In this document: positions 1 through 64,000 of the stretch, piece by piece
Layout of the letters: each line of letters opens with the position of its first letter
Position numbering within the stretch: the stretch's first letter is position 1
NCBI GenBank assembly: GCA_963844965.1
Contig: CAWJQC010000007.1
Span: forward strand, 267,719-331,718
Direction of reading: 5' to 3'
Length of the DNA stretch: 64,000 nt
Origin: an uncultured bacterium
GTDB taxonomy: Bacteria; Patescibacteriota; Minisyncoccia; UBA6257; 2-01-FULL-56-20
Notes under the pieces: model-generated
The model's input: only the letters and a program-made list of their open reading frames with translations
Databases searched by the model: none
Told to the model about the DNA's origin: nothing
Program-made: the position numbers and the translations under genes

Positions 1-275
1 CTTTGCGCAATAACGCCGGCGAGCTCGGTTTTTGGTACACTTCAAGCACGCTTATAGAGACATCGGCGGCGCTCCGCACAGATGTCTCATCAACAATTCC
101 TTTGGAGATTGTCTCTTCCACCGCCAATGGCGGCATAACGCGCTTCGCGTCGTTCAGCGACGCGGGATCCGCCGCGGCGAAGATCGCGCTTGCCAAACAT
201 TACGGTCTCCGCGGGGTCGTTTTCTTCAAATTTGACGGCGGTTTTGACCCCTTGCTTTGGTCAAAGATGAACTGA
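1..275 (+). CDS. C-terminal fragment of a glycoside hydrolase family 18-like protein (partial, runs off the window start)
   Basis: ORF 3..275 ends ...KHYGLRGVVFFKFDGGFDPLLW, resembling the C-terminal strand/motif of GH18 chitinase-like domains. Weak, fragment only. Confidence 0.3.
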   Translation, partial: LRNNAGELGFWYTSSTLIETSAALRTDVSSTIPLEIVSSTANGGITRFASFSDAGSAAAKIALAKHYGLRGVVFFKFDGGFDPLLWSKMN

Positions 276-465
276 GGCCGGAGCTTATTTATGCTTTGCC
301 GCAAACTTCGTTTTGCTCCGCCTCAAGTTGCGCGAAATACATTTATAATCTATATTATCTTCAGTCGCCTTTTGAGATTATAGTTCGTAAGTTCGGAAAA
401 GGGGGTGCCTTACGGAAAAAATCTGCGACCTTGATTACTTTTTCGCGAGGGACGGCATCGTTTAT

Positions 466-1362
466 TTGGTGAGGGGATATTATCATCCGTCTGAGGGAGT
501 TCTCGCTTACCCCGTTTTTTGGCCAGACGAGAGTGGCGACCGTTTGCATCCTTGGCGCGGCAGATACCGGAAAGACGTTAAAGAGTTCAATGAGAAAATT
601 TTTTCGCTGCATCCGGAATATCGCCACAATTTCGTTCCGCGCAATTGTCCGCTCGTGCCTTGGAGCGATATTGATGAAGTTCTCCATCCGAGGAGCAAGA
701 CGCGGATATTTCTGGAGCGGGAGAAGCGAACGGTGTGGCACGCCATAATTCTTTACCTGGCGGAGAAACTCTCCGTTCCGCTTGAAGACATAGGAATTTT
801 CGGCTCGTACCTTGTGGACCTCAACAGGAATATGGATGGCCAGCACGTAAAAGACGTTGATATCGCCATTTACGGGTTTGATAATTTTGTCGCCGTAAAG
901 AACGGTATGGAAAAGCTGCTTCACCACTTCGGATTCGGGCATATTTCCGAAGACCATATCCGCTACCACGCGGAGAAATTCGGCAGAGAGTTTTCTCCTC
1001 GGGCTAATTCGTTCGAGAAGACGCTTGCGAACAAATGGTCGTCAATCCAGATCAGACCTGGACTTTTGAGCACGCTCCGGTTCGTGTATAAAGAAAACGA
1101 GATTCCGCCGAATCCGGTGCAAAGCGGTATCGTGGATGTTTGCAGGATCGTCGGTGAAGTTACGGATGACTCCGGTTGTAATTTCGTGCCGCGAGTTTTC
1201 AGAGTGAACGCGGGCGGGACGGAGTGCACCGTGGTTACGTATTGCTGGGCGTTCCAGGCGTGCGTGAAGAAGGGCGACCGCGTGGCAGTTACAGGAAACT
1301 TGCACGAAGATCGCCGTACCGTGAGCATTGACGCCCCCCAGCAAGGCATAAAGATCCTATGA
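466..1362 (+). CDS. nucleotidyltransferase-fold protein (Pol-beta/MNT-like) with C-terminal beta-rich domain
   Basis: 298 aa ORF. Motif GIFGSYLVDLNRNMDGQHVKDVDIAIYG matches the hG[GS]...DhDh signature of the Pol-beta-like nucleotidyltransferase superfamily. The overlapping minus-strand ORF 361..969 lacks any motif and is taken as spurious. Confidence 0.5.
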   Translation: MVRGYYHPSEGVLAYPVFWPDESGDRLHPWRGRYRKDVKEFNEKIFSLHPEYRHNFVPRNCPLVPWSDIDEVLHPRSKTRIFLEREKRTVWHAIILYLAEKLSVPLEDIGIFGSYLVDLNRNMDGQHVKDVDIAIYGFDNFVAVKNGMEKLLHHFGFGHISEDHIRYHAEKFGREFSPRANSFEKTLANKWSSIQIRPGLLSTLRFVYKENEIPPNPVQSGIVDVCRIVGEVTDDSGCNFVPRVFRVNAGGTECTVVTYCWAFQACVKKGDRVAVTGNLHEDRRTVSIDAPQQGIKIL

Positions 1363-1394
1363 GAACTTTTTCTGGAAAAAAGAACGCCACGGAG

Positions 1395-2066
1395 TTAAAC
1401 CGTGGCATTTTTTCGAACCCGTTCTTGTTTTTTGAGACAATCAACGAGATATTTTACGATCTTTTCGCAATTTTCTTCCGGAGTGGTGCTCACAAAAACT
1501 GCGACATTATGCTTCCTGGCGTCATCAATAAGGAAGTTTTGCTGTATCTTTTCAATGCGCCAGATCTTTTCGCTTAGCCAAGCCTTCTGAACGCCATGGC
1601 GCCTGTCGAATTTCTTCGCCAGAAGTTCCTTGTGGTGAGCGTGGTTTCTGGCGATAAGCAAGATGTGGAATACCCTTGCTTCCGGGATGTTTTGGTATAG
1701 GGACGGGAGAAGATGCACTCCTTCAATCATTGTGTTTTCCCCGACTCTAATGATATTTTTTCGGATAATCGCCCTGGCGCCTCTCCGCAACGCGCGGCAG
1801 TGGCCGAGAAAACCTTTCGCGAAATTGCTTTCTGTGGACTTGCCGAACAATCTCCAGCGGTTATGGCTTCTGCCTTGTATAATCGGCCGGCGGTCGTAAA
1901 GGCGCATGACGTCGCGTATTTCGTCCATGCCGATGACGGTGGCGAACCTGAGGGCAGCGGCGAGCAGCACGGCCGTTGACGATTTTCTGGTCCCGGCCAT
2001 GCCGCAGATGAGGATCAATACCGGCCTCTTTCCTTCCGTGAATTTCTTCACGAGCCATTTGTTCAT
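1395..2066 (-). CDS. P-loop kinase, 2-phosphoglycerate-kinase-like / AAA_33 family
   Basis: 223 aa. Walker A ICGMAGTRKSS followed by ...VIGMDEIRDVMR, typical of 2-PGK-like/zeta-like P-loop kinases. Last gene of a tightly packed minus-strand operon. Confidence 0.5.
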   Translation of the reverse strand: MNKWLVKKFTEGKRPVLILICGMAGTRKSSTAVLLAAALRFATVIGMDEIRDVMRLYDRRPIIQGRSHNRWRLFGKSTESNFAKGFLGHCRALRRGARAIIRKNIIRVGENTMIEGVHLLPSLYQNIPEARVFHILLIARNHAHHKELLAKKFDRRHGVQKAWLSEKIWRIEKIQQNFLIDDARKHNVAVFVSTTPEENCEKIVKYLVDCLKKQERVRKNATV

Positions 2067-2701
2067 TTATGCCTCCTTTCGCTTAGCGGTGCATCTTTTC
2101 AATTTTCGCAAGACCATCGCTAGTGCGCAATAAGCATTTACATCGGTCTTTTTCGCGAGTTCAAGGAACGCTTCCGCTTCTTTTATCCAGCGGGGAAATT
2201 TAGCGCGATTGGGATTTGATCGCGGTATGAGCGGGGCGCGCCTTATCGTGTCATACTTGTCGGCAATGCCAAGGAGTTTTATTCCCCGGCTTCCGTTGCG
2301 GACAAAATCATTGAAGAACCGCGCCTTGAGGATTTTCTTCTCGGCTTCGGTTTCGTGGGCTTCTGGCATCCGAGTTACTCCTTTAACGATATCGTGTGTT
2401 TCGGGACGAATAGGTGCTCAATCGTTTCCAGCGCAACGCCGCCGTCTTCCACGACGTCGTGCAGAAGGGCGGCGGCAAGCAGATGGTAATCGCGGACACG
2501 GAACGTTTCAAAGAGAAAATTGAACACGGCGAGCGGATGGACGAAGTACGGATATGATTCAATTCCGAATTTTTTCTGCCCCCGATGCGCCGCTTCAGCC
2601 ATGTTGTATGCCCGCCAGAGCGCCGATTGTTCGGCGCAGGTAAGTTGCCTGGCGTTCTTCATGAATCGGCGCTTTGCGGCTTTGAGCGATGGGTAACGCA
2701 T
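2067..2701 (-). CDS. HD-domain (p)ppGpp-hydrolase-like protein (SpoT/RelA hydrolase motif), split into two ORFs by an apparent 1-nt indel
   Basis: ORF 2375..2701 contains HRGQ...YPYFVHPLAV...ALLHDVVEDGG, the signature of RelA/SpoT HD hydrolase domains. The abutting ORF 2067..2369 (5 nt gap, different frame) reads KLLGIADKYDTIRRA..., matching the continuing KLADRLHNMRTL helix. Confidence 0.5.
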
Positions 2702-2722
2702 GCGGCCTCCTTTCTTTGCGGG

Positions 2723-3922
2723 CTAAAACCCGAAGTGATTTAGAAGAATTGCTTTAAGATCCATTTTCCGCAACGATTGCCAGAAAATCTTATGCGAAAG
2801 CTTTTTCTTTCTGCGGATTTTTTCTTCCTCGGTCACTTTGCCGCCCATTGAGTGCGCGAGAGTGCCGTGGCGGTCGCTATAGGGGAAGATTTTCACCTTG
2901 TTGAAGTGGAATTTATCTAAGACTGCGGAGGTCGCAAGAAAGTCCGCTTCGGTTTCGCCCGGAAATCCGACGATGATGTGGGTGTTGATCTTGAGGCGAG
3001 GATTTGCCTCCCGGATGCGCTCAAGAAGAGGGAGCACGCGTTCCATGGCATACGGCCGCTGCATCAGGTTGAGAATCCTTTGACTGCCGCTTTCAATGGG
3101 AATGGTGATGAAGATAATTTTTGGCGAGGAAAGCGCCGCGAAAAGCCGTTTTTCGTATCTAACAAGCGCGGCTGGATTGAATTCGGTGAGCACCAATCTG
3201 AAGTCCTGTTTCATCGCGAGGATTTGCTCTAGAAGATCGGCGATGCTCTCGCCGCGGTCTTGGCCGAACATTCCTACGTCATCTGCGTTGAGGGAAAAAA
3301 TACAGTATCCTTCCTCAAGACCGCACAGGAATTCACGCATAATATCCGCTGTTGGCTTTGATACCAGTTTGCCGCGGGCAAGCCGTTCGGCGCAGTAGGT
3401 ACAGGTTCCGAGGCATCCTTCTGAAATTTTGAGATGGAAGACTTTTTCCTTGTCGTAGAGATACGTAAAGTAATCGTCGCGCAGGAACACGCGGTTCAGC
3501 AGCCGCATCAATCTTCCGCCGCGAGACCACTCCCTATGCACTTTGTGACCTATCTTGCGTTCGGCACGACTGAGATTGAACATATTTATCGCTTCTTCCA
3601 GATTTCGGCCGGAGAAAAATCTCCCTTCGGCATTTATCTCGCGCAATCTTTGAGGATTGATGTCGGGCAGACAGCCGAAAACGACCACCTCCTGGTTTTT
3701 TCGTTTGGCGTTGAGGAGCTTCGTGATCTCGCTGACGGCTTTTTCTTCGGCGCTTTCCATGAACGCGCAGCTGTTGATGAGGATGATATCTGCTTCGTTC
3801 GCGCTTGGCGCTTCAATCCAGTTGTTCGCGCTGAGCAGTTCTTTCACGTCCTCTCCACAGAGCATCAGTCGGACGCACACATTCTCGTTGACCAGGTGAA
3901 ATTTCCGCGGAAGTTTGCCCAT
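2723..3922 (-). CDS. radical SAM methylthiotransferase, MiaB/RimO (MTTase) family
   Basis: 399 aa. N-terminal MTTase domain (ILINSCAF...), radical SAM cluster motif CLGTCTYC, and overall MiaB/RimO-like layout. Confidence 0.7.
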   Translation of the reverse strand: MGKLPRKFHLVNENVCVRLMLCGEDVKELLSANNWIEAPSANEADIILINSCAFMESAEEKAVSEITKLLNAKRKNQEVVVFGCLPDINPQRLREINAEGRFFSGRNLEEAINMFNLSRAERKIGHKVHREWSRGGRLMRLLNRVFLRDDYFTYLYDKEKVFHLKISEGCLGTCTYCAERLARGKLVSKPTADIMREFLCGLEEGYCIFSLNADDVGMFGQDRGESIADLLEQILAMKQDFRLVLTEFNPAALVRYEKRLFAALSSPKIIFITIPIESGSQRILNLMQRPYAMERVLPLLERIREANPRLKINTHIIVGFPGETEADFLATSAVLDKFHFNKVKIFPYSDRHGTLAHSMGGKVTEEEKIRRKKKLSHKIFWQSLRKMDLKAILLNHFGF

Positions 3923-4089
3923 TTTTCGTTTCCTTTTATGGTTAAAATTTCAACGGAACCTATAGCTACCTGATTATTAGCATAAAGTTGGGTCGTGAGT
4001 CAATTTTAAGTTTCGGATAGGCTTTGAAGTTTTCAGGGAACATATCGGTCCCAACATGCGAACCGGAAAGGTTCGCTGAACGAAATAAA

Positions 4090-4115
4090 GGGCCTGGATT
4101 CCCGGGCCCTTTTTC
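4090..4115 (+). terminator. GC-rich hairpin plus T-run (gggcctggattcccgggccc ttttt); possible 3' end of a small plus-strand RNA
   Basis: Perfect GC stem followed by TTTTT on the plus strand. It lies in the divergent intergenic region, so it cannot terminate the minus-strand gene. Confidence 0.4.
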
Positions 4116-4190
4116 TGTGTGAAAAACCGCAATTTGCTCTATATAAAACCAAAATGAAACTTTTTACCGGCACTTATCGTATGTATAAGT

Positions 4191-5132
4191 ATGAAAAACA
4201 ACAAATTGTGGTTTCTGGTGTCGGCTTTAGGGGTTGTGATGGCGGTTGGTTTCGCTTTCAGCGCGGCGCACGCTCAAATGCCGCAGGGTAATTTTGGCCA
4301 ACCGGGCCAACAGGGAGGCGGTTTTGGCCAGGGAAACCCGGCAGGAGGACCAAATTCCGCGCGTCACAACATGAAGATGCCGTTCTCCGGCGTGACCGGC
4401 ACCGTGACGGCGGTGAATGGCATGACGATAAGTGTTCAAAGCTCGCGTGCGTCAAGCACGATTTACGCCGTTGATGCGAGCAATGCGACGGTGAGGAAAA
4501 ATAACGCTACAAGTACGGTTTCCGCGATCGCGGTGGGGGACAGGGTGCTCGTCAGGGGCACGGTGAACGGCACTTCCGTTACCGCCGCGAGCATTATTGA
4601 TGGAAATTTTGGTCGCGGTTTCGCTGGGAACGGGAATCCGTTCAATGCCAGTTCGTCGGCCAACGGAATGCCATTCGGTCGCGGCAGAGGCGGCCGTCCG
4701 TTCGGCGCGGTGAGTGGAACAATGCCGTTCGTGAGCGGTACATTTCCTTTTGCGAGCGGGACATCGCCGTTCGCCAGCGGCACGCCGCCGTTCGGCAGAT
4801 TCGGCGGGCTTGGCGGAGAAAGCATCACGGGCACCGTGGCCTCGGTTGGCAATTCAACGCTAACCGTGACTGGGAATAACGGGACAACGTACACAGTGGA
4901 TATTTCAAGCGCCACGCTCGTGAAGCAGGGGAACGCGACAAGTTCGGTCTCGGCTATCAACGTCGGCGACAGTGTGCAGATCCAGGGTAACGTGAGCGGC
5001 ACTTCTGTCACCGCGAACATAATTGTTGATAATGTCAGCCAGAGTTCTTCCAATCGGGGGTTCTTCGGCACCATCGAAGGCGCTATCGGAAACCTTTTCT
5101 CCAAACTGTTTCATTTCAATTTCAGGTTCTAA
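4191..5132 (+). CDS. secreted Gly-rich repeat protein with two duplicated ~70-aa beta domains
   Basis: 313 aa, N-terminal signal/TM (LWFLVSALGVVMAVGFAFSAAHA). Internal duplication ...TGTVTAVNGMTISVQ...ATSTVSAIAVGDRVLVRGTVNGTSVTAASIID repeated as ...TGTVASVGNSTLTVTG...ATSSVSAINVGDSVQIQGNVSGTSVTANIIVD. Between them lie PFxSGT / GRG low-complexity repeats. Confidence 0.55.
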   Translation: MKNNKLWFLVSALGVVMAVGFAFSAAHAQMPQGNFGQPGQQGGGFGQGNPAGGPNSARHNMKMPFSGVTGTVTAVNGMTISVQSSRASSTIYAVDASNATVRKNNATSTVSAIAVGDRVLVRGTVNGTSVTAASIIDGNFGRGFAGNGNPFNASSSANGMPFGRGRGGRPFGAVSGTMPFVSGTFPFASGTSPFASGTPPFGRFGGLGGESITGTVASVGNSTLTVTGNNGTTYTVDISSATLVKQGNATSSVSAINVGDSVQIQGNVSGTSVTANIIVDNVSQSSSNRGFFGTIEGAIGNLFSKLFHFNFRF

Positions 5133-5160
5133 CTCCAAAAATTATCTGGCAGTCGTCAGC

Positions 5161-5190
5161 AAAGCCCCGAATGAATCGGGGCTTTGTTGA
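5161..5190. terminator. bidirectional intrinsic terminator between convergent genes
   Basis: aaagccccgaatgaatcggggcttt palindrome flanked by T/A runs, between the 4191..5132 (+) and 5268..6845 (-) gene ends. Confidence 0.5.
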
Positions 5191-5267
5191 TTGTTCTAAA
5201 ATAAAAAGCGCCGTCCGGTTGGGCGGCGCGCGCTGTAATGTGTGGTGAATAAGCCGTAATTTCTTAA

Positions 5268-6845
5268 TCAACGCAGCCCCGCAGACTTTTCGTTCGCGTA
5301 TTTTTCTATGTCGGCCAGAAAAGAACCGCCCTTCTGTTTTTTCTGCCACTGCCGGATAAGAAGATGCCCTCCGTACTTTATGAAATCCCGGAGCCAGGCG
5401 CGCTCAAAGTAGTGCTTCCACCCCTTAAAGAAATAGTGTAGATGGAAAGTTTTGAAGATGAGCTTGAAGAGGCTGAACGAGCTGTAAAACCATTTCATAA
5501 TCTCAATTGGTTTTTCCTGAAATTCCTTGAGCGTCATGTTGTCTGGAATGAAGCAGGGGTAATTCCCGTCGTAGTATCTCCAACGGACGATATTGAGCGG
5601 AAAGATTCTTCCTTCTCTATCAAGCCTCTTCCGAAGGTCTGTCCCCACCAAGGGCACGGGGTGCAGAACCTGAATGCTGTCTATTTTGGCTTCGCGAATG
5701 AACACCTTGAAGCGCCTAACCATTTCTGAAACGCTTATTTCGGATCGCTGTTCGTTTGGATAACCGAAGATAAACATTCCATGCACCCAGAAATACCGGC
5801 GCAGAGTTTTTGTCCACTCCGCCATGTTCTTGGAAAGATAACCCTTGCGCATGGCTTTAAGGTCCTCATCTATCGGTGATTCATAGCCAATGCAGACCAT
5901 ACTCACGCCGGCTTTTTTCATCGTCTCAAGAATCGGGATATTCCTCGCCGTTTCTAACCTTATCTGAACCGAGAAATCTAAGCTGTCTCTATATTTTTCG
6001 TGGATTAGCCTGAAGAATTCAACAACACCTTCAAGGTTTTCTTCCAGGCGGTCGTCCACGATGAAGAATTTTTTTGCGCCGTATTTTTCCACGAGCCATT
6101 TCACCGTATTGAACACGTGCAGGGGGCTCGCCCAGCGCGGCTTGCCTTTCACACTGCAGAATTCGCAGTTCATGGCACAGCCGCGGACGCGGCCGATGGG
6201 ATAGAGCTTGATCTTTTTCACGTGCCGCAGGAGACCGAAATCCGGGTAGGGAAGATCGCTCAAGTCCGGCAATTCAAGCATCTGTGGCGGATTAGTTGTC
6301 TGCTCGTAGTCCAATTCCCGGAACCAGAAGGAAATTCCAGGGATATCAGCAAGATTTCCACAGTTCTTGAGGGTTGTGAGAATCTGCTGAATGGCGATTT
6401 CTCCATCGCCATGGACGACAATGTCGATATTATTTTTCAATGTCTCCTCCGGGCAGTAATGGGCGTGCCAGCCGCCGGCAATGTTTATAGCTCCTTGGTC
6501 GTAGTAAAATTTGGCCAATTCAAAAACGCGATCCATAGTGGAAGAAAGTCCGCAGTAAAAACCGACAACCGAAGCCGGGTCTTCTTTTTGCAGTTTTTCG
6601 TGGTCCGGCAGACCACGTTCGTCACGTGGGCCTTTGTAATTGTTTTCGTCAATGACTTCAACTCTCCATCCCCAAACTTTATTTGCCGCGGTCGCCACGC
6701 TTATGATTCCGAGGGGCGTGGTCTGCTCGGCAATGCGCGAAAAAATGTTCACTTCCGGGAAAGCGGGGGCGATAAAGCGAATCAGGGGCCAGTCATCGCT
6801 CGTTATTAGCGGTTTCACTATTCTGCCTCCGATGAAAGTTCTCAA
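5268..6845 (-). CDS. B12-binding domain radical SAM protein (class B radical SAM)
   Basis: 525 aa. N-terminal B12-binding-like domain, radical SAM motif CAMNCEFCS, then a TIM-barrel rSAM core. Confidence 0.7.
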   Translation of the reverse strand: MRTFIGGRIVKPLITSDDWPLIRFIAPAFPEVNIFSRIAEQTTPLGIISVATAANKVWGWRVEVIDENNYKGPRDERGLPDHEKLQKEDPASVVGFYCGLSSTMDRVFELAKFYYDQGAINIAGGWHAHYCPEETLKNNIDIVVHGDGEIAIQQILTTLKNCGNLADIPGISFWFRELDYEQTTNPPQMLELPDLSDLPYPDFGLLRHVKKIKLYPIGRVRGCAMNCEFCSVKGKPRWASPLHVFNTVKWLVEKYGAKKFFIVDDRLEENLEGVVEFFRLIHEKYRDSLDFSVQIRLETARNIPILETMKKAGVSMVCIGYESPIDEDLKAMRKGYLSKNMAEWTKTLRRYFWVHGMFIFGYPNEQRSEISVSEMVRRFKVFIREAKIDSIQVLHPVPLVGTDLRKRLDREGRIFPLNIVRWRYYDGNYPCFIPDNMTLKEFQEKPIEIMKWFYSSFSLFKLIFKTFHLHYFFKGWKHYFERAWLRDFIKYGGHLLIRQWQKKQKGGSFLADIEKYANEKSAGLR

Positions 6846-6987
6846 ATAATCTAAGGATTATAGTACTATCTATTGGGCAAAAAAAACAAGACCCAGCTTG
6901 CCACGAGTCGCAGAAATTCTTACGCTCCGCCAAGCGAATAAAACAGGCCCGCTCGGCGTTTCGGTGTCTAAAAGCTGCTTCCAATAA

Positions 6988-7999
6988 CTATAATTTGAAA
7001 ACCATTCTGGCGAACGTATAAAGAATTGCGGCTATAATGGCAGCCATGGGAATGGTTAAAACCCAGACCCAGATAATTCGCAGAGTCACGCCCCATTTTA
7101 CGGCAGAAACGTGCTTGGCCGCGCCGACTCCAGAAATAGCACCGGTTATGACGTGTGTGGTTGAAACCGGCACGCCCAGATAAGTGGCGAAGAAAATGCT
7201 GATGGCGGAAGCCGACTCGGCACAGACACCGTCAATTGGTCGGAGTTTCGTGATTTTTTGGCCCATGGTTTTGACAATGCGCCAGCCGCCGGAAAGAGTG
7301 CCCATTCCAATGGCCGCGTGCGCCATAAGCACGACCCAGAGCGGAATTTTGAAAGTGCTGATAAGCCCGGCAGAAAACAAGAGGCTCGTGACAATGCCCA
7401 TGGTTTTTTGTGCGTCGTTGCTGCCGTTACCCAGGCTGTACGCCGCGGCCGAAACAAGTTGCAGGCGCCTTGACCAAATATTCACCGGTCCCGGCGAAGC
7501 TTTAGTTTTATACAAAACCCAGAGAGTAGCGCTGATAAAGATCATGCCCAGGACCATGCCGATGATCGGCGCGAGAAAAATAAATATGATCGTTTTGTTC
7601 CATCCTTGCCAGATGATTACGTTTAGTCCCGCCTTGGCTACGGCCGCGCCGGCGTAACCACCGATCAGCGCGTGTGAGGAACTAGTAGGCAACCCCAGCC
7701 GCCAAGTGATGATATTCCAGATAATTGCGCCGAGAAGCCCCACTAAAATCACATAAGGAGTTACTACGTTGATGTCTATGAGACCCTTGCCGATGGTGGA
7801 AGCGACTGTAGTGCCGAAGATAAGGAAGGCAACGAAATTAAAAAATGCCGCCCAAACTACGGCTTGGCGCGGCGAGAGCACGCGGGTGGATACGATGGTA
7901 GCAATGGAGTTGGCCGCGTCGTGCATGCCGTTCGTGAAGTCAAAGATGCACCGCTACCAAAATGATCCCTATGACGAGCAACAGGCTATAGCTCAGCAT
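6988..7999 (-). CDS. pit: inorganic phosphate transporter, PiT family (N-terminal helix in a different frame; frameshift near 7946-7953)
   Basis: ORF 6988..7926 begins MHDAANSIATIVSTRVLSP, the conserved PiT GxHDxAN motif. Upstream in another frame, 7943..7999 encodes MLSYSLLLVIGIILVAVHL (TM1), ending 8 nt from the start of the co-oriented DUF47 gene. Confidence 0.75.
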
Positions 8000-8007
8000 T
8001 CTTTTGC

Positions 8008-8631
8008 TTACGAAGATTTGACTATTATGCCCTGAATGATATCGCCTATTTGCTGAAATCTGTCCATAACGTTTTCCAGAGTTTCCAGGATGTCTTTGAG
8101 TTTAATGACCACGATGGGATCGGTGTGGTTTTGGAAAAGTTCGCCGATGGCCCGGCCGAAGATTTCATCACCCCGATCTTCCAGATGGTGCATTTTCAGT
8201 TTAATGCGGTCTAAATGTTCGGTATGCTTAAGTTTTTCCAGGCAATCCAGAAGTTCCGTTAGGCAATGGCTGGCACCGACCATGATTTCTGCGAATTCTT
8301 TAAAAGCCGGATGGTTCTGTGTCAGGCGGTAAATTTGGATATTGTGGATGACATATTCTATCCAGTCAATGACGTCATCCATTTCGCCGGCCAAACGGTA
8401 AATATCCTCGCGGTCAAAAGGAGTGATGAAAGTTTTGTTGAGCTTGTCTACGATGGCGTAGGTATCGGCATCGCCGCGGTGCTCCAGTTCTTTTGCCTTT
8501 TTGGCGTAGCCCTCAAAATCCTTGAAATTCTTTACCAACTCTTGAAATAAGCTGGTAATCTGCGTTATGTCCCGGTCTACATTTTTAAACAGCTCGTTAA
8601 AGACGGGCTGTTTTGGGGCGAAGAATCTCAT
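8008..8631 (-). CDS. DUF47 family phosphate-transport regulator (PhoU-like, PiT-associated)
   Basis: 207 aa helical protein (…ITPFDREDIYRLAGEMDDVID…) directly upstream of and co-oriented with the PiT gene. This is the conserved DUF47-PiT gene pair. Confidence 0.7.
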   Translation of the reverse strand: MRFFAPKQPVFNELFKNVDRDITQITSLFQELVKNFKDFEGYAKKAKELEHRGDADTYAIVDKLNKTFITPFDREDIYRLAGEMDDVIDWIEYVIHNIQIYRLTQNHPAFKEFAEIMVGASHCLTELLDCLEKLKHTEHLDRIKLKMHHLEDRGDEIFGRAIGELFQNHTDPIVVIKLKDILETLENVMDRFQQIGDIIQGIIVKSS

Positions 8632-8750
8632 GTTTACTTAAGTATACCATATGGCCGTAGATAACAGCTTTCTCGGTTGGCCGCCCGCCCGAAACTTTTA
8701 TCTTCAGAAAGTCGTATAATAAAGGTAATAAATAATTAATAACAAAAACC

Positions 8751-10773
8751 ATGAAGAATACTTCCTGGACGGTGGGTGTTTTGGTGGTTTGTGTTTCTGT
8801 AAGTTTGCTTGCGGCGTCAAGCGCTTACGCGGCTACGCCGACGCTTTCGCTCGCGGTGACGAGCGGGGATTCTGTGCAGATAAACGTGATCGGCGATTCG
8901 AATTTTCCGGTCGTGTTTTATTACAATGTCGGCAGTTCTTCCGGAACGAACACAACGACGCTCGGTAGTACGAACTCCAGCGGCGTTTTTTCAACAACGA
9001 TAAGCACGGGCGCGTACGCGATAAACTCCAGCTATCCGGTATATGTCGTAGTGGATGGTCAGCAGTCAGCTACACAAACCTGGCCTTACGGCGCCAGTAC
9101 TTCCTCGGGTACAAGCGGTACGCCAGTACTCAGCCAGACAAGCGTTACGGTCGGTATCGGGCAGTCAGTGACCGTGACTTCGCAGGGAGGCAGCGGCATC
9201 TATTTGGTGTCCAATTCCAATTCTTCTGTGGCCGCCGCTTACGTATCTGGGACACAGGTTGTTGTTACCGGAAGCCAGCTGGGTTCAACGACAATGACAA
9301 TCTGTTATGTGGGTACCGCTTCCAATTGCACGAATTTGTATGTGAATGTGCAGAGCGGAACCGTGCAGGCGCTCACGTTCAGCCCGAACAACATTTCCTT
9401 ATCGGTCGGTGGCAGTCAATCTGTGACCATAAGCGGCGGGAGTGGAACGTATAGTTTGTCTTCCAATTCAAACTCCAGCGCCGTTTCCGTGAATTTATCG
9501 GGAAACACGCTTACGGTGACAGCCATCGCGGCCGGGAGCGCCAATATAACGGCATGCGACACGTCGGGAAATTGTAGTGTCTTATATGTGACGGTGGGCG
9601 GAAGCTCAACAAGCGGTTCCTTGTCTTTCAGCCAGACGAATCCGTCTATAGCGGTCGGACAGGTTATAAGCGTGAGTGTTTACGGCGGAAGCGGCTATTA
9701 CGTGTCCGCTAACACGAACTCCGGCATCGCCTCGCAAACGCTGAATGGCAACACACTCTCAATCTCTGGTCTGGCAGCCGGAGCGACGACGATCACCGTA
9801 TGTTCGGCGGTGAACGGCTGCGGCTACCTTTATGTCACCGTCGGTTCGTCATCCGGCACGAGCCAGACAATTACTTTTAGCCAGACGAATCCGTCCATAG
9901 CGGTCGGACAGGTTATAAGCGTGAGTGTTTACGGCGGGAGCGGGTATTACGTAACGGGCAACACGAATTCCAGTGTCGCTTCGCAAGCCCTTAATGGGAG
10001 CATACTTTCCATCTCCGGATTGGCAAGTGGCGCCACGACTATCACGGTATGTTCCGTGGCTAATGGCTGTGGTTCGATTTACGTCACGGTCGGTTCGTCG
10101 TCGGGCTCGAGTATGGCCATCACCTTTGGCACGACCAATCCCACTATTACAACGGGGCAAAGTATGAACATCTCGCTTTCTGGCGGTTCCGGTTATTTCG
10201 TTTCGTCTAATCCAAGTACGAATATTGCGCAGGCAAGCGTTACGGGCAATACGCTTGCGCTCTATGGCGTGGGCGTCGGCTCCGATTCGCTTACGATTTG
10301 CGCGAGTTCCGGCGGCTGCAACACGCTTTACGTCACAGCTGACAAGCGTGACGACCGTTCCGACCACCACGCAGACACAGCAAACAGTTGTTTCGAGCGC
10401 TTGGATAACCGAGATCCAGACAATGCAGACCCAGCTCACAAATATCCTCGCCCAAATCCAAACTTTACAAAGTAACCTTGCAAATCTTCTTACGCAAGTT
10501 ACCGCCGGCGCGCAAAGTCCAAGCGTAAGTGGCACGACGACCGCGCAATCCAGCGGCTATAAATTCTACAGCCCGCTCTCGCTTGGCTCGAGCGGCGCAG
10601 ACGTCACGGCATTGCAGACCCTCTTGGCCGCGAAGGGATATTACACTGGTTCCATAACCGGTTACTACGGTACGGCGACGATGGACGCGGTGATGGAATA
10701 CCAGACGGCTCATGGTATCACGCCGCTCGGCAACGTGGGTCCCGCCACCCGCGCGGCGCTGAACGCGGAATAA
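8751..10773 (+). CDS. cell-surface protein with tandem BIG2-like Ig repeats and a C-terminal peptidoglycan-binding domain (frameshift near 10330)
   Basis: ORF 8751..10475 has a signal peptide, S/T/G-rich sequence and at least 5 tandem ~80-aa repeats (…SQTNPSIAVGQVISVSVYGGSGYY…ATTITVCS..NGCG.LYVTV). Overlapping ORF 10225..10773 in another frame continues the sequence and ends in a PG_binding_1 motif (LSLGSSGADVTALQTLLAAKGYYTGSITGYYGTATMDAVMEYQ). Confidence 0.65.
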
Positions 10774-10808
10774 CAGTGGTATTTGTTTTTGAACCAAAAA
10801 CTCTACAA

Positions 10809-10845
10809 ACTGCCCCGACTGTGTAGTCGGAGCAGTTTTTATTTT
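10809..10845 (+). terminator. intrinsic terminator after the surface-protein gene
   Basis: ctgccccgactgtgtagtcggagcag hairpin followed by tttttatttt. Confidence 0.5.
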
Positions 10846-10879
10846 GGCGGTAGGTGGCGCTATAATTAAATTGCTTACA

Positions 10880-11974
10880 ATGATCAAATATTTATCAAGA
10901 ACAAATCCCAGACTTCTTCAAGGCACGGCGCTCCTGCGGCTTGACTTCAACACGGAAGACGACTGGCGGATGCGGGCGGTTTTGCTGACAGTCCGCTTTT
11001 TATTAAAATACGCCTCAAAGATTATTATCGTAAGCCACAGGGGGCGGCCAAAGGGCCGCGACAAGAAATTCAGCCTGAAAGGAAGCGGTTTGCGCCTGCA
11101 AAAACTTCTGGGCCGCCGGGTTAAGTTCGTGCCGGACTTAAACTTCGCTTATATTAAGAAGGCAGTCGCTGATTCGCCGCACGGCTCCATTGTTCTTTTG
11201 GAGAATTTGAGATTTTGGAAGGGGGAGGAGGCGAATGATTCGAAGTTCGCGAAACAATTGGCGTTGCTTGCCGATTATTTTGTGAACGACGCGTTCGCGG
11301 TTTCGCATCGGGCGAACGCTTCGGTCGCGGCAATCACGAAATTCCTGCCGAGTTATGCCGGGCTTGAATTGGAAAGGGAGATCAAGTTCCTCGGGGGCGT
11401 GATGCGCCATCCACGCCATCCGTTTGTTTTTGTCGTAGGCGGGGCGAAAGCAAGCGACAAGCTCGGAGTTATGAAATATTTCAGAAGCAAGGTCGATTGG
11501 TTCCTTGTCGGCGGCGCTGCGGGAAATACGGTTCTCGCCCTTAAAGGAATGGGTATGAAAAAATCTCTTAGGGACAAGGACAAAAAAGATTTAAAAGGAC
11601 TACGCGGGATTCTGAGGTATGAGAATGTTATATTGCCTGTGGATTTGAAATGGCATAACGGCGCCGCGCTTGATATCGGTCCGAGGACAATCGGAGCGTT
11701 CACCGGGAAAATCCGCCGCGCGAGAACTATAATTTGGAGCGGTCCGGTCGGCTATTTTGAGAAGCGCGGTTTTGACAAGGGGAATCTTGCGGTAGCGCGC
11801 GCGATAGCGGCGAACCGCAAGGCGTTCAAGCTCACCGGTGGCGGCGAAACGGTGATGTTCCTAAAGAAACACCATTTAGATAAGAAGTTTAGTTTTATTT
11901 CAACCGGCGGGGGAGCAATGCTTGATTTTTTAGCCGGAAAAAAACTTCCTGGGATAGAGGCATTAAGTAAATGA
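10880..11974 (+). CDS. pgk: phosphoglycerate kinase
   Basis: Motifs LLRLDFN, IIVSHRGRPKG, LLENLRFWKGEE, VNDAFAVSHRANAS and WSGPVGYFE match PGK. The ORF track starts at 10844; the internal Met at 10880 (MIKYLSR) fits the usual PGK N-terminus better. Confidence 0.9.
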   Translation: MIKYLSRTNPRLLQGTALLRLDFNTEDDWRMRAVLLTVRFLLKYASKIIIVSHRGRPKGRDKKFSLKGSGLRLQKLLGRRVKFVPDLNFAYIKKAVADSPHGSIVLLENLRFWKGEEANDSKFAKQLALLADYFVNDAFAVSHRANASVAAITKFLPSYAGLELEREIKFLGGVMRHPRHPFVFVVGGAKASDKLGVMKYFRSKVDWFLVGGAAGNTVLALKGMGMKKSLRDKDKKDLKGLRGILRYENVILPVDLKWHNGAALDIGPRTIGAFTGKIRRARTIIWSGPVGYFEKRGFDKGNLAVARAIAANRKAFKLTGGGETVMFLKKHHLDKKFSFISTGGGAMLDFLAGKKLPGIEALSK

Positions 11975-12705
11975 AAAGTTTATATAAAAAAGTGGCATTG
12001 GAATTAGCGGAAAAGGCGGGTAAAACTATGCTTGCTTATTTTACATTGGGGATGAAAAAGAATTGGAAAGAAGACAACACCCCCGTTACCGCAGCCGACA
12101 TTGAAATTAACAAACTCGTTATCAAAACCATCCGCAAGAATTTTCCTGATCACGACGTGCTTGGCGAAGAGTTGAGCGATATGAAAAGAGGAAGCGAGAT
12201 GGTGTGGGTGTGCGATCCGATTGACGGCACAATCCCGTTTTCTCATGGGATTCCAACGAGCACCTTCTCGCTTGCGCTTGTTTGGCGCGGGAAGCCGATT
12301 ATGGGCGTTGTTTATGACCCATTTCTCAAAAGAATGTTTTTTGCAGAGAAAGGCGGAGGCGCATTTCTCTGTAGCAAGAGAATATACGTGAATTCGAAAA
12401 AAGAATTGCGGAGCTCTCTCGTAGGTATGGAGGTATGGAGGGAGGCACAATTCAATTTATCCCCGCTTCAGATAGCCATGAAGAACGAGGGCGCAAAAAT
12501 AATCATTCCTTGCTCGACGGCGTATATGGGAATGCTTGTTGCGTGTGGCGAAGCCTCGGCAAGCATTTTTCCGGGATCTACCGCGCACGATGGCGCCGTG
12601 AAAAGGACCCTTTTCTTTAGACAGTCATTCGACGATTTTTTCGCCGATTTTTTTCACTTTACCACGCCGCTAACTGCTCGGCAAACACGACTGGCGGCAT
12701 CTTGA
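11971..12705 (+). CDS. inositol monophosphatase / FBPase family protein, 3' end interrupted by an IS3-family insertion at ~12605
   Basis: DPIDGT motif, WVCDPIDGTIPFSHGIPTSTFSLAL and the VYDPF region are typical of the IMPase/SuhB family. The ORF runs into IS-derived sequence after ...STAHDGAVK (nt ~12604) and lacks the usual C-terminal ~35 aa. Confidence 0.6.
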   Translation: MKSLYKKVALELAEKAGKTMLAYFTLGMKKNWKEDNTPVTAADIEINKLVIKTIRKNFPDHDVLGEELSDMKRGSEMVWVCDPIDGTIPFSHGIPTSTFSLALVWRGKPIMGVVYDPFLKRMFFAEKGGGAFLCSKRIYVNSKKELRSSLVGMEVWREAQFNLSPLQIAMKNEGAKIIIPCSTAYMGMLVACGEASASIFPGSTAHDGAVKRTLFFRQSFDDFFADFFHFTTPLTARQTRLAAS

Positions 12706-13444
12706 GGGCGGAGTGGATCCGCGTGTGGTTGTACTGCCACAAGGTGCTGTAGATCTCCGCCACGAGCTCGCCGAAGGTCCCGAACCGGTTGGGATCACCG
12801 AGGTCAATCTTGAACTTGTCATAGAACGATTCCTGGTAGCCGTTTTCCCATGGGGCACCGGGCCGCGACCGCGAGATCGTGATGCCACAGTCCCCCAGTG
12901 TATCGGTGAACGCTCGTGCCTTGTACTCGCTGCCGTTGTCCGAATGGAAGATGACCGGATGCGGATGGTGGAAAAGCGCGTTGGCCAGGGTCTGTATCGT
13001 GAGGGGCGATCCTTTCCGCAACGCCACATGGACGCCCATCAATCGTCTCGTGAAAAGATCGAGTATCGTGGACACGTACACTTTCTTGCCGCGATACAGG
13101 AACTCCGTGAAATCGGTTGCCCAGACGTGGTTCGCGTACGAGGGCATGATGGCAAGTAAGAGGTTCGGAAAGGCCCGCGATGCCTTTGATTTCCGGTATT
13201 TCCTGCCTCGCCTCCGGTACGGCCTTATGCCGAAGATTCGCATGACGCGCTGCGCTCGCGGACGGCTCACGCCCAGAGCTTGTCCCAAGCGCCGGGAACC
13301 GTATGCCGGATGGCGCTGCAATTCTTCTTCCATGCGGATCTTGAGCGCCCAATCTTTCTTGTCCTGCCGTGATACGTAGTAGAGCGATGCCCGCGAGACG
13401 CCCATGGCCCGCGCCATGGCGGACTTGTTCCGCTTTTCCGTCAA
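12659..13444 (-). CDS. IS3-family transposase OrfB (DDE integrase catalytic domain)
   Basis: …WATDFTEF…IFHSDNGSEYKA…SRPGAPWENGYQESFYDKFK… is the rve/DDE motif block of IS3 OrfB. Confidence 0.85.
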   Translation of the reverse strand: MTEKRNKSAMARAMGVSRASLYYVSRQDKKDWALKIRMEEELQRHPAYGSRRLGQALGVSRPRAQRVMRIFGIRPYRRRGRKYRKSKASRAFPNLLLAIMPSYANHVWATDFTEFLYRGKKVYVSTILDLFTRRLMGVHVALRKGSPLTIQTLANALFHHPHPVIFHSDNGSEYKARAFTDTLGDCGITISRSRPGAPWENGYQESFYDKFKIDLGDPNRFGTFGELVAEIYSTLWQYNHTRIHSALKMPPVVFAEQLAAW

Positions 13445-13704
13445 TTCTTTTTTTGGGCCTGGGAGAGCTTCACGGTGAGCTCGCCCACCACTTCAAACAG
13501 CTCCCTGTTCTGCTTCTGGAGACGGCTGAACTCGCCCCAGGAAGGGACGCCCGATGCTCCTGCGCCTAGCCAATTGTAGATGGTGGACTCGTGCAAACCG
13601 TGGTCCTTCGCAGCCTGCGCTACGGGGACTCCTTCTTCCTTCACCCGGCGGAGGATGTCCGCCTTCACTTCCTTCGCAATCCGATGCCCTTTTTTGTTGC
13701 TCAT
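13441..13704 (-). CDS. IS3-family transposase OrfA (HTH DNA-binding)
   Basis: 87 aa, HTH (VAQAAKDHGLHESTIYNWL) plus leucine-zipper-like C-terminus. It ends QKKN* within the A AAA AAG slippery site. Confidence 0.8.
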   Translation of the reverse strand: MSNKKGHRIAKEVKADILRRVKEEGVPVAQAAKDHGLHESTIYNWLGAGASGVPSWGEFSRLQKQNRELFEVVGELTVKLSQAQKKN

Positions 13705-13718
13705 GACACAATGGTAGT

Positions 13719-14051
13719 TTGTTTCGACCTTTGTGTCTAAATTACGGGGTCCGGGTCAAAACAAAAGAGGTCGTCAGAGTCCTCTCGAAGGCCGGCTTCA
13801 CGCAACAGGAGATACTTGATGCCATCTGGAACGCCGACTTTGTAAAAGATGAGAACGGCGGAGCCGTCGTGAACGCCATGTACGAAGCAAAGATTCCGGT
13901 CGCCGATATCGTCGGAGTGCTTATGAGGGAAAAGATCGATCCCGACGACCTCGACGGCGAAATGGGCGGAGAAGAAGTTGACACGCGCACCCGCGTTGAG
14001 ATTCTCCATTCGCTCTTTGAGGCGATTGACGGCGAGAAAGAGACAGCTTAA
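13719..14051 (+). CDS. hypothetical protein (start overlaps IS end; true start uncertain)
   Basis: 110 aa acidic ORF with a TTG start inside the IS terminal repeat. It does not resemble the missing IMPase C-terminus. Confidence 0.25.
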   Translation: MFRPLCLNYGVRVKTKEVVRVLSKAGFTQQEILDAIWNADFVKDENGGAVVNAMYEAKIPVADIVGVLMREKIDPDDLDGEMGGEEVDTRTRVEILHSLFEAIDGEKETA

Positions 14052-14140
14052 TTTTTCCACGATTACCACCAGGCCGCATATTCATATCTGCGGCCATTTT
14101 CTTTTGGTTTGAATCAGAAGTCGCTTCTCTTTCTTTATTC

Positions 14141-14220
14141 TCCGCGGAGCCATTTTTCATTTTCCGCCCGCACTGCCTACCTTCTCTAATTTTTGCCAAA
14201 GGCGGACAAGCCTGCCTGCC
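14141..14220. repeat. ~80-bp intergenic repeat, copy A (upstream of the metallopeptidase gene)
   Basis: tccgcggagccatttttcattttccgcccgcactgcctaccttctctaatttttgccaaaggcggacaagcctgcctgcc is ~88% identical to copy B at 14757..14836. It is followed by TAGAAT 8 nt before the ATG. Confidence 0.6.
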
Positions 14221-14246
14221 TCCGGCGGGAATGGTAGAATAAGCTT

Positions 14247-14651
14247 ATGCTGAAATTGGGGCGGGATGAATTTGAGAAAATCGTAGAGGAAGGAATACAT
14301 GCGGTTCCGGAAAAGTTTTTACAGAAGTTGGATAACGTGGCGATCGTGATCGACGAGGAACCGACGCCGGCCCAGAAAAAGAAGCTGAATATCCATCCAA
14401 ACTGGACACTCTTCGGCTTATACGAAGGCGTGCCGCAGGTATCGCGAGGGGCGAACTATACCGCTGTGCTTCCCGATAAAATAACTATTTTCCAAAAGCC
14501 GATCGAAGACGAGGCCGTGGATAAGGAAGACATTAAAAAGATGGTGAGGGATACGGTTTGGCATGAAATTGCCCACCATTTTGGCATGGACGAATCCCGC
14601 GTGCGTGAAGCCGAAGCCAGAAGGCGAAAGCTCCGCGGCAGCGCGAAATAG
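14247..14651 (+). CDS. zincin-like metallopeptidase family protein (DUF1025-type, HExxH)
   Basis: 134 aa. HEIAHHFG motif and the N-terminal LGRDEFEKIVEEGIHAVPEKF…NVAIVIDE pattern match the small Zn-metallopeptidase (Zincin_1/DUF1025) family. Confidence 0.55.
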   Translation: MLKLGRDEFEKIVEEGIHAVPEKFLQKLDNVAIVIDEEPTPAQKKKLNIHPNWTLFGLYEGVPQVSRGANYTAVLPDKITIFQKPIEDEAVDKEDIKKMVRDTVWHEIAHHFGMDESRVREAEARRRKLRGSAK

Positions 14652-14756
14652 GCGAATGGAGGAAACCGGTCAACCCCGAACAACCCCGCCAAATAAACCA
14701 TTCCAACATTCTGCAGAATGTTGGAATGATGTTTTTCAGCCCCGCCCTCCTGCCCC

Positions 14757-14836
14757 TCCGCGGAGCCGTTTTCATTTTCCGCTCATGCCGTTTACCTTCT
14801 CTAATTTCCGTCAAAGGCGGACAAGTCTGCCTGCCC
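14757..14836. repeat. ~80-bp intergenic repeat, copy B (upstream of the small membrane ORF/cyclophilin)
   Basis: See copy A. Followed ~70 nt later by TAAAAT immediately before the ATG at 14914. Confidence 0.6.
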
Positions 14837-14913
14837 TTGGCATGGCCTCTGGAGGGAGCCACATCGTCTTGGCTTGTCTTTTTTCCCCGCGACGAGAGTG
14901 GTAAAATAGTTCT

Positions 14914-15111
14914 ATGAAAAAATCATCACTTATAGCGGTGGTCGCGGTTGCCGTCGTTGCCGTCATCTCCGCCGTTCTCATGTTCAGGAACGCGCCGGCT
15001 CCGCCGGAGACCTCGCCGGTCGCGCCACAGAATCTTCAGCCCGCAACCGCGCCATCCGCGCCTTCGTCGAGCGCGGATCGCAAACCCAAACGCAAAACAT
15101 GGAACATTTAA
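14914..15111 (+). CDS. small membrane-anchored Pro/Ala-rich protein (possibly the N-terminal anchor of the downstream cyclophilin if an indel is present)
   Basis: 65 aa: TM helix (LIAVVAVAVVAVISAVLMF) then a PAPPETSPVAPQNLQP linker. Ends 12 nt into the cyclophilin ORF in another frame, next to a short A-run. Confidence 0.3.
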   Translation: MKKSSLIAVVAVAVVAVISAVLMFRNAPAPPETSPVAPQNLQPATAPSAPSSSADRKPKRKTWNI

Positions 15112-15578
15112 TTACGCTCAGAACCACCATGGGCGATATCCAATTCGGGACCTACGACTCGGACGCTCCGAATACGGTGAACAACTTCATCACGCTCGCG
15201 CAAAAAGGATTTTATAACAACGTCATTTTTCACCGCGTCATCAAGGGATTTATGATACAAGGCGGCGACCCTACGGGAACCGGCACGGGAGGTCCGGGGT
15301 ACTCCTTTGCGGACGAACTCAATCCCGCGACGCCTTCTTACCAGGCGGGATACAAGAAGGGCGTGGTCGCGATGGCGAACGCCGGACCGAACACGAACGG
15401 CAGCCAATTTTTCATCATGCTTGCCGATTATCCGCTGGACCATAACTATACGATCTTCGGCAAGGTGGTGGCCGGACAGGGCGTCGTGGACGCGATCGGC
15501 GATCTTCCGACCGACGCGAACGACAGGCCTCTGCAACCGCCGGCGATAAAGAGCGTTGTCGTGGAAGTTGCGAAGTAG
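15099..15578 (+). CDS. ppiB: peptidyl-prolyl cis-trans isomerase, cyclophilin type
   Basis: 159 aa with FHRVIKGFMIQGGDPTGTGTGGPGYSF, MANAGPNTNGSQFFI and the rest of the cyclophilin signature. Confidence 0.85.
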   Translation: MEHLITLRTTMGDIQFGTYDSDAPNTVNNFITLAQKGFYNNVIFHRVIKGFMIQGGDPTGTGTGGPGYSFADELNPATPSYQAGYKKGVVAMANAGPNTNGSQFFIMLADYPLDHNYTIFGKVVAGQGVVDAIGDLPTDANDRPLQPPAIKSVVVEVAK

Positions 15579-15745
15579 GGGACATCCTCTTTTCGTTTTG
15601 AGTCGGTCGTAAGCAATCAGAAATTCAAAACTATCTCTCTACCCCTCGTGCCGGCCAGGTCTGCCTGTCGGTAGGCGGGCACAGAATTGAGGTTGTTATA
15701 CTCGTATGGTATGTTTAATTCATATAAATTAAACCCCATACATAC

Positions 15746-16147
15746 ATGCTTAAAGAGTTCAAACAGTTTTTGCTTCGGGGAAATGTCGTTGATCTGGCGG
15801 TCGGAGTCGTCGTCGGCGCGGCTTTTGGCACGGTCGTTACCGCTCTTGTTTCGGACCTCCTAACCCCGTTCATCGCGGCCATCATCAAGGTACCGGATTT
15901 TAGCGGCCTTGCGTTTACGATCAACGGCAGTAAGTTCATGTACGGCCATCTTATAAACGCCGTCATCTCGTTCATGCTTGTCGCGGCCGCCATTTTTTTC
16001 TTCGTGGTCAAACCGATAAATGTGCTCATCGCCCGATCCCGCAAAGAGCCTCCGGCGGATCCCACCACGAAAAAATGCAAAGAATGTCTGAGTGAGATCC
16101 CTATTGAAGCCAAACGCTGTTCGCACTGCGCGCAGTTGGTTGTCTAA
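15746..16147 (+). CDS. mscL: large-conductance mechanosensitive channel MscL with C-terminal CxxC...CxxC zinc-ribbon tail
   Basis: N-terminal FKQFLLRGNVVDLAVGVVVGAAFGTVVTALVSDLLTPFI is the MscL signature. The C-terminus is KKCKECLSEIPIEAKRCSHCAQLVV. Confidence 0.85.
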   Translation: MLKEFKQFLLRGNVVDLAVGVVVGAAFGTVVTALVSDLLTPFIAAIIKVPDFSGLAFTINGSKFMYGHLINAVISFMLVAAAIFFFVVKPINVLIARSRKEPPADPTTKKCKECLSEIPIEAKRCSHCAQLVV

Positions 16148-16253
16148 ATAAGAACCTGAAATTTTTTCTCCGCCCTTCGCGCCGAAACAAGCGGCGCTCG
16201 CGCTGGGAAGGGAACTTGAACTTCTGAATCCAGCGTAGCGCGATAGGCTCATA

Positions 16254-16282
16254 GGCCGGGACTTTGTGTTCCGGCTTTTTTA
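16254..16282 (+). terminator. intrinsic terminator downstream of mscL
   Basis: ggccgggactttgtgttccggc followed by tttttt. Confidence 0.45.
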
Positions 16283-16294
16283 TATTGCGCAGCC

Positions 16295-17419
16295 CTAATC
16301 TATTGTCTGTGTTTCTAAAGGCGGCTCCGTTTGGCTTTGGACGACATCAAACCTCAGCTGGCCGATGACGCCGCCGTCCGGCGTTTCCACGTTCACGCGC
16401 CACTCACCGGGTGTTACATATGATATCGTAGAGAAGGTCCGGTAGCCGCGCTCGTTTCCGCCGACGACGGAGAGCGCAATGCGGCTGCGGGTTGACCAGA
16501 TGCCTTTCGCCTGGTCGTAGTACTGCCACTCGTGGACGATATCCGTGTTCAGAGCGGTCGGAGAGAACACGGCAGTATAGGCGTAAAGCGCGTCGCCCGC
16601 GACAATATGCGTCGTTTGATCCCAGTTGAGGAGACCGAACAGATCAAAGCCGTGCTTTTCGCTGGTCACCGTGTAATTGCCGGGTCCGTTCGCGACGAGA
16701 GAGTGATAGACAGCCCCGTCTTCCAAAGAAAGCGGCAGGGGCGGAATGAGATTCAGGAAGTAAAGCGTGTTCACCCCTGCGAGGATGAATACTATCGCGG
16801 CGACGGCCAGACGTCTGCTTCTTGCCGTGAAATTTTCGCGCAAGATGATGCGGAAGATGAAGAAGAGGACGCGGATAGCCGCCACGCTAACAACACCGCT
16901 CAAGATAAATATCCAGGGACCGATCCTGTGGAGTAGGATTGGCACGAGGTATATCGCGAAAGCATAATAGGCGAGGAAGAGCAGTGAGATCTGGAAGGAA
17001 ATGCGGGCGTAGTGGCGCTTGAGCGATTCGTTGGCCACGAAGGCGGCCGCGAGGAGCAGAAGGAACGGCCAGCTCGCGGTTATCGCGGAGCTGCGGAAAT
17101 AAAAAACCAGGTATGTTGAGAGAATGCCGCCGAAAAAGAATTGCATCACGTTCACGAGCCAGAAGCGCAGCTTCTGCGGGTTTGCCTCGGGGCGCACGCC
17201 GCTCTCGTCGGCAGTATCGTCCAAAATATTTAGCCAAATGGCGCAGACGGTGACGATGGTTAGGTGCGCGACGACCCAGAAATTTTCCCAGAACATGTCC
17301 ACGCGGTGTAGCGTCAGGGCGTCAAAGACGAATCCGCCTATGAGCGAAAAGGAAGAGAGCGGCCGTTCGTAGCGTCCGTACCAGCTCCTTGCGCGCGCAA
17401 AAATGGATCCAGCCGACAT
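16295..17419 (-). CDS. polytopic membrane protein with C-terminal extracytoplasmic beta-rich domain (DUF2914-like)
   Basis: 374 aa, ~7 predicted TM helices then a ~130-aa soluble C-terminal domain (…GEWRVNVETPDGGVIGQLRFDV). The family assignment is tentative. Confidence 0.4.
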   Translation of the reverse strand: MSAGSIFARARSWYGRYERPLSSFSLIGGFVFDALTLHRVDMFWENFWVVAHLTIVTVCAIWLNILDDTADESGVRPEANPQKLRFWLVNVMQFFFGGILSTYLVFYFRSSAITASWPFLLLLAAAFVANESLKRHYARISFQISLLFLAYYAFAIYLVPILLHRIGPWIFILSGVVSVAAIRVLFFIFRIILRENFTARSRRLAVAAIVFILAGVNTLYFLNLIPPLPLSLEDGAVYHSLVANGPGNYTVTSEKHGFDLFGLLNWDQTTHIVAGDALYAYTAVFSPTALNTDIVHEWQYYDQAKGIWSTRSRIALSVVGGNERGYRTFSTISYVTPGEWRVNVETPDGGVIGQLRFDVVQSQTEPPLETQTID

Positions 17420-17490
17420 TGCAATTTGTATTTTAACATTATTCGGAGATATGATTAATGGTGGTGAAATAAATTAATACATAAAAACAA

Positions 17491-17949
17491 ATGCGTAAAT
17501 TTTATTGGAGCGAGGAATACGCCGTTGGTATCAGGATATTGGACGAACAACACAGACGCTTTTTTGAGATTGCGGACAAAATTATAGATCTAGAGTCAAA
17601 ACAGAATACTACCATGGACGAATTGCTCGCCGTCGCCGAACAGAATGCTACCAGGAACAAATTGCTCGCCGCTGCCAAGGAGCTTGAAGCGCATGCCGCG
17701 GGTCACCTGAAAACCGAGGAGGATTATTTTGACTCCCTTAATTATCCGAGCGCCCAACTTCACGTTGAGGCCCATAATTTGTTCCGGAAGAGAGTTGATA
17801 ATTTTCTCGCGATGATAGCGGACGAGAATATCCATGGCGAAGATATCGCCGAAGAAATGGCTTCCTACTGCATTTTCTGGCTATCCGACCACATCTTGCT
17901 CATGGATAAAAAGTACACCGTGTTTTTCAGGGAACACGGCCTTAAATGA
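17491..17949 (+). CDS. hemerythrin-like metal-binding protein (bacteriohemerythrin)
   Basis: W..EYAVGIRILDEQHRRFF…H...EEDYF…HVEAHNLF…H (H/E/D ligand pattern of the hemerythrin HHE domain). Internal duplication ELLAVAEQNATRNKLLAAAKEL. Confidence 0.65.
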   Translation: MRKFYWSEEYAVGIRILDEQHRRFFEIADKIIDLESKQNTTMDELLAVAEQNATRNKLLAAAKELEAHAAGHLKTEEDYFDSLNYPSAQLHVEAHNLFRKRVDNFLAMIADENIHGEDIAEEMASYCIFWLSDHILLMDKKYTVFFREHGLK

Positions 17950-18039
17950 CTTTCTGCCGCCTGATGCCGGCTGGAAATAAAAATTTCACCGAAAGTTCAC
18001 GAACTTAGTTGGTTAATTAAAATGAGGTTTAAGAATTAA

Positions 18040-18654
18040 ATGCCCAAGCAGACATCGCCGGTAAAAATAAAAATCATTGTCGGCAGCACGCGCGAGGGCC
18101 GCTTCAGCGAGAAGCCGGCTCGTTGGATTTTTGAAGAAGCGAAAAAGAAAAACGATGTTGACGCCGAACTTCTGGACCTGCGCGACTACCCGATGCCTTT
18201 CTTTAACGATCCTGTGTCTCCCTCAATGAATAAGGGGAATTATTCAAATGAGGTCGTCGCCGCGTGGGCGAGGAAGATCGCCGAAGCGGACGCCTACATT
18301 ATCGTTACGCCTGAGTATAATCACGGCTACCCAGCCGTGCTCAAGAACGCCATGGATTTTGTGTATTATGAATGGAACAGGAAACCCATTGGTTTCGTGA
18401 GCTACGGCGGCGTCGGCGGAGCGCGTTCCGTGGAACAGCTCCGGCAAGTTGCGATTGAGCTCCAAATGGCGCCCGTGAGGAACGCCATCCATATTCCGTG
18501 GCAGGTTTATATGACGATTGTGAACGAGAAGGGGATGGTGAAACCGGAACTTTTTGAGCCGCTCAAAGATTCAAAAGACAACTTTCTGAATCAGCTTGTT
18601 TGGTGGGCCAAGGCGCTGAAAACAGCGCGTGAAGAAGACGGTAATAGGTTATAG
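18040..18654 (+). CDS. NAD(P)H-dependent FMN reductase family oxidoreductase (flavodoxin-like fold)
   Basis: KIKIIVGSTREGRFSEKPARW…ADAYIIVTPEYNHGYPAVLKNAMDF matches NADPH-dependent FMN reductase (SsuE/YieF/ArsH-like). Confidence 0.7.
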   Translation: MPKQTSPVKIKIIVGSTREGRFSEKPARWIFEEAKKKNDVDAELLDLRDYPMPFFNDPVSPSMNKGNYSNEVVAAWARKIAEADAYIIVTPEYNHGYPAVLKNAMDFVYYEWNRKPIGFVSYGGVGGARSVEQLRQVAIELQMAPVRNAIHIPWQVYMTIVNEKGMVKPELFEPLKDSKDNFLNQLVWWAKALKTAREEDGNRL

Positions 18655-19608
18655 ATCGCGGCCGTAACCGCGCACCATCCCGCCTCTGGTTTCCTGCCGA
18701 TATGCTCCTAGATGTGAGCCGCGCCCGGGCAGGAAATTGAATGTTCCTGAAGCCGAACCGCGCGTGTGGCGGCTATAGCCGCTGATGCCGACGCCGATTC
18801 TCCAGCTCCTTCCTCTCGTGACAAAATATCTGCTGGTTCCGGACGGAGCCGCGGCCACGCTCGTGCGCGTGACGGTGAAGCTCTCGCCGTCGCCTCCCAA
18901 GGACGATGGCGAAGCCAATATCTGTCCGTTTCCGTTCGTCATTGAAAGTGGCTGTGCTCCGGAGCCCGCGATTGTTACCGTGTTTCCGTTCATGACGGCG
19001 GTGCCGCCCGCGAACGAAACCGAGCCGAAGTTATCCAGGGGAACGAGACCGCTGGCGCTACTCGGCATTTCTTCTATCCACTCGGCGGAAGAATGCGAAG
19101 ACGCGTACTCAACGGAAGTTTGATAGGTTTGGTTGGTCGTGTTGTCCTTGAAAGAAATTTGCCAGTTATTGGAAGATACCTCGGTTAAAGAAACGGTAAC
19201 GGAGTCCCCGGCGGAAATTGTCAAAGGAATTTGCGCCGTTGCCTGCGGCAATATTTCGTACCATGCTTCATAGGTAACGCCGCCAGAGCCGTTCGTTACC
19301 GCTTGTGTCCCAACCTGTATCAGGTCGCTTTTCGTGACCCCGCCTATCCCGACCCAGGTGACGTCGGCCTCAGTAGAACTTGCGGCGGCGACGGTTGGAA
19401 CTATCCACGTGCTGCCGACCGAAGTGAAGGTTCCCTCGTCGGCAACGTAGCCGGCCCAGTTGAGCGAGGTGTTCGCGCCGGACGGCGAATTGACCGCCGG
19501 ATTGCCGATGGAATTCACCGCCACGGAACGATGTGCCGGAGAAAAGAACGAGAACGGAAGAGAAATTGTGAAAACGCCGATAGCGAATAGCTTTTTTAAT
19601 TGCAACAT
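18649..19608 (-). CDS. secreted peptidase G1 (eqolisin / scytalidoglutamic peptidase, Peptidase_A4) family protein with Arg/Gly-rich C-terminal tail
   Basis: Signal peptide. NWAGYV…STWIVP…WVGIGG…LIQVG…YEAWYE is the G1/A4 family motif block. The C-terminal ~60 aa is RG-rich low complexity. Confidence 0.55.
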   Translation of the reverse strand: MLQLKKLFAIGVFTISLPFSFFSPAHRSVAVNSIGNPAVNSPSGANTSLNWAGYVADEGTFTSVGSTWIVPTVAAASSTEADVTWVGIGGVTKSDLIQVGTQAVTNGSGGVTYEAWYEILPQATAQIPLTISAGDSVTVSLTEVSSNNWQISFKDNTTNQTYQTSVEYASSHSSAEWIEEMPSSASGLVPLDNFGSVSFAGGTAVMNGNTVTIAGSGAQPLSMTNGNGQILASPSSLGGDGESFTVTRTSVAAAPSGTSRYFVTRGRSWRIGVGISGYSRHTRGSASGTFNFLPGRGSHLGAYRQETRGGMVRGYGRDL

Positions 19609-19852
19609 TTTGGTTTATAATTACTGTTAATAATATGTGGAATAGTCGGCTTTCGTTACTCGCGCGCCGGTTTACCCAAAGTGAACGAACCGGCTTTGCG
19701 CTACCTGAACTACGATGCACCGGCCGATTATGGTGCGTTTTTGACGAAAAGGCGGAGATGCACCAAAAGATCTCATGAAATCGTATCAATATTGTATGCG
19801 CAAAGCGCCAACAACGTTGTAAAGGTCGCTTGTTTATTAATTCATAAAAACA

Positions 19853-20209
19853 GTGTTCAATAAAATGGAGGAGCAAAAACCGCAGGGACATCCGGAAGGA
19901 TGCCGTTGTTTTCAGTGTAGGTGTGGAACCGATTGCAAGTGCGGTCACGGTTGGCATGGTCACAGACACTTCCTGCTCAGGTTCCTTGTCGGCATCATCA
20001 TTCTCGTCATCGTTTTCGCGGTTGGTGTGAAGCTAGGCGAACTTAAAAGCAGTTTCGGCCACGGACACTATAGTGGCGGAAGGCACTACATGATGCAGCC
20101 GTATGGCACGATGCCGCAGTTTTACTATTATGGGGGATACGGGCAAGCCTATCCGCCGATGATGCAGCGTGGAGTTGGTACGAGCACGAGTCCCGTTGCA
20201 CCGAAATAG
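19853..20209 (+). CDS. small Cys/His-rich membrane protein (putative metal-binding)
   Basis: 118 aa: CRCFQCRCGTDCKCGHGWHGHRH, one TM helix, then a GHGHYSGGRHY and Tyr/Gly/Met-rich tail. Confidence 0.35.
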   Translation: MFNKMEEQKPQGHPEGCRCFQCRCGTDCKCGHGWHGHRHFLLRFLVGIIILVIVFAVGVKLGELKSSFGHGHYSGGRHYMMQPYGTMPQFYYYGGYGQAYPPMMQRGVGTSTSPVAPK

Positions 20210-20273
20210 CAATAGCGGCACCGCTGATCTGTTTTAACTGTAAAAAAGTCGGCACTTTTAAAGCGCCGGCTTT

Positions 20274-20810
20274 TTGGTTAGGATTTTAGTTGTCATGCAG
20301 ATGGTCGGATTTTTCCTCATATATTTAGTAGGTGCGGTTATCCTTTACCTGCTTCTTCGGCCGGTGACTCGCGGCGCGCCGTATTTTACGACGAAGCCGG
20401 GGAGCGTGGACGCCATACTGCGCCTCGCTCACGCGGGACCGCACAATAAGGTCGCCGATCTCGGTTCCGGCGACGGGCGCATATTGATCGCCTTTGCGGA
20501 GCGGGGAGTTGAGTCGCACGGTTTTGAGATCAACCCGCTTCTCGTTTGGCTCTCGCGCCGCAGGATAAGCAGAGCCGGTCTCGCGGGGAAAGCCTTCGTC
20601 CACTGGGAAAGTTTTTGGAAAGCGGATTTAAGCGGGTTTGACATTGTCGTCGTTTACGGCATCACGCATATCATGAAAAAACTGGAGGAAAAATTAGAGA
20701 AGGAACTCAAGCCGGGCGCAGAAAGTAATTTCCAACATTTACCGATTCCCCGGGTTGAGGTGCGTTGCGGAAGAGGGAAGGGTGTATTTATATCAGAAAT
20801 AGCCGGCTAC
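20274..20810 (+). CDS. class I SAM-dependent methyltransferase with N-terminal TM helix (frameshift near 20720; true C-terminus ...VYLYQK in another frame)
   Basis: VADLGSGDGRILIAFAERGVESHGFEINP (motif I), DIVVVYG. After ~20720 the alternative frame gives …RFPGLRCVAEEGRVYLYQK*, the expected family C-terminus. Confidence 0.55.
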
Positions 20811-20844
20811 CATTTTTATTTACAAATCCATTATAATTTTACAT

Positions 20845-21888
20845 ATGAAGCACCTCATTTCGCTTAAAGAGCAGTCGCGCGAGGATATTCTTCAGATTTT
20901 GGAACTGGCGCGGAAGCTCAAGGAAAAGCGCGCGAAAGGCGAACTTACCGAATATCTCAAGGACAAGACGCTCATAATGCTTTTCCAAAAGACGTCCACG
21001 CGGACGAGGCTTTCGTTCGAGGCGGCGATGACGGAACTCGGCGGGCATGCCATATTTCTGGACGCGCGGACTTCCCAGCTTGGCCTTGCCGACTTCGGCG
21101 ACGAAATTCGCGCCATCATGCGTTTCGGGCAGGTTCTCATGTTCCGCGCGCTCAAAGTCGCGGACGTGCTCACAGCCGCTTCATTCAATCAGATTCCGGT
21201 GATTGACGCCTGCAGCGAAAAATATCATCCGGCACAATCGCTCGGCGATATGCTAACGATGATTGAACACAGCTCCCCGCGTCATCCTGAGCGCAGCGAA
21301 GGATCTCCATGCTCCCCAGCGGAATTTGCCGAGGGATTAAAAAATATCAAAAAAGTCGTCTGGCTCGGAATTGAAAATAATGTTTCAAATACCCTGAAGC
21401 TTGTTTGCGTGAAGCTTGGCGTCAGGTTTGTGATCGCCGCGCCGGAAGTGGACGCGGCGAGCGTTGATGAGGAGTTGAACAGAATGGCCGAGGCCACCGG
21501 ACTTATTTCACGGACGCTGAATCTGAAAGAAGCTCTCGCCGGAGCGGATTATGTTCACACCGATACCTGGCTCAACATGGAGTTTTTCGACACGACGGTG
21601 TCGACCCTGAGCGAAGTCGAACGGGTTCATGGAAGCCGCGTGAAGCCGCAATTCGCGGAAGAATTGGAACGCAGGAAGAAAATTTTCATGCCTTACCAGC
21701 TGAATGCCAAGCTGATTGATACCTATGCCCCGAAGGCGAAGATAATGCATTGTCTTCCCGCGCACGTCGGCTATGAAATTTCCCGCGATGCCATTGACCA
21801 CAAGAATTCCGTTATTTTTGACCAAGCCGAGAACCGCCTGCACATCCAAAAAGCCGTAATTATGTGGCTCTTGGGGAAGGGGACATAG
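20845..21888 (+). CDS. argF: ornithine carbamoyltransferase with an in-frame ~20-aa repeat-element-derived insertion
   Basis: STRTRLSFE carbamoyl-phosphate motif, HCLPAHVG, and a C-terminus similar to OTCases. Insertion SSPRHPERSEGSPCSPAEFAEG is encoded by the palindromic repeat unit at 21281-21307. Confidence 0.8.
   Translation: MKHLISLKEQSREDILQILELARKLKEKRAKGELTEYLKDKTLIMLFQKTSTRTRLSFEAAMTELGGHAIFLDARTSQLGLADFGDEIRAIMRFGQVLMFRALKVADVLTAASFNQIPVIDACSEKYHPAQSLGDMLTMIEHSSPRHPERSEGSPCSPAEFAEGLKNIKKVVWLGIENNVSNTLKLVCVKLGVRFVIAAPEVDAASVDEELNRMAEATGLISRTLNLKEALAGADYVHTDTWLNMEFFDTTVSTLSEVERVHGSRVKPQFAEELERRKKIFMPYQLNAKLIDTYAPKAKIMHCLPAHVGYEISRDAIDHKNSVIFDQAENRLHIQKAVIMWLLGKGT
21281..21307. repeat. 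palindromic repeat unit GTCATCCTGAGCGCAGCGAAGGATCTC (single arm, in-frame inside argF)
   Basis: Near-identical to both arms of the inverted pair at 59294..59365. It encodes ...RHPERSEGS... in the argF frame. Confidence 0.6.
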
Positions 21889-22015
21889 TTTGCTATTTTG
21901 TCTGAAAAATAGGCCCTGACTCAAAGTCGAGGTTTTTATTTGTTGTCGGCGGGACATTTTGGATTTTTCCAGTAGTAAATGCTAAACTAAATCTACAACT
22001 TAATATGCCTAAACC

Positions 22016-22129
22016 GCCGAAATTTCGGTAACATGGCGTAAAAATCCCATCCCTGATACTAAGCTCCTCGCTTAGCTACTCAGGGATGGGTCGCGTCTCG
22101 AAAGAGGCGTGGGTAACCGAAAGGTTGCC
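22016..22129 (+). promoter_or_regulatory. highly structured palindromic leader upstream of the MTase-nuclease gene (nested perfect hairpins, GNRA-type loops, repeated CCCATCCCTG motif)
   Basis: ccgaaatttcgg; cccatccctga[tactaagctcctcgcttagcta]tcagggatggg (11-bp perfect stem with inner stem); gcgtctcgaaagaggcg; ggtaaccgaaaggttgcc. CCCATCCCTG recurs at 22176, 4 nt before the ATG. Confidence 0.35.
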
Positions 22130-22188
22130 ATGCTAGCGGGGAGCTTCGTGTTTTCCGTTAGCGGCATAGATTAAAACCCATCCCTGCT

Positions 22189-23787
22189 ATGCCCAACAAG
22201 CTTTACTTCGGAGATAATCTTGATATCCTCCGCGACAAAATCGCCGACAATTCGGTTGATTTGATTTACCTTGACCCACCGTTCAACTCCAATCGCAACT
22301 ACAACGTACTTTTTAAAGAGGGATTGCAGGATAGTCCAGCACAAGTTCAAGCATTTGAGGATAGCTGGCACTGGACGCGCGAAGCGCAGGCGACTTTTGA
22401 GGAACTAATGGGTGTGCGGCCATCAAAGACAAAAATCAACGCCGACATCGTTAATTTAGCGCAGGCGTTAGAGAAGCTAGTCGGCCATAACGATATGCTG
22501 GCTTATCTCACAATGATGACGATTCGCTTAATCGAACTAAGGCGTGTTCTGAAGCCAACCGGAAGTATTTACCTTCATTGCGACCCAACCGCCAGCCATT
22601 ATTTGAAAGTTGTGTTGGACACCGTTTTTGGGAAACAAAATTTTTTGAATGAAGTCATTTGGAGATACGAAGGACCTCAATCGCCAAGCTTAATTAAATT
22701 TGCGACGAAGCACGATATCGTTCTTCGTTATGCGAGTGATATAAAATCTTGCAAAGCCGTCGAATTATATTATTTTGAAAAGATATCAGTTGAAGATGCA
22801 AATTTTAAGCAGGATGAGAATGGGCGTTATTTCTATACTCTACCCAAAGGAGACTATACCGAAGAAAGCATAAAAAGATTAGAACAAGAAGGTCGTATAT
22901 TCAGGACCTCTAAGGGAACAGTGCGTATAAAGTATTTTGTAGAAAAAACTTCGGATGGGAACTTTTTGCGTAAAAAGAAAATACCAGACGTTTGGGACGA
23001 CATACCTTCGCTTGGGCTTACTGCCCAATCGAAAGAAGTTCTTGGTTATCCGACCCAAAAACCCGAAGCACTTTTGGAAAGAATAATCAGAGCATCTTCA
23101 AAAGAAGGCGACTTAGTTCTTGACCCATTCTGCGGTTGTGGCACGACGGTCTCCGTCGCTGAGCGGCTAAAAAGGAATTGGGTTGGTATTGATATTACGA
23201 TGCTTGCTATTAATTTGATTCGCCATCGCCTCGCGAAACAATATCCGAACATAGAAATTTTAGTGGATGGCAGGCCAAAAGATATTCCCGCAGCCGGGGC
23301 GCTTTTCAAAAAAGACCCGTTTGAATTTGAATACTGGGCACTGGATTTAGTTGACGCTGTTCCTGCTCAAAGCAAAACCAAAGAAAATATGCGTGGCGCA
23401 GACAAGGGGATTGACGGCGTGATTAACTTTGTCAGAGACATAAAAAATGGCGAGCAAGTTTACGGTAAGTTGGTTGTTCAGGTGAAGGGTGGTGCGGTTC
23501 ACCGCGACCAAATTGCTACGCTTAAGGGTGATATAGAGCGTGAGCGGGCCGACGGCGGAATTTTTGTGACGCTCGAGAAGCCAACCCAGCCAATGAAAGA
23601 AGAGGCAGTAAGCACCGGAAGTTATAAGGTGGGTTTTGGCAAAGGAGAATACCCGAAAATTCAGATAGTAACCATAGAGGATTTATTAGATAATAAGAAG
23701 CCTGAAGTTCCTATTGCCGCCCTGCCTTATTATAAAGAGGCCAAAGTTGCTAAATCCGAAAACAGGTCAAAAAAATTAGGAATATAG
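22189..23787 (+). CDS. DNA methyltransferase (N6A/N4C, beta-class) fused to a C-terminal Mrr-type restriction endonuclease catalytic domain
   Basis: DLIYLDPPFNSNRNYN (motif IV), then LVLDPFCGCGTTVSVAERL…WVGIDI (motif I). The C-terminal ~180 aa (GADKGIDGVINF…GKLVVQVKGG…ADGGIFVTLEKPTQPMKEEA) matches the Mrr_cat PD-(D/E)xK block. Confidence 0.75.
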   Translation: MPNKLYFGDNLDILRDKIADNSVDLIYLDPPFNSNRNYNVLFKEGLQDSPAQVQAFEDSWHWTREAQATFEELMGVRPSKTKINADIVNLAQALEKLVGHNDMLAYLTMMTIRLIELRRVLKPTGSIYLHCDPTASHYLKVVLDTVFGKQNFLNEVIWRYEGPQSPSLIKFATKHDIVLRYASDIKSCKAVELYYFEKISVEDANFKQDENGRYFYTLPKGDYTEESIKRLEQEGRIFRTSKGTVRIKYFVEKTSDGNFLRKKKIPDVWDDIPSLGLTAQSKEVLGYPTQKPEALLERIIRASSKEGDLVLDPFCGCGTTVSVAERLKRNWVGIDITMLAINLIRHRLAKQYPNIEILVDGRPKDIPAAGALFKKDPFEFEYWALDLVDAVPAQSKTKENMRGADKGIDGVINFVRDIKNGEQVYGKLVVQVKGGAVHRDQIATLKGDIERERADGGIFVTLEKPTQPMKEEAVSTGSYKVGFGKGEYPKIQIVTIEDLLDNKKPEVPIAALPYYKEAKVAKSENRSKKLGI

Positions 23788-23889
23788 GCGGTACTTGACA
23801 CCGTTATCCACTCGTATATACTTAAACTATTCCAAAGACCGCAGGGCATCCGCCGATGAGGCGGCATAGGACCCGCGATAGGAATCGTT

Positions 23890-23971
23890 GGAGTAATCGC
23901 TAATAATGCGAATATCGGCAAATAATGCAAATAAAATTCGCATTATTTGAAAAAGATTAGCATTATTCGCG
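23890..23971. repeat. ~85-bp repeat family copy 1 (arrays of GCGAATAATGC-like sub-repeats in direct and inverted orientation), within the rplJ leader
   Basis: ~85% identical to 28967..29048. Internal inverted repeats aataaaattcgcattatt / attagcattattcgcg. Confidence 0.6.
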
Positions 23972-24018
23972 GACACTCCTCGATGGCGGCCTTTGGAGAA
24001 AAGGTCGTTTTTTATTCC

Positions 24019-24102
24019 TTACGAAAATACGAAAACATACGAAATTACGAAAAAGAGGTTTGAGCCCTTTCGTACGTTCGTACAATTTCGTACTTTCGTA
24101 AG
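24019..24102 (+). promoter_or_regulatory. rplJ leader: inverted array of heptamer repeats (4x TACGAAA ... 4x TTTCGTA) forming a long imperfect hairpin
   Basis: cttacgaaaatacgaaaacatacgaaattacgaaaaag…ctttcgtacgttcgtacaatttcgtactttcgtaag, ending 9 nt before the rplJ ATG. Preceded at ~23806 by TTGACA-N16-TATACT. Confidence 0.5.
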
Positions 24103-24110
24103 AGTTAGCG

Positions 24111-24635
24111 ATGAAATCGCGAACGCAAAAACAGGAAGAGTTAAAAAGGGGGAAAGAGCTTTTAGACAAGTCGCAAGTTTTGGTTTTCACGGACTTCACC
24201 AAAGTCAAAGCCGAGGACTTGCGGCGGATGCGGCGCGAACTCAATAAGGTGGGAGCGAATTTTCTTGTCATCAAGAAGCGGCTCTTGGCGCTGCTTCTCA
24301 AGGAGCGGAAGGTGGACTTTGACACGAAGCAGTTCAAGTTGTCCATCGGCACAATTTTTTCGGAAGGGGACATGGAAAAAATCAGCGGGCCGGTCTATAA
24401 GTTCTTCTCGGCATTGGAAATTTCCGAGGGCAAGGAGAAAGACATGTGGATAAAGCATATTCTCGGCGGTTATGATCTCAAGAATAAAAACTTGATAGAC
24501 GCGCTGGAGGTCGTTACCATCGGCAAACTGCCGCCGCGCGAAGTGCTTCTCGGCCAGCTGTTGGGCACGCTCGTCGCGCCGCTAAGGTCGTTCATGTATA
24601 TCTTGAGCGAGAAATCCAAAGTAGCGGCAAAATAA
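24111..24635 (+). CDS. rplJ: 50S ribosomal protein L10
   Basis: 174 aa with a typical L10 N-terminus (…KQEELKRGKELLDKSQVLVFTDFTKVKAEDLRRMRREL…) directly upstream of rplL. Confidence 0.85.
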   Translation: MKSRTQKQEELKRGKELLDKSQVLVFTDFTKVKAEDLRRMRRELNKVGANFLVIKKRLLALLLKERKVDFDTKQFKLSIGTIFSEGDMEKISGPVYKFFSALEISEGKEKDMWIKHILGGYDLKNKNLIDALEVVTIGKLPPREVLLGQLLGTLVAPLRSFMYILSEKSKVAAK

Positions 24636-24712
24636 TAAGTCTCCAGATGTGAGAAGCTGCATAGCCCCGTTTGGTGTGGGGGAAAGGTCGTAAGAATCAA
24701 AGACAACATAAC

Positions 24713-25075
24713 ATGGCAAAATTTGACGAATTAATATCTAAAATAGAAAAATTAACCGTGAGCGAGCTCGCGGAACTGGTGAAAGAACTTGAAACAAAGT
24801 TTGGCATTACGGCCGCCGCTCCGGTCGCGGCTGGCGGAGCAGCGGCCGCTCCCGCGGAAGAGAAAACGAGTTTCAGCGTTCTTCTCAAAGCCGCCGGAGC
24901 GCAGAAGCTCAACGTCATCAAAGCGGTCCGCGAAGTGACAACGCTTGGCCTTAAGGAAGCGAAAGATTTGGTTGAAGGCGCGCCGAAAATGGTGAAAGAG
25001 AACGTCAAGAAAGAGGAAGCGGACGAAGCAAAAAAGAAACTGGAAGCCGCAGGCGCAACCGTGGAGATTCAATAG
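24713..25075 (+). CDS. rplL: 50S ribosomal protein L7/L12
   Basis: [31 protein letters not shown]…Ala-rich hinge…[23 protein letters not shown]…GATVEIQ, the canonical L7/L12. The ORF track starts at 24671; the internal Met at 24713 is the conserved start. Confidence 0.9.
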
Positions 25076-25128
25076 AAGGTGGAAGTCACAGACACAATTT
25101 TGGGATTCAATGGAGATAGACCCCGACC

Positions 25129-25680
25129 TTGCGTCGGGGTCTAAGGTTTTTGAGAAACCTTGCCAGCCGACATTTTATCTGCTACCCTGGTTTTAGTTCT
25201 TCTTTGGCACGTATATTCGGTCGGAGGTATAGCATGAAAGGACCATATTCGCCGGTTGACAGAGCGTCTGTCGTTTCTTTGTTGATATTGAATAATATCT
25301 ACCGCAATCAATGCGAGGAGAACACGATACGAAAAATTTCCGGTATTTTGCACGATCTTCGAGAGAAGGGTGTGCACATTACAGACCTGGGGCTTGATAG
25401 AAGGATTGGGGGTGACTATTACTCCGAATTTGTGGATTCTACTGTTTACCTCCTCAATTGGAAGCGTTCCACGACGAGCGTGAGCGGTTTCAACCTGAAC
25501 CAGGAAGGAATTAAGTTCTGCGGCAGCAATGTGCTTGATGAATTGAATGGTCCGCACAAAGCAGAATTTCTGGAAATCGCGAGAATGCTCAAAATTGACA
25601 TGCCGGAGTTGCTCAAAAACTTGCGCAATTCAACGGCCGAGCAGGAGGAATTATTTCCCAAAAACGTGCCCCGAGGTTGA
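25129..25680 (+). CDS. hypothetical protein
   Basis: 183 aa ORF (probable start at the internal Met ~25234) with no recognisable motif. Confidence 0.3.
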   Translation: MRRGLRFLRNLASRHFICYPGFSSSLARIFGRRYSMKGPYSPVDRASVVSLLILNNIYRNQCEENTIRKISGILHDLREKGVHITDLGLDRRIGGDYYSEFVDSTVYLLNWKRSTTSVSGFNLNQEGIKFCGSNVLDELNGPHKAEFLEIARMLKIDMPELLKNLRNSTAEQEELFPKNVPRG

Positions 25681-25759
25681 ATCCGGGGCATTTTTGTTTT
25701 AGAATGTTCCCGTAGGCGCGTTTAGGGCCGATGTCGGCCAATAAATTAATAATAAACAA

Positions 25760-25831
25760 GGGCGTTTAGCTCAGTGGTAGAGCGTTCGCTTCACATGCGA
25801 AAGGCCGCTGGTCCGATCCCAGCAACGCCCA
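25760..25831 (+). tRNA. tRNA-Val (anticodon CAC)
   Basis: Cloverleaf: acceptor GGGCGTT/AACGCCC, D arm GCTC-AGTGGTA-GAGC, anticodon stem TTCGC/GCGAA with loop TTCACAT, T arm GCTGG-TCCGATC-CCAGC. CCA is not encoded. Confidence 0.8.
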
Positions 25832-26000
25832 CATTGGTTGAGCATCAAATTTTTTTATAATCGGTTTTTTTTTGGGTTCGTTACCGGAATTTTTAACCGA
25901 ATGGACGGTGGCCGGCTGAAATTTTCCGTTTCGGAAGTTTTCCGAGTTATGCACAGAATTCACTTTTTATTTTTGAAAATACTTTTATAATTATTTGTAA

Positions 26001-27319
26001 ATGGCAAACTCTGCGAATCACAACGGAGAAAATTATAAAAAAAAGTTTTTATTTGTGTCTTTGGAAAGTTTGAGCGGGGACCTGGCGTGGAACGTTTTGA
26101 AAGAAGGAAACCAGGTCAAAATTTATATAGAGAGAAAAGAGGATGTTGACGTCTACAATGGTTTTCTGGAAAAAGTTGACGACTGGAAGAAATTCGTTGA
26201 CTGGGCGGACGTGGTCGTTTTTGACGATGTTGAGTTCGGCGGGTTCGCCGACAAGCTGAGGCAAAAAGGTAAGCTGGTCATCGGCGGCTCGGAATACACC
26301 GACCGTCTTGAGATTGATAGGGAGTTCGGGCAGACGGAACTCAAAAAATACGGAGTGAGCACCCTGCCGAGCTGGCAATTTTCCGATTACGACGAGGCGA
26401 TAAAATTCATACGCCAGAATCGCGACAGGTACGTTTTCAAACCGAGCGGAAATACGCCGAGCGACGGGAAAGGTTTGCTTTTTCTCGGGCAGGACGAGGA
26501 CGGCCACGACATGATAGAACTTCTGGAGGGGAACAAGGACGTCTGGAAAAAGAAAGCGCCAGTGTTCCTTCTGCAGAAATTCATTTCTGGAGTTGAAGTC
26601 GCGGTCGGCGCGTTCTTCAACGGCTCGGATTTTATCTATCCGATAAATATCAATTTTGAACACAAGCGGGTTTTTCCCGGGAACATCGGTCCCTTTGCCG
26701 GCGAGATGGGAACTTTAATGTTCTGGGATTCGCCGAACGTGCTTTTCCACGAGACGCTTGAAAAATTATTGCCGGCTCTAAAGGAATCAAAGTACGTGGG
26801 GTATGCGGATATCAATTGCATCGTGAACGGCCGCGGCATTTATCCTTTGGAATGGACGTGCCGTTTCGGTACCCGACGATCCAGATACAGTCGGAGGGGA
26901 TCTTAATGCCGGCGAGCGAGTGGTTGTGGCGCCTCACGAAGGGCGAGAATTTTGAACTTAAAACGAAGCGAGGTTTTCAGGTGGGAATGAGAATTCTCGT
27001 GCCCACGTATCTCACACGCGACAACGATCCGGAAGTTGAGGTCTACAGGGACCTCGCCGTGGCTTTCAAAAACCCGGAAAATCGCGAAGGCATTCATATT
27101 GAGGACATAAAGAACGACAAAGGAGTGTGGCGTATCGCCGGAACGAGCGGCTGCGTGCTTGTAGTGACCGGAACCGGGACAACCGTGGAAGAAGCGAGAA
27201 GGGTTATGTACAACAGAGCGAAGAATATAATGATACCCGGTATGTTTTACAGGACAGATATCGGTTTAAGCTGGGGCTCGGACAGCGATAAACTTCAAAC
27301 CTGGAGGTATTTGGATTGA
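26001..27319 (+). CDS. PurD-like ATP-grasp protein (frameshift near 26870), immediately upstream of mraZ
   Basis: ORF 26001..26906: …FEHKRVFPGNIGPFAGEMGTLMFWDSP… matches PurD DHKR..GD.GPNTGGMGAY. ORF 26816..27319 in another frame gives RFGYPTIQ… and GIHIEDIKNDKGVWRIAGTSGCVLVVTGTGTTVEEARRVMYNRAKNIMIPGMFYRTDIG, a PurD-like C-domain. The N-terminal ~150 aa is atypical. Confidence 0.55.
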
Positions 27320-27526
27320 TAAAAGCTTGATAGTTGATAATCTGTGGATATCTGACGGCCTCGCTTGATGATTTGTCTTGTAAAATAAGGATTCTTTCGC
27401 CGCTTCGGCGGCGATTTTTTGTTTTTGACACGCTTCGGCGGTGGTGTATCGTTAAATGAAAGTGGTGAATTGTGGATAAAGCTGGGGATAAATGCCACTT
27501 TCTGTGCAGAACTTTCCTTCAAACCA

Positions 27527-27958
27527 ATGCTACTCGGCGAATATCAACACAATTTGGATTCCAAAGGTCGGGTGGCAGTTCCGGCCAAATTCAAAGAAAA
27601 ACTTGCGGCCGGCGCCATCATTACGCGCGGGTTGGATAACTGCCTGTTTGTTTTCGCGTCCAAGGAGTGGGATGTCTTGGCGCAGAAATTGGTGGCTTTG
27701 CCTCTCGCTCAGGCGAATTCGCGGGCGTTCGTGCGGCTGATGCTCGCGGGCGCGATGGACGCGACGCTGGACAATCAGGGCCGCATATTGATCCCGGATT
27801 ACTTGCGGAAGTACGCCGACCTTAAGAAGCAGGTGATAATCGCGGGTTTATACAACCGCGTGGAGGTTTGGGACGCCGAGAAGTGGAGCGAGTATAAGAA
27901 GAAAACGGAGGGAGCGTCCGAGGAAATAGCGGAAAAGCTGGGTGAGCTCGGTATATAA
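27527..27958 (+). CDS. mraZ: transcriptional regulator MraZ
   Basis: MLLGEYQHNLDSKGRVAVPAKF… and a second SpoVT/AbrB-like half (…LDNQGRILIPDYLRKYADL…). Start taken at the internal Met of ORF 27419..27958. Confidence 0.85.
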   Translation: MLLGEYQHNLDSKGRVAVPAKFKEKLAAGAIITRGLDNCLFVFASKEWDVLAQKLVALPLAQANSRAFVRLMLAGAMDATLDNQGRILIPDYLRKYADLKKQVIIAGLYNRVEVWDAEKWSEYKKKTEGASEEIAEKLGELGI

Positions 27959-27960
27959 AT

Positions 27961-28054
27961 TTCTAATTCCTAATTATTCTAATTGACCTAAGGAATGACC
28001 AATGAATAAATTTTTGAAAATTGGGAGTTTTTTAGAAATTAGAAATTAGATCAA
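27961..28054. promoter_or_regulatory. mraZ-rsmH intergenic inverted array of octamer repeats (3x TTCTAATT ... 4x AATTAGAA)
   Basis: ttctaattcctaattattctaattgacc…tagaaattagaaattagatcaattagaaattc, ending 10 nt before the rsmH ATG. Confidence 0.45.
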
Positions 28055-28064
28055 TTAGAAATTC

Positions 28065-28973
28065 ATGCACCACCATCCGGTTCTTTTAAAAGAAATCATA
28101 AAATTTTTAGATCCGAAACCCGGCGAATTCATTGTTGACGGCACGGTTGACGGAGGAGGACACGGCGCCGAAATTTTTGAAAAGATTTTACCGAATGGAA
28201 GACTTTTGGGCGTAGACCTGGATGCCGATCTCCTGGAAAAAGCTTCGCGGGCAGTTTCCGCGAAAGTCAAAAGCCGGAAATCAAATATCAACAGCAATTT
28301 GATTTTGGTTCGGGGCAACTACGCCGACCTACCGGATATTTTGGAAGAAAAAAAGTTGCCGAAGGCCGACGGTTTGCTTCTGGATCTGGGATTTTCCTCC
28401 GAACAATTGGAGAACGCCGAAAAAAGGGGATTCAGCTTTGAAAAAAATGAGCCGCTTTTGATGACCTACAGCGCCGGGCGGAAGCCCGTCAAAGAAATTC
28501 TCACGGAACTTGACGCCAAGGAGCTTGCGAAAATCATCTTTGAACTGAGCGGTGAGAAGTTCGCGATGCGGATAGCGCGGGCGATAAAAGAACGGGGGCG
28601 GACGAGAGCAGTAGAGACAAGCGGTGAGCTCGCGGAAGCGGTCCGGGGCGCGGTGCCCAAAAATTATGAGCGCGGCCGCATTGATCCCGCGACGAGAACT
28701 TTTCAGGCGCTGCGGATTTACGCGAACGACGAACTAGGGAATCTTAAAAAAGTTTTGGACAGATTGGGAGAAATTCTGGAACCGGGCGGGAGAGTGGTGA
28801 TTATAAGTTTCCATTCGCTTGAGGATCGAATAGTGAAGGATAATTTTCGGAAGCTGGAGGAATCCGGAGAACTCCGGATTTTGACGAAGAAGCCGGTTCG
28901 CCCCGCGGAAGAGGAAATTTTGAAAAATCCGCGCAGCCGCTCAGCTAAACTGCGCGCCGCTATCATGGAGTAA
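28065..28973 (+). CDS. rsmH: 16S rRNA (cytosine1402-N4)-methyltransferase RsmH (MraW)
   Basis: HHPVLLKEII…DGTVDGGGHG…DLGFSSEQL…SFHSLEDRIVK, the conserved MraW motifs. It sits in the dcw cluster. Confidence 0.9.
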   Translation: MHHHPVLLKEIIKFLDPKPGEFIVDGTVDGGGHGAEIFEKILPNGRLLGVDLDADLLEKASRAVSAKVKSRKSNINSNLILVRGNYADLPDILEEKKLPKADGLLLDLGFSSEQLENAEKRGFSFEKNEPLLMTYSAGRKPVKEILTELDAKELAKIIFELSGEKFAMRIARAIKERGRTRAVETSGELAEAVRGAVPKNYERGRIDPATRTFQALRIYANDELGNLKKVLDRLGEILEPGGRVVIISFHSLEDRIVKDNFRKLEESGELRILTKKPVRPAEEEILKNPRSRSAKLRAAIME

Positions 28974-29048
28974 TCGCGAATAACGCGAATGATAGCAAAT
29001 AACGCGAATAAAATTCGCATTATTCAATAAAAATTAGCATTATTCGCG
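28967..29048. repeat. ~85-bp repeat family copy 2 (GCGAATAATGC sub-repeat array), rsmH-ftsL intergenic
   Basis: See copy 1 at 23890..23971. It begins at the rsmH stop codon. Confidence 0.6.
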
Positions 29049-29057
29049 AATACTCTA

Positions 29058-29393
29058 ATGACCTTTATCCAACCAAACAAAAACAGCGGCATTTTAAATA
29101 AAATTTTGGCTGTCCTTGTGATCTGCTCGGTTTTTAGTGGCGCGGCGCTAGTTGTGTTGTATAATAGGATAGTCAATTTTGACCACGGCCTTGATAAGGC
29201 GAAAGCCGAGCTGGCTAGCCTGCAATCGCAGAACGCCGACGCTAAAGATAAAATCTTTGAATTGCTTGATACCGACAAGGATTCGGCGGCATTGAAGGAT
29301 TACGGTCTGGTTGAAGATAAAAATCCGCAATATTTAGAAATTTCCTCCAAAGACGAGAATTCACAACAATGGTCATACGCTTCTGGACGTTGA
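29058..29393 (+). CDS. FtsL-like cell division membrane protein
   Basis: 111 aa, single TM (ILAVLVICSVFSGAALVVLY) then a coiled coil. Position between rsmH and ftsI is conserved for ftsL. Confidence 0.45.
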   Translation: MTFIQPNKNSGILNKILAVLVICSVFSGAALVVLYNRIVNFDHGLDKAKAELASLQSQNADAKDKIFELLDTDKDSAALKDYGLVEDKNPQYLEISSKDENSQQWSYASGR

Positions 29394-31004
29394 TTTTGGG
29401 CTTAACCGCGGCCTATTCTTTGCTTTTATTTCGTCTTTACGATCTGCAAGTAGTTAAGGGCGATTATTATCATGCGCGCTCCGAATCGCAATATGTCGCC
29501 CAGGATGCCGCCTCCTCGAACCGAGGCGTTATTTATTTTACGGACAAAAATAACAGCGAAATTCCGGCAACCCTGAACAAGGATTTCCCGATCATATACG
29601 CGGTGCCTAAGGATGTTGAAGATCCATCGGAGGCCGCGAACACTCTTGCCGGGATCCTGAATAAGCCGGTAAGCGATCTCGCCGCGACTCTGTCCAAAAC
29701 CAATGATTCTTACGAAGTTTTACTAAGGAAGGCGGATGCCGACACGGCAAAAGCCGTGGACGATTTGAAAATTAATGGGATTTACGTTGATACTGAAGTC
29801 AGGCGCTATTATCCGTTTAACGACATGGCGTCGCAGGTTTTGGGCTACGTCGGGCCGAAGAGCGACGGTTCGGGGAATAAGGGCTACTATGGCGTGGAAG
29901 GATTTTATGATTCCGAACTCGCGGGCGGGGACGCCGTTGAGGTTGACGGCGCGAGTGGACCTAAATCCGGCGCCGATATCACCCTTACGATTGATCCGAA
30001 CATACAGAGTGAAGCGGAAAAAATTTTAGAGAATTTACTTTCAACTTATAACGCGAGCGGCGGCAGTTTTGTTGTTGAAGATCCGCAAACTGGGAAAATT
30101 TTAGCGATGGGCGGCCTTCCCGATTTTGACCCGAACAACTACGGCAGTGCTCCGATGGCCGATTTTCTGAATCCAACGGTGCAACAGATCTACGAACCAG
30201 GTCTCTGTTTTCAAGGTCATTACGATGGCGACTGGTATTGATTCCGGGAAGATTACTCCGGACACGACTTACTTTGACACGGGCAGCGTTACCCTGAACG
30301 GCAGGACGATACAGAATTACGACCTGAAAACTCATGGTCCTTACGGCAAAGCGACGATGACGAACGTGATAGAGCACTCTATAAACACCGGCGCGGTTTT
30401 CGCGGAGAGGCAAATTGGCAGGGATATTTTTACCGAGTATCTGAACAATTTCGGTTTTGCCGAAAAGACGGGCATAGATTTACCGGGGGAACTAAAGGGA
30501 GATTTAAGGCAACTGTCTCCACAGGCGCGGGATATTGCTTTCGCGACGGCTTCCTATGGCCAAGGAGTAGCCGTGACGCCCATTGAACTCGTGAATGCGT
30601 TCGCGGCCGTCGCGAACGGCGGCAATCTGATGAGGCCATACGTGAACGCCGCCCTGGAACCAAAAGTTATAAGGCGCATAATAACCGAGAGTACTGCGCA
30701 AGCCGTGACCGGAATGATGATTTCCGCGGTGGACAAAGCCGGCATCGCCAGTATCGCGAACTATTCTGTCGCCGGAAAAACGGGTAGTGCCTACATTCCG
30801 GATTTCAAGAATGGCGGCTACACAAATAAACTTATTGACAGCTACGCCGGCTTCGGGCCCACGAGCAACCCGAGGTTCGTTATACTCTTTAAGGTGGATG
30901 ATCTGGACGAATCTCAGCTTGCGGCCACCATCATTGTTCCGGCTTTCCGCGAGATGGCGCAATTTATGTTGAATTACTACAACATAGCGCCGGACAGATT
31001 ATGA
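29369..31004 (+). CDS. ftsI: peptidoglycan D,D-transpeptidase FtsI / PBP (1-nt insertion near 30203 splits the gene at the SXXK active-site region)
   Basis: ORF 29369..30241: TM, PBP dimerisation domain, RRYYPFNDMASQVLGYVG, …IYEPG then garbled. ORF 30225..31004: MATGIDSGKITPD…HSINTG (SxN)…AGKTGSA (KTG). Removing the c in ggtCtctg restores EPGSVFKVITMATGID. Confidence 0.8.
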
Positions 31005-31048
31005 AATGAAGTGGACATTTTGATATTTAAATTTTACATTTAAATCAT

Positions 31049-32336
31049 ATGTCGGATACGAGCTTGCAAACATTGCGCTGGCTTCTGAAAAAATTGGCGC
31101 AACTTACGATTTGGCGCTACCAGCCGGGCGTCATCGGTATTACCGGAAGCGTCGGCAAGACGTCCACGAAACTTGCTCTTAGGGCGGTGCTGGAAAAAGA
31201 GCGGCGCATGCGGGCGTCTTCGGGCAACTTGAACAACGACCTTGGTTTGCCGCTCGCCGTTTTGGGCGGCTGGAGCCAGTCGGACTTGAGGCTGGTGAGC
31301 CGCGAACAGCCGCCACACACGGCGCGCGTCAGTAAGGCGTTTTTTTGGCTGAAGGTTGTTTTGGTTTCGGTTTGGCGGCTGGTTTTCGTGAACAGAAGAA
31401 GCTATCCCGAAATCCTGGTCTTGGAGTACGGTGCCGACCGGCCGGGAGATCTGAAACAGCTTCTTGAGATAGCGCGTCCGAACATAAGCATTATCACCGC
31501 TATCGGCGAGACACCGGTACACGTGGAATTTTTTGCCGGACCGGAAGAGGTCGCGCGGGAAAAAGCGCGGCTGATAGAATGCTTGCCGGTGGCCGGCTTC
31601 GCTGTTCTCAATTATGATGACGAAACGGTTATGGAGTTGAAGGACAGGACGCGCGCGCATATCGCGACATTCGGTTTCGCGAGAGGAGCCGGAGTGCAGG
31701 TCACGCGGTTTGAGAACCGTTCCGAGGGCGGGCGGCCCCTTGGCATCTCTTTCAAACTTGAATATGGAGGAAATTTCGTTCCGGTGAGGATTGACGGCGT
31801 TTTCGGCAAATCGCAGGCCTATGCGGCCGCAGCCGCCGCTTCCATCGGTTTGATTTTCGGCATGAATCTCGTTAAAATTTCCGAAGCACTCAGGGACTAC
31901 AAGCCGGCCGATTCGCGCATGCAGCTTCTCCCAGGCGTTAAGTACGCCTACATTATTGATGACGCTTACAACGCGAGCCCGCTCTCCATGCACGCCGCGC
32001 TTGATGTTCTCCGCGGTCTGCCGGCAAAAAGGAAAATAGCGGTTCTCGGCGACATGCTGGATATTCGGCAAGTACGCTATTGAAGCACATGAGCGGGTGG
32101 GGCGTCTCGTCGCCGGATTCGCGGATATTTTGGTGACCGTGGGACCGAGGGCGAAGTTCATAGCCGAAGCCGCGCGCGAGGCAGGCATGCGCAAGAACAA
32201 TATTTATTCGTTTGACACGGCTGACGAAGCTACGAAGCCAGTTCAGGATTTTATAAGAAAAGGGGATTTGATTTTGGTGAAAGGCTCGCACGCGATGGAG
32301 CTTGAAAAGGTAGTGGAGGAGATTAAGGCCTTCTAG
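31049..32336 (+). CDS. murF: UDP-N-acetylmuramoyl-tripeptide--D-alanyl-D-alanine ligase MurF (1-nt insertion near 32062)
   Basis: GITGSVGKTSTK (Mur ligase P-loop), NLNNDLGLPLAVL, DDAYNASPLSM. Deleting one a in gatatt restores LGDMLDFGKYAIEAHERVGRLVAGFADILVTVG… in frame with ORF 32097..32336. Confidence 0.8.
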
Positions 32337-32438
32337 GTAGTGTAAAGTTTAAAAATCAAAATTTAAAATGACAATGTAAAATTTAAAAATTTAACTGCAA
32401 TTTTACATTTTGATATTTGCATTTTAAATTTTTGCGAT

Positions 32439-32510
32439 GGCGCATTCGTCTAGTGGCCAGGACAGGTGGTTCTCATCCACCAAACAGGGGTTCGATTCCC
32501 CTATGCGCTA
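32439..32510 (+). tRNA. tRNA-Glu (anticodon CUC)
   Basis: Acceptor GGCGCAT/ATGCGCT, D arm TTCGTCTAGTGGCCAGGACA nearly identical to E. coli tRNA-Glu, anticodon stem GGTGG/CCACC with loop TTCTCAT, T arm AGGGG-TTCGATT-CCCCT. An AT-rich palindrome sits upstream (32337-32438). Confidence 0.8.
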
Positions 32511-32641
32511 CATTCAGCTTTCGTTATCGAGGAGACGCGGTTGCGTCCATTTGTGCTACATTTTCCAAAGATGTTGGCAAGTAAATTAGAAGAGAGTAGG
32601 CTATATTGCGGATAGTAAAATAGCTGTTTCGATACAAAAGC

Positions 32642-34782
32642 ATGCTAGAAAAGATAACCTCAATCAAAAATGTGGGTCGGTTCCGCAACAGTCCTGCTAC
32701 TGGTGACGTGACTTTCCGTCGCCACACAATGATATTCGCCGAGAACGGGAGGGGTAAAACAACTCTTTGTGCCATCCTACGCTCGCTGTCCACCAACACA
32801 CCCGCCTTCATCATCGGGCGCAAGACGTATCGGCGGCAACGGTCAGCCGGAAGTCCAACTACTTCTCAACGGCGACTCCGTAACATTTCATGATGGAGTT
32901 GGAGTGCTCCGTTCCCGAACGTGGCGATCTTTGATGGGACCTACGTCAGCGAAAATGTGTTTGCGGGTGACGTGGTTGATACCGAAAACCGACGTAACCT
33001 TTACCGCGTTATTATTGGTGCTCAAGGCGTGGCTCATGCTGGCCGACTCAATGATCTCGATAACCAGATCAGGACTAAAAATAATGAAATCAGGGATGTC
33101 AGAGCGCGGATGCAACCTCATATGCCGCCAGGTACAACAGTTGAAGATTTCATCGCCTTACCCGAAGATGCGACAATCAGTGAGAAGATTTTGGCGAAAG
33201 AACAGGAACTTCAAGCGGTACAACGTGCTGCTCAGTTACAGCAAAAACAGGGTCTAACAGCAGCTGCGGTACCGACCTTTCCCGCATCATTTGCTGAGAC
33301 TCTTGGCAAAACTCTTGAGAATCTTGGGGCAGGCGCCGAGAAGCTTGTCGCCGATCACATTTCACAGCATCAAATGCGAACGCATGGGGAGACTTGGCTG
33401 AGGGATGGCCTCCCTTTTGTGGTCGATGAGTCATGTCCATTCTGCGGGCAATCGCTTGTAGGCGTCGATTTGATTCAGGTATACAAAACTTTTTTCAGCA
33501 ATGAGTACCACGCGCTGCGTAGTGAAGTGATGAAACTAAGTGCGCAGGTTGAGGGTGTGCTCGCGGAGCGTGTATCTGCGGCAATTGAACAAACGCTTTT
33601 ACAGAACAGCAACAACGCCGAGTTCTGGCAACAATATTGTGATTTCGTGCCGCCCGTTCTGCCGGGAGCGGAAAGGCTTGGAGAAATTATCACCGCGCTC
33701 CGGCAATCCGCTCAGTCTCTTTTACAAATAAAGTCGGGGGCACCGCTTGACGCAGTGCCACCGGACGAGGGATTCACTAAATCACTTGTCGCATTCGAGG
33801 CCTTACGCACCTCCCTAGCCAACTATAATGCCGCAGTCGCCGCAGTAAACGTCACAATTGAAGCCAGAAAGCGTGCTACGCAGGCAACGAATGTGCGCGA
33901 AGTTGAAAATGCGGTCGCCAAACTGAAGGGGCAAAAGAATCGCTATACAGTGGGCGTGCAGGAACTTTGCGCGACCGAGACGCGTCTACAGGGTGAAAAG
34001 AAAATTCTCGAAAACGAAAAAGCGCTGGTGCGAGGTCAACTGGACACTCATACGGGACAGGTAATCACCCAATATGGCCAAATCATCAACCGTTTTCTGG
34101 AGCGGATAAATGCGGGATTCAGAATCACTGTGCCATCACACAACTACCGTGGAGGAACGCCGAGTACGAGCTACCAGATTCTTATCAATCAAAATGCGAT
34201 TGATTCTTGGAGACGCAGCGACGCCGACAGACAGACCGAGCTTCAAGAACACTTTGAGTGCTGGCGACAAAAGCACATTGGCTCTCGCATTTTTTCTGGC
34301 ACAACTTGAGCAGGATTCGGATCGTGCTCAAAAAATAGTCGTTTTCGACGATCCTTTCAGCAGTATGGATAGTTTTCGAAGAAATCATACGATCCATCAG
34401 ATATCCAAATGCGGGGAAACATGCGTTCAAGTAGTCCTTCTTTCGCACGAACCATCATTTCTAAAATTGCTGTGGATCGTGGGCACCGGCAGACCGGAAA
34501 ACGCTCCAGCTGGCACGTGTAGGAGAAGAGAACACCGTCATCATTGAATGGGATATCGAGAAAGCGGTCCAGGCACGTTATCGGGCCGATATAGAAGCGT
34601 TGCAAGGATTTTTTTCATTGGGCAAAGGCGATCAGCGGGAGGTGATTCAGAAGCTACGACTGGTGCTTGAGGCGTATTGCCGAACACTCTATCCAACGCT
34701 CATCGGTGAGGATACATTAGGTGTCATTGTAGAAAATCGGCCACGGCAGCTACACAATTCCCCTCCATCTATCGCGGGATGA
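32642..34782 (+). pseudogene. AAA_13-family (ABC/SMC-like, PrrC/RloC-type) ATPase, ~710 aa reading broken by at least 4 frameshifts
   Basis: Walker A FAENGRGKTTLCAILRSL, then (other frames) GGNGQPEVQLLLNGDSVTFHDGVGVL and VAIFDGTYVSENV. Long coiled-coil middle; ABC signature LSAGDKSTLALAFFLAQL; Walker B KIVVFDDPFSSMD; C-terminal ~150 aa continues through ORF 34600..34782. Pseudogene versus indel errors is unresolved. Confidence 0.55.
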
Positions 34783-34789
34783 TCCTCCA

Positions 34790-36239
34790 ATCAATATATT
34801 TATTGCCGTCGCTGTATCATGGTGAAAGCCCCGCTGCTGCGACCGATATATCGACGATGCAGAGCTCCAAGGATATGTCGCACGCACTCTGAAACTCGTT
34901 GGATGTCTTTAGCGCAAACTCCTATTGATAGCATCATACAAAAACTTGCCGGATTATCCGTTCCGAAGCTAGTGAACTTTTATTCGGCCTTCAAGCTTAT
35001 GACCTTATCTCTCACCACAAACTTGCTCTTGATGAGCGAGAGTAATTCTCGTTTCTCGGTGGGATTACCGTCATTTAGTACATATGCTGCGTATCATCTC
35101 GCGTCGAATTCGGCATCATCCTGCTTTATCGCTCTCACACCTAGGAATGATTTCTGGAATTTGGCGACGCGTTTTGTTTCCTCGATAAAACGCTGTTTGA
35201 TATCGGACTCGTTAATATCCAATTTGCCAATTAATCGATAAGCTGTTTAGTGAGCTCATCTTCGCGCATATATTTGTTCTAACAGAACGTATCTCGCGAC
35301 CGACAGCAACCGTAGTAGACGTACTTGGTCGTCGTACCGTCTTTAAGCTTCTTGAATTTCTCCTGTGCGCTAATGGTCGACCCGCAGAGGCCGCAGGTGA
35401 ATAGTTTCGTAAAGGCGAATTCCTTGACCTCAGCATTTCTGAAAAGACTATCTTGCTTTAGTTGTTCCTGGGTTGCTTCGAATATTTCTCTTGTGATGAG
35501 TGCCTGATGTTTCCCGGTGTACCAGTTACCGCTCCCTACGGGGTATTCGAATACACCGTAATAAAAGGTGTTTTGGAGCAGCCGATAAAGATTGCCCAGT
35601 GCCAGATGTTTGTTGCCTGAATTTGTTCGGAAATTAACTTCAAATTTGAGCCAATGAAATAGCTTCCTGCCGCTCCAGCCATTGGCCACCTTCTCAAACA
35701 TCTGTTTAACGACCGGGGCGCGTGCGGGGTCGATTATGACGCTACCTTTACGATCGACACGTTTCTCGGTCAGATATCCAGTAGGAGCCTGCGCGGGCCA
35801 CAGCCCCATTTCGCAGCGCATCCGCAGTCCTCGCTTCACGTTTACACTCTTATTGTCGTTTTCAAGCTTCGCCTGAGAGCATAGGATCATTAGCAAGAAC
35901 TTTTCGTTCGGTGAGTTGGCAAATCTTTGTCCGTAAGTTCGGATCTCATGAGTAACTTCTGATCCATGAGATCCACGAGGATCTGAGGTCGCCCGCGTTC
36001 CTACTTAACCGATCCGGTGCCCATGTGAGAATTCCTGTATATCGGCCGCTTCTAATATCCTTCAAAATTTCCAGAAACACCGACCGCTCGCCTGAGCTTT
36101 TTGCCGAGTGGGATTCCCGCCGGATGTCGACAATTTCCAATGCTTCGCGTTCGGCGATAAGAAGCATCTCCTTAATTTGCGAATCAATGGAGAGAATCTG
36201 TTTTTCTTCCGACTCAGTGCTCTTTCTCGCATAAAGCAC
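34790..36239 (-). pseudogene. decayed large serine recombinase (homolog of the intact copy at 45417..47345)
   Basis: ORF 35946..36239 is the resolvase catalytic N-terminus (MLYARKSTESEEKQILSIDSQ…ILTWAPDRLSRNAGDL). ORF 35279..35896 is the middle (…MILCSQAKLENDNKSVNVKRGLR…KYVYYGC). The C-terminus is recognisable only in shifted frames at 34790-35278. It is divergent from the intact copy and out of frame. Confidence 0.6.
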
Positions 36240-36433
36240 GTATTTGACCTTTACCTCGGGCGGGATTGTTGTAGGGTCCCGCTCCCTGCGCCCCCGTGGT
36301 TTGGGTGGTCATACCACAATGGATGACGCAACCTCGCCAGAGAGTCCAGACCCCCTGAAAGACCCCAAAAGCCCTACCTAAGGCGAGCGCTAAATCGCTA
36401 TAAAAATCGTCTAAATTAAGCTAAAATGGTGCT

Positions 36434-39225
36434 ATGGCACTGAGCTGGAACGAATTCGATCACGAGCTACTGGCTTCGCAAAAGAGTATGAATCGGCGAA
36501 ACGCCGAGATACAAGATTACGCCGATTTTTCGACAGATTTTTTTAATATCTTTGGCGTCCGGCGTCGTTCGGTTTCTATCTATCAAAAAGCGGTCCAAAA
36601 GATAAATGGCAACACGGGATTTATTAATCTTTTTTGGCCGAGTGTATTGCTCGTTGAACATAAGTCGAAAGGAGAAAACCTCGACAGCGCCTTTCTCCAG
36701 GCAAGCGATTACATCTTAGGACTCCCCGAGGAGGAAAGGCCCCGCTACGTAATTGTCTCTGATTTTGAGCAATTCGTTTATATGATCTCGAAACGGAAAG
36801 TGAAAAAACTGAAATTCACGATATCGCGTTATCAAAACTCGCGTCGCATATACGCCTCTTTGGATTTATAGCTGGCTATAAAGTACGTAAATATAAAGAG
36901 GAAGACCCCGTCAATAAAAAGGCGGTGCGTTTGGTCGTGCAGCTATATCAGGCGCTGTCCGATGGAAATTACCCGAAGGAATATCTCGCGCGTCTTATGG
37001 TCCGTTTCGTGTTTCTCTTTCTTCGCAGACGATGCGGGTATTTTCCCAAAACGTGATATTTTCCGTGATTATATGCTTTATCTCACCAAGGAAAATGGTG
37101 AGGATCTCGGTGGGCACTACATCAAATTTTCGAGATTTTGAATACCCGGAGGATAAGCGCCAGCAGGCCCTTTCTGACGATCTAAAAGACTTTCCCGTAT
37201 GTGAATGGGACTCTTTTTAAGGATCCCTTACCGCTGCCGTTTTTCAATAAGGAAATGCGGAGCGAAATTATCCGCGCAGCGCAATTCGATTGGGGCGCTG
37301 TGTCGCCTGCGATCTTCGGTTCGATGTTCCAATTCGTGATGGATGTTGAGGACAACGATATACGGCACGACTTTGGGGCGCATTATACTTCAGAAAAAAA
37401 TATCTTGAAGGTTGTGGACGGCCTCTTTTTGGACGATATAAAAAATGATCTTGAGGCCGCGGGTCAGAATCGGGCAAAACTGAATGCTCTGTGGGAAAAG
37501 ATCGCCGAGATGCGGCTTCTCGACCCCGCCTGTGGTTGTGGGAACTTCCTTGTCGTTGCCTATCGAGAACTCAGGGTTGTCGAGCTTGAAATCATCACAC
37601 GCCTGTTTCGAGATGAGTTAAAGCGGCTAGAGCAACCAACGCTTGGTATCAAAACCGATGTCTCAAAAATCTCTAAGCTTACTCTCGAGCACATGTTTGG
37701 CATAGAGATTCTTTCGTTCCCGGCGGAGATCGCCCGTCTATCGTTGTGGCTCATTGATCATCAGATGAACGTTATGCTTGGAAGTCTATTCGGGGAATAT
37801 TTCGCGAAGCTTCCTCTTAAAGAGCAACCCCATATTTTTCACGGAGATGCGCTTGCTGTTGATTGGGCGCGACTTGCGCCACAAGGAGATAATTTTTCTT
37901 ATATCCTTGGCAATCCACCCTTCATCGCGAAGCAAGATAAAGTCCTGATCAAAAAGCTGATATGCATAGAATATTTGGCGACTTGAAAGGCGCGGGCGAA
38001 TTAGATTATGTAACGGCATGGTATGCAAAGGCGGCCGATTTCATTCAAGGGACCGGAATCCATTGCGCCTTTGTTTCAACCAACTCGATTACCCAGGGAG
38101 AACAAGCTGGAATTTTATGGCCACTATTGCTCCAGAAAGGAGTCCATATCAATTTCGCGCACAGAAACATTTCGTTGGACAAATGAAGCCCCTGGGCGAG
38201 CTGGTGTGCATTGTGTCATCGTCGGTTTCTCGCTTGAAAAATCGGCTAAGCCGCTTTTATGGGACTACGACGATCCAGCCGGAAATCCCCATCTTGTAAA
38301 AGCAAAAAACATTAATCCATATCTTGTCGATGCTGATGATATTGTCGTTTTACCCCGACGGAAGCCGCTCGCCGATGTCCCGGAAGCGCAATTCGGGAGC
38401 ATGCCGAACGACAGCGGATTTTTACTCTTTGATGACGGGGCCAAAAAGGAAGAGTTTTTACTTCAGGAGCCGGGAGCTGAAAAGTTTATCCGCCCGCTCC
38501 TTTCCGCAAAGGAATATCTAAATGGATCTCTGCGATATTGTTTGTGGCTTAAAGAGGCAACACCTCAAGAATTGCGTTCAATGCCGTACCTCATGCGTCG
38601 CGTTGAAGCCGTACGAACGTATCGCGATCTTTCTTCCCGAGCGGCAACTCGCAAACTTGCCCGAACACCCTACCTTTTTGGAGAAGATCGACAACCAGAA
38701 GGTAATTACGTTCTGATCCCTCGGGTGAGTTCTGAAAGGAGGAGATACATTCCATTTTCGTTTTTTGGGCCGGAGTATATCGCTGGTGATACCTGTATCA
38801 TAGTTCCAAATGCCGCTCCTTATCATTTTGGCGTCCTCCAATCCGTAATGCATATGACATGGATGCGTGCAGTGTGTGGACGCCTCGAATCTCGATATCG
38901 CTATTCAAACGAATTAGTTTATAACAATTTTCCGTGGCCGAAGGATGTTTCTAATGAACAACGGGCGTCGATAGAAAAAGCGGTGCAAAATTTATTGGAC
39001 GTTCGCAAGGGATGTCGCGGAACACTTGCGGATCTGTACGATCCAAACGTGATGCCGCGAGAGCTTCTCGAAGCCCATTCGGCACTCGATAAAGCAGTCG
39101 ATAACGCCTATGGCATGTTCCGTGGCTTCCCCTCGGAAGCTGAGCGATTGAAATTTCTGTTTAAATTGTATGAAGACTACCTCCGTGCGGAGCCTACCCA
39201 ATTCGAGCGTAAGGTTAAGAAATGA
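36434..39225 (+). pseudogene. MmeI-family Type IIL restriction-modification enzyme (N-terminal PD-ExK nuclease + gamma-class N6A MTase + TRD), reading broken across at least 5 frames
   Basis: ORF 36434..36871 MALSWNEF…LFWPSVLLVEHKSKGENLD…QASDY is the conserved MmeI N-terminal endonuclease motif. ORF 37201..37986 has AHYTSE, LDPACGCGNFLVVAYRELR, FGIEILSFPAEIARLSLWLIDHQMN, ILGNPPF. ORF 37962..38186 has CAFVSTNSITQGEQ. ORF 38023..39225 has GRLESRYRYSNELVYNNFPWP and the C-terminal LYDPN…LDKAVDNAYG. Error versus decay is unresolved. Confidence 0.75.
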
Positions 39226-39246
39226 CGGCACCAAATTCAAAAAATA

Positions 39247-42112
39247 ATGGAGTACGTCATCCTCGATATCGAAACTACTGGCCTAGATAAGGAACATTCT
39301 TCTATTATCGAGATAGCTGCTATCCTCGTAGAAAAAGGAGGTGTCAAAAATAGTTATAGCTCTTTTGTTCATTATGATGGCGTTCTCTCGGAAACCGTAA
39401 AGCGGCTAACTGGCATCCAAGAAGAAGATACTCAAAAAAGCTCCACTAATAGCTGCTGTCATTTCTGAGTTGAAAAATTTTATTCAGAAGCGACCCGTTG
39501 TTGCTCATAATGGATATTCCTTCGATTTCTTTTTTCTTGAACGGGAGGGGCTGAAACTGGAAGAAAAATATGACTCTATGGAATTTGCCTTTTTTGTCAT
39601 GCCCACGAACGCTCCTGGCCATTCGATCCCTGCGCTCGCGGAACAATTTAAGTTAGGCGAAGCTCCGCATCGGGCGCTCGGGGATTGCAAGCTCGAACTC
39701 ACAATAATCAATCGTCTTCAAAAGGAATATGGAAAGAGAAAGAAATCAAAACGAGAAGTTCTTGCTCATGCCGCAGGAACGACAGGATGGTGGTGGTCCA
39801 ATTTCCTCTCGGGAGAGAAAGCTCCTACTGATCGAATTTCAAGCCTCATTGAGGCTTATGAGCCATACCGCAAAGAATATCGCGGGGCAGAAATGCTGGG
39901 ATTTCAAACAGAAGTGATCGATATTGCAGAGGTTGAAAAATATTTTCAACCAGCGGTAAAAGCGGGCGAGAAAAACGGAGAGGATGATTACTCGGAAGAT
40001 CGACCCGAACAACGAGAGATGGCGAAAATGGTAGCCACGGCGTTTAACAAGCATAAGCATGCGGTCATAGAAGCCGGTACAGGCACCGGAAAATCAAAAG
40101 CATATCTCGTGCCGTCGCTCCTTTTTGGACTCAAGAACCGCATACCGATGATCATATCGACCCATACCAAAGCACTCCAAGATCAGTTATCCCTCAAAGA
40201 AATACCGCACATAAAGAATCTCATTCGGCCCGATCTGCGCGTTGCTGTTCTCAAGGGAAAACAAAATTACGTCTGCTTGGCAAAATTCGAGATTTTTGCC
40301 GAAGAAACTGTGAAGGAGCTTTCGCAACGATCCTTGTATGAGTTTGGTGAATCGGAAACTCGGTATTCAACACGCCTCGCTTATTTATTGCTCTTCTCGT
40401 GGATTCTTGAAGCTGAGTATGGCGATTGGGACGAGCTGCCATACTGGATCAAAGAGCGGATTCCCAAATATATACAAGCCGAAATCTGCAATATCGATGA
40501 GCTTTGCGGCAATGGGACTTGCGACATCTATGACGCAGAAAAATGTTTCCTTGCTAAGGCCAGGCTTCGCGCACGTGATGCCGATCTTGTGATTGTAAAT
40601 CACGCGCTTGCTCTTATGGGCATCATTATTGAGGATAAGACTCCCGAAATACCCAGTGAGCCAGGCGTCGATGTGCCTCCGAGTAAAATGTATAGTCATA
40701 CGGTCTTTCCTAACGAGTCGAAATTCATCGTATTCGACGAGGCCCAACATCTTGAGGACGACGCAACTTCGGCATGGGAGCATGTGCTCTCCCAGAGTTT
40801 CCTACAACTAATTCTCCAGCAACTTTATGGTAAGCGAGGCGTCCAGCAGCTTGTAAAATCTATCGCCAGCAAAAAAACTGATGAACGACTCACGCGGCTT
40901 GCAGCAAATTTTGAGAGTGGCGAAGGCAACATAAAAATCGGCGTCGAGGCGCTTTTTAAAAATATCTTACCGCACCTCGTTTCCGAAAGTGATACACGGG
41001 AAACTTATACTATGCTCGATGAAATTCCCGATACCTCTCCGGAGCGGAAAGCGCTATTCTCTGAGCTACGGAGCTTGCGGCAACGATTTCTTGATATTGC
41101 AAGAATATTAAGTGAATTTTCGGAAGAAACCGAAGTTCCAAGGATGCGCAAAACCCTTTCCGTCCGCTACAACACTCTTCAACGGATCGTGCGCTCATTC
41201 GATGCCATTCTAGAAAACGATAACGTATATGTGAGATACCTCCAGCGATTCGGTTCAAGCGTTGAAATTAAAGCTGCTCCACTCTCGGTCGGTCCATACC
41301 TGAAAGATTATGTCTACGATAATTTTGCTTCGGTAGTTATGACCTCGGCGACACTCACTGTCGGCAAACGGTTCAATTTCTTCGCGAGCCGCTGTGGGAC
41401 ATTATTAGTCGACAAAGAAAAGATTGGGTACAGACTTTTCCATTCCTCCTTCAACTACGAGAAGCAAGTTAAATTTTTTGTTCCGAAAGGAATTAACTAT
41501 AAAGAAGATCGCGAAACCCATCTTGCGAAAAGCACTGAGTTTCTTAAAAAAGCGATTGTCGCCTCCGGCGGAGGCGCGCTCGTGCTTTGCTCAAGCCACG
41601 ATCAGGTCGGAGAACTTTACCAAGGGCTCTCAAAGACACTTTCTGAAAACAATATTTGGCTTCTCCGGCAGCAGAAAGGCATATCAGTAAGCTCCGTCAT
41701 CAGAGATTTTAGAAGGGACGTCGATTCGGTGCTTATTGGCACCGAGACCCTCTGGCAGGGCATCGATGTTCCCGGGGAATCGCTCCGCAGCCTTTTTATT
41801 TATAAGATTCCATATCGAATGCCTGGCCTTCCTCTCATCAAAGCCCGCCGGAAAGAGATTGAAGATAACGAGCGGGATAGCTTTGCCGAATATTATGAAC
41901 CGCTTGCCGCTCTAATTCTCAAGCAGGGATTCGGGCGGTTGATCCGCAAATCCACTGACATCGGTATCGCCGTACTTCTCGATGAAAACTTTCTTAAAAA
42001 GCCGAGCCTTATGAACTCCCTTCCGGAAGGCGTCCACCCTCAAGCTGCCGAGCCGGAAGCTATTTGCGAAGAACTTCATAAATTACACTTGTTGCGACTG
42101 AAGGAGAGTTAG
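39247..42112 (+). CDS. dinG: bifunctional DnaQ-like 3'-5' exonuclease / DinG-family (Rad3-like) ATP-dependent helicase (frameshift in an A6 run at ~39448)
   Basis: ORF 39247..39468 YVILDIETTGL (Exo I). After an A-run the alternative frame gives …VVAHNGYSFDFFFL (Exo II) and HRALGDCK (Exo III) in ORF 39470..42112. Helicase motifs VIEAGTGTGKSKAYLVPSL, VFDEAQHL (DEAH-like), and C-terminal QGFGRLIR. Confidence 0.8.
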
Positions 42113-42144
42113 CCACAAGCCAGAAAATCAGCTATGCTTTTTCA

Positions 42145-42615
42145 ATGGACGCAACATTCGTAAAAGACCTCATCAAGGGGAAGATTGCCGAAATTATATT
42201 CGAGCAGATGTTTCGTGAGTCCGGCGAGTATACAATTCTCCATTCTGGCTATGAATATACCCTGCCCGAACTCGCGCAGTATCAACATCTCACCGAGATA
42301 AAAGCAGTGATTGAGAACATAAGGAATGCGCCAGATTTCGTTTTAATTTCGCAAGATAAAAAACGGGTTTATCTCGTGGAGGTGAAATATCGGCGCAACC
42401 GCAATCCGCGCGAGCTAAAAAAAATTTGTGAAAATACCCTTCAGATCTGGAATCCTTCGTGGCTTTTTGTAGCATCTCCTGATGGATTTTTCTTTGAGCC
42501 CTGCAACGATGTGGTCAACAAAAATGATGGGCAGATTGGACCCCTCTACGATAAGTGGGTAAAAAACGATGTTCAATCGGAATATCTGAAACTCCTGAAT
42601 CAGTTTGAGCTTTAA
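42145..42615 (+). CDS. small PD-(D/E)xK nuclease-fold protein (Hjc/restriction-endonuclease-like)
   Basis: 156 aa: …APDFVLISQDKKRVYLVEVKYR… gives a D…E-V-K arrangement with flanking strands consistent with a PD-(D/E)xK core. Confidence 0.4.
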   Translation: MDATFVKDLIKGKIAEIIFEQMFRESGEYTILHSGYEYTLPELAQYQHLTEIKAVIENIRNAPDFVLISQDKKRVYLVEVKYRRNRNPRELKKICENTLQIWNPSWLFVASPDGFFFEPCNDVVNKNDGQIGPLYDKWVKNDVQSEYLKLLNQFEL

Positions 42616-42622
42616 ATTGAGA

Positions 42623-44081
42623 TTAACCAATCTCTTTTTCCAAGTTCTCCAATATGCGTACCATCGCCATCGTGTCGAGGCCACAATAGAGCAGCATGTC
42701 CCGCTTGAGTTTTTCCTTTTCAGCTAGTGGCGTCTTGGAATCCGTAAGCCGCGGCCAGCTGACAGACGCCGTGCTCCCTTCCTGAATGGCGAGATTCTGA
42801 TACGAAAGTTCGGGCACGAGGACCGGGAGAATCGCCTTGATGGACGCGCTCCCATGGAAACCTTGCATCCACGAACATCTTTTTCTTAAATATAAGCATC
42901 AGGTCGTAGACGCGGTTGTTCACCGCCTCCATGAAATCGGCATATTCTGGATATTGCTCTCCGATCTCCTTATTCCTTGGCACTTCGAATGGAGCGAACC
43001 ATACGATGACAGTTCCTTTCGTGCCGATATCCGTTTTGAGTTGCGCCACCATCTCCGGAATGGGATTTGCGTCCTTCACCGCCAAAAACTCCTTTTGCTC
43101 CGCCTCGGCCTTGGGCGTTTTCTTAATGTGAAGTGAGTATTGAAAAACTATCTTCTGCCACGGACGCGTGCCGTCATAGGGTGGTATGGGTGAGGCAAAC
43201 GTTTCATAATCCAAAAAGTAGATTGGGTAAACGAGCGCCGCGAGTTCCTTTTTTATCATCGCGGCATCCATCGTTTTTTCCACTGGCGTATACCCAAGGC
43301 CACGCAGAAATACCGCAGAGAGCGAATTCGCGTCAAGAGTTCCTTTTTTCAACAAGCTGAGGGTGAAGGCTGGTGGCCAGTTCTTGACATCCAATTTTTT
43401 TGCCGGGGCCTTGGAGAGGTAAAATTCCAAGTGGTCGCACGAACCAGTCTTCGACTTGCACGAAAGGATAACGCGATTGTCCGGGAAGTCCTCGATGGCG
43501 AGGAGGGCGAGGGAATCTGCTATGCTTGTTTTAATCTCAGGCACAAGATCACGCGCCTCATCAGTCACATCCTCAGTTATAAAAAACTTCTTGGGCTCTA
43601 CGTTCCCTTTCCGTACATATTCATTGTTTACATGAATAATGAAAGTTTTCCCCACTTTGATGCCAGCTTCTTCAAAACAAATGAGCTGGAACGCAACATC
43701 GCGTAAGTCCTCCGGCCGAACCTTTGTTGCACTCTTCACCTCGCGGATATCGTAAGCATCCGCCGTTTGATCATAGGTCACAATATCTGCGCGGCAGGTC
43801 AATCCGGTCTTTGTGACGACGGTCGGCTGGAAAATAACTTTTTGTTTTTCGTCAAAGAGTGTTTTGCTTTTGCGCCAACCTTCCTCGTTAAAATCAAAAA
43901 GTTCTATGCCATCCTTATAGAGCTGCTTTGCGAGTATATCCACCTTTTCACCTTCCTGTTGATGGAAGATCTCTGATGCCGAGGGAAGCGGCATAAGATG
44001 TTTGCCTTTTCTCGCCATCCAAAGGTAACAACCGCATTCGAGAAAGTTCTTGTAGTCGGTCTTCGTGAACAGTTTAGCCAT
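42623..44081 (-). CDS. DUF2779 family protein (PD-(D/E)xK/Cas4-related nuclease superfamily), frameshift near 42870
   Basis: MAKLFTKTDYKNFLECGCYLWMA…, YFLDYETF, and a C-terminal block in ORF 42623..42868 (…GSASIKAILPVLVPELSYQNLAIQEGSTAS…YCGLDTMAMVRI) matching DUF2779 termini. Two ORFs overlap in different frames. Confidence 0.55.
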
Positions 44082-44377
44082 AGTTAGTTCTTCATTTCTA
44101 TCACGTTGAGCAGCTTTTCGCAAAAGATGAAGGGACGTCAGGAACCCTCAAAAAATATTGTCAAACTGGCTCCAAACGTGATACCTTTTAGGTAATTGAA
44201 TATCAGATAGATCGCCTAAACCACGCATTTTGCATGGCATGGCATTACGCAGAATCTCCCTTCCAGATACCAAACGCCACGTTTGGCGACTTCTGGAAGG
44301 GAGTCACTCCGAAAGGGGTGGGGCCGCAAGGCCCAAGCCAGCGTGGCGTTTTGTGTTCTCTATTTTAAAACAAACCC

Positions 44378-45289
44378 ATGGCCTTATTCTCCATCTCAAA
44401 CGGCAGCACGAAGAAAATATCATCCGTGAAAATCGGGCTTGAAAAAGACGTCCAAAAACTCTTCGAGAAAAACCTTGAGGAGATTTTGAATATCACATTC
44501 CTAGCATCAGAGTATTCAACGAGCTTCGGCGGACGAATCGATACGCTGGGTATGGATCATAACGGAGCGCCAGTGATCATTGAATATAAGCGGTCGCAAA
44601 ATGATAGCGTCATCAACCAAGGCCTGTCATACCTCCGATGGCTTCTTGATCACAAAGCGGATTTTGAAGCGCTGGCGCACCGATTAAAAATTGAGATTGA
44701 AATTGATTGGGCTTCTCCGCGCGTTATCTGCGTGGCCGAGAGTTACAATAAATTTGACCTCGATACCGCCGATCTTCTGCCGATGAACATAGAACTGTTA
44801 CGCTACAAGATTTATGAACAAAACATTCTTCTCGTTGAACCAGAAGTGCAACGCAAAATAAAAATATCCACGTCGGAAGTATTCGAGAAAACAACGCGGG
44901 AGAGGCACGAGTTTAAAGAACAGATCAAACACACCATCGAAGATCATTTGAAATCAGCAAATCCCGCCATCCGCGATCTTTTTGCCGCCATGAAAGAGAA
45001 AGTTCTTGCGCTTGACGAATCAATCAGCGAGGAGCCGAAAGCGCATTACATTGCCTACAAACTGGTGAATAATTTTGTGGATGTTGCGGTGCAAAAGGAC
45101 GCCTTAAAAATTTTCCTCAACATCACGAGCGGCGCGTTAAATGATCCGACATCTCTGGCCCGCGACCTTACTAAGCCGAAACCCGTTGGCCACTGGGGTA
45201 ACGGCGACTACGAACTCAAGCTTGATCAACGGGAAAATCTCAATGCTGTGATGGCGCTCATCAAGCAAAGTTACGAATACAACAAGTAA
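44378..45289 (+). CDS. NucS/DUF91-like PD-(D/E)xK nuclease-domain protein with uncharacterised C-terminal domain
   Basis: 303 aa: …GGRIDTLGMDHNGAPVIIEYKRSQND… resembles the NucS/EndoMS-type nuclease motif. It is preceded by a long perfect hairpin at ~44262-44330. Confidence 0.4.
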   Translation: MALFSISNGSTKKISSVKIGLEKDVQKLFEKNLEEILNITFLASEYSTSFGGRIDTLGMDHNGAPVIIEYKRSQNDSVINQGLSYLRWLLDHKADFEALAHRLKIEIEIDWASPRVICVAESYNKFDLDTADLLPMNIELLRYKIYEQNILLVEPEVQRKIKISTSEVFEKTTRERHEFKEQIKHTIEDHLKSANPAIRDLFAAMKEKVLALDESISEEPKAHYIAYKLVNNFVDVAVQKDALKIFLNITSGALNDPTSLARDLTKPKPVGHWGNGDYELKLDQRENLNAVMALIKQSYEYNK

Positions 45290-45416
45290 AGCCCTTGTTC
45301 AGAAATACTGAAAATCCCCGCTGTAAACCAGAGGAGGTTTTCGGTTTCTTTTTCCATCCGCCCTAAAATAGCGCGGCGATTTTTCGTGTTCAAAAATAAA
45401 CTAATTTATCATCACT

Positions 45417-47345
45417 ATGGCAAAACGAGGAAGACCGCCGAAAAATCAATTGACGGTCGCGCAACCAAAAACCGAATGTGCTCCGGACATGAGTAGTCTC
45501 AATAAGATGCCGAAGTATTGTTTGTACGCGAGGAAGTCATCGGAGAGCGAAGAACGGCAGGCACTCTCCATCGACTCACAGGTCAAGGAGATGTATAAGA
45601 TCGCGGAGCGCGATCATCTCTCGGTCGTTGAAGTACTGACCGAATCACACTCTGCAAAAAGCACCGGATGCCGACCGATCTTTAACCAGATGGTTATAGG
45701 TGTTAAGGATGGCCGCTTTGAGGGCATTCTTACCTGGGCACCGGATCGTCTGAGTCGCAACGCAGGCGACTTGGGCCAGCTGGTCGATCTTATGGACAAC
45801 GGCCATCTTGCGGAAATCCGCACGTTCGGGCAGATATTCAAAAATTCGCCCAACGAAAAATTCTTGCTTATGATTCTCTGCTCACAGGCGAAACTCGAAA
45901 ATGATAACAAGAGCGAGAACGTGAAGCGAGGTCTCCGTGCTGCCGCCGAGCGAGGATATCGCCCAGGCGTCGCACTTGTGGGATACACGAACAGTTATCG
46001 CAGGGATCATCCCGGCGAAGTGGTAATTGATAAACTGCGAGCCCCAATCATAAAGCTTATGTTTGAGAAAGCCGCAAATGGATGGTCAGCGCGGAAGTTG
46101 GTGGTCTGGCTTCGCGGTATCAACTTTACGACGCGCAACGGAACATATCTCTATCTAAGCAGTGTTCATACGCTGTTGCAGAACCACTTTTACTACGGCA
46201 CGTTCGAATACCCTCGGGGCAGCGGCGCATGGCACAAAGGAAATCATAAACCGCTCATTACCAAGGATATGTTCGACCGTGTTCAAGCGCAGATTGAACG
46301 ACGGCGCACCTCGCGCCGCTCGGAGCGGAAATCTTTTGGATTCACCCAGCTCATGCATTGCGGCATCTGTGGCTCCGGCGTTTCCGCCGAAGAAAAATTT
46401 AAGAAACTGGTAGACGGTTCACAGGCCCGCTATGTCTACTACGGATGCAATCGTTCCAAGGGGGTGAAGTGTACCAATACTTACATCCGTGAGGATTTTC
46501 TGGTCCGGCAGTTTGTGAACATCATCGACGAGATATCGCTCGACGAGCTTGGCATACGAAAACTTCTCGGCGAGGAAACTGAGCGTGTCTTTCGGTTTCA
46601 CAATGATGTCATGGGCGATCCTAACGCTTCGGAAACTCAAGAGAAAAAAGATATCGACATTAAAACCTACGCTAAATATCTACTCGCAAGAGGCAACGCC
46701 GAAGAAAAAAGATTACTACTATGCAACATTCAGAACCGACTGATCCTTCGGGATAAAGCCGTATATCTGGAAGAAGTAGGCGGTCTTACCTGGAAGGACT
46801 ATATTGGCCATATGAGAAAGTGCGCGAACTGCGGATCAAAAAACGTGAACGAGAGCGGACCGTATGCGAACTGGAAATTCGGCGATACGCCAATCGACGA
46901 CACGCCGCGGATCGTGTATTTCGCTTGTCTCGACTGTGAGCAATCGTGGAAGCAGGTCAACGAGAATATCTTGCGATTAATGCGCGAGTATGTGGTGGTG
47001 CCAGAGGGAAACGGGGCGTGGATTAAAACACCTGGCGGCTCGGAGTTTTTCGCGACGCCGTCTTTCGCCGCGCGGTTCAGAGACACGGTGGAGATAGACG
47101 GCAAAAAAGTGCCACCGAAAAAAATTCTCGGGGAAATGCTGTACTGGCCAGACAGGAACGCTTACGAGACGACGATCGAATATGACGACGGAAGCGAACG
47201 GACATTTGATATCCCAAGTCTTCGTGGCAGGAACAATACAGAAGAAGGCATGAAGCCGATCAGCAATAAGGATGGTCTTATGGAGTACAAAGAAGGTAAG
47301 ATGCAAACTTATTTCGGTCGCGGTCTCCAATATGACGGCCGATAA
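45417..47345 (+). CDS. large serine recombinase (phage-type serine integrase), intact
   Basis: 642 aa: resolvase domain (LYARKSSESEERQALSIDSQ…ILTWAPDRLSRNAGDL), recombinase domain, zinc ribbon (CGICGS…YYGCNRSKGVKC), coiled coil and a second C4 motif. Confidence 0.85.
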   Translation: MAKRGRPPKNQLTVAQPKTECAPDMSSLNKMPKYCLYARKSSESEERQALSIDSQVKEMYKIAERDHLSVVEVLTESHSAKSTGCRPIFNQMVIGVKDGRFEGILTWAPDRLSRNAGDLGQLVDLMDNGHLAEIRTFGQIFKNSPNEKFLLMILCSQAKLENDNKSENVKRGLRAAAERGYRPGVALVGYTNSYRRDHPGEVVIDKLRAPIIKLMFEKAANGWSARKLVVWLRGINFTTRNGTYLYLSSVHTLLQNHFYYGTFEYPRGSGAWHKGNHKPLITKDMFDRVQAQIERRRTSRRSERKSFGFTQLMHCGICGSGVSAEEKFKKLVDGSQARYVYYGCNRSKGVKCTNTYIREDFLVRQFVNIIDEISLDELGIRKLLGEETERVFRFHNDVMGDPNASETQEKKDIDIKTYAKYLLARGNAEEKRLLLCNIQNRLILRDKAVYLEEVGGLTWKDYIGHMRKCANCGSKNVNESGPYANWKFGDTPIDDTPRIVYFACLDCEQSWKQVNENILRLMREYVVVPEGNGAWIKTPGGSEFFATPSFAARFRDTVEIDGKKVPPKKILGEMLYWPDRNAYETTIEYDDGSERTFDIPSLRGRNNTEEGMKPISNKDGLMEYKEGKMQTYFGRGLQYDGR

Positions 47346-49127
47346 GCGTTGCCAGATGGCAAAATAACATCGCCGCTTCCGGAGGAATTGCTTGGAGTAG
47401 GGCTTGGCGGTGCACTTGCCGATGGAGATCCGTCGCTGGTCTCGGATGGTCCATTTCGCGGAGATGGTCCCAACGCCGCAGGCCGATGAGTACTGTCTGC
47501 GGAATTGTCGCCAGTGTTCGGCGGCGGTGGCGTAGAACGCGGAGCAAGACCCCATACTTGTAAATTGCCGAGGAGATCGGGGAGATTAACGCTGTAGCTG
47601 TCCGTGGGCAATGGCTCGGTATTTCTGCTGCGGCCCATGATCTCCACCTTGCCCGTATCCAGGTTAAGCCGCCCAATCACTGGCAACTGGCCATTCTCTC
47701 CAATCACGCTGTTCGCCATGAGGGTAAATGCGTCACAGAGGTCATCGAACCGCTCTATGCCAAATCCAATGAGCTGTTGCTTCAGGTGTGAATTCTCCGG
47801 GTCCGGCGCGAAGAGTATTGTGCCATTCTGAATAAGAGCGCTTGCGGTCATAAGCCGGGCGTGTTTGTCGGTGGCGATCTTTACGCCGATCACCCTGCAA
47901 TGTTTGGATTTTTCGAGGTACTCGATGGCCGACCGTTGATAGGCCACATCCTCGATCCGTATCTCGACCGCGCCGCAAAGCTTCGTGTACATATCATGGA
48001 GTTCCTTGAGGAGCTCCATCGTTTCAAGGAACGCCATCCTGCGGTTAATCGTCTTGATGACATACCCGTGGAAGTCCTTGCCGAATCCGGCGAAGAGGCC
48101 TACGACGATGCCCGTGTAATCAGCGGTTTCTTTTTCCGAGATCGCGAGGTCGACCCCGATGACCACCTTTTTGATTTTCTCTTTCGGCAATACTACCCAG
48201 TGCTTGATCCATTCCGCTTGGATCACGCGCTCGTCGCTCGTGACCGTTTGGAGTAAAAATTCCCTGCGCCACGTAGTGTCGTCACCGATCTTCCGTTTGA
48301 ACGCCTCAAGTGCCTCGGGCGTCTTGAACTTCTCTGGCCACTGGCATACGCCTTCATCGTCAACGAGCGGATACCGCCGAAAGACACCACCACGCTCGCC
48401 TTTTTTGATTTGCTCGATAACGCGGCCGAGCAGGGAAAATTCGTGCAAGAAATTCCCGATGAGAAAGATCTTTGTCTTTGTCGTGCCCAACGGAATTATT
48501 TCCGATACGAACCAGCTATAGATGCGATCGCGGTTTTCTTTTGTCCGCGTCCCTTGCAGATCTTGCGGATCGTCTACGATCACATAGTCCGGGCGGTATT
48601 GCTTGTAGCGCAGACCGCGCACTGCCTGTTGGGACGAGATCGCAATTATTTTTGCATCGAATTTCCTGAGGGTCATGCCGAACGCGCCGCTCTCGTCGCC
48701 CTCCATATCGATCGGTCCGAAATCATTTCTGAGGAGGGGCGATTCAAGCGCCTTGCGGATGTTGGAGAAATGCGTCCGCACCTGATGGAGCGTATCGGAC
48801 GCGATCACGATAAAGTGGGCGCGACCGCTGAGGATCAGACCACAGAGAGAATGACGTATTGAGAATCGCGCTCTTCCCGGAATTTCTGAATCCGGCGATC
48901 ACATAGAGATCATTGTCGTTCGACTCGGTAAGGCGAAACATATCTCGGTGAAAGTCCGCCATCGGGTCTTGGAGGTAGTCCGCAAGATAGATGTTAAAAA
49001 ACATCGCGTGCGACCACTGGCCAAGCTTGCGCCGCAGGAGGCGGCTCTTGCGGATGATGTCGATGAAGAAATTGAACTTATCGGCATTGTTACTGTTGTC
49101 ACTACTAGGAATTGGTAGGTTGTCCAT
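47309..49127 (-). CDS. phage terminase large subunit (frameshift near 48810-48850)
   Basis: ORF 48744..49127 has the ATPase Walker A GFRNSGKSAILNT. ORF 47309..48808 has VIVDDPQD (Walker B-like) and the RNaseH-like nuclease domain VIGVDLAISEKETADYTGIVV. The C-terminal ~90 aa is Pro/Ser-rich. Confidence 0.7.
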
Positions 49128-49503
49128 TTTTGTTTTGATTAAAGAGGTTTATATAATCTGCGGGGAACCCTGCGAGGCGGAGGGCTTCGCGGAGGAGTTC
49201 GACCTCCTCATCGGTCAGCTCTTCGCGCAGATTGACGGTTCCCGAAAGCTCAAGCCTGCTGCGATACTCATCCTTGTTATTCTTGAGCCAGAAGATCGCC
49301 GCTTGCAGCTTGCCTTGCTTGATCGCCGTAATGACCTGACTTTCCGCAACATCCGAAATGAGGCCTTTGCCGTCGATCATCGCTTGGTCCACCGCTTTTG
49401 CGAAGGCAGGGTCGTCCTGTTTGTATCGGTAGAACGTTGTCCTGCCAACGCCCGCCTTCGCTGCGGCTACTTCCACGAATCGGCGTTTTCTTGAGCGACT
49501 CAA
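49105..49503 (-). CDS. phage terminase small subunit (HTH)
   Basis: 132 aa, N-terminal HTH (AAAKAGVGRTTFYRYKQ), overlapping the terminase large-subunit start. Confidence 0.5.
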   Translation of the reverse strand: MSRSRKRRFVEVAAAKAGVGRTTFYRYKQDDPAFAKAVDQAMIDGKGLISDVAESQVITAIKQGKLQAAIFWLKNNKDEYRSRLELSGTVNLREELTDEEVELLREALRLAGFPADYINLFNQNKNGQPTNS

Positions 49504-49533
49504 GAATAACGTTTTTCTTTTCTTCTTGTGTCA

Positions 49534-50861
49534 TTAGATCTTTTGAGGCTTGATGCCTGTTATGCGCTCGACTCTTTTTAGGATCACGGTGAGGTACACC
49601 GGAGATTTCTCCATCAGATAACAGCGGCGTTGCATTTTTAATGCAGCAGCCCATGTGGATCCGCTGCCCCCGAATGGCTCAAGGACGAGGTCGTTGCGCC
49701 TCGTAAGCACCTTGATATAGGGAACCAGGATCTCCACGGGCTTCGTGCCGAAAATGACGCCCTGCCCGGAATTCTTTTCGTCCGAGGCGACATGCTCGAT
49801 GAAGTCCGTAGGGCAAAACTTTTTTCCTTTTTCGTAGGACTCCCATTGCGGTTTCCCCGAGGTGGCAAACAACGCGTTTTCGTACTCGTTCTGGAGCAGC
49901 TCATCGCCCTCGTCGTCAAGGTTCAGCACCACTTCACCGCCGGTTCCCACAAGCGCGATGTCGTGCTTGTTGAAGAATTTGTATTTCGCTGCAAAACCGG
50001 AGACACGATTCGGAAGATGCCACGTGATCGTGTTCCGATATTTCCAATGTTGTTCTAGGGCGTTCCATATAGTCCGTAGATTCTTCGGATTTTCGAACAC
50101 AATGATGGAGAAGTCTGGCTTTTGCACCTTGGCTACATTCGCCATCCAGAGATCCGTAAAATTCTCCGGCAGTGATTCCGTCTCGAGATACCTGCGATCG
50201 CGCTTCAAACCGAACCCCTCCGTCGCTTTGCCGTTGCGCTTCTTGCCGTGGAGGTAATCCAAAAGGTAAGGGGGGTCGGTGAAACAGAGATTCGCCCGCT
50301 CGCCGTTCATGAGTTTCATGATGTCGGCCTCTACTGTGCTGTCCCCACACATCGCCCGGCTGCCGTTCAGCTCGAACACGTCGCCCTTTTGAATCTCTAT
50401 CTTGTCGATCTGGAGCTTCTGCAACTCCTTCGCGAGGTCAAATTCTTCTGGCGTTTCATCGAGCGCGAAGATTTTATCCAACTCTTCGCTTGAGAACCCA
50501 ATATCTTTCAAGATGGATTCATCGAACTCTGCGAGGGCCGCGATATCAAATTCGCCCGTGTTTTTGTTCAGCCGAATTATGATCTCGGCCTCCTTCTCTG
50601 GATCAGGAACGTTGATACGAACGACAGGCACCGTCTCTACACCCATCTCGATCAGTACCTTTGCGCGGAAGTTACCGCCGAGGATCACGCCTTCGCGGCC
50701 CGGCGCACTGTTAATGACTAATGGATCGATTATGCCGTGGCGCTCGAGACTCGCGCAGTTGAGTGTTTGCCTCCTTGGTCCATAGGCGAGGGTTCCTTTC
50801 GGGATGGCGTAGCGAAGCGAGAGGAACGTAATCGATCTTCAACTTTTCTTGTATGTCTTGG
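49534..50861 (-). CDS. ParB-like nuclease domain / DNA methyltransferase fusion (phage-type), frameshift near 50760
   Basis: In a shifted frame upstream of ORF 49534..50688: MDQDIQEKLKIDYVPLASLRHPERNPR (ParB N-terminal motif). Then …LERHGIIDPLVINSAPGREGVILGGNFRAKVLIEMGVETVPV. MTase motifs CFTDPPY (IV) and LVLEPFGGSGSTWAAA (I). Confidence 0.7.
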
Positions 50862-50996
50862 TCCATGTTTTTATTAATTTATTTGTACGACTATATAAGT
50901 ATTGTTTCACTGAACTTCAGTGCTTTTAACTGCTTTTAGTTGCTTCCCTAGTCAAAAAGAATAGAAAAAATGAGCCGCGCAGAGCGGCCCAATCAG

Positions 50997-51623
50997 TTAC
51001 TCACAAGCAGACGGAAGAAAATTACTTTTGGAGCGGGTTTGTGAAAATAAACCCGTTGCGAGCCTTTTATTAATCACGGGTAGGCCGTCGGGGGTCTTCA
51101 TCGGAAATCCGCGTTTCTGGGACATCGGTTTATGCTGTAAGTGAGCGAGGGCATTTGTGATGCGCTTCCGCCTCTCATCCTTATTTGTGATGGAATTCTT
51201 TTTGCCCTCTTTCACAAAGTATCTATCGATCTTCTCATCAGACATAAAACCTTTCTCGTCCGCCTCGAAAAAAAGCGCTTTTACCAGGAGAACGTAAAAC
51301 GCTTCTTGGTCGAGAAAATCTATGACGTTGCCATTAGTGTAAAAGTTATTTTCCCAGTACTCAATGAGTCGTTTTTCTCCACGGCTACCGTTGGCACCGC
51401 CACCTCGCTCTTTTTGTTTCACAAGATCGGCAATTTCCTTCATGGTGGCATGGTCAAGATGTACCGGGCGCGAAAGAGGAGGGGCAATAAATAGCTGTGG
51501 CTCGAACATTTTAGCCACAGTTTCCATTAAGGGACGCCCTATTCTTTCTAACTCCGCCCTGCCCTCTGGGGTTTTACGTAACTCGCGGACCGTCATTTGT
51601 GACATATCTTTTTTTGTTCCCAT
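50997..51623 (-). CDS. hypothetical protein (prophage region)
   Basis: 208 aa basic protein with no recognisable motif. Confidence 0.3.
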   Translation of the reverse strand: MGTKKDMSQMTVRELRKTPEGRAELERIGRPLMETVAKMFEPQLFIAPPLSRPVHLDHATMKEIADLVKQKERGGGANGSRGEKRLIEYWENNFYTNGNVIDFLDQEAFYVLLVKALFFEADEKGFMSDEKIDRYFVKEGKKNSITNKDERRKRITNALAHLQHKPMSQKRGFPMKTPDGLPVINKRLATGLFSQTRSKSNFLPSACE

Positions 51624-51887
51624 ATCTCTATTCTAAAGGATTAGCGAGCAAATCTCAAAACCAAACAGGCAAAACCGACCCCCTTCAGTCCTAAGTAGAT
51701 GTTTCCGCGGGATAAGATATAATTCAATTTATGGCTAAAAAACCGGTTTCGTTTATCGCTACCAAATATAAGGACAAGCCTGTTAGGGTCAGTTTTTACA
51801 CAAAGAAGGGCGAACGGGTGAGTTTTGCAGCTGAAAAAAAAGTTCCCGTAAAAGTGCAGGTACGGTTCAAGGCTCGCAAAAAGTAGA

Positions 51888-52331
51888 ATGGCGAGCACTT
51901 TTGATTACCAATTTGGGCTGACGGAAATTGTTCCATCAAAACAAGCAGACGCAAAAGAAGGACAGAAAGTTGCCGCCTTCAAACAATTGGTTGATGAGCG
52001 AATAACGTCAGGGCTTCCCGGAGGGTTCCCATCAAAGAACGAAATCTTTATCGCCATATTACAGTTTTTTTCTGGCATAAAAGAATATCAAAGGCGTGAT
52101 ATCGATAATATCAGCAAAACGATTCTTGATTCCCTAAAGGGCAAGATTTATCACGACGATAGCCAGGTAAGGACGTTACTTATAAGCAAGAAGGTTTCTT
52201 CTCGCGTCCCAGTAAATTTTGTTTTCGTTGGCATCAGGGAACTGCACGGCGAAACCGACGTCGAAATCGTTCGGGCCACCATGATGGAACAGGCAGTTAC
52301 CCTGTATCAGACATCGGCAAAAGGACGCTAG
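51888..52331 (+). CDS. rusA: RusA-family Holliday junction resolvase (phage)
   Basis: 147 aa: …RRDIDNISKTILDSLKGKIYHDDSQV… matches the RusA DxDNxxKxxlDaL…DD motif. Confidence 0.55.
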   Translation: MASTFDYQFGLTEIVPSKQADAKEGQKVAAFKQLVDERITSGLPGGFPSKNEIFIAILQFFSGIKEYQRRDIDNISKTILDSLKGKIYHDDSQVRTLLISKKVSSRVPVNFVFVGIRELHGETDVEIVRATMMEQAVTLYQTSAKGR

Positions 52332-52344
52332 AGGTGGGCTTTCT

Positions 52345-52803
52345 TTACTGAAAGATTTCAGTGATGGGGATCAATGTGATTTCTCCTCCTTGCTCGATGT
52401 GTCCGCCGAATATCTTATTATCATTTTTATCAAAAACGCTTATATACACCCCGTCAGAAATTTTTCTCCTATCACCGCATTCAATTTCAAAAACTTCACG
52501 CACTGCGTCTTCGACGAACGCATTGGTGATTGTCGACATCTCTTTTGTTGTGGGCGTCGCCATAGCCCAAAAAGAACCTGAAATCCTCGAGTCCGGACCA
52601 ATCTCCGAGAGGAACACCTTTATGACTTTCGCCACACTAAATATCGGCTCATTGGAATTGAGAACTCTCTTGCACCTGTCGCATCTGAACTGAGCCAGGA
52701 TTATGCCAGGCCCAATCTTGCTACGATCTCCGACAAGCGCTTTGGCTTTTATGGTATCCGATTCTTCCAGGCAATTTCTACAAACCATATATTTTGCCTC
52801 CAT
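52345..52803 (-). CDS. hypothetical zinc-ribbon protein
   Basis: CRNC…CDRC near the N-terminus, no other motif. Start taken at the internal Met. Confidence 0.3.
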   Translation of the reverse strand: MEAKYMVCRNCLEESDTIKAKALVGDRSKIGPGIILAQFRCDRCKRVLNSNEPIFSVAKVIKVFLSEIGPDSRISGSFWAMATPTTKEMSTITNAFVEDAVREVFEIECGDRRKISDGVYISVFDKNDNKIFGGHIEQGGEITLIPITEIFQ

Positions 52804-53807
52804 TATAGCAGGATTTTTGCCTGGACTGGAACAGTGGGAATGGAACACGAAAAATCGACCCCCTCAGTCCCATTTGTTCCATTTTCTCCCCAAGGCCCCC
52901 CCCGACTCCCTTGCGTCGTTGGGCCTCCTAGGTCATCCTTAAAGGATCCTTATGGGGCTCTCACTGCGGTGGGTACCCCATGCGAGAGGCCTACAGATAC
53001 TCAAATAAAAATCCCCGAGGATGAAAAATGGTGTCATAGAAAAATTAAACGCCCATATATCCGGCGGTCTTCATTCTGAAGCTGATGTAGTATATGTGAT
53101 GGTGGAAATCAGAAAGTTATTGGAGCATCTAAGAATAAAGGGTAGGGATTATTCAGTGCTTGCTTTCTATTGCGACTGGGTATTGCACACTAGTCTAGAC
53201 AGATACGCCGGCTCAGATTGTATTAAAAAAAATAGAAAATAGTCTAAGTAAGAAAAATTATAGAAACGATGATCTTTTTTTGTTAGTTTCATTAGAAGAG
53301 TTGCAAAAAGAATTAAAAGTTTTTTCTGAGAAATATGGCCTTTGTCAAATTATTATTGGCACGGAGTGGAGGACTTTTCAAAAGTTTATGATCAATATTA
53401 TACAGGATGCGCCATTGGTTCGCTCAAGTTCGGATGGCTTAATTAAAGAATTCTCTATAACAAAGGCAACGTTTGGTTCTGGTAATAGTATTAATTGGAG
53501 TATAACCACAAGAAATGGAACGGTTATCACTGGGTGTTACGCCCTGACAAACATTCCTTTGTATCCTGATTTAAAATATAGATTTTACGCTCTTACGGCC
53601 GCAATTACAATAGCTTTTGCGTTATTACTATTAAAAATACTTTCTTTGTATTTATATCAACCCCACCTATAAAATCGTTCGCACATCACCTGCGATCACC
53701 AAGCAAAAAACTTTAAAACAAATGCTCTGCAAAAATCCCTCCCTTGCGCTAATATAATTTCAGTTATATAAGAGTAATAGACATATCTTTAGCGGAAGGA
53801 GTTCTAT

Positions 53808-54041
53808 ATGCCGTCAGTCGTTGTCTGGAATGGATTCGTAAAGCAGATTAGGATGGGTCTTGCGGTCGGCTGTCATATATGCGCGCGGGAGAATCCGAAG
53901 AAGAAGTGGACGCGCGACGATTTTAGCGCTCATTGCGCCGGTTGCAAGGAGGCTTACTGCAGGGAGCATGCCTCCGAGCGCGACGTTCGTTTTTGCGTCG
54001 CTTGCCGCCCGAATGGCGATTCTAAAGCCGGTTCCGGGTGA
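53808..54041 (+). CDS. small Cys-rich hypothetical protein
   Basis: 77 aa with CHIC…HCAGC…CREH…CVAC, located after an AT-rich segment (53000-53700). Confidence 0.25.
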   Translation: MPSVVVWNGFVKQIRMGLAVGCHICARENPKKKWTRDDFSAHCAGCKEAYCREHASERDVRFCVACRPNGDSKAGSG

Positions 54042-54125
54042 TAATACGAAAGATTTGGTTCCGCCGCGGTTTTGCCGCGGCTTTTTTGTTTTGCGACATT
54101 TGATTTAATAAAAAACCCGCCAGAA

Positions 54126-54608
54126 TCATGTAGATAGGCGGGCTAATCGTACCGCGCGCTTGAGGCTTATGTGTCTGCCGGCCGGTCTTTGGGCAAAATT
54201 TATTTTTATGTTTTTGCCATTTTTGTCGTATACGCCGAAATGGAGGTGGGGGTACCAGGCGTAACCGGTTTGGCCGCTCCGCGCAATCATTTGGCCGCGG
54301 CGCACCTTCTCTCCGACGCGAACCTTAACAGAATGATATTCAATGTGCGCGTAAAACGATTCCTCGCCGTCGGTATGTAGTATGACAATGGCGTTGCCCT
54401 TGTCGGCATCTTTTTCGGACACGAACGTCTTGCTGTATCTTGATTCTCGGAATGTCATGATTCCGGTCCGCGCGGCAATTATTGGTATGCCTTTCGGCAG
54501 GAAGAAATCTACACAGTGCTTGTAATCCGGGCTGGTTTTATGAAACGGAGCTGTTACTGTTATGACAGGTTTGCCGCGGAACGGCAAGGAATATTTTCTT
54601 CCGCTCAT
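54126..54608 (-). CDS. M23 family metallopeptidase (LytM domain; possible phage lysin)
   Basis: HTDGEESFYAHIEYHSVKVRVGEKVRRGQMIARSGQTGYAWYPHLHFGVY contains the HxxxD…HxH M23 signature. Confidence 0.65.
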   Translation of the reverse strand: MSGRKYSLPFRGKPVITVTAPFHKTSPDYKHCVDFFLPKGIPIIAARTGIMTFRESRYSKTFVSEKDADKGNAIVILHTDGEESFYAHIEYHSVKVRVGEKVRRGQMIARSGQTGYAWYPHLHFGVYDKNGKNIKINFAQRPAGRHISLKRAVRLARLST

Positions 54609-54707
54609 ACGCTTCTCCTGTGAAACTTTCTGCGAACATTATTGCATGAGAACACTGCGGCCGTCAATATTCTTTATTTACTTAATTCCGTGTGTTAAAA
54701 TAAGAGC

Positions 54708-55466
54708 GTGAAGAAATTGCTTGTGGCTAACTGGAAACTAAATCCTCCGGGAGTCAGTGAGGCCGTTAGACTTGCCAAGATGGCCGATAGAAACGGCGTT
54801 GTGATTTGTCCGCCGTTTGTTTTTCTGTCGCGAATCAAAAAAGTTTTGAGGCGCGCCGCTTTGGGAGCGCAGGATGTCTTCTGGGAGGAGGGTGGCGCTT
54901 ACACTGGTGAGGTTTCGCCGATGATGCTGAAGAATCTCGGCACTAAATATGTCATAATTGGACATTCCGAGCGCCGCAGGTGGCTCAACGAAACCGATGA
55001 AATGGTTAATAAAAAAATTAAAGCCGCGCTTCATGTCGGATTAAAAGTTATTCTCTGCGTCGGCGAACCGCTTGCCGTGCGTCGCAGGGGTCTTGCCGCC
55101 GCCAAGAATTTCGTAAAGAGCCAGCTGTTAAAAGACTTAGCCGACATTCAAAAATCAAAAATCAAAAATTTAAAATTGAAAATCGTAGTGACTTACGAAC
55201 CTATTTGGGCGATAAGCGGTGGCCAGTACGGGCACATAACAGACAAGCCGGAAGACGTTGTTGAGATGGCTAGGTTTATAAAAAACTTTCTCCTTGTCTC
55301 TTGTCGCTTGTCCCATGTCGCTGTTTTGTACGGCGGCTCCGTGAATGGCAAAAACGCGGAAAGTTTTCTACAATACAATGAAATAGATGGCGCTCTTGTC
55401 GGGGGCGCAAGTCTGAAGGTTGGTGAATTTAAGAAAATAATTAAAATTGTTTCCAACTATGGATAG
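54708..55466 (+). CDS. tpiA: triosephosphate isomerase (with an in-frame AT-rich tandem-repeat insertion at ~55141-55190)
   Basis: VANWKLN…IIGHSERR…LCVGE…YEPIWAI…GGSV motifs. Insertion DIQKSKIKNLKLK is encoded by (caaaaat)x3-like repeats. Confidence 0.9.
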   Translation: MKKLLVANWKLNPPGVSEAVRLAKMADRNGVVICPPFVFLSRIKKVLRRAALGAQDVFWEEGGAYTGEVSPMMLKNLGTKYVIIGHSERRRWLNETDEMVNKKIKAALHVGLKVILCVGEPLAVRRRGLAAAKNFVKSQLLKDLADIQKSKIKNLKLKIVVTYEPIWAISGGQYGHITDKPEDVVEMARFIKNFLLVSCRLSHVAVLYGGSVNGKNAESFLQYNEIDGALVGGASLKVGEFKKIIKIVSNYG

Positions 55467-56217
55467 AGCAAAAGTTTGTTTTTGGGTCTTGTTAGACGTT
55501 CTTATTGTTGGAATAATCGTAAATTTGGTCTTTTTCGTCATACCGGCGATCGGGAGGTATGGCAATTCTGTCATGCCCGCGCGCACGATGAGCGTTTCGG
55601 CGGAAGGAAAGACAACGGTCACACCGGATCTCGCCGAGTCGTCGTTCACAGTTCTTTCCCGCGGCAAAAACCCGACGGATTTGGCGGATACAAACGACAA
55701 AGAAATGTCCGCGGTGATAGGGTTTTTGAAGTCCGAGGGCCTCGCGGATAAGGACATAAATACCACGGCCTATGATTTGTCGCCCGACTACCAATACAAC
55801 CCGAAAACCGGGAGTAGCTCTATCGCGGGCTATACGCTCACGCAGACAGTTTCGGTTAAAATGAGGGACTTCAAGAAAGTTCCGGAAATAATCGGCGGGC
55901 TTACTCCCTTGGGCGTGAACGAGATTGGTGGCATAAGCTTTACGGTTGAAGATCCGGAGAAATTTTTGGCCGTAGCCCGCGCCGATGCCTTCGGGAAGGC
56001 GCGTGCCAAGGCGGCCGAAATGGCCGCGGAGAATGGCGTCAAGTTGGGCAGGATAGTGAACGTGTCCGAATCGCAAAACGTGCCGGTTCCGTATTACAGC
56101 ACGATGTCGGCTATGGGGGGCGAGGCGTTGTCCATCCCGGCGGTTGCCACGCCGACGATAGAACCGGGCTCGCAGGAGCTAACTGCCGATGTTTCGTTAA
56201 CCTACGAGCTGGAGTAA
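55459..56217 (+). CDS. SIMPL domain (DUF541) protein
   Basis: N-terminal TM, then …VSAEGKTTVTPDLAESSFTVLSRGKN…AGYTLTQTVSVKMRDFKKVPEII…ISFTVEDPEKFLAVARADAFGKARAKAAEMAAENGVKLGRIVNVSE, the SIMPL/DUF541 pattern. Confidence 0.6.
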   Translation: MDRAKVCFWVLLDVLIVGIIVNLVFFVIPAIGRYGNSVMPARTMSVSAEGKTTVTPDLAESSFTVLSRGKNPTDLADTNDKEMSAVIGFLKSEGLADKDINTTAYDLSPDYQYNPKTGSSSIAGYTLTQTVSVKMRDFKKVPEIIGGLTPLGVNEIGGISFTVEDPEKFLAVARADAFGKARAKAAEMAAENGVKLGRIVNVSESQNVPVPYYSTMSAMGGEALSIPAVATPTIEPGSQELTADVSLTYELE

Positions 56218-56360
56218 GATTCTATAAGATTCTAACGGAATGAATCCCGTTAGAAATCGCGGACGCTTTTTGCCAATGGCATATTTACTGAACGGTCAAG
56301 ATATGGCAAACAATAAAGATAGGCGCGGATTTTTTTCGTCCGCGTCCTATTTCTAACGGG

Positions 56361-57014
56361 ATGAAGAAGACGGACCTGAAAGCGGCCCTAGTCATCGGAG
56401 CCGGTGTTGGGCTTCTAATTCAGCCGATTATTGAGAACATTATGAGGGGATCGGCAGCGCTCGTTTTTCTTTTCGGGACGGGAGCGTTGGGATTGCCGAC
56501 GCGCCTGATTATTCTGATTTTTTTCGCTGTTCTCGCACCGCTCGCGCTCTTTGTCGGTTATTTGCTGGGAAAGATATTGCCGGTGATATATCAGTTTACT
56601 AAATTCGCGGCCGTCGGTACTCTGAATTCTTTCATCAACGTGGGTGTTCTGAACCTCTTGTCGCTTTTGACCGGTGTGGCGAGTGGTATCTGGATACCGG
56701 TTTTCGCCACCGTGGCGTTCTTGGCTGCTACGACAAACAGCTTTTTCTGGAATAAATACTGGACTTTTGGTACTCACGGAGGTCCGAAAGCCGGCGAGAC
56801 CGTCAAGTTCTATGTTATAGCCGGCGTCGGCTGGATCCTGAACACATCCGCGATCTCCGTGGTAGTCAACTATTTGCGCCCGCAGAGCGTTTCTCCCGAG
56901 CTTTGGCTTAATATCGGAGCATTAGCGGGCATCGTGGTGTCCTTCCTATGGGACTTTTTTGGCTATAAATACCTGGTTTTTAAAGAAACGGGAGAAGTAA
57001 AAATTGGTTCCTGA
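56361..57014 (+). CDS. GtrA-family membrane protein (extra N-terminal TM helices)
   Basis: …YQFTKFAAVGTLNSFINVGVLNLLS…NSFFWNKYWTF… matches GtrA (F..VG…N……N..W.F), with 4-5 TM helices. Confidence 0.55.
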   Translation: MKKTDLKAALVIGAGVGLLIQPIIENIMRGSAALVFLFGTGALGLPTRLIILIFFAVLAPLALFVGYLLGKILPVIYQFTKFAAVGTLNSFINVGVLNLLSLLTGVASGIWIPVFATVAFLAATTNSFFWNKYWTFGTHGGPKAGETVKFYVIAGVGWILNTSAISVVVNYLRPQSVSPELWLNIGALAGIVVSFLWDFFGYKYLVFKETGEVKIGS

Positions 57015-57095
57015 AGGATTGTTTTATACAGCCCTTTTTGCAGCATAAAAGCGCCCCCTATTGCTTTTTTGGGCGGCATTTGCTATAATGCTATT

Positions 57096-57327
57096 GGATG
57101 AGTGTGAGTATACCTCGGCGACGACGTCGATCGAGGCATGCCCCATCAATCTGTTTGGCCAAAGACCCCGCAAGGGGTTTTTGGTTTTTCACCAAAACCC
57201 CCTTGCGGGTGAAAGGGGTCGGGGAAACGGGGGTTTCCGCGTGGCGGAAACATTGAAACCGCTGGGTTTCAAGGAGCGAGTTGCTGTCTAGCGACTCGCG
57301 ACCCGCACGGGGTTTTGGTTTTTTTAT
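57096..57327 (+). ncRNA. candidate structured small RNA / leader (TATAAT promoter, multiple GNRA hairpins, two terminator-like hairpins)
   Basis: TATAAT at 57084-57089. Palindrome ccccgcaaggggtttttggtttttcaccaaaacccccttgcggg; hairpins ggaaacgggggtttcc, gcggaaacattgaaaccgc, gcgagttgctgtctagcgactcgc; final cccgcacggggttttggttttttt. The only ORF (57061..57291) has no coding signal. Confidence 0.3.
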
Positions 57328-57402
57328 TTGACAATTTGACTCGGGGTTATGTAAGCTGGAAAAAGCGTTAACGAAAAGAGCGTTAATGAAGGAGGAAAAA
57401 CG

Positions 57403-57603
57403 ATGGCAACTGGAAAAGGGGTGGACTATAAAAAAGAAGTGGCCGAAGCGCAGGCCAACCTAGAGAGGAGAGCTTTTGTGATGAAGACGGGGGTGGAAAT
57501 TCAGCCGGGGCAGAAAATTCGTCTAATCGAGCGTCTCGGCGCGCAAGGCGGTAAATACCGGTTTAGAGCCGTGCTTGAACGTCTCGAGGACTATTGGTAT
57601 TGA
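57403..57603 (+). CDS. hypothetical small protein
   Basis: 66 aa ORF with a good RBS (gaaggaggaaaaacgATG). No motif recognised. Confidence 0.3.
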   Translation: MATGKGVDYKKEVAEAQANLERRAFVMKTGVEIQPGQKIRLIERLGAQGGKYRFRAVLERLEDYWY

Positions 57604-57934
57604 TGCGCCTTTTCAAGCTGGGCATCCCCGTAGGGCATCCCTTTTGTTTTTGACAACGCTGTGCGGTTTATGTAGTGTCAAAGAAGTTGTGTTAATAGGA
57701 ACAAGGCTGATGAGGGGCATTATGGTAATTGGCTTGGAAGTAACGAGAGAAGAACTCAAAGAAGTTGATGCTATAAAAGAGATGGCAGGCTACGCAACTA
57801 GAAAAGAATTGTTTATCTCAGCTTCGCGTAGATTCCGAGAGATTATTGAGGCGATAAGAGAGGGCAAATCCGTAGTGGTTATCGGTCCTGACGACAAGAC
57901 GGAGAAGGTGATAGCGGCTCCGGGCTGTTGGTAA
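57575..57934 (+). CDS. hypothetical small protein (possible start at internal Met ~57713)
   Basis: C-terminal part …MVIGLEVTREELKEVDAIKEMAGYATRKELFISASRRFREIIEAIREGKSVVVIG… is vaguely antitoxin-like, but not assignable. Confidence 0.25.
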   Translation: MNVSRTIGIDAPFQAGHPRRASLLFLTTLCGLCSVKEVVLIGTRLMRGIMVIGLEVTREELKEVDAIKEMAGYATRKELFISASRRFREIIEAIREGKSVVVIGPDDKTEKVIAAPGCW

Positions 57935-57998
57935 TTAGCGGGGTGTGTTCTGGCACACCTCCTTTTGTTTTTAGCCAAGATATTCTATCATATTAAGT

Positions 57999-58334
57999 GG
58001 AGCCGGCTGTAGAGCACTCAAACAATTCCCCTTTGGGTGGTTGCCAGTAGAGCACTCATTCATAACAAACAGAATTGGAGGTCACCACTGGCAACCACCC
58101 AGGGCAGAATTGTCCCGCAACTCTCTGCGAGCCGCCAAGGTGAGCAGCTAGAGTTGGCGCGATCCCGCTTAATCTCCGATGCATGCAGACAACTGGTTTT
58201 CATCGCAGAGAGAACGGGATCTACGCCAATCTAACCTCAGGACTTTGTCCTTCGGAGATTGGGCGGGAGAGGTCACCACAGCCGCTCCGCCGAGAACCTT
58301 TCTGGGTTCTGGGCGGAGCGGCTGTTCGTGTTTC
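57999..58334 (+). ncRNA. candidate structured RNA / long structured leader upstream of murB
   Basis: Perfect 14-bp stem gggtggttgccagt/actggcaaccaccc; perfect 13-bp stem cagccgctccgcc/ggcggagcggctg ending 15 nt before the murB ATG; long-range complement aactctctgcgag/ctcgcagagag; direct repeat gtagagcactca x2. No credible ORF. Confidence 0.3.
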
Positions 58335-59261
58335 ATGGAGTTCAAAAAAGACGTCAATTTAGCGGAATACAGCAACTATAAAATCGGCGGGCCGGCCAAG
58401 TTTTTTTTTGAAGTGAAAAGCGTTGAAGAGACAGAATGGGCGGTCAAGGAGGCGAAGAGGCGCGGACTTAAAATTTTCGTTTTGGGAGGCGGAACGAATC
58501 TTTTGATTAGCGACGAAGGTTACGATGGCTTGGTTCTGAAACCGGCCGTGAGATTTTTGAAGTGCGACGGAACGGCAATAACAGCCGGGGCAGGGACTTT
58601 AATGTCCGAACTTTTGGATTTCGCGGCGGAAAAAGGATTAAGTGGCCTTGAGTGGGCCGGCGGACTGCCGGGGACTTTGGGCGGCGCTATCCGCGGCAAC
58701 GCCGGCGCTTTCGGCGGCGAGATTAAGGATTCCGTTGGCTCGGTAATGAGCTTGAGGATCGGCGACTTGAAGCAAGTGACAAGGGACAAGAATGAATGCA
58801 AATTTGGATACAGAGCGAGCATCTTCAAGGAGAGCAGCGGCGAAGAAATAATTTTAAGCGCCACATTGCGTTTAAATAACGGCGAGGCGGCGGAAATCAA
58901 AAAAATTATCCGGGAAAAAATTGATTATCGCTTAAGCCGCCAGCCGCTGGAGTACCCCAATATCGGAAGCATTTTCAAGAATGTTCCAGTTGAACTCGTA
59001 CCGAAAGACGTTCTTCCAAAATGCGCCGATGCTATAAAACAGGACCCATTCCCGATAGTTCCGGCGGCCCGTCTCATCGGACTTACCGGCCTCAAAGGCG
59101 CAAAACACGGCGGCGCGATGATATCGCCCAAGCACGGCAATTTCATTGTGAACGTCGGGGATGCCAAGGCGGCGGATGTCAAAAATCTTATAAACCTAAT
59201 TAAAGAGGAGGTCCGCAAAAAGTTCGGTATCAAATTGGAAGAGGAAATAATGGAATTGTAG
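58335..59261 (+). CDS. murB: UDP-N-acetylenolpyruvoylglucosamine reductase
   Basis: MEFKKDVNLAEYSNYKIGGPAKFFFEV…FVLGGGTNLLISDEG… (FAD-binding) and C-terminal MurB motifs. Start at the internal Met of ORF 58179..59261. Confidence 0.85.
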   Translation: MEFKKDVNLAEYSNYKIGGPAKFFFEVKSVEETEWAVKEAKRRGLKIFVLGGGTNLLISDEGYDGLVLKPAVRFLKCDGTAITAGAGTLMSELLDFAAEKGLSGLEWAGGLPGTLGGAIRGNAGAFGGEIKDSVGSVMSLRIGDLKQVTRDKNECKFGYRASIFKESSGEEIILSATLRLNNGEAAEIKKIIREKIDYRLSRQPLEYPNIGSIFKNVPVELVPKDVLPKCADAIKQDPFPIVPAARLIGLTGLKGAKHGGAMISPKHGNFIVNVGDAKAADVKNLINLIKEEVRKKFGIKLEEEIMEL

Positions 59262-59293
59262 AAATAAAAAGCGAGGAGGGCAACATTTCCTCT

Positions 59294-59365
59294 GTCATGC
59301 TGAGCGGAGCGAAGCATCTCATAGCCGCACATAACATGGAGATCCTTCGCAAAGCTCAGGATGAC
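59294..59365. repeat. inverted pair of the GTCATCCTGAGCG.AGCGAAG.ATCTC repeat unit (two arms separated by 18 bp), murB-hpf intergenic
   Basis: gtcatgctgagcggagcgaagcatctc …18 nt… gagatccttcgcaaagctcaggatgac. Both arms match the single unit inside argF at 21281-21307. Confidence 0.6.
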
Positions 59366-59431
59366 CGGACGAAATTTTCGAGTAGCCTCAACAACCTTTG
59401 CGGAAAATTTATTTGCAGTATAATACCTTCT

Positions 59432-59770
59432 ATGGAACTTAATATCATCGGTAAAAATTTGGATTTGACGCCAAGCATAAAGGCCTTTGCGGAGAAAAAG
59501 TTACTGCCCCTCGCGAAGTTTTTGAAACGATTTGAGGAAGAAGGCAGCGTCTCGGTGCGGCTGGAATTAGCTCGCATTACGCAGCATCATAGGCGCGGCA
59601 ATGTTTTCTGGGCGGCGGCCGACCTCAAATTACCGGGCAAGCTTTTGCGGGCGGAAACGGAAGCGGGCGACGCGCGAGCCGCGATAGACGGCATAAAGGA
59701 CGAGCTACGCATAGAGATAGAAAAATATAAAACGAAGTTTTTGAAGCCGCAAAGAGGTGCAGGGAAATAA
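59432..59770 (+). CDS. hpf: ribosome hibernation promoting factor (HPF/RaiA, sigma-54 modulation protein family)
   Basis: MELNIIGKNLDLTPSIKAFAEKKL…VSVRLE…GNVFWAAADLKLPGKLLRAETEAGDARAAIDGIKDELRIEIEKYK is the HPF short-form pattern. The upstream part of ORF 59297..59770 is repeat-derived. Confidence 0.8.
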   Translation: MELNIIGKNLDLTPSIKAFAEKKLLPLAKFLKRFEEEGSVSVRLELARITQHHRRGNVFWAAADLKLPGKLLRAETEAGDARAAIDGIKDELRIEIEKYKTKFLKPQRGAGK

Positions 59771-59799
59771 AAAAGGGGCCGTCTGATGGGACGGCCTCG

Positions 59800-60340
59800 A
59801 GGGAACTGGAACTGGGACAAGTACTGGCATAGCCGGAGTCGTGAGCAGAGATTTCAGCCATTCCCACGCCTTGGATTTGGCGTAGGGCGGCCTGTCTATG
59901 CTGACGAGGTACGATTCCACTAAAACGGCCAGCGCGAATGGCTGAAAGATAAGCCATTGGCCAAGCGCAAATGGCTTATAAGATGCGTCCCACCAAAGCG
60001 TAAGTGTCAGGGAAAATGGGCAAAAAACGACAAGGGACCATGAAAACCGGCGATCTCTTCGCAGGCGTATGTCCAGTTGTAAATTTTTCGCGCCTCTTTG
60101 CTGTTCCGCCGACTTTTTGTGTTCTATGTCGCTGATCCTGTAAAAAGCTGCCCACGTAAACAGCGCGACCATGGGGTTTACAAAACCTATAATCGCGTAC
60201 CAGCGGCTATTGACGGCGAGGATTATCAGTGCAACCGCCGCGTAAGCGCAAAATAACTTCCAGATTCCGCGTGCCATCTGAAAATTGTCTTTGCCCGTGA
60301 GCCAGTCGAACCACTTGCTTGCGCGCTCTGCGAGCCGCAA
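59800..60340 (-). CDS. hypothetical membrane protein
   Basis: Four hydrophobic helices. The 3' end of the ORF overlaps hpf, so the true stop is uncertain. Confidence 0.3.
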
Positions 60341-60507
60341 GCAAGCCCGAATCTAATTTGTCAAACATAAGTCACCTTCCTTATTTCGATAGAGATAGGG
60401 GACTTTACCTGAGTGTATTATAGCATTAAATAAATTAATTTGTCAAGTTCAAAAAAGAGCCATTTTTTCTGGATTTATCGCACAAAAACCGTTATACTAC
60501 GGAATAC

Positions 60508-63128
60508 ATGTTCGATTTTATCAAGCAATATTTTCATAAGCGCTCGCTCGCGGCGCTGGAGGAAAAAGTTCTGGAAATCAACGAACTTGAACCGGAAATA
60601 CAGAAACTGACCGACGAAGAACTCAAGGCGGCGAGTTTGGATTTGAAGTCAAAAATCCGCGAGGGGATGACGCTTGACGAAGCCCTGCCGCGGGCTTTTG
60701 CTTTGGTCCGCGAAGCGGCGAAGCGTACGCTCGGCCAGCGGCCGTTTGACGTCCAGTTATTGGGCGGCATGGTGTTGCATCAGGGAGCGATCGCCGAAAT
60801 GGTGACGGGTGAAGGGAAAACACTTGCCGCCGTCGCGCCCGCTTATTTGAACGCCTTAAGCGGGAACGGCACGCACGTTGTCACTGTTAACGAATATCTT
60901 GCCCGCCGCGACGCAGTGTGGATGGGGCAGATATACCGCGCGCTCGGTCTCACGGTCGCGTGCCTCGTGCCGAACGCGGCGTTCATGTACGATCCCGAGT
61001 GGAAAATTCCCGAGGGCGCGGAAGATACTTATAGACAAAGAGCGCGATACGACGGGAGCGTTTTTGGTCCAGCAGGAGTTTTTGAAACCTGTATCGCGCC
61101 GCGAGGCGTATCTCGCCGACATTACTTACGGCACGAACCACGAATTCGGCTTCGATTATTTGAGGGATAATCTGGCTTACCGGTTTGAAGATTGCGTTCA
61201 GCGCGAGCTTAACTACGCCATCGTTGACGAGGTGGACAGCATTCTAATAGACGAGGCGCGGACGCCGCTTATCATCGCGGCGCCGGATGTGCAGTCAAGC
61301 GATTATTACAAGGCCTTCGCGAGAATCGCGACAAAATTTGGAGAAGGAGAAGGACTATGCCATTGACGAAAAATTGAAAACAGCAAGCATCACGGAAAAC
61401 GGCATTGACAAGGTGGAGAAAATAATCGGCGTGAAAAATCTTTACGCGCCGGAAAACATCCGTCTCGTCCATTATTTGGAGGAAAGTTTGAAAGCGAAAG
61501 CCCTTTTCCAGCGCGACAAGGATTATGTAGTGAAGAACGGAGAGGTCATCATCGTTGACGAATTTACGGGACGCATGCTTCACGGCCGGCGCTATCAGGG
61601 CGGCCTGCATCAGGCGATCGAGGCTAAAGAAGGAGTTCTCGTCAAGGAGGAATCGCGGACTTACGCGAAAATTTCAATCCAGAACTATTTCAGGATGTAT
61701 AAAAAAATCGCCGGCATGACCGGCACGGCGCAGACATCCGCGGAGGAATTTTTCAAGGTTTACAAACTGGAAGTCGTCAGCATCCCGACGAACAAGCCGT
61801 TAGTACGGGAAAGATTTGAACGACCTCGATATATAAGAAGTTTCAAAGCAAAATTCGAGGCGGTGGTCAAGCGAAGTGGCGGAGCGGCAGAAAATCGGCC
61901 AGCCGGTGCTTTTGGGAACGACCTCGATCGCAAAGAACGAGATGTTTTCCGCGGCGCTTTCGAGCGCGGGCGTCGAAGCACGAGGTTTTGAACGCGAAGA
62001 ACAACGAGCGCGAGGGCGCGATCATTGCGCAGGCGGGGCGTCCCGGCGCCGTGACGGTTGCGACGAATATGGCGGGCCGCGGCGTGGACATAATCCTGGC
62101 GGCAACCCGCCGGAACCCGAGGAAGCCGGAAAGGTGCGAGAAGCGGGGGGACTGCACGTTATCGGCACCGAACGGCACGAAGCGCGCCGCATTGATAATC
62201 AGCTTCGCGGCCGCGCCGGGCGGCAGGGCGATCCGGGCTCCTCGCAATTTTTCCTTTCGCTTGAGGACGATCTTCTGCGGATATTCGGCGGCGACCGGGT
62301 TAAAAATCTGATGGAGCGGTTTGATCTGCCGGATGACGAGCCGATCACAGTTCGGATTTATTTCAAAGGCCGTCGCGCAGGCGCAGGCAAAAGTGGAAGG
62401 CGCGAATTTTGACCTGCGGAAACATTTGCTGGAATACGACGATGTGTTGAACAAGCAGCGGACGGCGGTTTACAAGAGGCGGCTGCAGATTTTGCAGAGT
62501 ATGAATAAGGAAGTTTTGGCCGGGATCGTTTATGAAGCGGCGTCGGCCTGCTTGGACAATATTTTGAGCCAGGGTGCGGCGGAGTTGCCGCCGGATGCCG
62601 AGGGTAACGCGCCCAAGGCTCCGGATATCAAAAAAATGTTTGAGGAAACCGGGATTGTAAATAAAAATTTCCAATTTCCAATTTCCAATTTTCAAGACGC
62701 AACGTCGGAGGACTTGAAGGAATTTCTGAAAAAACGCAGTGCTGACGTCGCCGAAGACCCACAGACGCTGAATCGTGCTCTCGGCATTTTGGATATGCTT
62801 TGGATGAACCATTTGGAGGATTTGGAGGCGCTAAGCGAGTCGGTTGGACTCCGCGCTTACGGCCAAAAGGACCCGCTTGTGGAGTATCGCCACGAGGCGC
62901 ACCACCTTTTCAAGAATTTTTGGGACAATTTCAACGGCTGGATTTTTTCCAATATTTTCCGCCTTGCGGGAAATACGCAAACAACCGTGAAAGCGGGAAA
63001 TACTTCGCAGAATTTCGCGAAAGTATCAGCAGTTTCGCAAGGTTCTTGCGCCGACCGATAAGGTCGGGCGGAATGACCCCTGCCCGTGCGGTAGCGGAAA
63101 GAAATACAAGAAATGTCACGGGGCGTGA
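60508..63128 (+). CDS. secA: preprotein translocase ATPase SecA (reading broken by at least 6 single-base indels; C-terminal zinc-finger present)
   Basis: Consecutive SecA blocks in shifting frames: [38 protein letters not shown]; [23 protein letters not shown]…[20 protein letters not shown]; EKDYAIDEK…[12 protein letters not shown]…[15 protein letters not shown]; [10 protein letters not shown]…[23 protein letters not shown]…[35 protein letters not shown]; [19 protein letters not shown]; terminal [21 protein letters not shown]. Contains a (tttccaat)x3 in-frame repeat. Confidence 0.85.
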
Positions 63129-63189
63129 GGGTAAGAAAAATGCCGCTGGGTAAACCATGCGGCGGAAATAATCTTGTGCTACAGGATCG

Positions 63190-63444
63190 CTAACGAGAGA
63201 CGCTAACCGCTTCCGGAACTTTCTTGGCCTCTTCTACGGGCCAGGAACCAGGCGAAGGGGTTTCGTGAGCGTGCAATGGGCATCCAAGTGCTTTGATATT
63301 CGGATACGCTGGACAGACGCAGTCGAACTGAAGCTTGAGGTGACCGAAAGAAAGAACTATTTTCCGTGCAAAACCCAAAGAATTAACTTCCGTATCTGAT
63401 AAATGAAAGCCAAGCGGTTGAAGTTCTTTTTCAGCATATGTCAT
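63190..63444 (-). CDS. hypothetical protein
   Basis: 84 aa ORF with no motif. Confidence 0.2.
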   Translation of the reverse strand: MTYAEKELQPLGFHLSDTEVNSLGFARKIVLSFGHLKLQFDCVCPAYPNIKALGCPLHAHETPSPGSWPVEEAKKVPEAVSVSR

Positions 63445-63583
63445 TTCTTACCTCTCGTGATAAGGTTAATTCAAAAAGAATAGTACCAAAGCCATATGCG
63501 GTAGTCAATAATCCTTATATACGCAGAAGTCAATCAAAAAATGTCCCGATTTGCTTTAATGCCGAAAAAAGATTTAAACAATA

Positions 63584-63911
63584 ATCATATGACCATAGAT
63601 GATTTTGACAAAATTGAGCTGCGGGTCGCGTAAGGTTCTCGCGGCGGAGCGCATAGCTGGATCGGAAAAGTTGCTTAAACTCCAGATAAGTTTGGGCGAC
63701 GAGACGCGGCAGCTTGTTGCCGGCGTGGGCAAAGTTTACGAGCCGGAGGCGCTGGTTGGAAAGGAAATCGCAATCGTGGCGAACATGGGAACCGCGCGCG
63801 CTGATGGGTCTGGAATCGAATGGTATGCTGCTCGCGGCGCACGATGAAGACGGCAAGCCCGCGGTTCTGACGGTTGAACGGGAAGTTCCTCCCGGCTCGC
63901 GGATAACATGA
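63584..63911 (+). CDS. csaA: tRNA-binding domain protein (CsaA/Trbp111-like), with a 1-nt insertion at ~63631 and another shift near 63800
   Basis: MTIDDFDKIELRVA then (shifted) KVLAAERIAGSEKLLKLQISLGDETRQLVAGVGKVYEPEALVGKEIAIVANMG… then (shifted) ESNGMLLAAHDEDGKPAVLTV. Together these form the complete Trbp111/CsaA tRNA-binding OB domain. Confidence 0.7.
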
Positions 63912-64000
63912 AGCGGCGCGGATAAGTATTAATAGGTATCTTCATAATAAAAACATGAGCATAGTGAGAATAGTGATTTTCATTGTCATTGTGGCTGCTC

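What the first reader, a model, noticed from the sequence alone, without database searches (positions are those of the whole stretch)
32511..45416. ~13-kb accessory island integrated at the 3' end of tRNA-Glu: AAA_13 (PrrC/RloC-like) ATPase, dead serine recombinase, MmeI-like RM, exo-DinG helicase, three PD-(D/E)xK-type nuclease proteins including DUF2779
The island starts directly after tRNA-Glu. The gene set is: an AAA_13 ABC-like ATPase (the PrrC/RloC anticodon-nuclease family); a decayed large serine recombinase; an MmeI-family Type IIL restriction-modification gene; an exonuclease-DinG helicase fusion; a small Hjc-like PD-(D/E)xK protein; a DUF2779 (Cas4/RecB-like nuclease superfamily) protein; a NucS/DUF91-like nuclease-domain protein; and an intact serine integrase. 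A tRNA-adjacent location plus recombinases plus nucleic-acid-targeting functions is the classic signature of a defense island. The exo-DinG / Hjc-like / DUF2779 / NucS-like block (39.2-45.3 kb) is not an arrangement I recognise as a described system. It is the best candidate here for a novel helicase-nuclease defense module, possibly cooperating with the MmeI-like enzyme. The tRNA-proximal AAA_13 protein could be an RloC/PrrC-like tRNA-targeting suicide module.
Basis: partly seen in the sequence, partly recalled or inferred. Interest (0 to 1): 0.75.

Follow-up and report, generated by a model that had tools for sequence, protein, structure and literature searches.

The report
Mosaic mobile defence island beside tRNA-Glu
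The flagged stretch is part of a roughly 22-kb patchwork of mobile-element and anti-virus genes inserted next to a tRNA gene in an uncultivated ultra-small (Patescibacteria) bacterium; the genes are real, but they are a mosaic of independently travelling pieces, not one new four-gene helicase-nuclease system.

Summary
The gene content is confirmed. After frameshift correction, these lie downstream of tRNA-Glu (32439-32511):
- an AAA_13 ATPase
- a second serine recombinase
- an MmeI-family enzyme
- an exonuclease-DinG helicase
- a 156-aa Hjc-fold nuclease
- a Cas4+DUF2779 double nuclease
- a NucS-like/DUF5655 protein
- a serine integrase

Three corrections:
1. The foreign region runs on to about 54.65 kb (TerL, ParB-methylase, RusA, M23 peptidase) and ends at tpiA.
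2. "Dead" genes cannot be called. The assembly has patchy indel errors, and essential secA alone has at least 4 frameshifts.
3. The AAA_13 protein matches PADLOC candidate PDC-S06 over its full length, not the PrrC nuclease domain.

The proposed DinG/Hjc-like/DUF2779/NucS-like module was not found in any other sampled locus. The NucS-like gene (PADLOC PDC-S18) belongs to a recurrent Patescibacteria backbone: tRNA, serine recombinase, a slot of restriction-modification genes, LOOT RNA, PDC-S18, serine integrase, TerL, ParB-methylase. DUF2779 travels with that phage-like element family. The 156-aa nuclease is a widespread Parcubacteria gene.

The exo-DinG belongs to a patchy clade that sits in restriction/defence arrays in most sampled loci, so it remains a fair defence candidate.

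Verdict: an ordinary kind of island, a new mosaic member, with two modest leads (the exo-DinG clade and the LOOT RNA-PDC-S18 pair).

The parts
32439..32511 (+). tRNA-Glu (anticodon CUC); left border of the accessory region
   Evidence: ARAGORN; Rfam tRNA, 59 bits. No copy of its 3' end occurs elsewhere in the window.
32642..34779 (+). AAA_13 ABC-type ATPase of the PADLOC candidate family PDC-S06. It is read through at least 4 frame breaks.
   Evidence: Pfam AAA_13 hits on the fragments. Frame tiling. The corrected 715-aa protein matches PDC-S06 at E 1e-67 over 1-683; PrrC reaches only 5e-6 and only over the ABC part.
34989..36308 (-). Large serine recombinase no. 1, proximal to the tRNA. It has 2 frame breaks and 2 in-frame stops (TAG 35279-35281, TGA 35094-35096).
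   Evidence: tblastn with the intact integrase: 55-57% identity over residues 7-452. Pfam Resolvase, Recombinase and Zn_ribbon_recom. Its orthologues (up to 85% identity on the N-terminal part) lie upstream of, and divergent from, LOOT/PDC-S18 in relatives.
36434..39225 (+). MmeI-family Type IIL/IIG restriction-modification gene, read through about 6 frame breaks
   Evidence: Pfam MmeI_N, MmeI_Mtase, MmeI_TRD and MmeI_C. PADLOC REase_MTase_IIG hits up to E 2e-130. Frame tiling.
39244..42112 (+). DnaQ-type 3'-5' exonuclease fused to a DinG (XPD-like) helicase. One frame break near 39415-39430. It starts 19 nt after the MmeI stop codon.
   Evidence: The N-terminus was recovered by tblastn with relatives. 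Pfam Helicase_C_2 and DEAD. NCBIfam DinG PRK08074 scores 391 bits, below its cut-off. Homologues are 950-1020 aa and carry RNase_T plus Helicase_C_2.
42145..42615 (+). 156-aa PD-(D/E)xK nuclease with an Hjc-like fold and no Pfam family. It starts 33 nt after DinG.
42623..44081 (-). Cas4-like PD-(D/E)xK nuclease fused to a DUF2779 DEDD-type 3'-5' exonuclease. It is 485 aa once an extra A in the 42858-42860 run is removed.
44213..44334 (+). LOOT RNA (Rfam RF03000), 43 nt upstream of the next gene and in the same orientation
   Evidence: Rfam 58.4 bits against a gathering score of 46.4. My own covariance model finds it in the same position in 20 related metagenome loci and in L016/L017.
44378..45289 (+). 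NucS-like PD-(D/E)xK nuclease plus DUF5655; a member of the PADLOC candidate family PDC-S18
   Evidence: PADLOC PDC-S18 E 4e-97. Pfam DUF5655 E 4.5e-14 and NucS_C 0.002. D55 and E69-x-K71 are at least 95% conserved in 83 sequences. 467 metagenome relatives.
45417..47345 (+). Intact large serine integrase no. 2
   Evidence: Pfam Resolvase, Recombinase and Zn_ribbon_recom. Its orthologues abut or overlap the PDC-S18 stop codon in L022, L025, L028 and L031.
47309..49127 (-). Large terminase subunit (phage-type), with frame breaks
   Evidence: PHROG 38 terminase large subunit E 3e-55. Relatives at 30-40% identity lie in the same position in L022, L025, L028, L029 and L034 and in IMG/VR contigs.
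49534..50688 (-). ParB-like domain fused to an N6/N4 DNA methyltransferase (phage-type)
   Evidence: Pfam N6_N4_Mtase. PHROG 498 and ParB-like PHROGs. Relatives at 61-70% identity in IMG/VR viral contigs L104-L112.
51888..52331 (+). RusA-type Holliday-junction resolvase (phage-type)
   Evidence: Pfam RusA E 1e-11; PHROG 140.
54126..54608 (-). M23 peptidase. It is the last gene before core genes resume at tpiA (54708-55466).
   Evidence: Pfam Peptidase_M23 and TIM; PHROG endolysin/peptidase families.

Best explanation
WHAT IT IS
The interval is the left 13 kb of a mosaic, horizontally acquired region of about 22 kb (32.5-54.65 kb). It lies between tRNA-Glu and tpiA in a Patescibacteria (Parcubacteria-like) genome. 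It follows an architecture that recurs in this group, in this order:
1. a tRNA gene;
2. a large serine recombinase whose 3' end faces the tRNA;
3. a variable slot filled with restriction-modification genes;
4. a LOOT RNA followed by a NucS-like/DUF5655 nuclease gene (PADLOC candidate PDC-S18);
5. a second serine integrase;
6. phage-type genes (TerL, ParB-methylase, RusA).

In this window the variable slot holds an apparent operon of an MmeI-type enzyme, an exonuclease-DinG helicase and a small Hjc-fold nuclease (gaps of 19 and 33 nt). A convergent Cas4-DUF2779 double nuclease follows. A PDC-S06-type AAA_13 ATPase sits between the tRNA and the recombinase.

HOW IT MOST LIKELY WORKS (inferred, not shown)
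- The serine recombinases inserted one or two elements beside the tRNA.
- MmeI supplies methylation-based self/non-self discrimination.
- The exo-DinG belongs to an accessory, horizontally moving clade. It is an accessory to restriction systems. It loads on DNA ends or nicks, unwinds 5'-3' and degrades 3'-5', possibly helped by the small nuclease.
- PDC-S18 and PDC-S06 are independent single-gene candidates.
- DUF2779 is a component of the phage-like element rather than a partner of DinG.

For: SOURCE AND TAXON
- DinG relatives lie in Saccharibacteria, Paceibacterota and Kaiserbacteria genomes assembled from metagenomes (MAGs).
- Exact matches to three window proteins lie on a 331,718-bp NCBI contig.

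EXTENT
- TerL, ParB-methylase, RusA and M23 peptidase are followed by tpiA.
- GC and tetranucleotide composition deviate over 33-53 kb, including the DinG region.

BACKBONE
- 23 of the 80 PDC-S18 loci carry a serine recombinase.
- L025 shows the full order: recombinase(-), slot, PDC-S18, integrase(+), TerL(-), methylase(-). L022 and L028 match it apart from a weaker methylase hit. L029 and L034 lack the downstream integrase, and L031 shows both recombinases only.
- The slot holds Type I RM (L022, L028, L023), Type ISP (L034) or an HTH-helicase (L025).
- LOOT lies directly upstream of PDC-S18 in 17/17 loci at >=70% identity, 3/17 at 65-69% and 0/45 below.
- A tRNA is followed by a recombinase(-) within 0.4-2 kb in L039, L046, L053, L058, L062, L034 and L102.
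- The ParB-methylase/TerL/integrase set occurs in IMG/VR viral contigs.
- DUF2779 occurs in about 20 full-length viral-contig matches, several of which carry that same backbone. It also occurs in L016/L017 together with PDC-S18 (75%), recombinases and Type I RM.
- PDC-S18 relatives lie on 54 plasmids. One is embedded between hsdS and hsdR in an Acinetobacter plasmid. This fits how PADLOC defined PDC candidates (bioRxiv 10.1101/2024.01.29.577857).

EXO-DinG AS ACCESSORY AND DEFENCE-LINKED
- The best non-self hit is 64% identical. About 80 clusters fall at 41-64% and include one from Gastranaerophilales. Identity then drops to about 30%.
- Neighbours in other loci: a Type IIG enzyme and GmrSD (L101); N6_N4 methylase, an Old/GajA-like ATPase, ResIII, RmuC and HNH (L102); Ppl (L103); TerL and a PDC-S11/S18-like nuclease (L186); an MmeI-like methylase (L004).
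Against:
- There are no boundary repeats.
- The compositional deviation is modest.
- No capsid, portal or tail genes were recognised in 47-54.6 kb, so 'phage-like element' rests on TerL, ParB-methylase, RusA and viral-contig relatives only.
- The defence role of exo-DinG, PDC-S06 and PDC-S18 is guilt by association. None has been tested, and the PDC families are explicitly untested candidates.
- Only 9 distinct DinG contexts were seen. One (L002) has housekeeping tsaD next to DinG.
- Relatives of the small nuclease lie near DinG in 3/9 contexts, more than the mosaic reading strictly predicts.
- The frame breaks mean that MmeI, AAA_13 and recombinase no. 1 may be non-functional.
Confidence: 0.62

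Rival explanations
1. Element housekeeping. The exo-DinG, the small Hjc-fold nuclease and the Cas4-DUF2779 exonuclease, together with RusA, form the replication/recombination toolkit of the integrated phage-like element itself: a helicase, exonucleases and junction resolvases. They are not host defence genes.
For: - DUF2779 is common in IMG/VR viral contigs and repeatedly sits beside TerL, ParB-methylase and a serine integrase. In L016/L017 it follows a MerR-HTH helicase and a TerL-like gene.
- One exo-DinG relative lies next to TerL in a 40.7-kb viral contig. L102 has a small-terminase gene and a recombinase within 5 kb of DinG.
- RusA is present in the window.
- The DUF2779 C-terminal domain resembles MrfB and PolB proofreading exonucleases.
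Against: - In the window DinG is in an operon-like array with MmeI (19-nt gap). In L101 and L102 it heads co-directional arrays of RM/defence genes. That is not the usual setting for replication genes.
- The 156-aa nuclease family was not found in viral contigs at all.
- No replication initiator or polymerase was recognised in the region.
Confidence: 0.22
2. Exo-DinG, the Hjc-like nuclease, DUF2779 and the NucS-like protein form one co-functional, previously undescribed helicase-nuclease defence system, perhaps cooperating with MmeI.
For: - All four genes are contiguous within 6 kb.
- All four have intact catalytic motifs.
- Pairs recur. DinG occurs with DUF2779 in L004; with a relative of the 156-aa nuclease in L005 and L103; and with a NucS-like nuclease in L186.
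Against: - The block as a unit was found nowhere else. There were 0/80 PDC-S18 loci with DinG or the small nuclease. None of the 5 distinct loci carrying close relatives of the small nuclease has DinG or DUF2779.
- The genes are on different strands, with a structured RNA gene between them.
- Their nearest homologues have very different identities (64% against 79-81%) and different distributions.
- PDC-S18 is tied to the integrase, with abutting or overlapping ORFs in four relatives.
Confidence: 0.08
3. Native repair genes. Exo-DinG and the 156-aa nuclease (and perhaps DUF2779) are chromosomal DNA-repair genes of this lineage that happen to lie between two independent insertions: the AAA_13/recombinase/MmeI remnant on the left and the PDC-S18/integrase/TerL element on the right.
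For: - The listed relatives of the 156-aa nuclease are 60-81% identical across Parcubacteria and lie in non-island contexts next to repair genes such as an AddA-like helicase-nuclease, RmuC and UDG.
- S. aureus exo-DinG acts in mitomycin-C damage tolerance (PMC12345164).
- A DUF2779 protein is quasi-essential in JCVI-syn3.0 (PMC13621843).
- L002 DinG lies next to tsaD.
- L018 DUF2779 sits among ribosomal and tRNA-modification genes.
Against: - The exo-DinG clade is rare and taxonomically scattered, with a best hit of 64%, although the same database holds about 80%-identical homologues of the adjacent genes.
- The DinG segment has the lowest GC of the region (45.6%) and island-like tetranucleotide usage.
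- DinG starts 19 nt after MmeI.
Confidence: 0.08

Closest known systems
tRNA-adjacent genomic/defence islands and integrative elements that use large serine recombinases (for example SCCmec with CcrAB, or serine-integrase prophages)
   Same: - The region lies directly downstream of a tRNA gene.
- It has two large serine recombinases with Resolvase, Recombinase and Zn-ribbon domains. The best NCBIfam hit is CcrB, E 1e-36, far below its cut-off.
- Its cargo is restriction-modification and candidate defence genes.
- Its composition is mildly deviant.
   Different: - There is no tRNA-derived direct repeat.
- The host is a Patescibacteria genome.
- A conserved LOOT RNA/PDC-S18/integrase core and a TerL/ParB-methylase module accompany it.
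- To my knowledge this backbone has not been described. That rests on my own knowledge; no paper was found.
PADLOC 'phage defence candidates' PDC-S18 (DUF5655/NucS-like) and PDC-S06 (AAA_13), from Payne et al., bioRxiv 10.1101/2024.01.29.577857
   Same: - Full-length HMM matches: PDC-S18 E 4e-97 and PDC-S06 E 1e-67.
- In relatives the PDC-S18 gene lies beside or inside Type I RM loci. That is how these candidates were defined.
   Different: - Both families are untested.
- Here PDC-S18 is preceded by a LOOT RNA and followed by a serine integrase.
- PDC-S06 is not next to a Type I system in this window.
Firmicute-type exonuclease-DinG (S. aureus SaDinG; NCBIfam PRK08074 / TIGR01407)
   Same: - The same two-domain layout: an N-terminal DEDD 3'-5' exonuclease with 'DIETTG', followed by an SF2 DinG helicase with Helicase_C_2.
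- Walker A 'GTGTGKS' and 'DEAQH' motifs are present.
   Different: - Only about 30% identical to the mainstream exo-DinG group.
- Scores below every NCBIfam equivalog cut-off (391 against 789 bits).
- It forms a separate clade of about 80 clusters that sits in RM/defence arrays.
Type IV-A CRISPR-associated DinG (CasDinG/Csf4)
   Same: A strong hit to one PADLOC 'typeIV_DinG' model (E 8e-98).
   Different: - No CRISPR array and no csf genes.
- The specific Csf4 model TIGR03117 gives only 73 bits against a 400-bit cut-off.
- CasDinG has no exonuclease domain (my own knowledge).
PrrC / RloC anticodon nucleases
   Same: An ABC-type ATPase head of the AAA_13 kind.
   Different: - The PrrC model aligns only to the ABC signature/Walker B part (model 141-230 of 372, E 5e-6).
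- There is no match to the C-terminal nuclease domain.
- The gene is not embedded in a Type Ic hsd locus.
Archaeal Hjc Holliday-junction resolvase and other minimal PD-(D/E)xK nucleases
   Same: - The E...D...ExK motif is invariant.
   Different: - Sequence identity is 15-17%, with no HMM match to any Pfam or PDB family.
- It has extra helices, and it matches influenza PA endonuclease equally well.
- Its activity is unknown.
Solo-Cas4/DUF2779 fusion proteins (Pfam PF11074; family F.17 of the RNase H-like superfamily; MMSYN1_0389)
   Same: A Cas4-like PD-(D/E)xK domain followed by a DEDD-type 3'-5' exonuclease domain, as described by Majorek et al. 2014 (PMC3985635) and in the 2026 syn3.0 analysis (PMC13621843). 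The fold search confirms both domains.
   Different: - The window gene needs a 1-nt correction.
- It sits in a phage-like element rather than a core genome context.

Membership tests
tRNA-adjacent integrated island / integrative element | Lies immediately next to a tRNA gene and carries its own recombinase | tested here: met
   tRNA-Glu at 32439-32511. Serine recombinases at 34989-36308 (-) and 45417-47345 (+).
tRNA-adjacent integrated island / integrative element | Flanking direct repeats derived from the tRNA 3' end (attL/attR) | tested here: not met
   No second copy of the tRNA 3' end, allowing up to 3 mismatches, anywhere in the window. This feature is typical of tyrosine integrases and is not expected for serine recombinases.
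tRNA-adjacent integrated island / integrative element | Absent from the same site in related genomes (empty site) | not testable with these tools
No syntenic sister genome was recovered.
tRNA-adjacent integrated island / integrative element | Composition differs from the flanks | tested here: met
   GC 47.8% against 50.3%. Tetranucleotide distance is 221-315 over 33-53 kb, against about 160-230 in most of the core. The difference is modest.
PrrC/RloC anticodon nuclease | C-terminal anticodon-nuclease domain after the ABC ATPase | tested here: not met
   The PADLOC PrrC model aligns only at positions 141-230 of 372 (the ABC part), E 5e-6.
PADLOC PDC-S06 (AAA_13 candidate) | Full-length match to the family HMM | tested here: met
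   Corrected protein residues 1-683 align to model positions 1-705 of 784, E 1e-67.
MmeI-family Type IIL/IIG restriction-modification enzyme | MmeI_N, MmeI_Mtase, MmeI_TRD and MmeI_C domains in order | tested here: met
   All four Pfam domains above their cut-offs across 36434-39225. REase_MTase_IIG E 2e-130.
MmeI-family Type IIL/IIG restriction-modification enzyme | One uninterrupted reading frame (a functional single-chain enzyme) | tested here: inconclusive
   About 6 frame breaks, but essential secA shows the same density of breaks.
DnaQ-exonuclease/DinG helicase fusion (SaDinG type) | An N-terminal DEDD exonuclease with an ExoI motif, followed by a DinG helicase core | tested here: met
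   'DIETTG' at the start after frame correction. Helicase_C_2 E 4e-34. Homologues carry RNase_T plus Helicase_C_2.
DnaQ-exonuclease/DinG helicase fusion (SaDinG type) | Score above the NCBIfam equivalog cut-off | tested here: not met
   PRK08074 scores 391 bits against a 789-bit cut-off. TIGR01407 scores 272 against 548 (on the ORF that lacks 75 N-terminal residues).
Type IV-A CRISPR CasDinG | Neighbouring csf genes and a CRISPR array | tested here: not met
   No array. No Cas hits other than weak Cas4-domain matches.
PD-(D/E)xK nuclease, Hjc-like | The alpha-beta-beta-beta-alpha-beta core with the E/D...ExK catalytic residues | tested here: met
   [not shown]
PD-(D/E)xK nuclease, Hjc-like | Holliday-junction resolving activity | not testable with these tools
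   This needs biochemistry.
DUF2779 / solo-Cas4 fusion | PF11074 above its cut-off, plus a Cas4-like N-terminal domain | tested here: met
   [not shown]
PADLOC PDC-S18 (DUF5655/NucS-like candidate) | Full-length match to the family HMM and a conserved nuclease motif | tested here: met
   E 4e-97, residues 2-301. D55 and E69-x-K71 are at least 95% conserved in 83 sequences.
PADLOC PDC-S18 (DUF5655/NucS-like candidate) | Demonstrated anti-phage activity | not testable with these tools
   PDC systems are listed as untested candidates. No paper mentions PDC-S18.
LOOT RNA (Rfam RF03000) | Score above the Rfam gathering threshold over the full model | tested here: met
   58.4 and 84.1 bits against 46.4, covering model positions 1-121.
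Complete prophage | Capsid, portal and tail genes alongside the terminase | tested here: not met
   Only TerL, ParB-methylase, RusA and M23 peptidase were recognised. Three ORFs have no PHROG or Pfam hit. 47.3-54.6 kb is too short for a full phage.

The most novel reading that the evidence does not exclude
Two leads survive.

(1) LOOT RNA, an orphan structured RNA of uncultivated phyla, may be functionally coupled to the gene it precedes.
- It lies 35-70 nt upstream of, and co-oriented with, an ORF in every copy seen. It is invariably present before PDC-S18 genes that are at least 70% identical to this one.
- LOOT plus the NucS-like nuclease, with the abutting serine integrase, could therefore be one RNA-protein unit. 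It might be a leader that controls the nuclease, or an RNA partner of it, and it would be carried by Patescibacteria mobile elements.

(2) The patchy exo-DinG clade, sometimes with a small Hjc-fold nuclease, may be a restriction-linked anti-phage effector.

The probability below is for lead (1) being a real functional coupling rather than inherited synteny.
Probability: 0.2. Interest if true: 0.65.

Novelty: new member of a known kind. Interest (0 to 1): 0.4.

Why it matters
If the reading is right, it gives a usable map of how defence and mobile genes are organised in Patescibacteria. These are ultra-small, uncultivated bacteria whose phage biology is almost unknown.

- **A recognisable backbone.** It runs tRNA, serine recombinase, restriction slot, LOOT RNA/PDC-S18, integrase, TerL/ParB-methylase. 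It could be used to find cargo genes systematically.
- **An accessory exo-DinG clade** worth testing as a restriction-linked effector.
- **A gene-context clue for LOOT RNA**, whose function is unknown.
- **A caution.** Pseudogene calls in long-read genomes assembled from metagenomes (MAGs) such as this one are unsafe: here even secA is 'broken'.

It does not reveal a new kind of system.

Tried and rejected
1. **tRNA-derived att repeats.** None were found.
2. **Frameshift density as evidence of decay.**
   - At first AAA_13, recombinase no. 1 and MmeI looked about ten-fold enriched in frame breaks (and the crude HMM).
   - I rejected this after finding at least 4 breaks in essential secA, plus breaks in purD, the PBP and murF.
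   - Only the two in-frame stops in the recombinase remain as weak evidence.
3. **Exact look-up of the PDC-S18 protein.** It is not on record. The source contig itself could not be fetched; only a 1.5-kb Logan contig was returned.
4. **The 497-aa protein beside the small-nuclease relatives in L010/L011.** I tested it as a possible DUF2779 protein. It is not one. The 152-155-aa genes beside DUF2779 in L016-L018 are not relatives of the 156-aa nuclease either.
5. **Sequence search of PDB** with the small nuclease, DUF2779 and PDC-S18. Nothing useful came back.
6. **MADS, DISARM and BREX membership for the MmeI pieces.** There are only weak secondary hits (mad2 1e-10, DrmMI 2e-13, PglX 1e-4) against 1e-130 for Type IIG. 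Rejected.
7. **CRISPR type IV.** Rejected: no array and no csf genes.
8. **Literature on LOOT gene context.** The main text of Weinberg 2017 does not discuss it and the supplements are not held.
9. **LOOT as a marker of nuclease genes only.** Rejected. Other copies precede a membrane-like ORF and unknown ORFs.

Full report
**What is in the sequence**

ARAGORN and Rfam place tRNA-Glu(CUC) at 32439-32511.

- AAA_13 fragments occupy 32642-34779.
- A second large serine recombinase lies on the minus strand at about 34989-36308. It is 55-57% identical to the intact integrase.
- All four MmeI-family domains span 36434-39225.
- A DinG helicase follows. Its true start is ATG 39244, with an intact DnaQ-type 'DIETTG' exonuclease motif and one frame break near 39415-39430.
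- A 156-aa ORF occupies 42145-42615.
- A DUF2779 protein with a Cas4-like N-terminus lies on the minus strand.
- A NucS-like/DUF5655 protein occupies 44378-45289.
- An intact large serine integrase occupies 45417-47345.

The genome is Patescibacteria-like. DinG relatives come from Saccharibacteria, Paceibacterota and Kaiserbacteria MAGs. Exact copies of three window proteins sit on a 331,718-bp NCBI contig.

**Sequence quality matters here**

Many genes in the window are broken by frameshifts, including indispensable ones.

- The ftsI-like PBP carries a 1-nt insertion inside its SxxK motif.
- murF is split.
- purD is split.
- secA is cut into at least five pieces, meaning at least 4 frameshifts in 2.5 kb.

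An independent 1.5-kb Logan contig differs from the window by just two homopolymer-length indels. One of them restores a 485-aa DUF2779 protein that matches the length of its homologues.

I first thought the left block was truly decayed: AAA_13 has at least 4 breaks, MmeI about 6, and recombinase no. 1 has 2 breaks plus 2 in-frame stops. The secA result removes that inference. Only the two in-frame stop codons (TAG 35279-35281, TGA 35094-35096) remain as weak evidence. 'Dead recombinase' is therefore undecided.

**Real extent**

Directly after the integrase come phage-type genes:

- a large terminase (PHROG 38, E 3e-55);
- a ParB-N6/N4 methylase;
- RusA;
- an M23 peptidase.

Core genes resume at tpiA (54708). 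The accessory region is therefore about 22 kb (32.5-54.65 kb), not 13 kb.

GC is 47.8% against 50.3% in the core. Tetranucleotide distance is raised from 33 to 53 kb, and the DinG segment has the lowest GC, 45.6%. No copy of the tRNA 3' end exists elsewhere in the window. That is expected for serine recombinases. No CRISPR array is present.

**The NucS-like gene belongs to a conserved mobile backbone**

The protein is a full-length member of PADLOC candidate PDC-S18 (E 4e-97). Its D55/E69-x-K71 nuclease motif is at least 95% conserved in 83 sequences.

A metagenome scan found 467 relatives, and 80 loci were fetched. Among the closer relatives the order is recurrent: serine recombinase(-), a variable slot, PDC-S18(+), serine integrase(+), TerL(-), ParB-methylase(-).

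- The upstream recombinase is the orthologue of the window's recombinase no. 1, up to 85% identical on its N-terminal part.
- In L022, L025, L028 and L031 the integrase ORF abuts or overlaps the PDC-S18 stop codon.
- The slot holds Type I RM in L022, L028 and L023, a Type ISP enzyme in L034, and an HTH-helicase in L025.
- L016/L017 carry Type I RM on the far side of the recombinase.
- The upstream recombinase often lies 0.4-2 kb after a tRNA gene (Gln, Ser, Trp, Arg), with its 3' end facing the tRNA.

The window fits this template. tRNA-Glu takes the tRNA position and MmeI fills the slot. There are two additions: AAA_13 between the tRNA and the recombinase, and DinG, the 156-aa gene and DUF2779 inside the slot.

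The ParB-methylase has 61-70% identical relatives in IMG/VR viral contigs that also carry TerL and the integrase. No capsid, portal or tail gene was recognised, so I call this a phage-like element rather than a prophage.

More distant PDC-S18 relatives occur on 54 plasmids. One is embedded between hsdS and hsdR in Acinetobacter. That is exactly how PADLOC's untested PDC candidates were defined.

**LOOT RNA**

Rfam finds a LOOT RNA (RF03000) at 44213-44334, 43 nt upstream of PDC-S18 and co-oriented with it. A covariance model built from the hits finds LOOT in the same place in other loci:

| PDC-S18 identity to the window protein | Loci with LOOT directly upstream |
|---|---|
| >=70% | 17 of 17 |
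| 65-69% | 3 of 17 |
| <65% | 0 of 45 |

LOOT is also present in that position in L016/L017.

Other copies precede different genes, always co-oriented and 46-71 nt upstream:

- a methylase-Mrr fusion at window 22189-23787 (LOOT at 22006-22129);
- a membrane-like ORF in L001;
- small ORFs in L003 and L051.

LOOT is a well-supported structured RNA of unknown function (PMC7657543). The link may be inherited synteny or a real cis relationship.

**DUF2779**

The corrected protein has 921 homologues at E <= 1e-10, the best at 81% identity. A model of the 81%-identical homologue P0122 (pLDDT 94) shows two domains:

This agrees with Majorek 2014 and the 2026 syn3.0 analysis.

Its contexts point to the phage-like element rather than to DinG:

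- L016/L017 carry a TerL-like gene, a MerR-helicase, DUF2779, a recombinase and PDC-S18.
- L019 has a recombinase and methylases.
- There are about 20 full-length matches in IMG/VR contigs, several with TerL, ParB-methylase and the integrase.
- L018 shows it in a housekeeping setting.
- It is next to DinG only in L004 and the window.

**The 156-aa protein**

It has no Pfam, PHROG or PDB sequence match. The search found 428 homologues at E <= 0.001, and the 120 listed are 60-81% identical across Parcubacteria. E16, D64 and K81 are invariant and E79 nearly so.

Its close relatives sit in unrelated neighbourhoods:

- an AddA-like helicase-nuclease and RmuC;
- a diversity-generating retroelement;
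- peptidase S51.

The family is absent from viral contigs. Only divergent relatives lie near DinG, in L005 and L103.

**The exo-DinG**

The nearest non-self homologue is only 64% identical. About 80 clusters lie at 41-64%, including Saccharibacteria, Uhrbacteria and one Gastranaerophilales. Identity then falls to about 30% for mainstream exo-DinG. The adjacent genes, by contrast, have homologues at about 80%. That pattern, together with island-like composition, argues for an accessory, horizontally moving gene.

In 9 distinct contexts it mostly sits in defence arrays:

- **Window:** 19 nt after MmeI.
- **L101:** it heads an array with a Type IIG enzyme and GmrSD, directly after tRNA genes.
- **L102/L001:** followed by an N6_N4 methylase, an Old/GajA-like ATPase, ResIII, RmuC and HNH.
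- **L103:** Ppl and an Upf1-like helicase-nuclease.
- **L004:** DUF2779 and an MmeI-like methylase.
- **L005:** a serine recombinase.
- **L186:** TerL and a PDC-S11/S18-like nuclease.
- **L002:** next to tsaD.
- **L003:** its neighbours were not annotated.

This is guilt by association from a small sample. S. aureus exo-DinG is a repair enzyme whose link to defence is explicitly unknown.

**AAA_13**

The frame-corrected 715-aa protein matches PDC-S06 end to end (E 1e-67). It matches PrrC only over the ABC part (E 5e-6, model positions 141-230 of 372). It should not be filed as PrrC/RloC.

**Synthesis**

The best-supported reading (confidence about 0.6) is a mosaic island assembled by serine recombinases beside tRNA-Glu. 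It is built on a backbone that recurs across Patescibacteria, with restriction-modification and candidate defence cargo. The four 'helicase-nuclease' genes are neighbours by mosaic assembly.

- Exo-DinG, perhaps with the small nuclease, is most likely a restriction-linked accessory.
- DUF2779 and PDC-S18 belong to the phage-like element.

Rivals:

| Rival reading | Confidence |
|---|---|
| These enzymes are the element's own recombination/replication toolkit | 0.22 |
| One co-functional four-gene system | 0.08 |
| Native repair genes flanked by two insertions | 0.08 |

**What could not be done**

- An empty-site comparison.
- A survey of the whole exo-DinG clade.
- Resolving the frame breaks.

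These are listed as next steps.

Noticed in passing
window 44213-44334 and 22006-22129; L020-L034, L037, L039, L044, L045, L047, L016/L017, L001, L003, L051: LOOT RNA (Rfam RF03000, function unknown) always lies 35-71 nt upstream of a co-oriented ORF. It precedes every PDC-S18 gene that is at least 70% identical to the window's (17/17), 3/17 at 65-69% and none below. Other copies precede a methylase-Mrr fusion, a membrane-like ORF and small unknown ORFs.
   Followed up: partly
window 22189-23787 (+), between an OTCase-family gene (20845-21888) and rplJ (24111): A single-gene insertion: an N6_N4 DNA methylase fused to an Mrr_cat/NA-iREase1 restriction-endonuclease domain, preceded by its own LOOT RNA. 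It looks like a one-gene restriction-modification cassette in a core neighbourhood. Local GC is 45%.
   Followed up: partly
window 60508-63061 (secA), 26001-27319 (purD), 29369-31004 (PBP), 31049-32336 (murF): Essential genes are split by frameshifts. secA is in at least 5 pieces, and the PBP has a 1-nt insertion inside its SxxK motif. The assembly has patchy indel errors, so ORF-based pseudogene calls anywhere in this window are unreliable.
   Followed up: yes
L022, L025, L028, L031 (about 10.9 kb in each); window 45289/45417: In four relatives the serine integrase ORF abuts or overlaps the stop codon of the PDC-S18 gene, which suggests co-transcription or translational coupling of a nuclease and an integrase. 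In the window the gap is 128 nt.
   Followed up: partly
L043 3935-4010: A tRNA with anticodon CUA sits 20 nt upstream of a PDC-S18 homologue. ARAGORN calls it 'tRNA-Pyl', meaning amber-suppressor-like; Rfam tRNA scores 46 bits. Several other distant PDC-S18 homologues lie directly after tRNA-Ser genes.
   Followed up: no
window 42145-42615; P0002-P0120: The 156-aa PD-(D/E)xK protein defines a strongly conserved Parcubacteria family (listed relatives 60-81% identical) with no Pfam model. It is often found near repair genes (AddA-like, RmuC, UDG) and could be a lineage-specific housekeeping nuclease or resolvase.
   Followed up: partly
L005 9887-12766: In a Parcubacteria MAG the exo-DinG gene stops at residue 489 and is followed at once by a serine-recombinase gene. 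It may be a gene disrupted by an insertion, or a remnant.
   Followed up: no
window 9625-10111: A 249-nt tandem repeat (2 copies, 80% identity) lies inside a large Ig-like/Big_2 and PG_binding_1 surface-protein gene (8751-10773). The gene also carries a frame break.
   Followed up: no
window 50997-51623 (-), 52345-52848 (-), 53280-53672 (+): Three ORFs in the phage-like part have no Pfam, PHROG or PADLOC match. The 51-54 kb stretch has the lowest GC (39-45%) and the largest tetranucleotide distance in the window.
   Followed up: no

What the first reader, a model, noticed from the sequence alone, without database searches (positions are those of the whole stretch)
32642..34782. AAA_13 / PrrC-RloC-like ABC ATPase immediately downstream of a tRNA gene
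An N-terminal ABC head (GENGRGKTT), the VAIFDGTYV motif, a >250-aa coiled-coil spacer, ABC signature LSAGDKS, Walker B VVFDDPFSSMD and a ~150-aa C-terminal domain give the architecture of RloC/PrrC-type tRNA anticodon nucleases and related defense ATPases. The reading is interrupted by several frame changes. Sitting next to a Type II RM gene (with a dead recombinase between) echoes the PrrC-hsd association.
Basis: partly seen in the sequence, partly recalled or inferred. Interest (0 to 1): 0.5.

Follow-up and report, generated by a model that had tools for sequence, protein, structure and literature searches.

The report
Frameshifted RloC-type tRNA-cutting defence gene
This is a member of the already described RloC family of bacterial anti-phage enzymes (a Rad50-like ATPase fused to a HEPN RNase that cuts tRNA anticodons), sitting beside a restriction-modification gene in a Patescibacteria genome; its reading frame is broken eight times in a sequence whose essential genes are broken too, so the finding is essentially ordinary.

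Summary
A gene of about 757 codons runs on the + strand from 32642 to 34912, not 34782. It starts 130 nt after tRNA-Glu(CUC). It has Walker A, an invariant CPFC inside a ~360-aa helical insert, an ABC signature, Walker B and a ~150-aa C-terminal domain.

The frame is broken by 8 small indels and has no in-frame stop. After repair it is 69% identical over its full length to a family of more than 1000 proteins of ~760 aa.

A family member aligns end to end (E 8e-111) with the 770-aa Rhodoferax protein that appears to be entry 39 of the original RloC list. About half of the homologues examined lie next to RM genes. Here the neighbour is an MmeI-type enzyme, beyond a serine recombinase.

The verdict is an RloC-type ABC-HEPN anticodon-nuclease defence gene, a new member of a known kind.

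SecA, FtsI, MurF and PurD are frameshifted in the same window, so the breaks are probably sequence errors. The density in this gene is higher, though, so real decay cannot be excluded. Interest is low.

The parts
32439..32511 (+). tRNA-Glu (anticodon CTC), 130 nt upstream of the gene. It is a neighbour, not shown to be functionally linked.
   Evidence: ARAGORN. None of 12 homologue loci has a tRNA directly next to the gene. No repeat of the tRNA 3' end was found downstream.
32642..34912 (+). RloC-type ABC-ATPase / helical CX2C insert / HEPN gene, about 757 codons, interrupted by 8 indels. The indels are +1 at 32828, -1 at 32898, +1 at 34205, +1 or -2 at 34476, -2 at 34732, +2 at 34796, -1 at 34813 and -1 at 34848. 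Stop codon TAG at 34910-34912.
   Evidence: Frameshift-aware alignment to P0001, P0002 and P0010. Homologues are 69% identical at 100% coverage. Pfam AAA_13. PADLOC PDC-S06, E 1.8e-69.
32738..32764 (+). Walker A / P-loop, AENGRGKTT.
   Evidence: G38, K39 and T41 are family-invariant.
33434..33451 (+). CPFCGQ, the CX2C 'zinc-hook' motif inside the helical insert.
   Evidence: C265, P266 and C268 are invariant in 52 homologues. The motif is identical in the Rhodoferax protein that matches the RloC list entry.
34254..34274 (+). ABC signature motif, LSAGDKS.
   Evidence: Pfam AAA_13 profile positions 497-577.
34338..34370 (+). Walker B / D-loop, VVFDDPFSSMD. The switch histidine follows in LLSHE at 34437-34451.
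   Evidence: D569, D570, S601 and H602 are invariant.
34483..34912 (+). C-terminal HEPN domain. It holds five of the eight indels: 34476 at its start, then 34732, 34796, 34813 and 34848.
34657..34683 (+). RLVLEAYCR. This is the R-x3-E of the anticodon-nuclease triad, and it also forms the HEPN E-x3-[KR] motif.
   Evidence: R673 and E677 are invariant. The motif is kept in relatives of 30-42% identity and in the Rhodoferax protein.
34801..34829 (+). YCRR (34801-34812), a 1-nt deletion, then YHGES (34815-34829). This carries the candidate catalytic histidine, equivalent to the invariant H729.
   Evidence: N721, R725 and H729 are invariant. The [YF]HH motif is kept in distant relatives.
35094..36239 (-). 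Large serine recombinase, convergent with the gene and split into several ORFs. The 3' limit is approximate.
   Evidence: Pfam Resolvase hit in 35946-36239 and Recombinase hit in 35279-35896. A distant guide alignment suggests 2-3 indels.
36434..39225 (+). MmeI-family single-polypeptide RM enzyme (Type IIL/IIG), split into at least four ORFs.
   Evidence: Pfam MmeI_N, MmeI_hel, MmeI_Mtase, MmeI_TRD and MmeI_C hits in successive ORFs.

Best explanation
The locus encodes an RloC-family defence protein.

Architecture:
- A Rad50/SMC-like ABC ATPase head.
- A ~360-aa helical insert splitting the head, carrying an invariant Cys-Pro-Phe-Cys.
- A C-terminal HEPN RNase domain.

Inferred mechanism, by analogy with Geobacillus RloC:
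- The protein is held inactive as a dimer, with the CX2C region and the ATPase acting as an internal switch.
- It is switched on by a phage-related signal, such as DNA ends or DNA damage, or loss of a neighbouring RM enzyme's function.
- The HEPN site (R-x3-E plus His) then cuts tRNA anticodon loops. This stops translation and aborts the infection.

The gene is a stand-alone cassette acquired horizontally by a Patescibacteria genome. It lies downstream of tRNA-Glu, in a small block with a serine recombinase and an MmeI-type RM gene.

The eight frame breaks are most probably (about 60%) errors of the assembled sequence rather than biological inactivation.

Shown here: the architecture, the fold, the motifs, the homology and the genomic context.
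Inferred only: RNase activity, tRNA as the substrate, and the trigger.
For: Family and homology:
- More than 1000 homologues of ~760 aa. The best are 69% identical over 100% of the repaired protein, and JGI labels them 'wobble nucleotide-excising tRNase'.
- The ABC motifs and Pfam AAA_13 are present.
- The best PADLOC match is the candidate defence family PDC-S06 (E 1.8e-69).
- A family member aligns end to end with the 770-aa Rhodoferax ferrireducens T118 plasmid protein (32% identity, E 8e-111). CPFCGQ, R-x3-E and HH are aligned.
- That Rhodoferax protein matches entry 39 of the original RloC orthologue table in organism, length and helicase neighbour.

Structure:
- The full-length model shows the head, a helical insert at 127-488, the second half of the head, and a five-helix C-terminal domain.
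- The nearest solved structures for the full-length model are SMC and Rad50 heads and Lamassu LmuB.

Motifs:
- Invariant residues are R673, E677, N721, R725 and H729. They give R-X3-E-X51-H, within the published R-X3-E-X36-52-H.
- The same motifs persist in relatives of 30-42% identity.
- The authors' screen for RloC orthologues was ABC motifs plus CXXC plus the triad. All three are met.

Context:
- RM neighbours of homologues are type I embedded, Eco57I- or MmeI-type and a C5 methylase with a PD-(D/E)xK protein.
- Other homologues sit in defence or mobile islands.

Frame breaks as errors:
- SecA is in at least 5 pieces, and FtsI, MurF and PurD each have a Pfam domain split between frames.
- The repaired protein keeps 158 of 165 near-invariant residues and has no nonsense codon.
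Against: - No activity was measured, and nobody has tested this ~760-aa clade. PADLOC lists it only as an untested candidate.
- The HEPN motif is not the canonical R-x4-6-H. Here it is R725-x3-H729, and the Arg is not kept in all distant relatives.
- In the AF2 model the CX2C lies in a low-confidence loop at residue 265 of a 127-488 insert. That is not at the apex of a clean Rad50-like hairpin.
- Pfam AAA_13 and the PADLOC PrrC model do not align to the C-terminal domain.
- Identity to the biochemically characterised Geobacillus RloC could not be measured.
- Indel density in this gene is 8 in 2.27 kb, against about 0.5 per kb in the housekeeping genes sampled (P about 3e-5; 0.02 against SecA's local rate). 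Five of the eight indels fall in the toxic RNase domain. Real inactivation is therefore a live possibility.
Confidence: 0.72

Rival explanations
1. The gene is a true pseudogene. An RloC-type toxin gene was acquired on a mobile block and then inactivated in the organism by multiple indels, together with the neighbouring recombinase and MmeI genes.
For: - Eight indels in 2.27 kb, against about 8 in 15.9 kb of housekeeping sequence sampled (Poisson P 2.6e-5, with counts).
- Five indels cluster in the HEPN RNase domain. Loss of function there would relieve toxicity.
- The recombinase and the MmeI gene are also broken several times.
- The indels are not in homopolymer runs.
Against: - SecA carries at least 4 frame changes, and FtsI, MurF and PurD one each. 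The sequence therefore contains indels that cannot be biological in a living cell.
- The local rate in secA (1.5 per kb) already makes 8 only mildly unusual (P 0.024).
- There is no nonsense codon in 757 codons.
- 158 of 165 near-invariant residues are retained, including every catalytic and nucleotide-binding residue.
Confidence: 0.38
2. It is a generic SMC/Rad50/SbcC-like DNA-repair or chromosome-maintenance ATPase with no nuclease function of its own.
For: - The head and helical insert resemble SMC, Rad50 and cohesin heads in the Foldseek PDB search.
- There are weak SMC_N and SbcC hits.
Against: - It has a conserved C-terminal HEPN domain with invariant R, E and H residues, which Rad50 and SbcC lack (PMC2610378).
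- No Mre11- or SbcD-type partner gene is adjacent in the window.
- Homologues sit in RM and defence islands, not in repair operons.
Confidence: 0.03
3. It is an ABC-HEPN defence protein of a lineage distinct from RloC proper (PADLOC candidate PDC-S06). Its HEPN domain would cut a substrate other than the tRNA anticodon (mRNA or rRNA), or it would act as a non-catalytic RNA-binding module.
For: - The best HMM match is PDC-S06, an untested candidate family.
- The HEPN motif deviates from R-x4-6-H.
Against: - It shows full-length homology, with aligned triad residues, to the protein that matches an entry in the original RloC list.
- It meets the three screening criteria used to define RloC.
- Invariance of R673, E677 and H729 argues for catalysis.
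Confidence: 0.15

Closest known systems
RloC (Geobacillus kaustophilus RloC and the 72 orthologues of Davidov & Kaufmann 2008, PMC2610378; COG4694)
   Same: - The domain order is the same: ABC head, helical insert with CX2C, second half of the head, then a C-terminal HEPN RNase.
- The landmarks are collinear. GkaRloC has K44, C291, D572, R692, E696 and H737. This family has K39, C265, D569/570, R673, E677 and H729.
- The R-X3-E-X36-52-H motif is met with X = 51.
- There is full-length homology (E 8e-111) to the 770-aa Rhodoferax protein that matches a list entry.
- Both are stand-alone genes often flanked by RM genes, resolvases or integrases.
   Different: - It is only about 32% identical to the Rhodoferax protein, and its identity to GkaRloC is unknown.
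- The residue before the His is Tyr or His rather than the frequent Ser.
- The E-to-H spacing is at the long end of the published range.
- The predicted insert is not a clean symmetric hairpin with the CX2C at its tip.
- No biochemical data exist for this clade.
- The copy in the window is frameshifted 8 times.
PrrC (E. coli anticodon nuclease embedded in the EcoprrI type Ic hsd locus)
   Same: - An ABC NTPase fused to a C-terminal HEPN anticodon-nuclease domain with an R-x3-E ... H triad (R320, E324, H356).
- Genetic linkage to RM systems, and the idea of a back-up suicide RNase.
   Different: - PrrC's ATPase domain has no coiled-coil/CX2C insert. This protein is about 757 aa with a ~360-aa insert.
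- The PADLOC PrrC model matches only the signature/Walker B part (profile 85-230 of 372, E about 1e-5).
- In the window the gene is not embedded in an hsd operon. It lies about 1.5 kb from an MmeI-type gene, with a recombinase between them.
PADLOC phage-defence candidate PDC-S06
   Same: It is the best HMM match, for both the repaired protein (E 1.8e-69) and P0001 (E 3.8e-72), covering residues 1 to about 690.
   Different: PDC-S06 is a bioinformatic 'guilt-by-embedding' candidate with no tested function. The label adds no mechanism. The model alignment stops before the last ~70 residues.
Rad50 / SbcC / SMC heads and Lamassu LmuB
   Same: The ABC head fold, with a long helical insert between the Walker A and signature/Walker B halves. 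These are the top Foldseek PDB hits. A PADLOC LmuB model matches at E 1e-16.
   Different: - They have no C-terminal HEPN domain.
- They work with separate nuclease partners (Mre11, SbcD, LmuA), and none is adjacent here.

Membership tests
RloC (sensu Davidov & Kaufmann 2008) | ABC ATPase motifs: Walker A, signature, Walker B/D-loop and switch His | tested here: met
   AENGRGKTT, LSAGDKS, VVFDDPFSSMD and LLSHE are in the window. They are invariant in 52 homologues. Pfam AAA_13.
RloC (sensu Davidov & Kaufmann 2008) | CX2C motif inside a largely alpha-helical insert in the ATPase domain | tested here: met
   CPFC at 33434-33445. C265, P266 and C268 are invariant. A helical insert at 127-488 is predicted. 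CPFCGQ is identical in the Rhodoferax protein.
RloC (sensu Davidov & Kaufmann 2008) | Rad50-like antiparallel coiled coil with the zinc hook at its apex | tested here: inconclusive
   The AF2 monomer model gives many helices. The CX2C loop is at low confidence (pLDDT 56-64) and off-centre in the insert. Zinc binding and dimer geometry cannot be tested here.
RloC (sensu Davidov & Kaufmann 2008) | C-proximal Arg-X3-Glu-X36-52-His anticodon-nuclease triad | tested here: met
   R673-x3-E677-x51-H729 is invariant. In the window it appears as RLVLEAYCR and YHGES.
RloC (sensu Davidov & Kaufmann 2008) | Sequence homology to a protein accepted as an RloC orthologue | tested here: met
   P0001 against Rhodoferax ferrireducens T118 WP_011458761.1 (770 aa): 32% identity over residues 1-756, E 8e-111. 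It is equated with Table S1 entry 39 by organism, length and helicase neighbour; the accession mapping itself was not checked. JGI labels homologues 'wobble nucleotide-excising tRNase'.
RloC (sensu Davidov & Kaufmann 2008) | Wobble-nucleotide excision from tRNA; activation by a DNA-dependent ATPase; Zn sensitivity | not testable with these tools
   These are biochemical properties of GkaRloC.
HEPN superfamily | All-alpha HEPN fold | tested here: met
HEPN superfamily | Canonical R-x4-6-H active-site motif plus E-x3-[KR] | tested here: inconclusive
   E677-x3-R681 is present and conserved. The Arg-His pair is R725-x3-H729, and the Arg is replaced in some distant relatives (SQYHH, NKFHH). PrrC and RloC are described as atypical HEPN domains.
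PrrC | Compact ABC NTPase without a coiled-coil insert; match to the PrrC profile over the nuclease domain | tested here: not met
   The protein is about 757 aa with a 360-aa insert. The PADLOC PrrC hit has E 6e-6 to 3e-5 and covers only profile positions 85-230 of 372.
PrrC | Gene embedded in a type Ic hsdMSR locus | tested here: not met
   The window neighbour is an MmeI-type gene beyond a recombinase. One homologue (L010) is embedded in a type I locus.
PADLOC PDC-S06 (candidate) | Match to the PDC-S06 HMMs | tested here: met
   PDLC04895, E 1.8e-69 for the repaired protein and 3.8e-72 for P0001. The family is an untested candidate.
Rad50/SbcC/SMC repair ATPases | ABC head with coiled coil, no fused nuclease, and a partner Mre11/SbcD-type nuclease gene | tested here: not met
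   The head fold is similar. However, a fused HEPN domain is present and no partner nuclease gene is adjacent.

The most novel reading that the evidence does not exclude
This ~760-aa clade is auto-labelled RloC and listed by PADLOC only as the untested candidate PDC-S06. It could be a distinct lineage of ABC-HEPN nucleases that acts as a back-up for single-polypeptide Type IIG/IIL restriction enzymes (Eco57I or MmeI type), as PrrC does for a type Ic enzyme. The trigger would be phage inhibition of that enzyme.

An Eco57I- or MmeI-type gene lies beside the homologue in 4 of about 10 loci examined: the window, L003, L012 and pXcaw19. Its presence in a Patescibacteria (CPR) genome would then be an example of an abortive-infection tRNase in an episymbiont with a very small translational apparatus.
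Probability: 0.15. Interest if true: 0.4.

Novelty: new member of a known kind. Interest (0 to 1): 0.18.

Why it matters
It matters little beyond annotation.

- The gene should be labelled an RloC-type ABC-HEPN (anticodon-nuclease-like) defence gene rather than 'AAA family ATPase'.
- It adds a Patescibacteria example of horizontally acquired RM-linked defence.
- The more useful practical result is the warning about the sequence. Essential genes (secA, ftsI, murF, purD) are frameshifted in the same window, so pseudogene calls from frame breaks here are unreliable.
- The recurrent pairing of this clade with Eco57I- or MmeI-type enzymes is a modest lead for anyone studying RM-guarded abortive infection.

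Tried and rejected
1. Source genome. No near-identical locus was found among the GTDB representatives. The window's RsmH protein is not on record. The indels therefore could not be checked against an independent assembly.
2. Foldseek against afdb50, to look for PrrC or RloC AlphaFold entries. The library was unavailable.
3. Bona fide GkaRloC sequence. I rebuilt a fragment from the OCR text of Supplementary Fig. S1. It gave a 23-aa match around the CX2C (E 4e-4). The reconstructed fragment found nothing in 5.8 billion proteins, so the OCR rows are unreliable and I do not rely.
4. HEPN-paper supplement. It does not hold the alignments.
5. Sequence search of the PDB. It gave only weak Rad50 hits. 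No RloC or PrrC structure turned up in either PDB fold search.
6. tRNA-linked island. There is no direct repeat of the tRNA 3' end, no GC shift, and no tRNA directly next to the gene in 12 homologue loci. The adjacency is unexplained or coincidental.
7. Promoter and terminator scans are at background level.
8. Counting indels in the MmeI and recombinase genes with guides from L003 and L001. The guides were too distant for reliable counts.
9. Homopolymer-associated error signature. It was not seen at the eight indel sites.
10. PHROGs gave only an unknown-function family and an SbcC-like family. NCBIfam gave only sub-threshold ABC hits.
Full report
**1. What is in the sequence**

tRNA-Glu (anticodon CTC) lies at 32439-32511 on the + strand. 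An ATG follows at 32642.

ORF listing and three-frame translation show one long coding region split over all three frames. A frameshift-aware protein-to-DNA alignment against three homologues gave the same path each time. The path runs from 32642 to 34909, with the stop TAG at 34910-34912. It contains eight indels:
- +1 at 32828
- -1 at 32898
- +1 at 34205
- +1 or -2 at 34476
- -2 at 34732
- +2 at 34796
- -1 at 34813
- -1 at 34848

No in-frame stop codon remains after repair. The gene is therefore 130 nt longer than the finding's end coordinate of 34782.

- Walker A AENGRGKTT at 32738-32764.
- VAIFDGTYV at 32921-32947.
- CPFCGQ at 33434-33451.
- LSAGDKS at 34254-34274.
- VVFDDPFSSMD at 34338-34370.
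- LLSHE at 34437-34451.

Pfam AAA_13 matches three fragments at successive profile positions.

**2. Are the frame breaks biological?**

The same window has broken essential genes.
- SecA domains are spread over five overlapping ORFs in four frame changes between 60508 and 63061.
- The FtsI transpeptidase domain is split, with profile positions 1-43 in one ORF and 51-286 in the next.
- MurF's Mur_ligase_C domain is split 2-50 and 58-127.
- PurD is split.
- The exonuclease-DinG fusion is split at 39468/39470.

A cell cannot live with such a secA gene, so the sequence contains non-biological indels.

The repaired protein keeps 158 of 165 positions that are at least 97% conserved in 116 homologues. 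Three of the seven misses are conservative, one is the broken codon at an indel site, and the other three lie in the indel-dense 3' end. All nucleotide-binding and candidate catalytic residues are intact.

The opposing evidence is the density. This gene has 8 indels in 2.27 kb, against about 8 in 15.9 kb of the housekeeping genes I sampled. That gives P 2.6e-5 at the housekeeping rate and P 0.024 at secA's local rate. Five of the eight lie in the RNase domain, and none is in a homopolymer.

I put about 60% on sequence error and 40% on real decay. No independent copy of this genome could be found to settle it.

**3. The family**

The repaired protein finds more than 1000 proteins. The best 120 are nearly all 758-763 aa, with 58-69% identity at 100% coverage in most. 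JGI labels many of them 'wobble nucleotide-excising tRNase', and NCBI labels them 'AAA family ATPase'.

The best PADLOC match is the candidate family PDC-S06 (E 1.8e-69). The PrrC model matches only the signature/Walker B part. PDC families are untested guilt-by-embedding candidates.

A profile of the last 171 residues finds 1381 cluster representatives. Every full-length one is about 755-785 aa with the domain at its C-terminus.

**4. The C-terminal domain**

An AlphaFold model of residues 590-760 of homologue P0001 has mean pLDDT 80, with the core helices above 90. It is all-alpha.

- MtlR and YggD
- RnlA and LsoA

Invariant residues in the domain are R673, E677, G695, N721, R725 and H729. 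L676 and H728 are kept in at least 90% of sequences. Relatives of 30-42% identity keep R-x3-E-x3-[KR] and [YF]-H-H, but not H708.

The catalytic candidates are therefore R673, E677 and H729, which gives R-X3-E-X51-H. Davidov & Kaufmann defined RloC's triad as Arg-X3-Glu-X36-52-His (R692, E696 and H737 in GkaRloC). They showed that each residue is essential (PMC2610378).

**5. The N-terminal region**

The full-length model (pLDDT 78) shows these parts:
- an ABC N-lobe at 1-125
- a helical insert at 127-488
- an ABC C-lobe at 499-636
- the HEPN domain at 639-755

The nearest solved structures are SMC, Rad50 and cohesin heads and Lamassu LmuB. No RloC or PrrC structure turned up.

CPFC (C265, P266, C268) is invariant. 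It sits in a low-confidence, off-centre loop, so a Rad50-style zinc hook is plausible but not shown.

The landmarks are collinear with those of GkaRloC. GkaRloC has K44, C291, D572, R692, E696 and H737. This family has K39, C265, D569/570, R673, E677 and H729.

**6. Direct link to the original RloC set**

The authors accepted as RloC orthologues those proteins, 643-897 aa in the table, that carry ABC motifs, CXXC and the triad. This family meets all three criteria.

tblastn against plasmids found a 770-aa 'AAA family ATPase' on the Rhodoferax ferrireducens T118 plasmid, next to a helicase-related gene. It matches entry 39 of their table ('Rhodoferax ferrireducens T118, 770 aa, Helicase like').

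P0001 aligns with it from residue 1 to 756, at 32% identity and E 8e-111. CPFCGQ, R-x3-E and HH are in register.

I could not obtain the Geobacillus sequence. A fragment rebuilt from OCR text proved unreliable.

**7. Context**

In the window the gene is convergent with a large serine recombinase on the - strand at about 35094-36239. An MmeI-family RM gene follows at 36434-39225.

Among homologue loci the neighbours vary.
- One gene is embedded in a type I hsdR-S-M operon.
- Three lie beside Eco57I- or MmeI-type genes. The same RHH plus two-methylase cassette occurs in a Verrucomicrobiota MAG and on Xanthomonas pXcaw19.
- One lies beside a C5 methylase with a PD-(D/E)xK protein.
- Others sit in defence or mobile islands, or have no obvious partner.

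Serine recombinases recur nearby. They also appear in the original RloC table.

No conserved partner gene exists, so this is a stand-alone cassette. A tRNA directly next to the gene is not a family trait, and no att-like repeat marks an island.

The host is a Patescibacteria (CPR) bacterium, judged from its ornithine carbamoyltransferase. The closest RloC-type homologues that carry an organism name come from unrelated phyla, so the gene was acquired horizontally.

**8. Mechanism**

The architecture, fold, motifs and context are shown. The rest is inferred from GkaRloC and PrrC:
- A dimeric ABC head senses a DNA-related or RM-related signal.
- ATP hydrolysis and the CX2C region gate the HEPN site.
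- The HEPN site cuts tRNA anticodon loops and stops translation in the infected cell.

Substrate, trigger and activity are not testable in silico.

**9. Verdict**

The gene is RloC-like, not PrrC-like. It is a new member of a known, very populous kind, in a sequence whose frame breaks are unreliable. Interest is low.

Noticed in passing
window 60508-63061 (+), 29369-31004 (+), 31049-32336 (+), 26001-27319 (+), 39247-42112 (+): Essential or housekeeping genes are split by frameshifts. SecA is in at least 5 pieces. FtsI, MurF, PurD and the exonuclease-DinG fusion each have one break. Other genes (OTCase, TIM, MurB, MraZ) are intact. This points to clustered indel errors in the assembled sequence, so any pseudogene call in this window needs read-level support.
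   Followed up: partly
window 36434-39225 (+): An MmeI-family single-polypeptide restriction-modification enzyme (MmeI_N, hel, Mtase, TRD and C domains), split into at least four ORFs.
   Followed up: partly
window ~35094-36239 (-): A large serine recombinase (Resolvase plus Recombinase domains and a CxxC zinc-ribbon-like stretch), convergent with the RloC-type gene and also frameshifted. Serine recombinases recur beside homologues (L001, pXcaw19) and in the original RloC orthologue table.
   Followed up: partly
L012 10303-15305; L018 (Xanthomonas pXcaw19) 1-3216: The same three-gene cassette lies next to the RloC-type gene in a Verrucomicrobiota MAG and on a Xanthomonas citri plasmid. The cassette is a small RHH protein, a ~580-aa Eco57I-type N6 methylase and a ~1021-aa Eco57I-type RM fusion. 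This suggests a co-travelling module.
   Followed up: no
L010 5720-7993 and 10400-11191; L003 5144-7989: Some homologues are tightly preceded or followed by uncharacterised genes: a 757-aa protein with no Pfam hit, an HNH protein of 263 aa, and a 668-aa unknown plus an HNH_2 protein of 280 aa, with gaps of 8-12 nt. These may be lineage-specific partners. None is present in the window.
   Followed up: no
window 20845-21888 (+) and the whole window: The closest named homologues of the window's ornithine carbamoyltransferase are from Patescibacteria (Portnoy-, Magasanik-, Lipton- and Falkowbacteria) at 66-69% identity. The best unnamed hits reach 81-82%. The source is a CPR bacterium without a near-identical genome in the collections searched.
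   Followed up: partly
window 27419-32336 (+): The dcw-type cluster reads mraZ, rsmH, a small ftsL-like ORF, ftsI and one Mur ligase (MurF-like), followed directly by tRNA-Glu. No murE lies between ftsI and the Mur ligase.
   Followed up: no

What the first reader, a model, noticed from the sequence alone, without database searches (positions are those of the whole stretch)
34790..47345. Two related large serine recombinases, one decayed and one intact, bracket the defense-gene block
The minus-strand copy (34.8-36.2 kb) retains the resolvase N-terminus and recombinase middle but is divergent and out of frame at the C-terminus. The plus-strand copy (45.4-47.3 kb) is intact, with both zinc-ribbon motifs, and sits at the left edge of the terminase-containing prophage-like segment. 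This suggests successive serine-integrase-mediated insertions into the same tRNA-Glu-proximal hotspot, with the older element losing its integrase.
Basis: partly seen in the sequence, partly recalled or inferred. Interest (0 to 1): 0.5.

Follow-up and report, generated by a model that had tools for sequence, protein, structure and literature searches.

The report
Two-recombinase defence island in a Patescibacterium
A 22-kb block inserted next to a tRNA-Glu gene of a candidate-phyla-radiation bacterium carries two different large serine recombinases, one broken and one intact, around anti-phage genes; comparison with other genomes suggests they belong to one recurring kind of mobile island rather than to two independent prophages.

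Summary
An intact 642-aa large serine recombinase (LSR) lies at 45417-47345(+). A disrupted LSR lies at 34980-36312(-), with four frame breaks and two nonsense codons. They are 55-57% identical in protein and belong to different clades, so they are not recent duplicates.

Two related Patescibacteria have mur ligase, tRNA-Glu and tpiA contiguous. The whole 32.5-54.7 kb interval is therefore an insertion.

- In 13 other loci a ParB-methylase, TerS, TerL and a short LSR lie in that order on one strand, with a variable gap of 0.1-8 kb before the LSR.
- The window shows the same order on its minus strand. An 11.4-kb gap there holds the defence genes and the long LSR.
- An unrelated metagenome contig repeats this bracket next to tRNA-Val.

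The terminase module therefore most likely pairs with the decayed short LSR. No virion genes were found, so this is not a prophage.

Caveat: essential genes in this assembly (secA, ftsI, mur ligase) and purD are also frameshifted. Only the two nonsense codons argue for real decay.

No att repeats were found, and none are expected for LSRs.

The parts
32439..32511 (+). tRNA-Glu(CTC). It marks the left edge of the inserted island. The same tRNA lies between mur ligase and tpiA in relatives.
32642..34547 (+). AAA_13 / PDC-S06-type candidate defence ATPase, split into three ORFs (32642-32893, 32921-34309, 34110-34547)
34980..36312 (-). Short-clade large serine recombinase pseudogene, with four frame breaks and nonsense codons at 35279-35281 and 35094-35096. 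The conserved upstream motif TCTGGACT...GTTGCGTCATCC is retained at about 36313-36355.
36434..39225 (+). MmeI-like type IIG restriction-modification gene, split into at least three ORFs (36434-36871, 37201-37986, 38023-39225)
39470..42112 (+). DinG-type helicase (880 aa, intact ORF)
42720..44123 (-). DUF2779 / Cas4-like nuclease (467 aa, intact). Homologues recur as cargo in L021, L029 and L033.
44213..44334 (+). LOOT RNA motif (RF03000) lying directly 5' of the PDC-S18 gene
44378..45289 (+). DUF5655 / PDC-S18 candidate defence gene (303 aa)
45352..45416 (+). About 65 bp of non-coding sequence conserved upstream of long-LSR genes in the window, L002, L005, L006 and L007. It is a promoter/operator or a recombination site. 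Similarity between loci ends at its left edge.
45417..47345 (+). Intact long-clade large serine recombinase (642 aa). Residues 1-452 form the LSR core. Residues 453-642 form a clade-specific all-beta C-terminal domain with CxxC...CxxC.
47690..49127 (-). Large terminase subunit homologue. The N-terminal ~85 aa are in another frame (ORF 48744-49127). Homology ends near 47663-47696, and the ORF tail down to 47309 is unmatched.
49105..49503 (-). Small terminase subunit-like HTH protein (132 aa)
49534..50866 (-). ParB_N-N6/N4 DNA methyltransferase, with one frame break near 50.75-50.82 kb. It is 62-71% identical to the module methylases of other loci.
50997..54608 (.). Right-hand part of the island: a 208-aa ORF(-), RusA(+), a 167-aa zinc-ribbon ORF(-), small ORFs and an M23 peptidase(-). 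GC is lower (0.42-0.46). There are no homologues in any related locus, so whether it belongs to the element is unknown.

Best explanation
The segment 34.98-50.87 kb is one integrative island of a family widespread in Patescibacteria.

Architecture. The family core is ParB-methyltransferase, TerS, TerL and a short (~440 aa) large serine recombinase, all on one strand. A variable bay lies between TerL and the recombinase. In the window this core reads on the minus strand. Its bay is 11.4 kb long and holds anti-phage genes (type IIG RM, DinG helicase, DUF2779, PDC-S18) together with a second recombinase of a rare long clade, convergent with TerL.

Inferred mechanism:
- The short LSR is the family's integrase. 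It placed the island beside the tRNA.
- It has since been inactivated here by two nonsense codons. The long LSR is now the only intact recombinase.
- The long LSR either arrived with the defence cargo as a nested insertion into the bay, or serves as an alternative integrase or cargo-exchange enzyme.
- The TerS/TerL pair, with no virion genes, suggests packaging into a helper phage's capsids, as in phage satellites.

Shown versus inferred. Shown: the insertion relative to relatives, the gene order, its recurrence, and the clade assignment. Inferred: which recombinase moved what, and the satellite-like transfer.
For: Insertion. L013 and L014 have mraZ-mraW-ftsL-ftsI-mur ligase-tRNA-Glu-tpiA-SIMPL-GtrA contiguous.

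Canonical order. MTase, TerS, TerL and short LSR lie on one strand, with a TerL-LSR gap of 0.1-8 kb, in L016, L020-L025, L027, L030, L031, L033, L036 and L038. Their modules are homologous to the window's: MTase 62-66%, TerL 39-47% identity.

Window and L002. Both show the same order and strand, with gaps of 11.4 and 9.5 kb. L002's short LSR lies 143 bp from tRNA-Val.

Composition. In L002 the short LSR (0.509), long LSR (0.518), TerL (0.531) and MTase (0.506) share one GC level, while the cargo between them is 0.399.

Cargo. Genes beside the modules are dominated by RM and other defence genes. No virion families appear among the most frequent Pfam and PHROG families, the 25 listed of 68 and of 157 respectively.

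Short LSR. It retains the family's conserved upstream motif. It has two nonsense codons, against none in the housekeeping genes.
Against: - L002 and L007 are 83% identical from the long LSR through TerL, TerS, MTase and a 132-aa ORF. Similarity stops abruptly just upstream of the long LSR, and about 65 bp there is conserved across loci. That is what an element end at the long LSR would look like.
- L005, L006 and L007 show no short LSR within the 8.6-10 kb of upstream sequence that could be fetched.
- In L004 and L008 the long LSR lies on the methylase side of the module. In L010 and L011 no TerL follows it.
- Two modules on one contig do occur: the contig of L027/L032, and L079 with a 93% identical TerS repeat at both ends. 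Accretion of separate elements is therefore possible.
- No att site was identified for either enzyme.
Confidence: 0.5

Rival explanations
1. One reading: two independent elements inserted one after the other at the tRNA-Glu site. An older one (short LSR plus defence genes, 34.98-45.3 kb) has lost its integrase. A younger one starts about 65 bp upstream of the long LSR and carries TerL, TerS and the methylase.
For: - Long LSR, TerL, TerS and MTase are contiguous in five loci. Conservation breaks sharply just upstream of the long LSR, and the upstream genes are unrelated between loci.
- GC rises from 0.45-0.48 to 0.50-0.53 at about 45.4 kb.
- Two modules on one contig exist in this family.
- L013 shows a scar of earlier use of the tRNA-Glu site.
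Against: - The module's usual same-strand partner, seen in 13 loci, is a short LSR, and the window's short LSR sits in that place.
- The same bracket recurs in L002, where the short LSR shares the module's GC and the cargo does not.
- Every fetched locus with readable upstream sequence has defence or other cargo genes upstream of the long LSR, never housekeeping genes.
- In L004 and L008 the variable cargo next to the long LSR lies between conserved parts of the element.
Confidence: 0.3
2. Assembly artefact: the short LSR (and the split MmeI, PDC-S06, TerL and methylase genes) are intact in the organism, and the disruptions are sequencing indel errors.
For: Against intact orthologues in L013 and L014, secA shows five frame breaks, and ftsI, mur ligase and purD show one each. 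That is 8 breaks in about 11.9 kb of housekeeping genes. Frameshifts are therefore not diagnostic in this window.
Against: - The short LSR also has two substitution-type nonsense codons in well-aligned context. The housekeeping alignments have none.
- Its lesion density (6 in 1.33 kb) is several times the background.
- The long LSR, helicase, DUF2779 and DUF5655 genes (6.9 kb together) have no lesion.
- For the split cargo and module genes, each with one to three frame breaks, the artefact reading remains plausible.
Confidence: 0.12
3. The two oppositely oriented recombinases act together on the segment between them, inverting or exchanging the defence block as a switch. On this view they are not integrases.
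For: - The opposite orientation flanking the cargo recurs in two loci.
- Serine recombinases in defence islands are known to invert DNA: PinR (bioRxiv 10.1101/2025.03.28.646004) and PinQ (PMC12529663), seen only as titles and abstracts in the listing.
Against: - Both are large serine recombinases with recombinase and zinc-ribbon domains. The closest solved relatives are the integrases SPbeta SprA, TP901-1 and A118.
- No inverted repeats flank the block.
- One partner is a pseudogene here.
Confidence: 0.05

Closest known systems
Large serine integrases of temperate phages (SPbeta SprA/YokA, TP901-1, A118/LI, phiC31, Bxb1)
   Same: Both copies have the resolvase catalytic domain, the recombinase domain and the zinc ribbon. 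SPbeta SprA/YokA, TP901-1 and A118 are the best solved matches. PHROG 'integrase' scores 3.4e-65. phiC31 and Bxb1 are named from general knowledge only.
   Different: Sequence similarity to the solved enzymes is remote (E about 1e-9). The intact copy adds a ~190-aa all-beta C-terminal domain that has no PDB fold match and is found essentially only in its own clade. No att sites or directionality factor were identified, and the surrounding element has no virion genes.
Phage satellites (PICI, cf-PICI, P4-like, PICMI)
   Same: A small integrative island with an integrase and its own packaging gene(s) but no capsid, portal or tail genes. It carries accessory or defence cargo. The size is in the 10-20 kb range.
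   Different: - It encodes both TerS and TerL plus a ParB-methyltransferase.
- It uses a serine rather than a tyrosine integrase.
- No replication or primase module, and no helper-interference genes, were recognised.
- The host phylum is Patescibacteria.
- Helper dependence is entirely inferred.
SCCmec-type elements with two serine recombinases (ccrA/ccrB)
   Same: One island carries two paralogous large serine recombinases and variable cargo, inserted at a fixed chromosomal site.
   Different: ccrA and ccrB are adjacent, co-oriented and both required. Here the two genes are 9-11 kb apart, oppositely oriented and of different clades. Most relatives of the island have only one recombinase.
Defence islands on integrative elements and cargo hotspots (P2/P4 hotspots, pipolins, lateral-transduction platforms)
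   Same: Several defence systems sit in a variable slot of a conserved mobile backbone. The cargo differs completely between otherwise 83% identical backbones. Cargo types recur, for example DUF2779 and MmeI-like genes.
   Different: The backbone of ParB-MTase, TerS, TerL and LSR did not turn up in a single four-term full-text search whose listing I read only as titles and abstracts. In some members a second recombinase sits inside the slot.

Membership tests
Large serine recombinase / serine integrase | N-terminal resolvase-type catalytic domain | tested here: met
   PF00239 matches the intact copy at 2.7e-20 and the pseudogene N-terminal piece at 1.3e-11. The YARKS(S/T)ES motif is present in both.
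Large serine recombinase / serine integrase | Recombinase domain (PF07508) followed by the zinc-ribbon domain (PF13408) | tested here: met
   Intact copy: 3.9e-15 and 1.9e-07. Pseudogene: 1.9e-12, and a sub-threshold 0.0074 because the domain is interrupted by a stop.
Large serine recombinase / serine integrase | Identifiable attL/attR (imperfect inverted half-sites around a ~2-bp crossover) at the element ends | tested here: inconclusive
   The only hit was a 15-bp inverted match at chance level, 45377-45391 against 52843-52857 (E = 0.42), which does not extend. No tRNA-derived repeats were found. Flanks in relatives are too divergent to place junctions to the base.
Large serine recombinase / serine integrase | Demonstrated integration/excision activity and a recombination directionality factor | not testable with these tools
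   This requires an assay or read-level junction data.
Prophage | Virion structural and lysis genes (portal, capsid, tail, holin/endolysin) | tested here: not met
   Pfam and PHROG scans of the ORFs at 47.3-54.6 kb give only TerL, TerS, the methylase, RusA and an M23 peptidase. In 11 related loci (110 proteins) no virion family appears among the most frequent families, the 25 listed of 68 Pfam and 157 PHROG families; rarer single hits were not shown.
Phage satellite (PICI-like) | Integrase plus packaging-redirection gene(s), without a full virion module | tested here: met
   LSR, TerS and TerL are present and structural genes are absent.
Phage satellite (PICI-like) | Own replication module (primase/replicase, ori) and induction by a helper phage | tested here: inconclusive
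   No primase or replicase was recognised. Helicases are present, but in this window they score as defence-type (DinG). Helper dependence cannot be tested here.
tRNA-targeted genomic island (tyrosine-integrase type) | Direct repeat of the tRNA 3' end at the distal island boundary | tested here: not met
   No copy of the tRNA-Glu 3' 24 nt (up to 5 mismatches) or 40 nt (up to 10 mismatches) occurs in 32-56 kb. The same holds for tRNA-Val in L002. By contrast, L013 does carry such a partial tRNA-Glu copy.
Defence island | Cluster of several known or candidate anti-phage systems | tested here: met
   PADLOC scores: PDC-S06 1e-30; type IIG RM up to 2.1e-130; DinG 8e-98; Cas4-like 8.7e-05; PDC-S18 3.9e-97.
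Patescibacterial ParB-MTase/TerS/TerL/short-LSR island (family defined here) | The four genes in this order on one strand, with a variable gap only between TerL and the LSR | tested here: met
   On the window's minus strand: MTase 50866-49534, TerS 49503-49105, TerL 49127 to about 47690, short LSR 36312-34980. The same order is seen in 13 other loci. The window's gap (11.4 kb) is larger than any other seen (maximum 7.9 kb; 9.5 kb in L002).

The most novel reading that the evidence does not exclude
Patescibacteria harbour a so far undescribed class of satellite-like defence islands built on a ParB-methylase/TerS/TerL/serine-integrase core.

In a sub-lineage, a second recombinase with a new C-terminal DNA-binding-like domain sits at the edge of the cargo bay. 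It acts there as a cassette-capture enzyme, analogous to an integron integrase beside attI, and swaps defence genes in and out at the conserved ~65-bp site just upstream of its own gene. The LOOT RNA motif would be a leader of the captured cassettes.
Probability: 0.12. Interest if true: 0.8.

Novelty: new variant of a known kind. Interest (0 to 1): 0.5.

Why it matters
Mobile elements and phage defence in candidate-phyla-radiation bacteria are poorly charted. This window, with about 25 related loci, points to a recurrent backbone (ParB-methylase, TerS, TerL, serine integrase) that carries restriction and other defence genes between these tiny-genome organisms. The terminase pair without virion genes suggests transfer in borrowed phage capsids.

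If that holds, three things follow:
- It gives a handle for finding new defence systems in these lineages.
- It yields a set of compact serine integrases, including one with an unprecedented extra domain, of possible interest as genome-engineering tools.
- It provides a first genomic context for the orphan LOOT RNA motif.

The window is also a cautionary case. Pseudogene calls here are unreliable, because even secA is frameshifted in the assembly.

Tried and rejected
- att-like repeats. Self-BLAST of 32-55 kb, k-mer matching of the tRNA flank against the island, and approximate matching of the tRNA 3' end gave only one 15-bp inverted match at chance level.
- Junction comparison. I compared the LSR-TerL intergenic regions of 'type A' loci with the ends of 'type B' loci to find a split attP. 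L002 and L007 share terminator-like hairpins, and L004 and L008 share another conserved stretch. Nothing links the two types.
- Exact-protein look-ups. The long LSR and the 100%-identical TpiA representative (P0121) are not on record. The only near-identical sequence found (L001, 99.87%) covers 53.2-56.4 kb and cannot test the pseudogene.
- Long-clade C-terminal domain in IMG/VR: no hit. In GTDB representative genomes only two loci were found, and in JGI metagenomes only four. Statistics on the long clade are therefore thin.
- A LOOT-like element next to the short pseudogene: none at E up to 1.
- Circularity of the IMG/VR contig L079. The terminal repeat is only 93% identical, so I read it as two modules on one contig, not as a circle.
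- Literature on LOOT function. The Weinberg 2017 main text does not discuss it, and no supplements are held.
Full report
1. WHAT IS IN THE SEQUENCE

ORF listing and Pfam scans confirm an intact 642-aa large serine recombinase (LSR) at 45417-47345(+). It has Resolvase, Recombinase and Zn_ribbon_recom domains.

tblastn of this protein against the window finds one other copy, on the minus strand. It comes in three frame pieces (36308-35985, 35947-35234, 35234-34989) and is 55-57% identical over residues 7-452.

I read the six frames against closer relatives. This puts the start at the ATG at 36312 and the natural stop at 34980-34982. The lesions are:
- four frame breaks, near 36.27-36.30, 35.98, 35.95 and 35.235 kb;
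- two in-frame stops, at 35279-35281 and 35094-35096.

At DNA level the two genes share only patches: 67-73% over 100-220 bp, and one 80-bp stretch at 84%. The damage is spread along the gene, and the two genes are old relatives rather than duplicates.

2. THE TWO ENZYMES BELONG TO DIFFERENT CLADES

A database search with the intact protein returns thousands of ~440-aa LSRs. Where named, they are mostly from Patescibacteria, and all are about 55-58% identical to the query. Only about eleven proteins of 560-630 aa are 64-75% identical.

The pseudogene is 70-77% identical to short members such as P0072, P0078 and P0034. It is a short-clade gene.

The long clade carries a conserved C-terminal extension of about 170-190 aa with CxxCGS...CxDC:
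- A profile of this extension finds only two strong clusters among 1.84 billion representatives.
- It finds two loci in GTDB species representatives, both Patescibacteria.
- It finds none in IMG/VR.

The closest solved relatives of the core are SPbeta SprA, TP901-1 and A118 integrases.

3. THE ISLAND IS A REAL INSERTION

TpiA relatives identify the host as a Patescibacterium. The best named hits are Candidatus Liptonbacteria.

In two relatives (L013 and L014) the genes mraZ-mraW-ftsL-ftsI-mur ligase-tRNA-Glu(CTC)-tpiA-SIMPL-GtrA are contiguous. About 0.5 kb separates mur ligase from tpiA. In the window, 22.2 kb (32512-54707) lies between the tRNA and tpiA.

L013 has a partial second copy of the tRNA-Glu 3' half about 100 bp downstream of the tRNA. 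This scar suggests the site has been used before.

In the window, no tRNA-derived repeat and no att-like repeat can be found. That is expected for serine recombinases, which exchange strands at a ~2-bp core.

4. ASSEMBLY CAVEAT

Compared with the intact orthologues of L013 and L014, the window's housekeeping genes carry these frame breaks:
- secA: five;
- ftsI: one;
- mur ligase: one;
- purD: one.

That is 8 breaks in about 11.9 kb of housekeeping genes. secA cannot be a pseudogene in a living bacterium, so indel errors in the assembly are the likely cause. Frameshifts alone therefore do not show decay.

This affects the split PDC-S06, MmeI-like, TerL and methylase genes. All of them may be intact in reality.

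The same housekeeping alignments contain no in-frame stop in well-aligned sequence. The short LSR has two. I therefore accept that the short LSR is truly inactivated, with moderate confidence.

5. WHAT SURROUNDS THE RECOMBINASES

PADLOC and Pfam identify the following defence genes:
- PDC-S06, left of the short LSR;
- between the two LSRs: a type IIG restriction-modification enzyme, a DinG-type helicase, a DUF2779/Cas4-like protein and PDC-S18.

Right of the long LSR, on the minus strand, lie TerL, TerS and a ParB-N6/N4 methyltransferase. Beyond them are a 208-aa ORF, RusA, small ORFs and an M23 peptidase. No portal, capsid or tail genes are present. This is not a prophage in the usual sense.

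6. COMPARATIVE LOCI

Loci that encode long-clade LSRs:
- L002/L003/L009, L005, L006 and L007 all show long LSR(+) convergent with TerL, TerS and ParB-MTase(-). The genes upstream of the LSR are unrelated between loci and defence-rich.
- L002 and L007 are 83% identical from the LSR through a 132-aa ORF beyond the methylase, and unrelated outside that span.
- About 65 bp upstream of the LSR start is conserved across these loci.
- In L004 and L008 the long LSR lies on the other side of the module.
- In L010 and L011 no TerL follows the long LSR within 1-1.4 kb.

L002 repeats the window's bracket. A 446-aa short LSR(-) lies 143 bp from tRNA-Val, followed by 7.4 kb of cargo, the long LSR(+) and then the module.

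The short clade is also tied to the same module:
- In L016/L017 the order is ParB-MTase, TerS, TerL and short LSR on one strand, next to a type I restriction system. The proteins are homologous to the window's.
- A scan of IMG/VR with the methylase alignment found 20 close loci.
- Wherever both TerL and an LSR are visible, they follow this same-strand order: L020-L025, L027, L030, L031, L033, L036 and L038. The TerL-LSR gap ranges from 0.13 to 7.9 kb.
- Genes around the modules are mainly restriction-modification, helicase, DUF2779, AAA_15/21 and HTH genes. No virion families appear among the most frequent families, the 25 listed of 68 Pfam and 157 PHROG families.

Read on its minus strand, the window has exactly this order. 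The MTase runs from 50866, followed by TerS, then TerL down to about 47690, then a gap of 11.4 kb, then the short LSR at 36312-34980. The short LSR keeps the family's conserved upstream motif.

In L002 the short LSR, long LSR and module share a GC content of 0.50-0.53. The cargo between them is 0.40.

7. INTERPRETATION

The most economical reading is a single composite island. The terminase module's native partner is the now-dead short LSR. The defence genes and the long LSR occupy the family's variable bay.

I cannot say how the long LSR got there or what it does now. It may be a nested cassette, an alternative integrase or a cargo-exchange enzyme.

- the sharp conservation boundary just upstream of the long LSR;
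- the absence of a visible short LSR in L005-L007, within the limited flanks I could fetch;
- the existence of two modules on one contig.

I put the composite model at about 0.5, the tandem model at about 0.3, and smaller weights on an assembly artefact and on an inversion switch.

The presence of TerS and TerL without virion genes suggests satellite-like packaging by a helper phage. This is inference only.

8. NOVELTY

LSR-borne islands, defence cargo hotspots and terminase-bearing satellites are all known kinds. What looks new:
- this particular backbone in Patescibacteria;
- the recurrent second recombinase with an unmatched extra domain;
- the link to LOOT RNA.

One four-term full-text search, whose listing I read only as titles and abstracts, showed no description of such elements in Patescibacteria. 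That search was neither deep nor exhaustive. I rate the finding as a new variant of a known kind, of moderate interest.

Noticed in passing
window 44213-44334 and 22006-22129; L005 8284-8402; L006 8834-8957; L016 11369-11491: The orphan LOOT RNA motif (RF03000) occurs five times, always 40-60 nt upstream of a variable ORF beside an LSR or a defence-type gene.
- In the window it precedes PDC-S18/DUF5655 (next to the long LSR) and an MTase-Mrr fusion at 22189-23787.
- In L005 and L006 it precedes one or two ORFs ahead of the long LSR.
- In L016 it follows the short LSR.
It looks like a 5' leader of mobile or defence genes in Patescibacteria.
   Followed up: partly
window 60508-63125, 29369-31004, 31049-32336, 26001-27319: The essential genes secA (five frame breaks), ftsI (one) and mur ligase (one), and also purD (one), are frameshifted relative to intact orthologues in L013 and L014. 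This points to indel errors in the assembly, so any pseudogene call in this window needs read-level confirmation.
   Followed up: yes
L013 9588-9661 and about 9730-9785: A relative with an empty site carries tRNA-Glu followed by a partial second copy of its 3' half, resembling the tRNA-Glu of L014. This looks like a scar of an earlier integration or excision at the same hotspot.
   Followed up: partly
[not shown]
   Followed up: yes
window about 36313-36355; the equivalent position in L002, L016, L021, L022, L025, L027, L031-L033: A conserved motif, TCTGGACT / CTAGACT ... 10-12 nt ... GTTGCG(T/G)CAT(C/T)C or GGTACC, lies about 45 nt upstream of short-LSR start codons, even between proteins only ~47% identical. 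It is a promoter/operator or a recombinase binding site.
   Followed up: no
L079 (IMGVR_UViG_3300009694_001303) 1-438 vs 11959-12396; L027/L032 (IMGVR_UViG_3300009873_002614): Some viral-database contigs carry two copies of the ParB-MTase/TerS module. In L079 the copies sit at both contig ends and are 93% identical. In the L027/L032 contig the two modules are about 25 kb apart, and one of them lacks TerL. This suggests accretion of related islands on one stretch of DNA.
   Followed up: partly
window 47309-47690: The TerL reading frame continues about 120 codons past the point where homology to other TerL proteins ends. This proline/serine-rich tail overlaps the 3' end of the long LSR gene by 37 bp. 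It may be read-through caused by an assembly indel.
   Followed up: no
window 13444-16295: This stretch of nearly 3 kb has only short ORFs (135-160 aa) and no Rfam hit. It may be another frameshift-riddled gene or non-coding DNA.
   Followed up: no
L013 and L014, between tRNA-Glu and tpiA: Both relatives share short conserved strings (GGGGAATCGAAC ... GCGTGAGATTCCCC) upstream of tpiA that are absent from the window. They may belong to a small structured element.
   Followed up: no
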